The notes under the pieces were generated by a model. It searched no databases, was not told the origin of the DNA, and saw nothing but the letters and a program-made list of their open reading frames with translations. 51,114 nucleotides of DNA from Pelomyxa schiedti. Its lineage: Eukaryota > Protista > Evosea. Position numbers and translations under genes: made by a program. Where the stretch lies: NCBI GenBank assembly GCA_020536535.1, contig JAHLWZ010000574.1, forward strand, positions 1-51,114, read 5' to 3'. Of the stretch, positions 1-51,114 are shown piece by piece. Every line of letters begins with the position of its first letter. Position 1 is the stretch's first letter.

Positions 1-4
1 TCAG

Positions 5-1017
5 CCAACACATGCAGTTACAGGAGTCTCCACTCCATTGACGAGTGCAACTCACACAAGAAACGAGACAATGATGGAGGCACTTTTTGAGTTGCAAGTG
101 GGAAACATCGACTCTGCCATTGCTCTTGTGGCAAATGCATTCTCCCTCTTTGACTGCGACTTGAGCTGTTCCAATCATGGTGATGGTGTGTAAATGTGGC
201 TTTTCTTCAGTTCGTTTTCGTCCAACCAACCACACCTCAGGTGAACCATCACTACTGTCTCAGGAAGGCAACTGTGAATACCTGCCTGGTCTGCTGTTCC
301 TTGTCTGCCTCCGTTGTGTCATCAACGACCACTTCTCGCTTCATCAGCACATTCCATCCTGTCTCTCACTGGCATTCTCTCGTGCCATCTCCTCCACATC
401 AGAGGAAATGAGAGCACATTGCATGCGCGTGTTGAGTTACACGAGCCGAACCTCGGAACAAGAATGGACTGACCTTGTATCAGCAGCATCATTGAGAGGA
501 AACGTTGATCAGCATCAACAACAAGAATCGGCAGCTACATCAAGTTGGTCAGAAGACCAATCGTGGTCCTTCAAGTTCTTCTTTGCCCTGTGGAAGTTGT
601 ACTGCCCATCAAGTTCAGACCACCACCAAATTTCATCAGCACATATTTTTGAAATGAGTGGTGCAACAGATCTTCCACCACCACCACAGGCATCACCACC
701 ATCATGCGCTGACAATAACACCCTGAGGATGATCCCGTGGCGCGCTGCCTCTGTCACATTTCTGGGTTTCTGCTATTTCTTTGGCGTTGGTGGTGCTGAG
801 AAGGACATTCACAAGGCAGTGACACTGTACCAGCTGGCTGCCGATGCTGGTCATGCCGACGCAATGTGCAAGCTTGGCGCGCGGTATGCAAGCGGCACTG
901 GCGTTGACAAGGACGTTCACAAAGCAGTGTCACTGCACCAGAGGGCCGCTGATGCTGGTGATACTATGGCGACCTTCTTCCTTGGTGTGTGCTACATAAA
1001 TGGTGAGGGTGTAACCA
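5..1017 (+). CDS. Sel1-like repeat protein, subtype B, partial (first exon outside the window, 3' end lost in the N-gap)
   Basis: Exon from 5 (after tcag) encodes PTHAVTGVSTPLTSATHTRNETMMEALFELQVGNIDSAIALVANAFSLF; intron ends at 240 (cacctcag); next exon gives CEYLPGLLFLVCLRC followed by SLR units (KDIHKAVTLYQLAADAGHADAMCKLG). Nearly identical to 36841-37860. Confidence 0.85.
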
Positions 1018-1117
1018 NNNNNNNNNNNNNNNNNNNNNNNNNNNNNNNNNNNNNNNNNNNNNNNNNNNNNNNNNNNNNNNNNNNNNNNNNNNNNNNNNNN
1101 NNNNNNNNNNNNNNNNN
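1018..1117. other. Scaffold gap (100 N)
   Basis: Run of N inside the SLR cluster. Confidence 1.
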
Positions 1118-1156
1118 CTTTCTTCATTTGTTTTGGGCCAACCATCACAAATCAAG

Positions 1157-3660
1157 GGGTATCGTGTACTAGCCAGCGTGAATACCTGCCTGGACTGCTG
1201 TTCCTTTATTGTCTCCGTCGTGTCATCAACGACCACGTGTCACTGCGTCAGCACATTCCAACGTGCCTGTCTCTGGCATTCTGTCGCGCCATCTCCTCCA
1301 CCACAAAACAAATGAGAGCACATTGCATGCGTGTGTTGAGTGACACCAGCCGACCCTCAGATAAACAAGAATGGGATGACCTTGTGTCAGAGGCATCACA
1401 GAGAGGCAACGTTGATCATGATCAACAAAAACCATCAGCGTCATCACCTGCAACAACAACAACAAATTCGTCATCATCAGCAGAACAGTCGTGGTCTTGC
1501 ATGTACTTCGTTGCTCTGTGGATGTTGTATTGCCGCCCTCCTGACAACAACCACCTGCACAATGGCCAATGTTCATATTCGCCAGCACACATATTTGCTG
1601 AAATATCAAGCAGCAATCCCGCCATTGCCGTCGCTTGTTCTGTGGGTCAGATTACATGGTGGTCCGCCTCTGTCACGTATCTGGGTGTGTGCCACAAGTA
1701 CGGTGTTGGTGGTGTGATAGCGGATGTGGACAAGGCAGTGACACTGTACCAGAGGGCAGTTGATGCTGGTGATGCTACTGCAATGTCGCACCTTGGTGTG
1801 TGCTATGAAAATGGTGTTGGTGTTATCAAGGGCATTCAGAAGGCAGTGACACTGTGGCAGAAGGCTGCTGATGCTGGTAATGCCAAGGCCATGGACAATC
1901 TTGGTCTGTGTTATGAAAATGGTGATGGTGTTGAGAAGGACATTTACAAGGCAGTGTCACTTTACCAGAGCGCTGCTGATGCTGGTAACAACAAAGCAAT
2001 GTGCAGACTTGGTGAGTTTTACTGCAGTGGTGATGAAAAGGACCTTCAGAAGGCAGTGACACTGTTTCAGAGGGCTTCTGATGCGGGTCATGCCAGGGCA
2101 ATGTGCAATTTAGGTCTGTGTTATGCCACTGGTGATGGTGTTGAGAAGGATTTTCACACAGCGGTGACACTGTTCCAGAGGGCTGCTGATGCTGGTGATT
2201 CCAAGGCGATGTGCAGTCTTGGTGTGTGTTATGAGTATGGTGATGGTGTTGACAAGGACATTCACAAGGCAGTGTCACTTTATCAGAGGGCTGCTGATGC
2301 TGGTTGTTCCGAGGCAATGTTTAACCTTGCTATGTGTTCTTACAATGGTGATGGTGTTGAGAAGGACATTCAGCAGGCTGTGACACTGTTGCAGAAGGCT
2401 GCTGATGCTGGTCATGCCCATGCAATGAACGTACTTGGTGAGTTCTATGAAGTTGGTGATGGTGTTGAGAAGGACATTCACAAGGCAGTGTCACTGTTCC
2501 TTAGGGCTTCTGATTCTGGTAATGCCACAGCAATGTTAAACCTTGCTCTGTGCTATTACAATGGTGGTGTTGAAAAGGACGTTCACCAGGCAGTGACACT
2601 GTATCAGAGGGCTGCTGATGCTGGCAATACTGAGGCAATGCTGAACCTTGGTGAGTGCTATGAAAATGGTTGCGGGGTTGAGAAGGACATTCACAAGGCT
2701 GTGTCACTGTACCAGAGGGCTGCTGATGCTGGAAATTGTGCCTCAATGTTCCATCTGGGTGTGTGTTATGGAAATGGTGATGGTGTGGACAAGGACACTC
2801 ACAAGGCTGTGTCATTGTATCAGAGGGCTGCCGATGATGGTTATGCCCAGGCAATGCTTCGCCTCGGTGTGTGTTTTCAACATGGCACTGGTGTTGACAA
2901 GGACATTTTCAAAGCAATTACACTGTACCAGAGGGCTGCTGACGCTGGAAGTACCACCGCCATGTTCAACCTTGGTGTGTGCTATTACAACGGTGATGGT
3001 GTTGACAAGGACATTCACAGGGCAGTGGCACTGTTCCAGAGGGCTGCTGATGCCGGTATAGCCGCGGCAATGGTCGACCTTGGTGTGTGTTATTACAATG
3101 GTGATGGTGTTGATCAGGACCTTCACAAGGCTGTGTCACTTTATCAGAGGGCTGTTGAAGCTGGTAATACCGAAGCAATGTACATCCTTGGTGAGTGCTA
3201 TGAAAATGGTGTTGGTGTTGACAGCGATGCCAGCAAGGCAGTTACACTTTATCAGAGGGCTGCTGATGCTGGTAATGTTGAGGCAGTGGTCAGACTTGGT
3301 GACTGTTACTACAATGGCATTGGTGTTGACAAGTACACCAGCAAGGCAGTGACACTGTACCAGAGGGCTGCTGATGCTGGTGATGCAAACGCTATGAACC
3401 TCCTGGGTTTGTGTTATCAAGGTGGTGAAGGTGTTGACAGGGACATCAACAAAGCAGTGACACTGTATCACCTGGCTGCTGAGGGTGGTAGCGCCAATGC
3501 ACTGTACAACCTTGCATACTGTCACTGGGAAGGTGTGGATTGTGTTGCCAAGGACAAACACCAGGCACATAGACTGTTGCTGAGGGCTGCTGACCTCGGT
3601 CACGTTGATGCCATTGCCCAACTCAGCATTCTGAATGGGCCAACAAACAACAACACCTGA
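1157..3660 (+). CDS. Sel1-like repeat protein, subtype C, 18 SLR units (5' exon lost in the gap)
   Basis: Acceptor aaatcaag ends at 1156, then an open frame REYLPGLLFLYCLRRVINDH... and 18 units of about 36 aa (xxxAMxxLGxCYxxGxGVxKDxxKAVxLxQRAADAG), a capping helix and TGA at 3658-3660. Confidence 0.92.
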
Positions 3661-4387
3661 TTCAGTAAGTATTTAAGCGCTTGCCAACCCAGTCAGGCTT
3701 TTGCCAGAAAACCAGGCTTCGTTTTCAGAAATGCCTCCTCATTTGTGGGTTTTGGGGGATGAAACTTGCATTTCGTTTCAATAAGTTTGGGTTTTTACGG
3801 TGTTGGCTCAGAAGAACACTGTTGGCTGTTGTTGGGTTTTATGTAATTAGCATGGAATTGTCCAAGGGGGAACATCACCACCCAAGAGCGTAAAGGAAAT
3901 TTCTGTTGGGTGAGCAGTGACTGCTTGCACCAGAGAGAAGCAAGCATTGGGCTTGAAGTACTCACAAGTGTATTGATACAGGCCAGAGGAGTGGTTGAGG
4001 GGCGCCAAAAAAGAGTTCATTGGGAGCTCAGAGGGTGTTGGTGGTGCTTCTTCACATGTAGCACGCACCCCCTCTGGTGTCATGGAGAAAAAAATACTCA
4101 ATAACCTAACGTTCACGAGAAAAGAAGATCTAGTAACGAGATCTTGTTGCGGCTGCTACCACAACAATATCCAACCGCACCAGCAGCAGCAACAGTGTAG
4201 ATTATGTGGTTGTTATGGTGGCCGATATTACGTTTTGTTTTTGCTATTCGTCAACCAAACTGTCGGCAAAATACCACCGCTGCCGCCGCTGCAACCTACC
4301 TACCGCCACATCATATATATGTAACAGGGATACATGACGCCGCTGGAGAAGGTGTATAATAGGGCCAAATCCACTCACGTCAGGTCG

Positions 4388-4729
4388 GAAAACGGCACGT
4401 GGCGTATGTGGCGGGGCGGGTGACGCCAAATTTTGTCCCTACGATAACATCATCATATCTGGAACAACGATACAATATGCAGCCCGTGCTTGAGTTGTTC
4501 TTCTGGTGNNNNNNNNNNNNNNNNNNNNNNNNNNNNNNNNNNNNNNNNNNNNNNNNNNNNNNNNNNNNNNNNNNNNNNNNNNNNNNNNNNNNNNNNNNNN
4601 NNNNNNNNGAAAACGGCACGTGGCGTATGTGGCGGGGCGGGTGACGCCAAATTTTGTCCCTACGATAACATCATCATATCTGGAACAACGATACAATATG
4701 CAGCCCGTGCTTGAGTTGTTCTTCTGGTG
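4388..4729. repeat. 121-bp exact direct repeat flanking a 100-N gap (4388-4508 = 4609-4729); probable unmerged contig overlap
   Basis: Identical sequence on both sides of the N-run at 4509-4608. Confidence 0.85.
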
Positions 4730-5734
4730 GCAACTGCAAGTACAGTACTAATCTCTGCAGTATGAGCTTTGGAATAGCATTTTGATCTCCATCTCCATTC
4801 ATTTTGATCTCCATCTCCATTCTTTACAGCATACTTCAACAACCTGGTGGCTTCACGTATGTCCCTGGGAATTTCAGAGATCCAGCTCAAGCTCCCCATC
4901 CACGTGAACCCATCAGGATCGTCTTGGTCCGGCAGCTTGACGCCAGTTCTTCTCACCTCCTTTCCCACTCTGGTAAGACAAGCCCAGCATGTACTGCCCA
5001 GTGGAATTTCCTTGAAGTGCAGCAAGCTTGAACAACCTGGCAGCTTCCATTAGGTCCTGTTTCACACCTGTACCGCCTGTGTACATCAGTCCAAGGACAA
5101 CAAGCCCGAAAGTGTCCTTTTGAGAAGCACTGAGCCGGGCAAGCCTGACAGCTTCTGCCTTGTTGACTGCAGTTCCAGTTCCTTTTTGAAGTCAGCCAGA
5201 AAAGCTTGTGCATGACTGTCACCCATCTTGGCTGCAACTCGCAACAACCTCACAGCTTCCCTTGGGTTCCTTGGAACTCCATAGCCATTGAGATAGCACA
5301 TGCCCAATCTTAAGGTTGCCATGGGAAGACCACACGAGGAAGCCTTCCATTTCAAAGCTCTTTGCAGCCATCCTGTGGTTCCTCTCCTTGACCAGCTCTT
5401 GTTGAGCAACTCCCATCAAGAAACTGCCCCAGATCCACTCATTGCTCTTTGGTTTGTTGTCACACATGGCCATTATGGATGACATCAACAACCAGTATGC
5501 CTGGGAGTTCTTGCTGGAGGCACGCTTTGCTTCCTTCATGTAGAATACACAAGGATCGTAATCAGATGGAGGGAATAAGGTTGGTAGGCTGCTGTAAAGT
5601 AGAGAAGAAAGAAGAAGGCAACAACATCAGTGATCTGTGGTGTTGTTGAAACAAGTGATCGGCAGACATTGTAGCACTCTGACCATTTGCCATTGCAATA
5701 TAGCAACACAACGTTCATTGCAGTGTCCACCCAC
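4674..5734 (-). pseudogene. Degenerate gene with Sel1-like motifs, not a member of the tandem SLR family
   Basis: SLR-like segments ATLRLGMCYLNGYGVPRNPREAVRLLRVAAKMGDSHAQ and EIPRDIREATRLLKYAVKNG; apparent frameshift near 5352 (SFE/WKASS), in-frame stops around 5050-5090, and a 22-nt tandem duplication at 4778-4821 that shifts the frame. Confidence 0.6.
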
Positions 5735-6630
5735 ATTTGAACTGTAATGTAATTTGTGAGTGTGCCGCATTTACAAACACAACTCCTCCTTCACTTTATA
5801 AACCACTCACATCACCGTGTCGGTGTCAGTGTCAAAATTGTTTGCGTGTTCACATCAACGCCCGCCTGAGATGTTACAGATCCAAACAACTCAGAATCTA
5901 GTAACGCAAAATGAAACATGAAAGAACAACACAACAACGACGGCAACACCTACACCGACAGTAACAATAAGATCCAACCGCAGCAGCAGCAGCAACGACA
6001 TAATAGAGACCACTGGTGTGTGTTACTACAACTACTACCTTGTTGGATCTGGTCACGATAGTGGTCGCATACACGTCGCCAATAAAACCGCGATATAACC
6101 TATTCTTCAATCAATACAACCGCCGCTTAATAACCGGTTCAAAGATACAAACCGCGTCGTAGGCGCACATCGGCGGTGCGCCGGAAAGTGGTGACTGTTG
6201 GAACGTTGACAACATAAGCACTCAGCACTGGTGGTGGTGAGTGAAGACTGGTCACATATCTATTATCACCTCACTTCAAAATTTTCAACACCATAACCAA
6301 ATCTGAACCTTTGAGAAGCAATCTACCAGGTTAGAAGGTAGCTTTTCTCTTAGCAAATTGGTTCTCACATATTCTAGCGCTCCTGTGTGAAAATTAATGA
6401 TGGTATGGACCTCTGAGTCTTAGTATTGATTTGGCCTGCAAAACTTTCCACACATTCGTTCTGATGCATAAGTGGTAATTTCTGTCCTATTTACTGTTAC
6501 CAAATTTCACCATAGATTTGATGCTGACGAACCATCCGCAACGCAAAACAACACCAGCATACACACTAAATAACATACACAAACTCAAAGACGACCTACA
6601 AAAATCACTTCAAAACTTGGTTGAATGTTT

Positions 6631-9227
6631 TCAGGGGTTTATGACAAAACCATACAGTTCAAACCCACTCAGTTGCAGTTCATACTCGTTGCGTGCGTTG
6701 GGTCCAGTCTCTGTGATCCTGAACTTGGAGAATGCAGCATCCTGTGTGGGAATTGGCCATGATCCAACAGCGTAGGACTTCCCACATTTGATTGTTGTGT
6801 CATTCTTGTGAGTGGACAGCACCACCCACTGCTGTTGTTGGTCGGTCCACCCCTCCAGATTCCAGTTCCTCACAGTTTGGTCAGTGTGAGAATCAGCCCT
6901 CAATGAATAGTGTGTTGGTGACACCTGGAGCCCCTTGAGGTCCACCATCCACCAGGAACCTGGTTTGCCGCTTGTGTGGTTTTGACCGCCTGACCAGAAC
7001 CGCTCCAGTACATTGGAGCTGGCCTTTGGACCATGGTATGTCTCTGAAAACTGTGTGGAAGCCAGTCCACATTTCTCAGGATTACAAAAGGAAGGTGCAA
7101 GTTCCTGTGGTGACCTCTTCTGTGTCCCAAGCCAATAAATGATCCCATTGGTGTCAAAGTCACTCTCAAACCTGAACTCCTTTGCCGAGAGGGTCTGAAA
7201 CTGCACAATGTCACTGGGTTCACTCTCCCCAACCCTGTTAATCGCAGTTACACGGAACCAATGTGAGCTGCCCCTTTCAAGAGAGTCCAATGTGGTACCC
7301 ACTTCTACTGCTTGTGTTACTTGGTGCAACTCTGTAATGTGCCATTCCACCTGTCTTTCCTGCAAATTTTTGGAAAGGGCAAATGTGTTTGAGGAACATA
7401 CATCTAGAGGAGATGAAGTACTGTGAAACAACTTGAAGGACAGGATGGGACTGGAACCACAGTTGGCAGGCGGAGAACATGCAACACATAAGCTGGTCCT
7501 TGTTGCCTTCATCAACTTGGGTTTGTCTGGTTTACTTGGAAGGTCTGTACACTGTCAATGAAATTTACGGGTTGCAGTACCCACAAACCTCCATTCACAA
7601 TGAAACCAAACGACTTGCAGGAAGCCTCAGTCTTTGATGTCTCTGTGGATGCCCCAATGTGGCTGTTCTCAATGGGCACAAATGAAAATCCACTCAACCT
7701 CTTCCACAAAGGTGAGAGTGAAGTTAAATAACATAATTCCTACCTCTAAGGCACTTTCTGTTTGTTGAAGTTGAAATGTAATCTCAAAGGGAGATTGTTG
7801 AGGAAGTGACTGAGAGGTGGAAAGGACAGCCTCAACCTTTTCCATCACAACCTCAAGTGACTGTTTTTGTTCCCCAAGGTTCTTCACTGCAGTGTAACAA
7901 GAAGATCAAATTCAAACACACAGGGAAAAGGGGGATTAAAGCACACTTTTCTCAAGTTTGATGTGTTGCGAAGCCTTGATCAGTTCATCTCTTCGTGCTT
8001 CCAACAAACTTACCATCTCTTGAGTTTTCACTGTCACTTCACTTTCAAATTTCGAGTGAATCTGAAGATTTTTTGTTTACAACTTGGAGGAATGATAGAG
8101 CAAACATACAAGGTCAACTTCTTCACCAACAGTCACAAGCGAGGAGAGGAGACCCTGAATTTTTTCTTTCACAGAGATGAGTTCATCAGTCTTCTTGCCC
8201 AATTCTTTGGGCATGGATGCCACATACTCGACCACTGGTGTGATTTTGTGTCCCTGTGGAAAAGTAAGTCACAATAGGGAGAAGATGTAGTGCTTGATGC
8301 TTTTCAGAAAAGGCACAAGATGCACAGATCAAGGACTTGTCATTCACACAATACAATTTCATTTCTTCCAAGTGTACTGGGCAGTTCGCTTTATTGATAT
8401 TAGTGGATGATAATTTCTTTGAGTTGCAACCAGAGTTTGGAAGTCCTTTCTGTGCCGCATGTGTAAGAACTGGAATCTTTTTGTGTGTCTTCAGTTTTGG
8501 TTTGTTGTGCCATTTCACCCAACACTCCTCACAAAAGATGTGTCCACAGGTCGTACAGTCTGTGTTGGGACAGTCAAGAACAAATTAGAAAGTAATTTTT
8601 GACCACAGTGGTAATCAGTGCACACCAAAGCAAATTGATGTTTTCTCACACAGAGTGCATCGCTCTGCCACAGTTAGAGAGAGGCGCCATGGTATACCAT
8701 TTATTTTCAATTGAAACGTACCTCCACAGTTTGATTGCATTTCAGAACAAAGACTTTCATTGGTCTTGAGGCAATTTGAGTTTAGGACCTTTGTCTCTGC
8801 ACTACACTTGGCACACACCAACACTGAGTGATGATTCTGCGCTCCAGTTGCCGTTGTTGTTTCTTGGTTGGTACCATAGTTACTACTACTCTTCCTTTCC
8901 TCCAGAGATTTTTGTTGGTGAGCCAATGTCCCAAACGCAACAGAGGAATCAACACATGACTTGCACATGCAATGTCCGCACTTTGTGTGTTAATGTTAAA
9001 CAATAGGTACCCACAGCCATTACGTACAAAATAAAAATACACACCTCAAGGATCATTGGTACATGAGTGTCATTATCAAAATCAAAAAGACAAGTACCGC
9101 ACCACCACACCACAACATCATCACCACCACCCTCATTGTTGGATGTTGTTGATGATACTGCCACCACTGGTACTGATGTTGTAGTGGTAGTAGTAGTAGT
9201 AGTACCTGGTTGGTTTGCGGCCGACAT
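6631..9227 (-). CDS. TRIM-like protein: RING, two B-boxes, coiled coil, fibronectin type III and a C-terminal discoidin/F5-8-like domain; multi-exon
   Basis: RING-like CGTCLFDFDNDTHVPMILE|CGHCMCKSC...CAKC; B-box-like CTTCGHIFCEECWVKWH and CPVHLEEMKLYCVNDKSLICASCAFSEKH; FN3 signature FRVTAINRVGESEPS; C-terminal FESDFDTNGIIYWLGT...WWMVDL...LSGFELYG resembles domains of HECTD1 and plant BTB proteins. Confidence 0.8.
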
Positions 9228-9388
9228 CGTAACAAAACTGAAACGACGACCAATACAGATAAGAGATTGTTTCCTGAGGACCTACCCTGAGGGAGCGTGA
9301 GTAGTCGTTGTGGTAGTACACAACAGAGAGAGACCGTGCACGGGCTGGAAGGTCAGCACTAAACAGCAACGAAACAGACTCAGATCTA

Positions 9389-12300
9389 CTACCGCGAAAT
9401 GGAACAAAACAACGACGAAGGGCTCAACATGACTGATGACATGAGCTTATCAACAATGACATTCTTCAATGAAATATCTGGGAACATCCTCACAACCATT
9501 TTCATGGTTATTTCATCAGCTACACTTGCTTGGGCATGGCAAGATTTCAAGCAACAAGGATCAAACAAGTAATGGGCCACGCCTAAGAGAATAACAAGAC
9601 CCATCTCATGACGAGGCATGAAGATAAACCAGCAGGAAGGGGGCAAGAAGTTCCTGAATCCAGAGATGGAGACACTTGAAAGCGCCGATTCTGAGCAGGA
9701 AATCAGAAATTGCAGCATGAGAGGGGATGAAAACCTAAGTGTAGATCTGGCAGCAAGCAAGGAGAGATTCCAGACAGAAGCAGAAGTACGTGGAGGCGAT
9801 GTATACTGGCATGATATGGGATGCAGAAACTGTGCAGAGATTGACTCACAAGCTTTGAGAATCACCTGTGTTAAGTAAGGATATGAAAGGCTGAGAATAG
9901 GAGTACCTGAGGGTTCCAATTTGGCTGAGTATTCATACCAGAAAACAGAAATGGATCATGAATGACTTTGGACTATGTCAGGCAAAAGAATGTGAGGACA
10001 CCACATACTTTCATGCACCAAAAGAGCTTTGGCATTTGGCACATCTCTAGCACTGCTATCTATGGAGCAACTGGCGCAGCAATACTTGCAGCAAACCAGT
10101 ATCTGTGTGCCAGTATTCACATCATCTGGAGGCACCAGAACCCTCTGATGAAGTTAGTTTGGCGTTTCAATTGAGAATGGTGTTACCCTGCACAACGTGG
10201 GAGGGAATACGACATGAATAAGTCATTGTAATCCTGATGCCAAGTCAGCAGGAAGCATAGGCATCAACGCAAGAAAGGCACAGCATAAAGCAGGAATATT
10301 TAGTGGCAGGGGAAACGCAAAAGCACCAGGAAGGCAGCAATACAGCCAGAAAAAAAAAAAAAAAAAAAAACACCAGCCTTGAATCAGTGTGGAAAGCAAG
10401 AAATTCAGAGCGGACTTACTACTTGAGTTAGAAGCAAGCTATGAGGAGTGAGACATACCAGAGTTGCCAAGCAGCATCAACCTAGCAACGCGAGCATTGA
10501 GAGCAATTCAGCAGTGGAATTAGGTCTGCCATAAGCAAGAACAGTGGGACAAGGTATCACAGTGATCACTGGAACAAAGCTCAAGACTTTGCGATGTGTA
10601 AGTGAGACTAATACACACTCCTTTTCAAAAGGGAAAAGCAAACACACAGCTCAACGAAGTAGCTGCATGCAAGTAGAATTGCAGAAGTGGAAGCCTTGCT
10701 CTCAACACCTGTAATCGGCTTAGAATTCAATGCAACCCAATTCAGCATACTTACTGGAAGAAGTCAAAGCTGCAGTCAGAGTGGGGATAGCGTAATCTGT
10801 CAGGAAGGTACAGCACATGGAAAGAGAAGCAGTAGATATTGACATTCAGGGAGTTTTTGCCAAGCTTAGAGCCCAGCACTGAGTAGTACTATGCAAAGCG
10901 GCAATGCAGACAACCTCAAAGGACTCTTTTACAACCTAAAACAGAATTAGAATTTGAATATCGTGAGAAACAAACCTGAATTATTTGGAACATCGTAGTA
11001 AAGACCTGCAGAGAAGCACAGCTCAGTGTAATATGCAGCAGACACATCTGGAAATTTCGGATTTGCAGAAAAGGGCATGGCAACGACAGTAATGATTCTA
11101 AGTTGGGTGGAGAGTCAGCAAAACGCAGGAAATACCTTCAGGTTGGAGGGATCTGTGGTGAGCAGCTAGGCATCTACTGTAGTGATATTGGACTACTGGA
11201 GCACTGAAAACGAATCTGACATGCAAGGCATCATCAACAGCAATTATTGGCAAGAAGGAGGTAGCTTAGAATGGTCAGCAATCACTGAGTAATACACATA
11301 CCAAGGGAGTGCAAGCAGAAAACGCAAGGTTCCTACAATTCGAATAGAATCCTGTATAGGGATGCCACAAATACTGTGCTAGAAGGAATCTGAGAGACGC
11401 AAGAGAAGTGGCAGACACACTGGGAGATACACAAAGCACAGCAAGCAGCACGAAGGACTCAGTATTCTACTCAAGCTGGACATAGTTTTTTGCAACAGCA
11501 TTCAACGCTAATGGTCCTGCAGAGCCAGGACAGATATGAAGGAACCTTTGTGTGGTGTTAGAGGTGTTGGAGGGAAGCACAAGTTACCAGCAGCACTGAA
11601 TCGAAGCAACATTTTGGGGAATAGGAGTCCTACAAGGTACGAAACTTTCAGCTGAGGCAGGAGTCATGCATCACTGACATTGCCACGGATACCAAGACAG
11701 AGGTGAGATGAGAACCAATGGCATTGCAAGCATTGATAAATTGTTACTATGAAGCCTTGCAAATATCTCTGAATTCAGAGTTGGAACAGGAAAATATTCT
11801 GTACAAACCACAACGAGAAAGGCAAGGAAGCAACCCAGTAAATGGAATCAATACTCTTCTCTGTGGCTATACATAAAGACCTGATTACTATTAGAAATAA
11901 CCATGCAAACACGAATTTGCAGGGATACTTGAGTTGGGTGTGTGGGCAAGCCAGTGGAACTTCCAAACCCAGAAAGAGGTTGACCCTGGGTCACTGTTAG
12001 AAGCGAGATTATACCAAGGGGACAGCATACCCAATCAATTCATCTTAGCGAGTGGCAGATGGGGAATCCATCCTGAGTACAACTGTGCACAGATGACCTG
12101 CAACTGGAGATTCACAAGCCAAATTCTTTGTCCTTTTTTCTTGCTAGAACAGTACCAAACATCTGAATGGTTAATATTGAGACCCGAATCAAACTACAGA
12201 CCACACCTACAGTATGGCTGCTGTGGCACAAATAAAACTTTCCAGTTCAAATTCAAACTCGCGGCAAAGACTGCACCTAGTAGCGCATATGGGTACGATG

Positions 12301-12480
12301 CTATCTGACTTTAAAAAAAAAAAAAAAAAAATGCACCACTGGATCGCCGCTTCACTGGTGGGATCGACGCACTTGCGGCAACAAAAACCCAGCCTCGCTG
12401 AGCTCTTACTGCTCCTACTTTACTTTTCACACCAAGAGCGATCGGCCACGAACCCGGCCGAGTTCATACATGCTCACAAA
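9389..12480 (-). CDS. Intron-dense gene of unknown function (many 30-45-nt introns, short exons; 5' end uncertain)
   Basis: Canonical minus-strand introns at 9866-9906, 9973-10008 and 10060-10096 join in frame: ...VNTGTQIL|IAVLEMCQMPKLFWCMK|SKVIHDPFLFSGMNTQPNWNPQ|VILKACES..., ending in ORF 9389-9919. Similar GT..ctaac/ctgac..AG units recur up to about 12.3 kb. Confidence 0.6.
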
Positions 12481-13176
12481 CTACGGCATCATGACCCCAA
12501 CCATTTCTACTTCACCGGACTACCGGCGCGATCCAATACGTGTCGTCGGCTACGCACCACTGACCACGCATTTTTTTGACTATTTATTATTATGTGAACT
12601 CTTGTGATTGGAACACACATTCGTGCTGAAGAGGAGGGGGAACGTGTGTACTTTATCAAGTACACGAGCTTTAGCTCTATGGACACTCTGCGGACTCTGT
12701 ACGAATCTCGACTCTCGAGATCCAATGCGGGCTTGACGGAATTACTGGAATAAGGCAGCGACGATCTTATGAGACGCATAACGCACTAATGCGGACTGCA
12801 GTGGTGATTGATTCTAAGGTAATGAGAAAGCAGAGAACAAGCACAAGATCATGAAAGAGATTCTATTATTTGTTCTGTTTGTTTTGATTTGTGAGGTTTA
12901 AGTCGTGATTCTAAGGTCGGAGTGTGTCGGGCTTATAAGGACTCGAAAACGACTTGAAATCGATACCTGAAATTGCTGTTTCGTGATTAGAAAAACCTAC
13001 TTCTCTTAACAGATAGTTGTACCGATTCGTAGATTTTGATTGAAGTGACGAGGCGGCGTTCCGTGTCTCTTTGGTTTATTTGCCTACATCTTAAAAGATT
13101 TTCAAAAAAAAAAAAACACACGGTTGTTGTATCGTTTTAGCAAATCGTACCCAAATCAAACCACAATTGGATTCAA

Positions 13177-16100
13177 ATGCACGCCCACACTCAAACACAA
13201 AAACAATGTAATGAAACAACCATACCGACACCAACCACTGTTTGTATTTCTAGAGCTCCATGTGAAACTACCATAGCGACTGTAGTTGACTGCTATGTGA
13301 TTGGGGATGAACAGGCTGTGTTGGACCTGATGGATATCGTTGCCAAGCAGGATAACTTGGTTACAAGCAGTACACCGAACCACAGTCTGATCACATTAAC
13401 AATTCCTATCTCGAACAACAATCACGCTGCCGGTGAATCACTTCCACTTGCGGCCAATGGCAGAGAAACAGGCGGCGGGTGCATTCGATTGAGAATGAAA
13501 AGGACATGGAGCGCCGTTGAAGGCACTGAAAACGCTGTTGTGCTTGCAATGAGCACAGAACCTGGGGAGGATTTATGCCGAGGTTGTATAGATAAGCTGA
13601 CTCAGGTGTACGGTGAATGGACAGCAGTAGAAAACCACCGGAATACATTAGTGGTTAATTGGGGTCAGAAACCAGTTTTCCAGAAGAGTGGCTTTTCACT
13701 TCTCGCAGTAGCCTTCACGGTTTCCTACTTTTTCTCTTCGTTACATTTATTTCTTTGTGCAGATATGTGCCCACAAAATTATAAGCTGGAGCCCCAACTC
13801 CGAAACAGAATTAATGAAATTGATTGACGCGATTTTAAAAACCTCGGGAAATCGTATTTACCCTCATAGCCAATTGTCACTCATTATTCCTCAGACCACT
13901 GCATTGTGGACACAGCTACCTCAAGTCCAGAGAGCGTGCCAATTAACTCCCCATTCTTTACACCGGGGACAACAACTGTAGATATAACGGAAATGCCTGC
14001 TTCAATTGTACAAAATCTGTTGCAAATTCTACATGTAACACCTCTCGAATGGACCCAACTCAGCCAACAGGCAGAATTCAGGCGACAAGAAGGACTTCCT
14101 TTTTCGGGTGAAAGGACTAAAGTCCGTACTATGGAGAAGATAATGCGGAGATGGGTACAAGTGAAAAACTGGAGTGCAGTCCAGGAGTTAATTATGGGCA
14201 ACGCTGTGGAAAATCTGGAATTAGACCTTTCTGACTTATCATTGGACTGCGTGCCAGATCAACTGAAGGGAATTTCTTGCCGGATTCTGAATCTTCAAGG
14301 AAACAACATCACGTATCTACCACAGTGGCTCTTTCACGCACATATAGATTGGGTTTTTTTGGGTGAGACATCTCCGCTATTGTCAAAGGTGCACAAATTG
14401 ATGCGGGAAGCAGCATGGAGAAATCTGAGACACTGTCTGCTGTTTAGAGAGCCTCCTCAGCCGGTTAAACATCAGAAAATGATTCTCGTTGGTGAACCCA
14501 CGGAGGCTAAAGCTGCGTTCGTGAAATGTCTAATGGAAAAGAAGAACAAACTGGACATACAAGGAAATCTTACCACACCTCCAATCACCGTCCAAGGAGG
14601 AATCAAGTTCAGGAGAGCATCGTATATATGGACAGTGTGGAATTTAGGTATTTCTTCCTTTTATCCTATTTTCAACTCAGGAAAACCAAAAAGGTAGTAG
14701 CAGTGAACATCCATTCCACGAGTTCTTCTTTGGCAGCAGGTCAGTGTTTATTGTGTTCTTTGATTCCACCCTTCCAAAAGATGAAAACGGTGGCCCGCAG
14801 CAAAAGATCAACTTTTGGCTTGACGAAATTGCTAGATGCCAAAGGCGATATAGAGTAAGTCGCAGAGCAGGAGTACTTCTGTTCGGGTGTGGTTCTGATC
14901 AAGAGCACCCAACGTACATCCATGATCTCCTTGTTACCTGTTACTTTTCTCACATTTGGATGAACATGGACTTTCTTGGCATCGTTTCTGTCAATTATCC
15001 TTATAATGAAGGATATACATTCTATGAAAAAGGTGAACATCCAGTACGCATTAACAAGCCCATCACTAAAGTCATTGAAATGATTGAGCCTCGTGTCCCC
15101 CAAGGGCAAGATATTCCATGGCTTGTTTACCCACTTTCACCAACCTGGAAGCCACTTGAGAAGGCTCTGCGGAGGGCTAAAGAAAAAACCATGAAATGGG
15201 CTGAATTCAAGACTTTAGCAAGGCAATACGGCGTTGGAAAAAGACCAGGTTTTCCGCGTGAAACGGCCCAGACTGAGTTCAAGTTGTGCTGTGAATACTT
15301 GTCAGACTCAGGTGCCATCATCCACTTCAGGAATGACGATTGGGCGAATTCTCAATTGTACGACATTGTTATCCTGCAGCCTTCATGGTTCAACGACGTT
15401 CTGCAAGTTGTTACCGAAAATGTTCAAGAAGTGGCCTCTGAACAAGGCCTTGCCAATTTTCCTGACAAGTACCTGTGGGAGAAAATGGCAATCTGTGCAA
15501 AATCTATTTCAGGCCTTTCAGAACATCTTATGCTCACACTTGATATGATCATATTTGCGAATGGTTGCAATTATCTCTCACCTCGGTTCTTGCCTGACCC
15601 TCCAGCCTCCATCGACATCAGACTGAACAAAATTTGGGGTCAGCGTTCATTTGATCATAGCCGTGAAGTTATGAATGGGAGGGTGATAGAACTTGGGTGC
15701 CCCCGAGTACATGGGTTGATCTCCGGACTAGTAGCCATGCTGTCTCAGGTCCCTTCTGTGGGGATCAAATTCGTTTGGAAATCGGGTATACAGTTCGGAA
15801 AGTTCGCAAAGGAATTAAGCATTTCTCCACCAGCAACTATTACCCAGAATTTGTACATCTCATACCCGGGGACAACTGACACGTCACTTGACATCTACAT
15901 GCACACAATCTTCAATGAAGCATGTGATACAAAGGAACTGCGCTGGAAGAATGATATGATGGCGATTGTCATTGCGTGGTTGGAACAGTTCGCAAAGGAC
16001 AACCACCTCCCCAAATTCGTTCAATCGTTTCCGTGCCCGCACTGCTTGTGCGAGCTTGTTGAATCGGGTTCCGGGAAGAGGACCGGAAATCACTACCGTT

Positions 16101-17874
16101 CTGCTTCTGTGAACAGACCTCTGCCTGAGGGATTCCACTTCTTCAAGGTTCCGCGGGGAAAAAGCAGTTGTGAATTATATTCATTGATCACAGAAAACTC
16201 TGGGAGGGCTCACCTTGCCTGCACTCAGAGCGGAAACACATCCAAGGAGATCCTGGTGAAGCTCATTGACATTGCACCTGAGCTTTATTTAGTACTTCCC
16301 ACACCAGGTTCTTCATCACCATCCACAATAAATCCTGCTTCAGCTACACCAGCCTTCCCTGTTACCACCCACAACAAAGCGAGCACTTCCCCTAAAATTG
16401 CTGAAGGTAACCCTGCTCGCACTGAAGCAATGAAAAATAGCTCAACATTCTCTACATCAACAGCACAGATTCCAGAGCAGACAGATACTGGAATTACACT
16501 GACACTTGTATCTAGGTTGAGACAACTTCCTGAACACCCCAAAGTTGCCAAAATTGCTGGTGTCACTGCCAGGCAAGGAAGTGGTAACTATTACGTGTCA
16601 GTTGCACGTGAGGTAACTCCTTTCATCATCCCCACACACCTCCGGGAGATTCTTGGTAGTTGCGGCGTGAATCCCGGGAACGCCATTGATCTGGGTCAAT
16701 TTCTGAATAGTCTCAGTGGAAGAAAGGGAATTAGTGGTAGTTCTAATAGGGAATGCACTGAGATGCAGCGATCCAGTTCATACCTAATGGACACAGTTCT
16801 TCCTATGAACCTGCGGGTGAAGATACTGAGGGATGTAGCAGAGGGCATCAATCACCTTCACTGTCAGAATCCTCCTTTTTTCATTCAGGGCGACCTTCTT
16901 GATAACGGTTTGTTTCTTCTATTAATAATACCATTACATTAATTCCGGCACAGGGCACGTGTTAATAACATCCTTGGATGATTCCAGACCGGAACCCATG
17001 GCAAAGGTTAGTTACCGCTTTGGCCGGAAATTACTCACAAAAGTAATTAAAAAGGTATTACCTCTTGGAACATCAACCCGCCGGGGTACCATTGTACCAA
17101 AGGCAGTAGAACTCTTCAAGCAATTACCACCCAAAACTGACAGCGGAGCCAAAACCGATGTGTGGAATTTCGGTACGGGACACCAAATAAACAAACTTCC
17201 AACTTACCACGCTGCTTATATATGCAGGGATGCTAGTGCACAAGCTCATATACCCCGCCGCACCCCTGATACACATGGAAACACCCGCCGACGACGACGC
17301 GGACCAGAACCAGCAGAGCCGGCACTGGCTCCCCCTCAGGACCGCCGTAACCCCCCGCACTCTCCGGCCCGCGTTCGCGGGAGGCGGCGGGGCCACCAGG
17401 CCCCTGGTTTTGAACCGGGCCCGTGCGCCGCCGCATCCCCCCCACTGCCTCGCCCTCTCGGCCTCCCCCACTTTCCCCCCCTGCCCCAGCTCCTGCACCC
17501 GTTCCGGCTCCGGCTCCGGCACCATCCCCATTACCAGCACACCACTGTCCCCGGCCCCTCCCCAATCCCCACTGATGCAACCCACGTCCACTCCTGCTGT
17601 CACAACAACAAGTACAACCAAGACCGGGAGTGGATGCGGAGGCCTCAGCAATGTGGACGAGGGCACCGGGACTGTGCACCACCCCCAGGGAAATGGGCAT
17701 GGACATGGACATGGAGAGGTACAGGGACAAGAAGGGGGAGGGGGAGTGTGCCTGTGGTGCTGGGCCAAGCAGATAGTGACCTGCTGCTGGGTTGTCAATC
17801 CCGCCCTCAGGCCGTCAATGCGCAACATCCTGGACATATGTGACCACTTCCTCGGTCCCAATGACCACCACTAG
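13177..17874 (+). CDS. Roco-like protein (N-terminal domain, LRR, ROC, COR, kinase-like) with degenerate catalytic motifs
   Basis: LRR LDLSDLSLDCVPDQL...LNLQGNNITYLP; ROC-like KMILVGEPTEAKAA and VWNLG|SSSEHPFHEFFF (intron 14648-14693); COR-like YLSDSGAIIHF...IVILQPSWF and FPCPHC; kinase-like KILRDVAEGINHLHCQNPPFFIQGDL...SLDDSRPEPMAKV, DVWNFG|ML, CWVVNPALRPSM, resembling Dictyostelium Roco kinase segments. Confidence 0.82.
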
Positions 17875-18133
17875 TGCTACCACATGTGAGTGGTTGTTCA
17901 TCACTGTTGTTCTTTTTTTTTTCACTACACACAGAACTTGAAAGAAAAGCACAAAGCAACTTTATCTGAATAAACGAACTTTTTCGAAGCAACAATTTCG
18001 GTGTGTCGACGCAATTCGATTTGTGTGTTTAGTGTGTGTCCGACTTTCAGCTGTGTGTAATATCGATACATATCTTTTTGCGAACAACAGTGCATTGATG
18101 TAATCAGAGGGGGGCATCATCACAATTGACACT

Positions 18134-22549
<4,416 letters not shown>

Positions 22550-22709
22550 AGGAGGCACCCAAAGGGCAGTAGTAATTTCATGTAGTATATTTATGCATAC
22601 AAGTACCCGGAAAAGAAATGTTGGACATGCTGAGATTAAGAGAATCAATTAGGATGGTTTCTTTTTTCCCTGTTTCTTTTGTGGGTCTTGGTTAGCAGGG
22701 AGAATTAAT

Positions 22710-24563
22710 CTAGGAAGACTTGGTGGCAAAATGTGCGGCAACTATCCTCCTTTGTATTTTTCCGGTAGCTGTCCTTGGAATGTCAGTGGCAACATGCACT
22801 ACCTTGGGGCACTTGAAGGCACTGAGCTTGGAGGCACAGTGGGCTTTTATGTCCGCCGCAGTGATATCGGTAACACCGGGTCGGAGTACAACCACGGCAT
22901 TTACTTCCTCACCATACTTCTCATCCGGAGCTGCAAAGGCAACAGCTTCTGCTACTGCTGGATGTGACAGCAGTACAGCATCAACTTCCAGTGGGGATAT
23001 TTTCTCACCGCCGCGGTTTATAAGTTCCTTGATTCGCCCAGTGAGCGTTAGGTATCCAGTTGTGTCCATGAAACCCTGGTCTCCAGTGTGGAACCAGCCT
23101 CCCGCAAACGCCTCAACATTAGCCTCTGGCCTGTTGCGGTAGCCTGGTGTTACATTCACTCCTTTGATACAAACTTCCCCACAAACTCCACGTGCAACCT
23201 AAGTGACGTTAGGGGTTTTCTCAGTGGTGTGGGAATGTAACCTCGTTGCAATGGCCATCCAGGATGGCCATTTGAATTCCCGTTGGCAAGCCCACACTTC
23301 CGGCGCGCCTCTCTCCACGGTGGGGGAGCGGGTTTGAAGTCATTTGATGAGCGGCTTCAGTCATGGCGTAAGCTTCTACCACTGGAGCTCCAAATATTGT
23401 CTCCAGCCTCTGCATTACGGCTGGGGCAAGGGATGCACTGCAGGACCGGATAAAACGGAGTGGTACATGAGGTAACGCAGAGGGTGTGTTATAATCTGTA
23501 TCAGCACGGGCAAGTAGAATTTGGTGGATTGTAGGGACAGCAGTGAACCAGTTGCAACGGAAATCGCGCATTGCAGTCCAGAATGTAGAAGCAGAGAACC
23601 TGACATTTCACATAAGAATAATATCTGGATCATGTAACTGTACAACCTTCCTTCACGAGGCATAACTGCACAACCACCAGAATAGAGTGTTCCCAAGCAT
23701 GCACACATCAAACCGTGCACGTGGAATAGCGGCATGACTACAAGAGTACGGTCACTTGGAGATAGATCGTAAGTGTTAACTATGTTCTTCAGAGATGCCG
23801 CGAGATTTGCATGGGTCAACTGGACACATTTCGGCTTGCTTGTGGTTCCTGAGGTATGTAGGAACATTGCGAAATCTGCAGGCTGTGGTGGTGTTGTTGT
23901 ATCGGCACGAGGTGATCGCCTGCGAGATTCAAAGTCTCTACGCTCTGCAAGCACTACGAAGTGCTGTTCCGAACCTGTGTGTGTCTGCGGAGTGCACGTA
24001 GCAGTGCAAACCGGGATAGACAGCGCCAAAGCAGCTTCCTCAGCTGCTTTGTTCCCTTCGGGAGGAACAATTACAAGTTTACACTCTGCGTCAGAGAGGT
24101 AGAACTTGAATTCATCAACCTGTTTGTGTAGTTAGTAAATAAGAAAAAACCTCCGGTATTACCCACAGTGTAAGAGCTGTTGAGCGGGGCAGCCACAGCC
24201 CGGGCCCACGTGCAACCTATGTAGCACACTACAAACTCCACTGTGTTGGGTATTACAATAGCGATAGTATCTCCCACTTGAATTCCCCACTCAATAAGCT
24301 GTAAAACGCCCCAAAAAAAAAGTTAAACCGTTTCAACAGGCGGAGGTGAAAAAGAGGGAGAGATTTACGTCGCTCTGCATTTTCTTCACAGCAGCGGTAA
24401 GCTGTGGGTAAGTGAAAGAGGGCCCGCCGGTGTGTGCCACGGCCAGCGCCATCGCGTCATGGGCGACACCAACACTTCTCGGCACACACATCATCGTCGT
24501 AGCAGCCGCTGCTGACGCACTTGCAATAACGTCACCCGAATCACCGACACAACAACACGACAT
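22710..24563 (-). CDS. Acyl-CoA synthetase, oxalate--CoA ligase-like (AAE3/Pcs60 family); multi-exon
   Basis: AMP-binding motif LHTSGTTSKPK, VVMPLFHVHGL, TAVPTIHQILL, FIRSCSASLAP, EAYAMTEAAHQMTSNPLP, WFHTGDQG, GRIKELINRGGEKISPLEVD, PRTATGKIQRR. Confidence 0.92.
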
Positions 24564-25083
24564 CTCCCGCACAGCACACACCCTTCTCTCTTTTATTTGT
24601 TCTTTTGATTTGTCGAGTAGGGACCCACCTCCTTCTCTTTCCTCTTCACTCTTCAGCGAAACCTCAAATCATCAGTGTCTGGAACACAATTGAAAAAAAG
24701 GCACCCCCCGATCTTCAATCAGATTGCGAAACCTCCCCTCTGGCACGAGCAGAGGTGTTTTTGAACTTAGACTTCGTACCCGAAAGATTGGCTTCGCCAC
24801 CTACACAGTACCATATGTTGAGAAACCTTTGTACAACAAACTTTCGTTGCCCAAATTTTTCGTAGCCACAGCACGAAAGTTTTCGGCGACGAGCATTACA
24901 AAAGTTTTCAACAACGAAAGTTGTCAGCAACAAAAGTTTTCTGGAACGAAGGTTTCCCAACATACGGTACCCACAAAAGACCACAGTTTACTTGATACAT
25001 AATAATGGGCCGTTACTGTAACTAAGTGACTTTTAGTGGTTCTTTTTCTGGTGGAAGTGGTTTGTTGTGCATTACCCAACGAC

Positions 25084-25982
25084 TCACAGAGAGTACTTCA
25101 TCAGGTGCTCCCACCTGGCAACTAGCAGATCCGTGTAGTCCTTGCCCGAGAGCCCCTCGTACCTCCCAAGCGAGAACCCATCATTCACTTCCACCAAGCA
25201 CGTCGCGTGCCCCTTATCAGCCCCAAGCACCGCGAAGTCCATCGCGCACCCCACCAAATGGGCCCCCTCCTCGCTCCCAAAAAGCACCCTCACAGCCTCC
25301 CTCACGGTCCCCATGTCCAGCTGAGGCCCAGACCCGCCCTTGGGCCCAGTGTACTGGCACACGGCCCGTATCTCGCCGTTTACGAGATACACCCTGTGCT
25401 CCGCGGCCATGGTGACCAGCTCGGAGCAGTACACGGGCGTCGACGCCGGCCTCGGCTCGATCACCCCAGGCATCCCGTCCAATATCGTGTCCAGCATCTG
25501 GTCCCTCGGCTCGATAATAGCCGCGAACGCCTTGGCCTCCTCCGCCGGCTTGATAAACAACCCGGCCCTGGCCCCCTCCCCGCCCCTCCGCAGGAGCTCC
25601 CGCGCCTGCCCCAGCGTCGTGCGCCAGACCCTGCGGCGCAGGAAGGGCTCGAGGCACGCGGGGTAGTCGGGGGGCCGCGGGGGCGCGATGCCCAGCTGGG
25701 CGAGGGCCACGCGGGTCCAGTCGAAGTTGCCGACCACGAGGTCGGCGCGGGTGAGGGGCAGCCGCGTGCTGGGCCGCAGGATGTCCTCAGTGTGGCGGAT
25801 GGTGACCGGCACCCCGCGCGACGCGAGCTCGTCCGCGACCAGCTGGTAGTCGGGGGGCAGCTCCCCGCTGTCCTCGAACACCTGTATAAACGCCCTGGCT
25901 GGGAACGCCTACTAGTAGTAGTTATGGGATACTAAGAGCCGAAAAAAAAACGCGCACAACGGTTCGGCACCTTTCGTATCAT
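25084..25982 (-). CDS. ATP-grasp domain protein resembling the bacterial DUF4343/R2K clade
   Basis: PPDYPACLEPFLRRRVW, LFIKPAEEAKAF, EHRVYLVNGEI, AMDFAV, LVEVNDGFSLGRY; one large GC-rich exon plus a probable short first exon (MIRK|AFPARAFIQ). Confidence 0.75.
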
Positions 25983-26158
25983 TGAATTTTCTTTGTTTTT
26001 TTTCTCCTTCAAAAATGAGTGATGGGCGAGGTAAACACTTTTTTTTTTTGTTTTCACTCGTCGTTGTCAAGACGACGGGAAGTTCACAAAACATAATTTT
26101 TGTGGCTCATAGGGTTTCCACTAATACAACAATGTGCTGTGACTGTTTGGAATACATG

Positions 26159-26442
26159 TCACATCACTTGGCAGTTGGGTCCCCTCCTCGATGAACCAGT
26201 CTCAGCCACAGCAACAAACCTCCTGTTGCGATTGCGTTGTGAGTCAGGAGGCACTGTGCCACGCGGCAGTAATATATGTACGCATCCAGAGATATGTTCA
26301 TAACAACAAGTACACACTGGTTGTAGAGGAGCCTCTTGTGCGCGCGTCCCCTTGGTGCCTTCTTCTTGTCAGTTGGCGGCACTACTGGTGTCTGTGCCCT
26401 GACCTTCCCTGCTCGGGCTAGTCCCCCATGTACTTTCCCCAT
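26159..26442 (-). CDS. RPS30: 40S ribosomal protein eS30 (no ubiquitin-like fusion), one intron at 26223-26317
   Basis: [19 protein letters not shown]...[13 protein letters not shown]|[20 protein letters not shown]. Confidence 0.97.
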
Positions 26443-26637
26443 TGTTTTGTTGAGTTTGTTTTTGTTGTTTGTTTGTTTCTTTGGTTTGTGTGTTTCGTGT
26501 ATCTTTAAAAGCCACCAAGAGGCCCTTCTGCACTCGTATCTCGTTTTTTTCACGGCACGGAATAGAAATAGAAAATTTTAAAACCTAAATGAGGAAATTT
26601 CTTTTGCCATTTGTTGGGTAGAGGCAAATAGGTATAG

Positions 26638-29600
26638 TTAAACGTTTTCAGAGTTGACAGAGGCTTCCATTTCAATGGCAGGGAAGAAATCCTTTTTGTG
26701 TTTGTTGTGCCTGTAGATGGCATATCCAACCTTGTAAACCTCCACCCACAGAAGCGATCCAATACCAATGGCAATTCCAACCACTGTTGATTTGTGAGTG
26801 TGACGGATATTTGGTTTTTGGTGTTGTTTTAAAGACTTACAAATATGAGTGATATCTGGGAGGGACCCTTCATAAGAGAAGTGGAACAAGTCACGGAGTC
26901 CGGGGCAGTACATAACTGAATTTTTGTTAGACAAGTTGGGAATTGCAACCTATTACCAAAGAAGAAGCCAGGTACAACGATTGCATAGGTCACATACATT
27001 GACTTGTTTATGCGCCTGATCATCTAAAACGTGTTAGAATGCAGATAAAACGAAGAGTGGAGGACCTGGCCAAACCAGATAGTTCTTGATCGATTCTCGA
27101 AAATAAGTGCAACATTTCCAGCAATGAGCACGGCAAAAGCGATGGCATTGCCATCCTAGAAAGATGTCAAAGAAGTGAAGAAATTGGAGAATCGGACCTC
27201 AGAGTGGCCACCCATGCGGTATACTTCGTACCAGTAGCAAAGGAGTGACCCCAACAATATGGAGAACCCCTAAACTTGGTCATACACACATAGGAAAGGA
27301 GTTTCAGAACCTGAGCGAAAGAAATACAAGCGTTTGACCAATTGACCTTGAACGAATGGTCAACGGAAAGAAGGAAGTTGGGAAAAAGTACCATGTGCTT
27401 TGACAAATCACGTGGTGGTCTTTCCATTATATCAGGATCCTCTTCTTCTGCTTCCAGGATAACTGAGCACGCCTGAAACAGTCAAACTTTACATCAAACA
27501 AAAAAGGGTCAATACAGGATCAATGACGAGCTCCAGGAAAACTGAGGGATGTAAGAAAATTACCTTACTAAAGGAGGAAAGTTACCAATGTGCGTAGGAT
27601 AGAGCACTTCTTCCCAGCCAACAAGAATGGGAATAAGGGCAAGTCCAGCAAGAGGCACATGAATGGCAATAATATAACCCATAGCCTGGCTGCTGTTAGT
27701 CGGAAACTGGAGAGTAATAGAAACCTTGCACAAATTATCGAAAATTCGTCGCCCCAAACGGATGGCTTTGACAATAGAGTTGAAGTTGTCATCTAGTAAT
27801 ACCTTTCTTAAGGTAAATACTCTTCGAAAAAAAAGAAACGTCAGAAACCAAGGCAGCAGCCTCTCTGGCGACATCTGTTCCACGCTCCCCCATGGCAATA
27901 CCAATGTGTGCCGATTTCACTTCGTTTTGTTAGGTAATGTGTTGTTTTGGAAGGTGATGGGGGCATACAAGCTGGGGCATCATTCACTCCATCACCAGTC
28001 ACTTACAGAAAGTTAAATGAGTAAGAAAAGAAAATAGGGTAGCAAACTGGCCACAATGTGCTTGTTGGCTTTAAGTGCGTCTACAATCTTTCTTTCCAGT
28101 CAGGAGAGATAAAAAGACTGTAAACATACCTGCATCTTTTGATCGGGTTGTACTCGAGCAAAAACAGATGTTGTAGGGATTCGCTGAGCAAGATCATCTG
28201 GAGCCATTTCCAACAATTCTTTCCCTTCAATCACAGAATCCGGATATTCGAGACCTATACCGCGTGCTATGTTACTAGCTGTTACCTTGTAATCACCTGA
28301 GAAAAGAACATTAGCACATTACGCCTGCAAGGTTAAGTTGTACCGGTTATCATTATGACTTTGATTCCTGCAGTTTTACAGGCAGAGATAGAATCTGAGA
28401 TGCCAGCACGCACAGGATCAGCGTATCCCAGAAGACTGTGTAAGTCAGAATTTCGTAGGGGCAATCGCTGAGCTCACCCAACATATGAAAATTTATAGTC
28501 ATGCTGTATGTCAGGCAACTCAGTGTCTTGAGAAAACTCTGCTTCAGCTACACCAAGAAGACGAAGGCCCTGAGTTTTCAAGTGAGTTCTTCTGTGACTG
28601 TAATCGTAACTTACTCTTCCAGCCAGAGAATTGATAACTTCTTTTAAACCAGAAAGCTCTTTTTCTGAAAGATGGCACAGATCTGCAATTGTTTCAGGTG
28701 CTCCCTTGCAGGCAACAATGTAATGCTAACACAGAATGAGAAAAGGGTAGAATATGTAGTTATTTACCTTGTGATCCTTGCTGACCCAGACTCTGCTCAT
28801 AGAGAGCATCTGCTTGGATAGTGGATACTCGCGAATCTGGGGCACTAAGTTGTGGAATTATCTTGAAAGTGCTTACCATTGTCCAGTCGGGGTGGCTGTG
28901 GGAAGGATCAATGAGCTAAGTAATAGTTAATCAATTTCATATGGAGGAATGGGTAATCACTTCGTCATCTGAGAGCCGTTTTATTGCAAGTTCCTACTAT
29001 TGTTAAACGGTTTTTGTTAAGTAAAGAATCAACCATGGGATCAAAAGGATCTTGCTGTGAAGCAAGCATTCCAAATTCTACCAGTCTGTGAAACTGTTCC
29101 GGAATTTCGTTTGCTGTGGAAACTTTGTGAGTCTCATTGCTTGAGTAAAGCCAGAGGGTGTCCACAGTCATGCGGTTCTGTGTCAAAGTACCTTGAGATA
29201 CATTAAGCGTAACAGTGAAAACCTAGGGCGTACCCGTCTTGTCCGAGCACAAAACAGAGCACGAGCCTAGAGTTTCAATTGCGGAATTCCTTCTTGCCAG
29301 TACTTTACTTCGTGAAATACGCCAAGCTCCAAGGGACAAAAACACTGTCAAAACGACGGGGAATTCCTCAGGCAGAAGTCCCATACCAACAGCCACACCC
29401 ATCAATGCTCCCTGTGTGCGTTAGGGAGCAAAAATGTAATGCGCATTATATACCCTTAGCCAGGGGTTCTGTTCCTCCCCTGAAGAAGAAGAGTTGGTTG
29501 AACTTGACGAGAAAGAATTTGCATCAAAGGAACCAGTGCTGGTTGACGCAAATCTGATTGTGGTAAGTGCTAGGTGACAACCGAAAATGCACACTTGGCG

Positions 29601-31264
29601 TTTTCTTTGTTCTCTTCTTTCTCCTTGTTGAGTTTTACTTGCTCAGTGGAGCCATAATATAAAAATAGTGCCAAACAACAAATAGCTCCTATGCACCCCA
29701 TAATAATCACAAGTCGGCGAGTTTCTCTTTCAAGAGGAGTTTTTTCTTCCACCACTGAGCCGAGAGATTTTCCAATTTTTCCAATTTCCGTTTTCTGACC
29801 GATAACCTGAGGCAGCGGTGAAATTTTAAGGAGTCACAAGCAGAAATCAACCTTAATAATTCCAACACCTCGGCCAGTGCTGACTAGAGTGCCACTGTAA
29901 CAGAAAGGGGTGTCTTCACCACCAGGGATTGGCATTTCTTCAGTGCCAGTTCCCTGCGGATTTTTTAGTACAAAGGGGGCAAGGAAGGAGAATAACCTCA
30001 GATTTGGACACAGGGAGTGATTCACCAGTGAGTAGAGACTCGTCAATACTGAGATTTGAGACCCAGATAAGCACCATATCTGCTGGCACACGGTCACCCT
30101 CTTTCAGGCAAACAATATCCCTTGGAAAATGAAAGTCAGTATGAAGACCATTTAGACTTCAAAAAAATACCCGCGAACCACATCCTTGCCGGGAATCGAT
30201 ACTAATAATAATGTCAGTATGGAAAAGAGAACGTAATCTTACCTTGCTTTCCCTCTCGGATTACTGTGGCTCTTGGGCTGGACAAGTCCCGCAGGGCATC
30301 AAGGGCACGCTCTGTCTTCCTCTCTTGATAAATGGTGATACTTTGGGAAGTGAGATTGCATTGCTTCCAGAGAACTTTTGTACCCAATAATGAAGAAAAC
30401 GAAGCAGACAAGCATCAAGCCTTCTTTCCAATCCCCGAGTGCGAAATACAAGATACAACAAACGAGAAGCATGATAAACATTGGTTCTTTCATCACTCCA
30501 AGAACAATCCAGATGAGGCTCCTTTAATTTAAGTTTAGATGGATGAACTTTTGTGGTTCGGTTTTGTTTTGCAAAAACCAGGCACCTTGGCTTATGCTGC
30601 TCCAGCTCGTTGAACCCTTCGGCCTTTTGCAGTGCTTCTACTTCCTCGTTGGAGAGCCCAGACACCTACAAAGATATTACCAACCAAGCCAAAAAAAAAA
30701 AAAAAAACAGCACTTCTAATATTACCTTCGTGAAGTCGAAATCCGCACCAGTAGCAATGGGTTTTACGGGTTCCTTGATGATCGTATGATGTTCCTCTTT
30801 TCCGTGCTCGTGGCTGTGACCATGTTCGACCTTTCAAAAAAAAAAAATGTGTGAGCACAAACAATATCTCTAACACAACGAAGAGGGCTTATTCCTACAA
30901 ACTCTATACTACATCCCAACATAGTAAGGCATACTCATTCATAAAACGTCTCTAATTATATATAATACACACACAAAGTAACCGCGCGTTTTTTCATTTC
31001 TTATTATTATGGGATCCATACCAAAGACGTCATCTCGGCGTCGTGGACTTTGGGGTGCTCCCGGTTCTCCAGCGTGATCACTCCCGACGACGATGACGAC
31101 GACATGGACGAGTGCGACGATCCTCGCGAGGACGACGACGACGACGAGTCGCTGTCGCTGCCGTTGCCGTCGCCGCCGCTGCGCTTCTCGTGCCCGGCTC
31201 GCCTCCTCCTTCCCCCGCCTGACGTGGCGCCTTTTGAGTTGTGGTCCTGGTGCGTGTCCGACAT
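26638..31264 (-). CDS. Cation-transporting P-type ATPase (P2-like), more than 20 introns
   Basis: Motifs assembled across introns: [22 protein letters not shown]|[44 protein letters not shown]. First exon 31264-31022 splices in frame (intron 30831-31021) to [15 protein letters not shown]...|VSGLSNEEV. Confidence 0.93.
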
Positions 31265-31718
31265 TATGGGTCGCAAGTTGTTCCGCTTTGTTTGTTAGTC
31301 GTTATGCGGTCCCAGAATTCTTAAAAACAAACGCGAACAACGATGGCGAAAGAGCCAACATTATTATGAACACAAATGCAAAACGCAATGTGTGTGTTGT
31401 GTTACCTTGTTGTTGTTGCGCTGGTGGCTTATTGTTTGGAAAATGAAGGAAAAAACATCAAGAAGACGCTTGAGTACCACTAGATCAACAACCCCAAAAT
31501 AGTAACACACCGACATTTCATAGAAAATGCATTTTACTCTTCTTACTGTGGTTGTTCTTGACCTCCTTTTATGTGTTGGGGTGCAAAATGTGCCTTTTTG
31601 GTTGCCTTTGGTGTTGCCAAGGCAAACAAAGAGCAACGCGAAAGGTCGTTGTTCGTATATACTGAGCTGAAAATATATATCCACACCAGAGCCGATGAGG
31701 CAGAGTGATTTTGTGGGT

Positions 31719-33766
31719 TCATGGCTGAATGGAGCCTGAGGTATTGGAGTCTGATTGCTTGAAGGTCAGTGAAAAAAGAATAACTGCCAGCATAGCTGCC
31801 GCAGTTATTCCCATGAGTGTACTCATAACAGGGATGTAGGATTCAGCTTCCATCACAAGGGCATTCAGAACAAGAGCACAGAGAATAGTCACAACACCGC
31901 CAGCAAACCCGGTTATTGTGAGTATCCTCCCTTTGCCATTGGTTAGTGTGTGGGTCTGCGGATATAATTACGCACCAAATAAATGTGCGGGGAAAAAATC
32001 CCTCAATGCCTGGTAATACAATGATGTTCCAAGCATCCGATAGATCAGAAAAGTGATGAAAGTGATGTACTGTAACCACTTCGGTCCTCCCCTGATCAAG
32101 CTGCAGGTGGTCCAGACAAATCCCAGTGCGATTGCAAAGGGAAGGACCTTGGCAATTCCACATCTGTTGAGGATGAGTCCCACATAGAAGATAAGAAGAT
32201 AAAAAACCTCAAAAACCAACAAAAGATAATATTCGTAATGAAACTACATGGAAGCATTATCGAAAACACATGTAACAAGTCATCGGCCGTTGAAACATCT
32301 CCATAAAACTCCCACTGGGAATTGTTGGTTGCGAAAGGAACACAAGTGACACAAACCTGCAACATTTCATACTGAATGGACATGTACATTGCGACCTGTG
32401 CCAAAAGTAAAACGAACATCGCTCCCCTGTGGAAGCCACTTAATCACAATAAGTTTGACAGAAAACCCACTCACAGAGATAATACTAGCATCCATTCAGA
32501 TCGTGTGAAGATAGACTTCGGTTCCTTTGATTTAGGATTCTCCGTCACTGATTTGAGTTCTCAGTTCATCAACAAAGTATAGAAGATACTTACATTCGAC
32601 AGCTGGAGTACTTCTGAGTGGAGTTGCGAAGATCGCAAAGAAAGCCGTCGGAACGAAGGAAATAAGGGCATATACGCTAAATATGCCAATCAAGCCAAGG
32701 GGAGTGTTAAAATACGCCCAGTTGATCACCCATCCAACACTGAGAAGAGTGAGAATGGTGAGTGTAAGTGTTATACTCACAGGGAACTTAGGTCCCAGCA
32801 TGCAGTTGTAACTGAATTGATGAAGGTCGAGTGAAAAATAAGGTGGCCCTATCATTCAAATTCACTGTTAGTACCACATTTTAAACAAAGCATGGTATAC
32901 TTGAGGGTAAGCTTGGGAGATGTCCCACATGAACGATAGAGTTATCAGTGCAAAGGCACACCCAAAGCAGCAAGTCTGAGAAAAAATATAAGGAGATAAT
33001 TGTTTCCCTGGAGCGAAATACCAGTCCCTCGAGTAGAAGAATCATGGGAAGTTGAACCTGCCACGGAAATAAATTGGAATTACAGAACAGTCCAAGTCTG
33101 CAGAGAATTAATAGACGTGTGGCCCTAAACTTTACGCACAACGCCCAAAAAGGCAAAAAGCCACAGGACAGAATAGCCGTGAAGCGTCGATTCATCTTAT
33201 CAAAAATGATCCCGATCGGAGGAGCAAGAATATCCAGCAGACCAGGAACACATGCAGAAATAAAATTGAGCCAGTACACTTGAGCCTCACAGAAAGTTGT
33301 CGAACTTGAACCTGAAGAACTTGTTGTTCCTGTCGAACTTGTTGACGTTGAATCATCAGTTTGATTTCTGCCCAGTGAGTTAAAGGAAGAAAGCACTTTC
33401 ACTTCTTTTTCTATGTGTTGAGTTGTAAAGTCATACAGATTGCATGCGCCGATTAGTACACCGTAGTCCAAATACACAGGCTTCATTGCAGCGTAATTCA
33501 CTAACGGCAACGCCGTCATTGCCATTATCAGTGCCGATAACAGCCATCTGTCAAGGACATTGTTAGGTATTGTGAAAGAAAGTGTTTTAGCGTTGAGTTT
33601 GCGTGTCGCCCAACAATGGGAAATATGGGCATACTCACAGGGATACTGTTTTTGCCTTGGATTTTCTCAGGACGGGTGGGGGTGTTTTGTGTTCCCTGGG
33701 TACTATGCTACTAAGAAGGTATTTTCCCTCTGGTTCCTGATACCCCCAGTTACTTTTCATTTCCAT
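31719..33766 (-). CDS. Major facilitator superfamily transporter, SLC43/LAT3-FMP42-like; multi-exon
   Basis: Many hydrophobic helices, PIGIIFDKMNRR loop motif, and FFPAHLFG|RILTITG resembling the SLC43 C-terminal motif; short first exon spliced through gtgagt..gacag. Confidence 0.7.
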
Positions 33767-34151
33767 TTTATTACAAAATAATATTACTCGTGCGGGGAAT
33801 AGGCGTTTTAAAACGAGCCCGGCCACTTGGTTCTGTATTTTGGAAAGTTGCTTCCAACTGAACTTCAGGGAAAAAGATGGCGGAAGGCCATGGTTTCGTC
33901 AACATGAGAGGCCTATTACTGAAGCCCGGGTTTACCTGCCTTCTTAATTTCTTCACTGCGATCTTCTGTGTGACATCATCAAACACATCAACACAACGGA
34001 ATGGGGAGCCAAGTTGTTCTGTTACGGTGGAAACAAGCCAGGTGGTTCTCACTGTTTCTCTGATGGCCATAACAAGAAGGTGAACTAAGGTTGGTAACGT
34101 TCCAGAATCAATCCATTCAAGTACCTACCATCTCAAGATCAAATAAACGGA

Positions 34152-35996
34152 ATGGGAGGCTATCTATGCTCGCCGCCGTCACCGCCCACCGGGACTGCGA
34201 GTCCTGTTGATCAAACGTGTCAAACCAACCGAATTGGGAGCCTCGTTGGTGGTGGTGACGATGAGTCCAGGCAACTACCATCAACCCAAGACCACAACAG
34301 TTTTCGCAGCACCACCTTTTCGCCTTCGAACACTGAGGGGAGCCAATCGGCCCAGGCAGCAGTCCCCATTTTTGTGGGGAGTGTGACGCACACACGAAAC
34401 GAGATGATGACGGAAGCGCTTGTGGAGTTGCAAGTGGGAAACATTGACTGTGCCATTGCTATTGTTGCCAACGCATTCTCCTTGTTTGAATCTGAGATGA
34501 TAAGTCTCAATCGTGGTGTGTCTGTGCGAATGTTTCAGATTATAGTTTCCATCTAACCCAAGAATTCAGGTGATCGTCATGATCATCAGTGTGAATACCT
34601 GCCTGGTCTGTTGTTCTTTGTTTGTCTCCGTTGTGTCATCAGCGATCACGTGTCACTTCGTGAGCACATTCCAACATGCCTGTCTCCGGCATTCTCTCGT
34701 GCCATCTCAACTTCATTCGAACCCATGAGAGCACATTGCCTGCGTGTGTTGAATGGCACCAACCTGACATCAGACCTGCAAGAAGAGCATACTTGCCACA
34801 GGAATAATAAAACGGAACTTGTTGCTGAATGGACTGACCTTGTGTCAACAGCATCATCAAGAGGTAGCATTTCTCAACAAGAATCAGAATCCACAACAAG
34901 TTCAGTAGACCAGTCGTGGTCCCTCATGTTCTTTGTGGCACTGTGGAAGTTGTATTGCTGCCCTTCAAGTTCAGAACACCAAAGTTCATGTTCAGCAGCA
35001 CACATTTTTGTTGAAATGAGCGGTGCAAAAAATATTCCACCAGCATGTTCCTTGAGGATAATTCCGTGGTATGTTGCCTCTGTCACGTTTCTGGGTGTCT
35101 GCTATGAGTTTGGTGTTGGTGGTGTTGACAAGGACATTCACAAGGCTGTGACATTGTACCAGACGGCTGTTGATGCGTCTCATGCACAGGCAATGTTCAA
35201 CCTTGGTGTGTGTTATGAAAATGGCATTGGTGTTGACAAGAATATTCACAAGGCAGTGACACTGTACCAGAGGGCTGCAGATTCTGGCCTTGCCATTGCT
35301 ATGTGCAACCTTGGCGTGTGTTATAAAAAGGGCGTTGGTGTTGACAGGGATGTTCACAAGGCAGTGTTACTGTACCAGGTGGCGTCTGATGCTGGTGATG
35401 CCCAGGCAATGTGCAACCTTGCTGTGTGTTATAAAAATGGCAGTGATGGTATTGATAAGGACATTCACAAGGCAGTGACACTGTGGCAGAGGGCTGCTGA
35501 TGCTGGTCATGTTATGGCGATCTACAACCTTGGTGTGAGTTATTACAATGGCGATGGTGTTGATACAGACCTTTGCAAGGCAGTGACACTGTACCAGAGG
35601 GCTGCTGATTATGGTAATACCTGGGCAATGTTCAACCTTGGTGTGTGTTATTTCAATGGATCTGGTGTTTTCAAAGACATTAACAAGGCAGTGAAACTGT
35701 ACCAGAGGGCTGCTGATGTTGGTCAATCCACGGCAATGTTCCACCTTGGTGTGTGTTATTACAATGGTGGTGGTGTTGAGAAGGACATCCACAAGGCACT
35801 GAGACTGTGGCAGAGGGCTGCTGATTCAGGCAGTTCCCAGGCAATGTACATGCTTGCATTACGTCACAAAAAAGGCAGTGATGGTTTTTCCAAGGACATA
35901 CACGAGGCAATGAGACTGTGGCTGTGGGCTGCTGCCCTTGGTCACCCTGAAGCCGTTGTCCAACTCAGAATTCTTCAGGCGAAAAGCAACACTTGA
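34152..35996 (+). CDS. Sel1-like repeat protein, subtype A (copy A1), 8 SLR units
   Basis: Exon 1 34152-34515 (MGGYLCS...TRNEMMTEALVELQVGNID...), intron 34516-34569, exon 2 with the CEYLPGLLF domain and 8 repeats. Confidence 0.92.
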
Positions 35997-36128
35997 AATT
36001 GACACCTTATCTTTCATGAGCACACGTTCTCAGGCAAAAAACGGGAGATAATATTAATATTTAATAATAAAACCACAACAGCGGTTTTAACCAACAACGG
36101 TTGCGGTGTTTGACTTAATTTCAATAAC

Positions 36129-36431
36129 ATGCCAGCTTCCATCTTTACTGCAAATCGATCAGCAAACACAAACAGTGACAGCAGTTGCCACACAGGGCAG
36201 TGTGATTTACCCACGAAACAAGATGACGACGGATGCACTTGTGGGGTTGCAACAACACAGCCAACGGCCAACAAACCACCACCCTGTGCTGAAAATAACA
36301 CCCTATGCATGACTCTGTTGTGTGCTGCCTCTATTACATTTCTGGGTCCCTGCTCTCATTTTGGTGTTGGTGGTGTTGAAAAGGACAATCACAAGGCAGC
36401 CACACTGTATCAGAGGGCTGCTGATGAATGA
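36129..36431 (+). pseudogene. Truncated relic of a subtype-B SLR gene (one repeat)
   Basis: PPPCAENNTLCMTLLCAASITFLGPCSHFGVGGVEKDNHKAATLYQRAADE* matches the junction between the N-domain and first repeat of B copies. Confidence 0.75.
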
Positions 36432-36733
36432 GCACACTTGGTGTGGGTGCAATTGCCCTACTGAGAACCCTCCAACAAGTCCGTAAAATGTTAATCAATT
36501 CCTCAAAGATCAGGTTTGTTAGTGTTTGCCAGTAGGAGAAGGTGGAGACTGACTCTGTTGTTGTCCCACTCGGTAGTCCTCCGGAAGATAAAATTGCCTG
36601 GAGGCTCCCAAACTTGGTCTCAAATGATGGCCAACTTGGAGAGTATTAGGCGAATTGGAAATTTTGCGTTGATCAACAACAAGAAATGGCTTTCATACCG
36701 AGTGCCGGGAAAGCAACGACACCGTCGCCGCCC

Positions 36734-38083
36734 ACGGGTGACGAGTCTCAAAAACCTCTCTCTGAGGTATCCTTGATGCATCATTCATCTTTTTGTGTTT
36801 TTTCCTCTTTCATCAAAGAGAGACCCTGACAACAACCAAATCAGCCAACACATGCAGTTACAGGAGTCTCCACTCCATTGACGAGTGCAACTCACACAAG
36901 AAACGAGACAATGATGGAGGCACTTTTTGAGTTGCAAGTGGGAAACATCGACTCTGCCATTACTCTTGTGGCAAATGCATTCTCCCTCTTTGACTGCGAC
37001 TTGAGCTGTTCCAATCATGGTGGTGGTGTGTAAATGTGGCTTTTCTTCAGTTCGTTTTCGTCCAACCAACCACGCATCAGGTGAACCATCACTACTGTCT
37101 CATGAAGGCATGTGTGAATACCTGCCTGGTCTGTTGTTCCTTGTTTGCCTCCGTTGTGTCATCAACGACCACTTCTCACTTCATCGGCGCATTCCGCCGT
37201 GCCTGTCTCTGGTTTTCTCTCGTGCCATCTCCTCCACACCAGAAGAAATGAGAGCACATTGCATGCGTGTGTTGAGTGACACCAGCCGAACCTCGGAACA
37301 AGAATGGACTGACCTTGTGTCAACAGCATCATTGAGAGGAAACGTTGATCAGCATCACCAACAAGAATCGGCAGCAACATCAAGTTGGTCAGAAGAACAA
37401 TCGTGGTCCTTCAAGTTCTTCGTGGCCCTGTGGAAGTTGTACTGCAGCCCATCAAGTTCTTACCACCACCAAATTTCATCAGCACAGATTTTTGAAATGA
37501 GTGGTGCAACAAATCTTCCACCACCACCACAGGCATCACCACCATCATGCGCTGAAAATAACACCCTGAGGATGATCCCGTGGCGCGCTGCCTCTGTCAC
37601 ATTTCTGGGTTTCTGCTATTTCTTTGGCGTTGGTGGGGCTGACAAGGACATTCACAAGGCAGTGACACTGTACCAGCTGGCTGCCGATGCTGGTCATGCC
37701 GACGCAATGTGCAAGCTTGGCGCGCGGTATGCAAGCGGGACTGGCGTTGACAAGGACGTTCACAAAGCAGTGTCACTGCACCAGAGGGCCGCTGATGCTG
37801 GTGATACTATGGCGACCTTCTTCCTTGGTGTGTGCTACATAAATGGTGAGGGTGTAACCAAGGACGCTGGGAAGGCAGTGCTACTGTGGCTGAGGGCTTC
37901 TGTTGCCGGTAACGTCAAAGCAATGCAATACCTTGGTGTGTGTTATGCAAATGGTGATGGCTTTGACAAGGATATTCACAAGGCAGTGTCACTGTGGAAT
38001 AGGGCTGCTGATGCTGGTGATGCCAACGCAATGCTAAACCTGGGCACGTGCTATTGCCATGGCGATGGTGTTGAAAAGGACAG
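36734..38083 (+). CDS. Sel1-like repeat protein, subtype B (copy B1); start codon reads ACG; truncated by the gap
   Basis: Collinear with 40333-41660; cccacgggtgacgag here versus cccatgagtgacgag in B2; in-frame ATG ATG in exon 2; at least 4 complete repeats before the N-run. Confidence 0.8.
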
Positions 38084-38183
38084 NNNNNNNNNNNNNNNNN
38101 NNNNNNNNNNNNNNNNNNNNNNNNNNNNNNNNNNNNNNNNNNNNNNNNNNNNNNNNNNNNNNNNNNNNNNNNNNNNNNNNNNN
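38084..38183. other. Scaffold gap (100 N)
   Basis: Run of N. Confidence 1.
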
Positions 38184-38320
38184 TGCGCCACAAAAAAGGC
38201 AGTGATGGTTTTTCCAAGGACATACACGAGGCAATGAGACTGTGGCTGTGGGCTGCTGCCCTTGGTCACCCTGAAGCCGTTGTCCAACTCAGAATTCTTC
38301 AAGCGAAAAGCAACACATGA
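38184..38320 (+). CDS. 3' end of an A1-like SLR gene emerging from the gap
   Basis: RHKKGSDGFSKDIHEAMRLWLWAAALGHPEAVVQLRILQAKSNT*, near-identical to 35860-35996 rather than to the B2 3' end. Confidence 0.75.
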
Positions 38321-38521
38321 AAGAGACTAGTTTTTGTTTTCGGTTGCGATGTTGCGGTTCTGTACACCTGACACTCACTGCAGTGCTGTAGACTCCCTTT
38401 GGGGAAAGTCTCCCCGAAGGGAGGGGAGGGGAGAATTTGGGGAGATCTACAACCAATCTCAGGCTGCAGTCAGACAATTGATCGAGCTGGAGTCATTTTC
38501 CATCAAGATCAAATAGACGGA

Positions 38522-39977
38522 ATGGGAGGCTCTCTGACGGAATAAAAAAAACACCGAGACTGGGCGATGCCAACGAAAATGACAGCGTTCCGGTCTGTTG
38601 ATTATTTTATTCAGCCAGATAGCCTGTTGATCAAACGTGTCAAACCAACCGAATGGGGAGCCTCGTTGTTGGTGGTGGTGACGATGAGTCCAGGCAGCAA
38701 CGACCACCAACCCGAGACCACCACAGTTTTCGCAGCACCACCTTGTCGCTTTCGAACAATGAGGGTCAATCGGCCCGGGCACCAGTCCCCATTTTTGTGG
38801 GGAGTGTGACGCACACACGAAACGAGATGATGATGGACGCGCTTTTTGAGTTGCAAGTGGGAAACATTGACTGTGCCATTGCTATTGTTGCCAACGCATT
38901 CTCCTTGTTTGAATCTGAGATGATAAGTCTCAATCGTGGTGTGTGTGTGTGAATGTTTCAGCATTTAGTTTTGTGCAACCCAACACAAATCAGATGGTCA
39001 GTGTGAATACCTGCCTGGTCTGTTGTTCCTTGTTGGTCTCTGTTGTGTCATCAATGACCATGTTGCACTTCATGAGCACATTCCCACATTACTGTCTCCG
39101 GCATTCTCTCGTGTCATCTCCACTTCATTCGAACCCATGAGAGCACATTGCCTGCGTGTGTTGAATGAAACCAACAACGCAACATCAGACCTGCAAGAAG
39201 AGCAGACTTGCCACAACAACAATAAAACCGAAATTATTGCTGAATGGGCAGACCTTGTGTCAACAGCATCATTGAGAGGTAGAGTTGCTCAAGAACAACC
39301 ACAACGAGAATCTTCAGTAGAACAGTCGTGGTCCTTCATGTTCTTTGTGGCGCTGTGGAAGCTGTATTGCTGCCCTTCAAGTTCAGAACACCAAAGTTCA
39401 TGTTCAGCAGCACACATTCTTGTTGAAATGAGTTGGTGCAACAAATATTCCTGTCATCACTCGTTCCCTGCAGATTGTTCCGTGGTGTGCTTCCTCTGTC
39501 ACATTACTGGGTGTCGGCTATCATTTTGGCCTTGGTGGTGTTGACAAGGACATCAACAAGGCAGTAACACTGTACCAGAGGGCTGCTGATGCTGGTGACG
39601 CCACTGCAACGTGGCGCCTTGGTTGGTGTTTTTATTGCGGCCTTGGTGTTGACAAGGACATTCACAAGGCAGCTACACTGTGGCAGAGGGCTGCTGATGC
39701 TGGTGATGTGAAGGGAATGTCCAACCTCGCTGTGTGTTATTACTATGGCTATGGTGTTGAGAAGTACATTCACGAGGCCCTGAGGCTGTGGCAGAGGGCT
39801 GCTGATTCTGGCAGTACCCAGGCAATGTTCAACCTCGCATTGTATTACCAAAAAGGCGGTGATGGTCCTGCCAAGGACATCCGCGAGGCAATGAGAATGT
39901 GGCTGAGGGCTGCCAACCTCGGTCACACCGATGCCGGTGCCAAACTCAAAATTCTTCATTCAAAATGTGGTGAATAA
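38522..39977 (+). pseudogene. Sel1-like repeat gene, subtype A (copy A2), 4 SLR units, disrupted
   Basis: ATG GGA GGC TCT CTG ACG GAA TAA gives an early stop; +1 frameshift near 39433 (gaaatgagttggtgca versus gaaatgagcggtgca in A1). Confidence 0.75.
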
Positions 39978-40332
39978 AGTAATCAGAGGACTGTAGAACT
40001 GACTGTATTTTTCGTTCTCTCACTTCCACATTTCCAGATAGGCGGACTCTCTCCATAGGTCAATTGCCCTATAATAAAACCAAAACAGCGGTTTACAACG
40101 GTTGTTTGTTAAATTGCCGAACTGACTGCTGGTTCTCAGAAATGAAACAAGGGAGATTCGTTGGAGTGTTTCCCAGGCGAAGGTGGGGACTCTGTTGTTG
40201 CCGTCTTCGAGTTTGGAGGCTCCCAAACTTGGTTCCAATTGGTGGCCAACTTGGAGACTATTAGGCGAATTTGAGTTTTTCAAAAGATCAACGGCCTTCA
40301 TACCAAGTACCGGGAAAGCAACGACACCGCCC

Positions 40333-42099
40333 ATGAGTGACGAGTCTCAAAAACCTCTCTCTGAGGTATAGATCTCCTGACCTTCGCATCATTCATCTTT
40401 TTGTGTTTGTGTTTTTTCCTCTTTCATCAAAGAGCCTGACAACCAAATCAGCCAACACATGCAGTGACAGGAGTCTCCACTCCATTGACGAGTGCAACTC
40501 GCACAAGAAACGAGACAATGATGGAGGCACTTTTTGAGTTGCAAGTGGGAAACATCGACTCTGCCATTGCTCTCGTTGCAAATGCATTCTCCCTCTTTGA
40601 CTGCGACTTGAGCTGTTCCAATCATGGTGGTGGTGTGTAAATGTGGCTTTTCTTCAGTTCGTTTTCTTCCAACCAACCACAAATCAGAAGGCCACTGTGA
40701 ATACCTGCCTGGTCTGTTGTTCCTTGTTTGCCTCCGTTGTGTCATCAACGACCACTTCTCGCTTCATCGGCACATTCCATCCTGTCTCTCACTGGCATTC
40801 TCTCGTGCCATCTCCTCCACATCAGAGGAAATGAGAGCACATTGCATGCGTGTGTTGAGTGACACCAGCCGAACCTCGGAACAAGAATGGATTGACCTTG
40901 TGTCAACAGCATCATTGAGAGGACACGTTGATCAGCATCACCAACAACAAGAATCGGCAGATACATCAAGTTGGTCAGAAGAACAATCGTGGTGCTTCAA
41001 GTTCTTCGTTGCCCTGTGGAAGTTGTACTGCAGCCCATCAAGTTCCGACCACCACCAAATTTCATCAGCACAGATTTTTGAAATGAGTGGTGCAACAAAT
41101 CTTCCACCACCACCAGCACCACCATCATGCGCTGAAAATAACACCCTGAGGATGATCCCGTGGCGTGCTGCCTCTGTCACATTTCTGGGTTTCTGCTATT
41201 TCTTTGGTGTTGGTGGTGTTGAGCAGGATATTCACAAGGCAGTGACATTGTACCAGCTGGCTGCCGATGCTGGTCATGCCGACGCAATGTGTAAGCTTGG
41301 CGCGCGGTATTCAAGCGGAACTGGTGTTGACAAGGACGTTCACAAAGCAGTGTCACTGCACCAGAGGGCCGCTGATGCTGGTGATACTATGGCGACCTTC
41401 TTCCTTGGTGTGTGCTACATAAATGGTGACGGTGTAACCAAGGACGCTGGCAAGGCAGTGTCACTGTGGTTAAGGGCTTCTGTTGCCGGTAACGTCAAAG
41501 CAATGCAATACCTTGGTGTGTGTTATGCAAATGGTGATGGCGTTGACAAGGATATTCACAAGGCAGTGTCACTGTGGAATAGGGCTGCTGATGCTGGTGA
41601 TGCCAACGCAATGCTAAACCTGGGCACGTGCTATTGCCATGGCGATGGTGTTGAAAAGGACAGTAACATGAAAGCGGAACTGTGGAAGAGAGCTGCCGAT
41701 GCTGGTAATGTAGGCGCAATGTCCAACCTTGGTTGGTGCTACTTCACTGGCGACGGCGTTGACAAGGACATCCCCAAGGCATATACACTGTTCCAGAGGG
41801 CCGCTGATGCTGGCGATGCCGAGGCAATATTAGGCCTGGGTGCATGTTATTACAATGGAGATTGCGTGCAGAAGGACCGCCACAAGGCACTGAGGCTGTG
41901 GCAGAGGGCTGCTTATGACGGAAGCGCCGAGGCAATGTGCAACATTGCGCACTGTTACCAACGAGGCAAGGAGGGTTTTCCCAAGGACATACACGAGGCA
42001 ATGAGATTGTGGCTGTGGGCTGCTGACCTCGGCCACCCTACTGCCATTTCCCAACTCAGAATTCTCCAGCTGAGAAGCAAGAGGGGTAACCACTACTAG
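40333..42099 (+). CDS. Sel1-like repeat protein, subtype B (copy B2), complete, 3 exons, 8 SLR units
   Basis: MSDESQKPLSE (40333-40365), intron to 40451, PTHAVTG...CSNH, intron to 40687, EGHCEYLPG... and 8 repeats, TAG. Confidence 0.92.
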
Positions 42100-42192
42100 G
42101 CCAATCACACAAACCAAAGATAGAAAAAGGGCTGTCATCACAAAAGGCTTTTTTTGTGTTTTTTTTTTAGAGGTTTTGTTGGGTGTGCTGTG

Positions 42193-44408
42193 TCACTGGT
42201 CAAGACAAGCAGGAGCACCACTGGGCAGTGTTGTTTTGTGCTTGTTGTATCTCCATACAATGAGGCAAAATACGGCCATAACTACAATTGTGATTCCAGC
42301 CAGAACAAATGACATGGTGGACTGTGTGAGTGGAAGTAGGGCCAATAGGGCTGTGATGAGGTTGCCCAGGGCTATGGTGGCCAGCCATATGGCTGTTATG
42401 AATCCCCGCATCGTTTTGGGTGATTCGGTGTAAGCGAATTCATAAGCGGTGACACTGAGAAGAATTTCGGCCATGGAGATTAGTATGTACTGCGGCAGTA
42501 TCAGAAGCACAGATATGGGCTCCTCCGGGTTGTTCTCCATGGCTATTTGAACAAGTCCGGCAACGCAGCTGGCAATGCAGGTTACTACAAAGCCGCTGAT
42601 CATCTTGCGGAGGGGAGTAACCGCAATGCGGATGTAGGTGAGTGCTGGATACAATAGTTGATCAAACAGCGGAATGAGAACTATGTCCGCTAGATTGTTT
42701 AGACAACCAACTTCGGCATAGGGAAGTGTCCAGTTCCCAAAGGTGCAATCCATATCTGTGATATCGTTAAAATATTGCGAGAGTATCGGTGGGGTACCTG
42801 CAGCTTGAAATACCCAGAGTGAACTGATCTGGAAGAATACTCCCCAGAAAAAAGGCATCACAAGAAATACCGACAGCACGTTCAGTGCGGATTTAACATC
42901 TTCAACTTTACTGCCGTCATATTCTTGTTTTGCTGCGTCCAAACAGCTTCTATTCCTTCCCTTTAGGCAGCATAATCTCCAACTGCACTTTGCTTTTTTG
43001 AAGGCGGCAACAAACACCTTCCATACAACCACATAAGTGCCACGAGTAGGAGGCTCCTTCTTCAGATTTCTAGAAGGCAGGAAGAAGATAGGTACAGCGA
43101 TCATAAAAACCACTAAAGCTGTCATGAAGGCACACCATGGTTGCAGGGCATCAAGCAAAAGCGGAAGTAAAATGGCAGCCGGCAATCCTCCGACTTGTAC
43201 TGCAAGATAATACCAGCTGTACGCAGAAGATCGTTGCTTTGTTTGAGTTGGATGAAACTGGTCACCGACAAGGGCACTCAAAGATGGTCCCATCACTCCC
43301 GCAAGGGACAGGCACAAAAACCCTATGGTGATTATTACGGTCTACAATGAATGAACATTGCCTACCAGCTATGGAAACGATGAGCATTGCTGTGCCTTCT
43401 GCGCCAAATAAACCTTAAAGGAGAATTAGTAACCTGGAATGGGCAGAAGGAAAGTGAGAGGCGAAAATGAAAAACTCACACAACTGGCTGCAAATAACGC
43501 GAGAGTAGATAGTAGCATAATCATGCACCCCACAGAGATAACACTAAAGTGACCCGCAAAAGTATCCGCAGAAGCACCGCCAATTAGACCTGATCCATAT
43601 GTAAGAGCCAGAGCAGTATTAGTAAATGCACTGGCCTGGAAAATAACGATATTAATGCTAATGCCCAAGCAGCAGAAAAGATAAAAAAAAAGGTAAAAAG
43701 GTAAAAAACGCACACCTGAGACTCTGAAAGTCCAAGCCAATCCTTAAAGTACACAGCTGTTATGGAGGACACGCCGCTCTGGCAGAAATTCCTACCTACA
43801 GCGAGGGCGAGTATTGTCCACAGCCACCTGTGGTGCCGCCACGCCCCGAACGGCGGCGCCGTCGCCTCCGCAGCCTCCCCGTCGTACCTGCCGATGCAGC
43901 TGCTGCTCCCAGTGCGCCCCCGCCCGCCCCCAGCCGCCCCGCTCCCCGTCCCGACGACTACGACAGCCGCCGACGGCGACATCCTGATTCCCCTGCTCCC
44001 TCTCCCGCCCCCGCCCCCGCAGTCCTTTTTCTTCCCGCTTTTTCTTCTGCCACCACCACCGGCACCGCCACCACCTCCTCCACCTCCTCCTGCGTCGTCC
44101 TCATCGTCATCGTCGTTGTCAAGTTGTTCGTCGTAGTCGTCGTCGTCATCATCGTTTTGGTTTTCGTTTTCGTTGTCGGCGGCGTCGTCGTCGGCGGCGG
44201 CGCTTGCGACGAGGGCGGCTACTTCGTCGTCGTGTTCGGGGCGCGCTACGACGTAGTCGCCGGGGGGCGGGCCGGCGTCGGGCGGCTGTTGTTGGTTGGG
44301 CGGCGTCCTGATTCTTCGGTTATTCTTAACCGACAACGCCGCCGTTGTCGTGCCCCACGAACCGCCACCGATCTCGTACGTCGCGCCGTCCTTGTTGTTG
44401 AGATCCAT
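42193..44408 (-). CDS. POT/PTR2-family (SLC15-like) transporter; multi-exon, acidic and Gly-rich N-terminus
   Basis: GGASADTFAGHF, LVGDQF, YSWYYLAVQVG, PFFWGVFFQ.SSLWVFQA, TPLRKMISG, PQYILISMAEILLSVTAYEFAYTESPKTMRG. Confidence 0.9.
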
Positions 44409-44528
44409 CTTGGTTTTTTTCCAGGAATCAAATTTTGATTCCGTCCGATGCTGAGCGCCTTCTAACTTTAAAGAAAAGGTACCTCAACATTATGGCAACC
44501 AACTCCAAGTTGTTGGAACCAAATCTTT

Positions 44529-46075
44529 TCAGGTGGAGTTGCTTTTTGACAAGAGGTTTCTGAGTCTGGCAGCTGCTTTTGAATGACCCATGTCAGCGGC
44601 CCTCCGCCACAGTCTATGTGCCTGGTGTATGTCCTTGGCAAGACCACCCACACCTCGGCTGTGACGGCATGCGAGGATGTACATTGCATTAGCACTTCCG
44701 ACATCAGCGGCCCTATGCAGCAGTGTCACTGCCTTGCTTGCGTCCCTGTGAACGCCAGCACCATTTTGATAACACACAGCAAGGTAGCACAGTGCGTCAG
44801 CTTCACCATCATCAGCAACCCCCTGCCACAGTGTCACTGCCTTGTGGATGTCCTTCTCCACACCATTACCATTGTAATAACATACACCGAGACCAGTCAT
44901 TGCAGTAGCATTACCAGCATCAGCAGCCGTCTGATAAAGTGTCACTGCCTTGACCTGCTCAACACCATTACCACTGTAAAAACAGGTAGCAAGGTTGCAA
45001 ATTGCCGAAGTATAACCAACATCAGCAGCCCTCTGGTACAGTGATACTGCCTTGCTGGTATCCTGGTCAACACCATCACCACGCTCATAGCACAGACCAA
45101 GGTTGAACATTGCTGTGGTATGACCAGCATCAGCAGCCCTCTGCCACAATGACACTGCCTTGTGAATGTCCTTCTCAACACCATCACCGACGACATAACA
45201 CAAGCCAAGGTGGCACATGGCAGTTACCTCACAGGCATCGACTGCCCTCCGTAGCAGTGTAGCTGCCTTGTGCACATCCTTTTTAACACCCCCAACACCG
45301 TACTTGTAGCATATACCCAGATACGTGACAGCAGAGATACACCAGTTAATCTGACTGGCAGAACAAGTGGCCACGATGGAGGGATTGCTGTGTTCATCAC
45401 TTGATGATCCTGGGGCTGGAATCTTTGCGCTCATTTCAACAAATATGTGTGCTGCAGATGCTGAACATTGGCCATTTTGCAAGTTGGCTGAACGGCAGCA
45501 ATACAAATTCCACATAGCAACAAAGTACATGCAGGACCACGACCGTTCCGCTGTTGTGGATGATGATGGTGGTTGATGATCAACGTTTCCTCTCAATGAT
45601 ACTGCTGACACCAGGTCAGTCCATTCTTGTTCTGAGGTTCGGCTGGTGTCACTCAACACACGCATGCAAGTTGCTCTCATTTCTTCTGGTGTGGAGGAGA
45701 TGGCACGAGAGAAGACCAGAGACAGGCACGGCGGAATGCGCTGATGAAGTGACACGTGGTCGTTGATGACACAACGGAGGCAATAAAGGAACAACAGACC
45801 AGGCAGGTATTCGCACTTGGGGCACGATTCCCCTTGATTTGTGTTGTGGATGAAAACAAAGTGAGGAAAGACACATTCATCACACACACTCACACACTCA
45901 CACACAAGACGCGACGATGATTGATACTGGTCATCTCAGATTCAAACAGGGAGGATGCGTTGGCAACCAGAGCGATCGCGGAGTCAACGTTCCCCAGTTG
46001 CAACTCAAAAAGTGCGTCCATCATCATCTCGTTTCTTGTGTCGATCGGACTGAGTACGAATGCCATTGTGATCAT
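44529..46075 (-). CDS. Sel1-like repeat protein, subtype C (inverted copy), 7 SLR units
   Basis: Exon 1 ...DTRNEMMMDALFELQLGNVDSAIALVANASSLFESE, a GT-rich intron, then exon 2 CEYLPGLLFLYCLRC...SWSCMYFVA...NGQCS (shared with 1157-3660) and 7 repeats. Start codon uncertain. Confidence 0.88.
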
Positions 46076-46193
46076 CGGTTTGATCTTGTATCGAAAGGAA
46101 ATTATTGCAGTTTCTTTCAACGCTAAAACAAACGAACCCAAAGTCGTCCAATTTCAGGCCAGTGGGCACAAGCACGTTTGGGTTTTATTCTGA

Positions 46194-47057
46194 TCACGAA
46201 AGGGCAGAGAAATTGCAGCGGTTCTGCGTCTGCAATTTGAAAATGGTGATTCCAGTGGTGGCATCAACAATGTGGTGCATGTGAAGTGGCGGCTCAGTAC
46301 TGACATCATCTTGGTGCTTGAGTACAATGATCTCCCTTGATGTGTACTCATCCCCAAAGCTTGTCATCATCTCAAACGATGTAATGCGGGTGTTTGGGTC
46401 TGAAATTCTGTGCACGTGGACCATGTGGCGAGGTTCATTGGGGTTGATGGTGATGAAGAATGGGCCTCCAATGTGCTCAACAGTGAAATCCAGCGGGAAT
46501 TCGGCCAGCCTGCATCCTCTGGTGAGACCGCAAAGTGCCAATTGGATGCCTTCTTTGTGGAGTGCATACAATTCTCCTCTGAAGTGCCACATTTTGCAGA
46601 AGGGAAGCGCTGGCCCGACGCTGCCATGAACCCCCTGCAACTTCCCAGATTTAAAAGAGCTCTCCACATCCATCACAAAGAAGGCCGAGGATCCATAGCG
46701 TGCACTGTGTATGGCAACCAGTGTGTCATCAGAAACGAACGTGAGGCTGTTGGGCTTCCAGGTCACAGGTATGTCGGTGCGGTTCTCCTGCAGGGACTTC
46801 TCAGACCTGAACTGGTCGGTATTCTCCACGTTCCACAAGTGCCACCTGTTGGCGCCTCTCATCTCCAGCGACGCAATAACAACCCACTTACCACTGCTCG
46901 CGTACAAATCGCCGATACTCAGCGATTCACTGATACTCATCACCTTCGTTCCTCCCGTATCTCCACCACTATAACCATTCCGGTCTTCACCTTCACCATC
47001 GCCCTCTCCTCCTTCCCTATTCCGGTCATCATCATTGTCATTATCATCCCCCCATGT

Positions 47058-47088
<31 letters not shown>

Positions 47089-47624
47089 TCCGCATGGGGG
47101 ATGCAGGCCTTGTTCCCGCCCCACCAGCCATCCTGCATAGCCACACATAGCCTTACGCCCCCAGTCCTCCGGCCATCCGGGCCAACATCCAGGGCAGTTA
47201 TCAGTGCCGCCTTTGGCAACGCCGTGAGAGACGACGACGCGCCATGGTCGCCGCCCCCGATCCACCCGATGATCCTCCCCGGGATGTCGACGTACCTCGG
47301 GCGGTCGACGACGCCCAGGGTGGGCGACACCGAGAACGCCAGGTGGAGGCTGCTGAGCACCGCGGGCAGCGTGAGGCGCAGCACGAGGCGCCGGGAGGGG
47401 CACACGACCCAAGACCGCCCCAGCTCGGCCACCGCCTGCGGCGTGAGCACCCCCACGTGGCAGCAGCAGCACGGCAACTCCGAAGTCGGCAGCGGCGAGG
47501 GCGTGGCGCGCACGCCGACGACGGCGCCCACGGCGAAGGCGACGAATTGGTCGCGGGCGTCGATGAGGTCGCGGACGCAGACGAACCCGAAGTAGTCGAG
47601 TTTGCGGCCAAGCGGTACCATCAT
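46194..47624 (-). CDS. Hypothetical protein, intronless, possibly beta-rich C-terminal half
   Basis: Open frame of about 476 aa (ARDQFVAFAVG...ELGRSWVV...FSVSPTLGVV); no family recognised with certainty. Confidence 0.65.
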
Positions 47625-47712
47625 CTTTTCTGTGGCGTTGATCCGTCTGATCAACAATCGGAAAAAAAGCCATTTCGGCGAACGGGGATTGTTTTGTCTT
47701 GTTCATCACCAC

Positions 47713-50700
47713 ATGGACGATGCATCACACGCAGCATCGCCAGCGAGCACGCACATCGCCAGCGGCAAGGACGACAGCGGCGGCGGGTGCGCGCCACCAC
47801 CATCGGCGCCGACCACCACAATCGACTGCTTCGTGGTGGGCCCCACGCCGCAGGACCCCTGGGTGCCGCCCCCTGGGGACTCCCTCGTGTCGTTGCTCCT
47901 GACCGCCCTCGTCACCCACCGCCTGGCCGCCGTGCCCCCCGCCCGCGGCCCGCGGGGCTCCCCCGCCGCCCGCGTCGCCGTCACGGTCTCCCGCGCCACC
48001 GGCCGCGTGCTCCGCCCGCAGGACCGGGACCGCGACCCCGGCGACCCGGTCGTCGAGGTCGTGGTGCACGGCGGCAGCCCGACGCCGCCAGAGGTCGGCG
48101 CCCCTGGGCCCGCCGTGATCGTGGTGCTGTGGGGCGCCGCCGAAGCGACGCCAGAGCAGGTGGACCGGCTGCGGGCGTGCATCGAGGGCGGGGGCTGGGG
48201 GCGGCGACCGGCCGCCGTGGGCGCAGGCCTGGGGGCGGGTACTGGCCCGTCGTTGTGGCCGGCATGGCTGAGGGCGCGAGTATTTTTGCGCCGAGGACCG
48301 GCGAGACGATGTTTACTCTGCTGGCCATGGCTTTCTATGTGTGTGCTTGTGGTGGGGGAAATTTTTTTTTTTTCTTTTTCTACATATATGGGTGTTTATT
48401 AGGTGTAACAAGGACCTAAAGAATGATGCCTGTATCCCATCATCCTTTAGGGACTTTTTTGTTTTCTTATTTTTAATGCACATATTTAAACATTAAACTA
48501 TACTACTACATAGTTGAGTGCGTATAAGCTATTGAAGAGCAGCAAGTTTTCAGAAAAATCTTTGAGAAGCCTCATCTCCACAGTGGTAGAGACAGCCTGT
48601 GCAACAGATAATCAAGGTTTTAGACTTGAATTATTTCAACAAGGTCACTCTAAAACATTTCTGCAGGACCGGGATCTCATAATCTTTCCCGTGTGGATGC
48701 CTTTCTGCAGGAAAGAAGGTTTCCATGTGATGGGTCCATTGACATTGCAGGGATGGAGCCCATCATGGTTCAATCCTTATTGCCTCTCCTGCCAAAGGAG
48801 CGCGTTGAAGAGTATGCCCTAATGACTTGGATCAAAGTGGGGAATTGGCCTGCTGCGAAAGAGCTCATCGTTTCAAACTCCTTCCTGGATTCATCAGTAA
48901 GTCTTTCATCAATGTCCTTGGATTGTATCCCCGACCAGCTGGAAGGCCTGTCATGTGAGGAGCTGGATTTGTCTTTCAATAACATCCGTGAAATACCAGA
49001 GTGGTTTTACCATGTCAGAGCCAGACAGGTAAACCTTCTAGGCAACCCTGTGTCTCCATCGAACTTAGTAGTAGACACATGGCATAGCCCGAAATTCTCC
49101 CGACTCATTGGTGAGAAACCAGAATTGACGGCCGGCCCCTCCAGAATTGTCCTGCTTGGGGGACCTCGCCCTGGAAAAGCAGCATTCCTGAAATGCCTGA
49201 TGGAGAACAAAACCAAAACAACAGTGAAAACCGGATTTATGGGACCCAGTAAAGTAATCAAAGTGCACAAACCCTTCAAACTGAGGGGCACAGACGCCCG
49301 TTACACTGCATGGGAGTTGGGTTTGTTTCCACACTTACTTTCCTCCGCCTCATCCTCGCTCTATCCAGGTGGCGAGAATGATGAGTTCTGGAACCCATTT
49401 TATCCCTGTTTCTTTTTTGCTGACTCTATCTTCATCCTTATTTTTGATGGCAGTGCAGTGAATCCTTCTGGCCTTCCAAAGTTGCACTTCTGGCTCAGCC
49501 AAATTAGCGCGTGCTACAATGACTCCTGCAGGTGTTTGATTCCTGCAGGCAAACCCAAGGTGATCCCTGTTGGAATTTATACAGACACTGAAAGAGATTT
49601 GCCGTTCTTCAAGGAGTTGTTCCCATCCATCATCAAGGACTGGGGCCATAGGATTCACTTTTGCCGTTGCTTCGGAGTCAATTTGGCAAGTGGTGAGGGC
49701 TTTGCCACCAATTCTACCAACGATCCCACTGTAAATGTCGAACCTCGTGTTATGGCTCTTATTGGCCAAGCCATCACCAACACCGAGTTCGATGAGGAAA
49801 AATGGGCTGTACCACCAAGCTGGTTCCAACTGCACGAAGTTATGGTAACACACAAGGAGGAAGTCATTACCTGGTCTCAGTTCATCAAATTTGCACATGA
49901 GAACGGAGTTGGCAGACCAGAGGTACAGAATTCCAGCACAAATATACCCCTTGACAAGGAGTTCCTGGCAATCAGGGGCTGCGTTGACTACCTGTCAGAC
50001 ATGGGTGACATTTTCCACTTCTGGCACAGTGCATTCTCTTTCATCAGGGACGGGTCCCACACTCGGGACCAAATTATTGTTCTGAAACCCTCCTGGTTCA
50101 ACGAGACCATGACATCAATCATAAATCAGCTTAACCCTAAGTTTACAGATGGGATTTGTCTGCTTTCACAATTGAGTCCAAGTGCAGCCAAGCATAACCC
50201 TAGTCCAAGTGAAGTGGTCATAAATCAAAAAGCTATTGTGCAGGTACTCAATCCAATGGCCAAACTAGGAATGATGATGACTATCAGCAGCAAGCCATTT
50301 CTATCGTTCTCCCTCCTGCCCAATACCTCTCAAAATGGTCGGAAGACCTTCTGGAGCACAACTGCTATCAAAAACGGGAAGATGGTTGCATGTGGGCGAC
50401 ACCTCGACTTTGGATTCTTGCCTGTCGAATTGTTCTCAAGAGTGATGTCCTCAATGTGCAACATTCCCGGCGTTGAGGAACCGATTTTGTTCTGGCAAAC
50501 TGGCCTCCTGATTTACCGGTTCCTGAAACCTGACAACAAGGATCACATGTATTATTTGCTGATGACCCTCACTGAGGACTCTGTGACAGGGACAACCCAA
50601 GTGGACATTCTGGTGAAATCGGTGTGCAGTGCCAACAAAGAAATCACATGGAAGGACAGTTTGATGATCCCAGCAATCAATTTTCTCCACCAAATCGCAG

Positions 50701-51114
50701 AGTCAAATGTCCAGAATCCCGTGGTTGTGCAGTCATTCCCTTGTCCACAATGCGTGTTGACTTCATCCAGCCACCCTTCTTTCTTCTCTCAGGAGGAGAT
50801 CATTAAGGCAGCACTTGACAAAACAAAACAGTTGGTGTGCAAGACACACGCCACTCAGCAACTGTCATCTGTTGCACCCGACCTCTTCAACCTTGGATTT
50901 CCTGTGATCCTCGCCGACACAATAATGGAGGCAAACTCCACTGCACCCACAGTCACCCGTACCGATTGTGGTGAACGCCCTGTCACACTTCAGGCAACCG
51001 CGTGGTTTCCCACGTCTGACAAGGCTCCAAAAGCCCTCCTCAGTGGGAAGAGGATACTGAAAGAGGTCACCGCACTGAGTGCGATTCCGGAACATCCCAA
51101 TGTTGTTAAGTTCT
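47713..51114 (+). CDS. Second Roco-like gene (paralog of 13177-17874), running off the window end; apparent frameshift in exon 1
   Basis: The long frame from about 48667 to the end is absent from the ORF track because it has no stop in the window: LSSMSLDCIPDQLEGL, LDLSFNNIREIP, RIVLLGGPRPGKAAFLKCL, AWELG|GENDEF, YLSDMGDIFHF, IIVLKPSWF, FPCPQC, LKEVTALSAIPEHPNVVKF. Upstream exons match the paralog (TIDCFVVG/VVDCYVIG, FTLLAMAFY/FSLLAVAFT, LSAYKLL/ICAHKII) with the same intron positions and phases. Confidence 0.82.

Follow-up and report, generated by a model that had tools for sequence, protein, structure and literature searches.

A probably young family of Sel1-repeat genes in Pelomyxa schiedti with a conserved scaffold and a variable helix face

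Brown-algal LRR/TPR receptors have one exon per repeat, are exon-shuffled and carry their arrays fused to ROCO or NB-ARC. Sel1-like repeat (SLR) proteins are scaffolds for protein–protein interactions. In Helicobacter pylori, the slr (Hcp) family shows positive selection and rapidly evolving exposed residues, which has been read as tuning of interaction specificity; it consists of nine secreted bacterial proteins, which when compared across strains give lineage-specific ω values well above 1 (PMC1941758). Fungal NLR repeats (HNWD WD40, ANK and TPR) have internal identities of >85% over at least 100 aa, evolve in concert and are attached to a NOD/STAND NTPase (PMC4986451); the role proposed for them is recognition. 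In the fungus Rhizophagus irregularis, Sel1-like and kinase genes lie beside transposons in high copy number, and environmental perception has been proposed as their role (PMC8647823).

We compared these systems with a Sel1-repeat locus of Pelomyxa schiedti, an anaerobic amoeba that carries three endosymbionts (PMC10579272). The window, that is, the whole stretch of DNA that was analysed (51,114 nucleotides; contig JAHLWZ010000574.1), comes from an assembly based on seven amplified cells (PMC8887013). Sel1 goes unmentioned in that genome paper, a literature search gave no paper with both Pelomyxa and Sel1, and no earlier description of a Sel1 family in Archamoebae was found. The reading we favour, with a probability of roughly 0.6, is that the locus belongs to a young P. 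schiedti-specific family, of which the target gene is a 5′-truncated member, and that the proteins are likely to be protein-binding adaptors or regulators with a ligand surface that varies by copy. Like other SLR proteins (HcpC, LpnE, LceB, the Oxalobacter Sel1 proteins and SEL1L/Hrd3), they have the PF08238 repeat and a two-helix superhelical fold. Unlike in those proteins, the Pelomyxa units are far more uniform and have position-specific codons in common, and the family has arrays of up to 18 units, an orphan head and at least 80 genes in one species.

The target is a single uninterrupted ORF on the forward strand (1237–3660) with 18 Sel1 units, through all of which the reading frame stays open. 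Pfam Sel1 (PF08238) matches the gene in 18 stretches (605 bits against a cut-off of 30.7; E = 1.2e-188), and a tandem period of 108 nt was detected at 1730–3505 (TRF; 16.5 copies, 73% matches, score 1513). The target and its paralogs in the window are laid out as follows.

2–1017, forward strand: neighbouring paralog, with an upstream exon (2–187), a short intron, and the head and first units (165–1017), cut by the gap at 1018–1117; located by tblastn of the annotated model P0004.
1018–1117, no strand: assembly gap, a run of 100 N, which swallows the target's upstream exon along with the 3′ portion of the paralog next to it.
1183–1608, forward strand: orphan helical head domain of the target, ahead of the Sel1 array, conserved in 29 aligned paralogs.
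1669–1713, forward strand: degenerate first half-unit SVTYLGVCHKYGVGG, the start of the solenoid and one of the 18 Pfam stretches.
1714–3540, forward strand: sixteen consecutive Sel1 units, mostly of 36 codons (one of 34, one of 35).
3541–3660, forward strand: divergent C-terminal capping unit (..KDKHQAHRLLLRAADLGHVDAIAQL..), tail and stop codon; the paralogs end in the same type of cap.
34305–35996, forward strand: paralog with 8–9 units.
36686–38317, forward strand: paralog annotated as KAH3760949.1 (P0004), with an ORF (37005–38234) cut by a gap at 38084–38183.
38797–39974, forward strand: frameshifted copy, with a head ORF (39023–39544) and a 4-unit ORF (39432–39974) in another frame; a probable pseudogene, or else an error in the assembly.
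40294–42099, forward strand: paralog with 8 units, the head of which is 94% identical at the nucleotide level to that of the 36686 copy.
44529–46054, reverse strand: paralog with 8 units, with a 96.6% identical copy on the 1.5-kb contig C2437.

The 5′ end of the target is missing because the gap at 1018–1117 removed its upstream exon; all of the other window paralogs have such an exon, whereas the target match begins at 1180 (tblastn). The initial annotation had placed 18, 8, 8, 7 and 4 units behind the same N-domain. The counts of 7 and 4 are partly artefacts (of the gap at 38084–38183 and of the frameshift), and the domain, although common to the paralogs, is not the true N-terminus, given the further exon upstream of it in every paralog (the target's being lost in the gap). 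A joint from 1339 to 1481 (GT..AG) was seen in RNA contigs and similar joints in DNA contigs; the region is a linker of variable length.

Modelling of the units at 2569–3216 (AF2, pLDDT 95.5) yielded two antiparallel helices per unit that stack into a superhelix, as in Sel1-like repeat proteins. With column 1 defined as the V of GV(D/E)KD, the helices span columns 5–17 and 21–33, and the second corresponds to Pfam helix A. The model matched the SLR structure 6ok3 (TM 0.93, Foldseek E = 3e-15) as well as LpnE, LceB, HcpC and SEL1L, with TM values of 0.80–0.93 and identities of 32–37% across the known SLR proteins. On the basis of column entropies, columns 20–22, 25, 26, 29, 32, 33 and 35 are variable and columns 2, 5, 6, 10 and 12 intermediate; the residue pairs after AM that the initial annotation had listed are present, and the entropies bear out the variable positions. 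The variable columns lie on one face of the helix, because 22, 25/26, 29 and 32/33 follow i, i+3/4, i+7, and the placement of the variable residues on helix A is thus upheld, as one exposed face of that helix in the modelled solenoid.

Pairwise nucleotide identities are 65–84% within the sixteen-unit block and 58–69% for the last unit, and units inside the 18-unit gene have a mean amino acid identity of 62% (range, 50–75%). That the scaffold is conserved even at synonymous sites, as first proposed, is evident from recurrent words and position-specific codons. If up to 3 mismatches are allowed, the window contains 37 occurrences of the 21-mer CAGAGGGCTGCTGATGCTGGT against 0.01 expected, and 15 of these fall in the target array; a 37-mer block occurs 22 times (0 expected). 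Alanine is encoded by GCA at column 8 (108/132), GCT at column 15 (108/133) and GCA at column 23 (99/122); valine by GTT at column 1 (119/131) and GTG at column 9 (100/112); and leucine by CTG at column 11 and CTT at column 27. Codon bias was ruled out as the cause, given that nine other ORFs in the window have almost none (codon heterozygosity of 0.74–0.80 in four- and six-fold families) and that the codon of one amino acid differs by column. Selection or conversion at the DNA level aimed at the conserved blocks was also ruled out: four-fold diversity (pi4) is similar across column classes (scaffold, 0.33; variable, 0.40; intermediate, 0.22) and equals that of the head domain.

The view of this conservation as special homogenisation did not hold up. 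Four-fold diversity amounts to 0.29 when units of one ORF are compared, 0.33 for units of different ORFs and 0.35 for the head domains of paralogs, and the DNA conservation of the units points to young age rather than homogenisation because their synonymous divergence (0.33) equals that of the heads (0.35). All units would descend from one recent ancestral unit, which would explain why scaffold codons are still common to them. Like fungal NLR repeats, the arrays have a conserved scaffold, few variable positions on predicted binding-surface helices and a varying number of repeats. Unlike the fungal high-internal-conservation (HIC) and HNWD repeats, to which the initial annotation had likened them, they are 62% identical in amino acids (65–84% in nucleotides), below the 85% criterion, with no excess homogenisation or concerted evolution and no NOD/STAND domain. 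The likeness to brown-algal TPR/LRR receptors was likewise set aside, as the 18 units occupy one ORF rather than separate exons and ROCO/NB-ARC is absent. Neither the window genes nor 18 longer relatives gave a NACHT or NB-ARC match, and the family has no Roc, COR or NB-ARC modules; a COR-A match at 14744–16939 belongs to a separate gene in the window.

Rates of change were estimated from 26 contig segments comprising about 40 ORFs, out of at least 81 family genes. Per-column pS by NG86 was noisy at two-fold codons, and four-fold sites, maximum-likelihood (ML) codon models and a parsimony count were used instead. Across five codon models, ω is 0.20–0.28 for the scaffold and 1.25–1.59 for the variable columns, and fixing the latter at 1 is worse by 6.8 lnL (2dlnL = 13.5), a nominal rejection by a likelihood-ratio test that is anticonservative, given recombination and trees built from units of 108 nt. 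A SLAC-like parsimony count detects a nonsynonymous excess (p<0.02) at column 29 and at column 10, as well as dN values at columns 22 and 32 that are high against global dS, and non-degenerate diversity at variable columns (0.45–0.51) exceeds four-fold diversity (0.33). In 22 independent recent reciprocal pairs, however, ω at the variable columns is 1.14 (0.78–1.55), with a confidence interval that includes 1 (scaffold, 0.33), and pairs of paralogs picked by head similarity give 0.45–1.0. The rise of ω above 1 that the proposed diversifying selection at helix-A positions would produce is modest, and it does not recur in the independent recent pairs. These estimates support purifying selection on the scaffold (ω of about 0.2–0.3), which probably keeps the packing residues, and variable columns that appear to evolve at the neutral rate or slightly above it. 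The family resembles H. pylori Hcp in being a set of SLR paralogs with fast residues that are exposed; it differs from Hcp in being eukaryotic and probably intracellular, in being compared through paralogs only, and in an ω of about 1–1.6.

These ω values bear on an alternative in which the family is an adaptive repertoire of variable receptors, with diversifying selection on helix A, arrays reshuffled by recombination or gene conversion against prey, pathogens and endosymbionts, and signalling through kinase-fused relatives. The ML values above 1, the column-wise excesses and the raised non-degenerate diversity favour it, as do the fusions of longer relatives (below) in a host with three endosymbionts. 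Unit turnover points the same way in part. Family members have 2 to 18 units, and the nearest unit lies in a different ORF for 150 of 168 units; among units whose nearest relative is ≥90% identical, it lies in another ORF for 35/43 (24 at the same ordinal position) and in the same ORF for 8/43. One mosaic pair (C747_689 and C490_51) is 93–97% identical over the head and unit 1 and only 73–83% over the other units (four-fold differences of 0.10 against 0.24, p = 0.02). The earlier description as a recombination-shuffled modular repertoire fits the large modular family, in which some intragenic unit duplications are recent and some paralog pairs are mosaic, but not homogenisation, which shows no excess. 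The interval including 1 in recent pairs, recombination that inflates likelihood-ratio tests, an internal identity that misses the HIC criterion, and unit divergence equal to head divergence, with no sign of ongoing homogenisation, all count against this alternative. The evidence is weak to moderate that this is a receptor system under active shuffling and positive selection, and we consider the adaptive repertoire unlikely.

The head domain links the family to protein kinases. Its conserved pattern is YLPGLLFL.CLR.VINDH ... MRAHCMRVL ... EW.DLVS ... EQSWSCMYFVALW.LYC ... AHIF.E.S. It has no Pfam match, and the AF2 model of 29 paralogs is all-helical and weak (pLDDT 56), with no structural relatives in pdb by Foldseek (E ≤ 0.001) for this weak model; the top feature score in the ESM Atlas (0.82) is noise. 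An F-box (substrate adaptor) was considered because the domain starts LPxLL, and was rejected, with no Pfam F-box match in 29 heads at E up to 10 and no Foldseek match (weak model). At least 81 matches to the head domain and no fewer than 2004 candidate Sel1 units occur in the P. schiedti genome, where many family copies lie on short contigs. Among 1.84 billion representative proteins, the head profile found 27 clusters only, and all 10 clusters looked up were from P. schiedti. Pkinase lies upstream of the head in at least 10 of the 27, and longer relatives include fusions with kinase, ADP-ribosylglycohydrolase, GNAT and F-box/ankyrin domains. Because head and Sel1 array sit behind a protein kinase in these relatives, the window genes can be read as stand-alone versions of the sensor arm of the kinase family. 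The longer relatives resemble eEF2 kinase in that a helical linker after the kinase leads to an SLR arm, and eEF2K structures rank 31–48 among the fold matches. Whereas eEF2K is an alpha-kinase present in single copy, the kinases of Pelomyxa run to dozens and match Pkinase (PF00069), and the window genes have no kinase. The family also parallels that of R. irregularis, a lineage-specific high-copy expansion of Sel1-like and kinase signalling genes in a microbe that lives in close association with other organisms; that fungus is unrelated, and the profile search gave no head domain from outside P. schiedti (27 clusters, 10 looked up). No signal peptide or membrane segment was recognisable by eye in the family proteins, and they are therefore probably cytosolic.

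In the favoured reading of a young family of binding adaptors or regulators, a member consists of a short upstream exon, the orphan helical head, 2–18 Sel1 units and the conserved cap; this head+Sel1 module serves many protein kinases of Pelomyxa as their C-terminal arm and stands alone in the window genes. Selection holds the packing residues (ω of about 0.2–0.3), the exposed face of the helix at columns 21–33 evolves, together with the following loop, neutrally or slightly faster, and binding specificity may diversify between copies. Growth would proceed mainly by whole-gene duplication, with some gain, loss and duplication of units and occasional exchange between paralogs.

A second alternative takes the same rates as signs of neutral expansion: a redundant, possibly decaying high-copy family in which exposed positions drift (ω of about 1) and ligand-driven diversification plays no part. 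The ω of about 1 in recent pairs is consistent with this, as are the fairly relaxed head domain (pN/pS 0.26–0.71), the many copies on short contigs and the parallel proposed for the high-copy Sel1-like/kinase genes of Rhizophagus; part of the family may be decaying because one window copy (38797–39974) is frameshifted. However, scaffold ω of 0.2–0.3 and intact long ORFs in most copies indicate that selection maintains the fold, and RNA-library contigs, ML ω above 1 and retention of the module in many kinase architectures also speak against drift alone, which makes this alternative quite improbable.

The target is a real, transcribed gene. RNA-library contigs, which were assembled from single-cell libraries and possibly contain DNA, match exactly at 2468–3273 and 3357–3703, with the flank at 4088–4400 uncovered, and DNA-run Logan contigs reproduce 1118–1887, 1907–2193, 2471–3106 and 3357–4316 with zero differences. 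The public data are four runs from one study with short contigs, in which differences and joints stem mostly from paralog cross-mapping. An assembly or MDA chimera of shorter paralogs in a single-cell amplified genome, as the seven amplified cells, the gaps beside the gene and the many cross-mapping contigs with spurious joints at 90% likeness might suggest, is highly improbable given the difference-free DNA contigs, RNA contigs that cross several unit boundaries exactly at 2703–3273, and the frame open over all 18 units, which short reads can resolve because they are only 65–84% identical.

With about 2,000 Sel1 units and a head common to dozens of kinases, the family is among the largest gene-family features of the 52-Mb genome. 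Recognition repertoires have repeatedly arisen through the expansion, in single lineages, of repeat proteins whose binding faces vary. It is conceivable, if doubtful, that the head+Sel1 module is the variable sensor of an undescribed amoebal innate recognition system, in which each of dozens of copies, some fused to kinases and others standing alone, would use the helix-A face to read an intracellular ligand of its own (for example, endosymbiont, prey or parasite proteins); if so, the logic of NLRs and receptor kinases would have been built from Sel1 repeats and PINK1-like kinases. Should ligands come to light, the building of specificity in a free-living protist could be followed in a tractable case; otherwise, the family would be a clean example of a young repeat expansion with a surface evolving close to neutrality.

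The ORF at 1237–3660, in a frame open from 1015, translates as an array of 18 Sel1 units, in which the Pfam Sel1 model matches 18 stretches (E 1.2e-188) and Tandem Repeats Finder detects a repeat period of 108 nt (16.5 copies, 73% matches at 1730–3505). Antisense ORFs of 104–163 aa within the array (1226–3621, − strand) would be a product of the stop-free, compositionally biased repeat and show no sign of being genes. Six more copies of this gene type, in which an orphan helical domain (here the head; 1183–1608 in the target) precedes the Sel1 units, lie in the window.

Paralogs of the 18-unit gene in the window
2–1017, + strand: paralog, cut by the gap 1018–1117
34305–35996, + strand: paralog
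36686–38317, + strand: paralog annotated as KAH3760949.1 (P0004), cut by the gap 38084–38183
38797–39974, + strand: frameshifted paralog, head ORF 39023–39544 and 4-unit ORF 39432–39974 in different frames
40294–42099, + strand: paralog
44529–46054, − strand: paralog

The copy at 38797–39974 is either a pseudogene or the product of an assembly frameshift. The initial annotation's counts of 18, 8 and 8 units hold, whereas its counts of 7 and 4 are in part artefactual, arising from gaps and this broken copy. In the annotated model KAH3760949.1, a short exon (…TRNETMMEALFELQVGNIDSA…) lies upstream and is spliced to the ORF; the methionine codons of the raw ORFs ('MVVVCKCGF…') fall inside an intron. 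Searches with tblastn placed this exon before every window paralog except the target, where the match begins at 1180, just past the gap, indicating that the assembly gap truncates the target gene on its 5′ side. Inspection by eye revealed no N-terminal hydrophobic signal or membrane segment in the models or ORFs, so the proteins are probably cytosolic. Contigs from RNA libraries X3 and X4 contain a joint at 1339–1481 that omits 141 nt (GT..AG ends) from the head's low-complexity linker, a stretch of variable length; a similar 137-nt skip occurs in DNA contigs. The joint could reflect paralog cross-mapping or an optional intron.

We characterized the repeat in a set of 168 clean units of 36 codons each, drawn from 40 ORFs (26 contig segments), numbering columns from the V of GV(D/E)KD. 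Variability was highest at columns 20, 21, 22, 25, 26, 29, 32, 33 and 35 and intermediate at columns 2, 5, 6, 10 and 12; all others (the scaffold) were almost invariant. An AlphaFold model of six target units (2569–3216; pLDDT 95.5) has helices at columns 5–17 and 21–33, the latter being the counterpart of the first helix of the Pfam Sel1 model, and Foldseek matched SLR structures at TM 0.80–0.93 (Oxalobacter 6ok3, LpnE, LceB and HcpC); fold and repeat are those of an ordinary SLR. Given their i, i+3/4, i+7 spacing, variable columns 22, 25/26, 29 and 32/33 mark one face of the second helix, and the packing face of the same helix (columns 23, 24, 27, 28, 30 and 31) is conserved. In TPR and SLR proteins, this helix face lines the concave groove. 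It follows from this established arrangement that the variable face of the Pelomyxa units would line the groove, a placement stated for TPRs (PMC4986451).

Maximum-likelihood estimates (GY94/MG94, fixed unit tree) put omega at 1.25–1.59 in the nine variable columns, 0.88 in the intermediate class and 0.20–0.28 in the scaffold, although these estimates and the parsimony counts treat 108-nt units with recombination ignored and are thus subject to known inflation. The classes were stable across five frequency/model variants and two trees, and forcing variable-column omega to 1 cost 6.8 lnL units. In a SLAC-like parsimony count, columns 29 (p 0.014 to 6e-7) and 10 (p about 0.006) stood out, and columns 22 and 32 had the highest dN relative to global dS. 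Without a tree, 22 reciprocal nearest unit pairs yielded 1.14 for variable columns (bootstrap 0.78–1.55) and 0.33 for the scaffold (0.23–0.45); paralog pairs picked solely by head similarity yielded 0.45–1.0 for variable columns. On our reading, purifying selection clearly acts on the fold; change at the exposed positions runs at the neutral rate or somewhat faster, with diversifying selection possible at a few columns.

The two DNA blocks described as conserved in the initial annotation are real: within the window, the 21-mer occurs 37 times (≤3 mismatches) versus 0.01 expected and the 37-mer 22 times versus 0 expected. Codon bias was ruled out as the cause of shared codons, given that nine unrelated window ORFs are almost unbiased (codon heterozygosity 0.74–0.80 in four- and six-fold families) and that the units fix different codons for one amino acid at different columns.

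Column-specific codons in the Sel1 units
Ala, column 8: GCA, 108/132
Ala, column 15: GCT, 108/133
Ala, column 16: GCT, 104/112
Ala, column 23: GCA, 99/122
Val, column 1: GTT, 119/131
Val, column 9: GTG, 100/112
Leu, column 11: CTG
Leu, column 27: CTT

These position-specific codons reflect shared ancestry. The synonymous conservation is genuine but extends beyond the blocks (four-fold diversity 0.33 in scaffold, 0.40 in variable and 0.22 in intermediate columns), and is no stronger in the units (0.33 between ORFs, 0.29 within an ORF) than elsewhere in the genes (0.35 across the heads of 29 paralogs). On the simplest reading, a single recent burst multiplied both units and genes, and neither DNA-level selection nor continuing homogenization is needed.

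A recombination-shuffled receptor repertoire, as initially proposed, is borne out only to the extent of some unit turnover and exchange. No unit pair within the 18-unit gene exceeds 84% nucleotide identity (mean amino acid identity, 62%), and 150 of the 168 units have their nearest neighbour in another ORF. Where that neighbour is ≥90% identical, it lies in another ORF in 35 of 43 cases (24 at the same ordinal position) and in the same ORF in 8 (4 adjacent). Single-unit insertions separate close paralogs (for example, 11, 12 and 13 units in the group on contigs C747, C1000 and C1977), and some pairs are mosaic, among them C747_689 and C490_51, with 93–97% identity over head and unit 1, 73–83% over the remaining units and four-fold differences of 0.10 versus 0.24 (p = 0.02). 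Together, these patterns show that the family grew mainly by whole-gene duplication and not by constant reshuffling, unit turnover and exchange being real but minor.

The head (approximately 140 residues; all-helical in a weak AF2 model) has no Pfam or Atlas match and, with this weak model as query, no fold match; an F-box-like reading was considered and dropped, as neither Pfam nor fold searches matched. A head-alone profile recovered only 27 clusters among 1.84 billion representative proteins, and all 10 looked up bear P. schiedti names in NCBI. At least 10 of the 27 clusters have the head approximately 230 residues behind a Pkinase domain and ahead of Sel1 units. Some of these models have an extra C-terminal domain (ADP-ribosylglycohydrolase, GNAT, or F-box plus ankyrin); P0008, P0011 and P0013, annotated proteins from other contigs, join kinase, head and Sel1 to an ADP-ribosylglycohydrolase, a GNAT acetyltransferase, or F-box plus ankyrin repeats. 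Some long kinase models may have been fused in prediction, or may merge adjacent genes. Spacers between the window genes (roughly 0.3–0.7 kb) leave no room for a kinase; the window genes are stand-alone versions of the head and Sel1 arm of the kinase family.

Transcription and assembly of the target gene are supported by run contigs, all assembled from the RNA and DNA runs of one study: exact contigs cover 2468–3273 and 3357–3703 in two single-cell RNA libraries, and DNA-run contigs match most of the array without differences. The flank at 4088–4400 has no contig in those two RNA libraries and is covered by the DNA runs. The assembly (52,367,397 bases, 5337 contigs) corresponds to the published single-cell assembly of Pelomyxa schiedti from seven cells (52.4 Mb, 5337 scaffolds; PMC8887013). 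The contig is amoebal and not from a symbiont, as shown by ordinary eukaryotic neighbours: a POT/PTR2 peptide transporter exon (42193–43317, − strand; PF00854, E 6e-54) and, at 6631–7515 (− strand), an ORF that weakly matches fn3 and F5/8 type C. A large ORF with a COR-A match (13906–16942, + strand; PF16095, E 1e-9) places a Roco-type gene beside the Sel1 cluster. Short ORFs at 4660–5539 (− strand), adjoining the gap 4509–4608, encode divergent Sel1-like units of a different lineage (for example, LRLGMCYLNGYGVPRNPREAVRLL). An intact 265-aa ORF (25084–25881, − strand) in a locally GC-rich stretch (0.55 versus about 0.45) matches R2K-clade ATP-grasp PF18299 (E 7e-25) and PF14243.

The literature searched contained no paper treating Sel1 and Pelomyxa together. 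The closest analogues in logic are the Helicobacter pylori slr paralogs, in which positive selection is located at the surface (PMC1941758), the high-copy Sel1-like and kinase families of Rhizophagus (PMC8647823) and fungal NLR repeats with high internal conservation (PMC4986451). The likeness to fungal HNWD/NLR repeats drawn in the initial annotation fails on their defining features: highly conserved fungal repeats are defined by >85% identity (PMC4986451), well above the 62% mean amino acid identity of the target units. The genome contains at least 2004 Sel1 units (a first-look count) and at least 81 head matches. The pattern is a feature of the whole genome and not peculiar to the window. 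The family represents a young expansion of repeat proteins specific to this lineage; its members combine a putative binding face that varies with an orphan head that a kinase family also carries.
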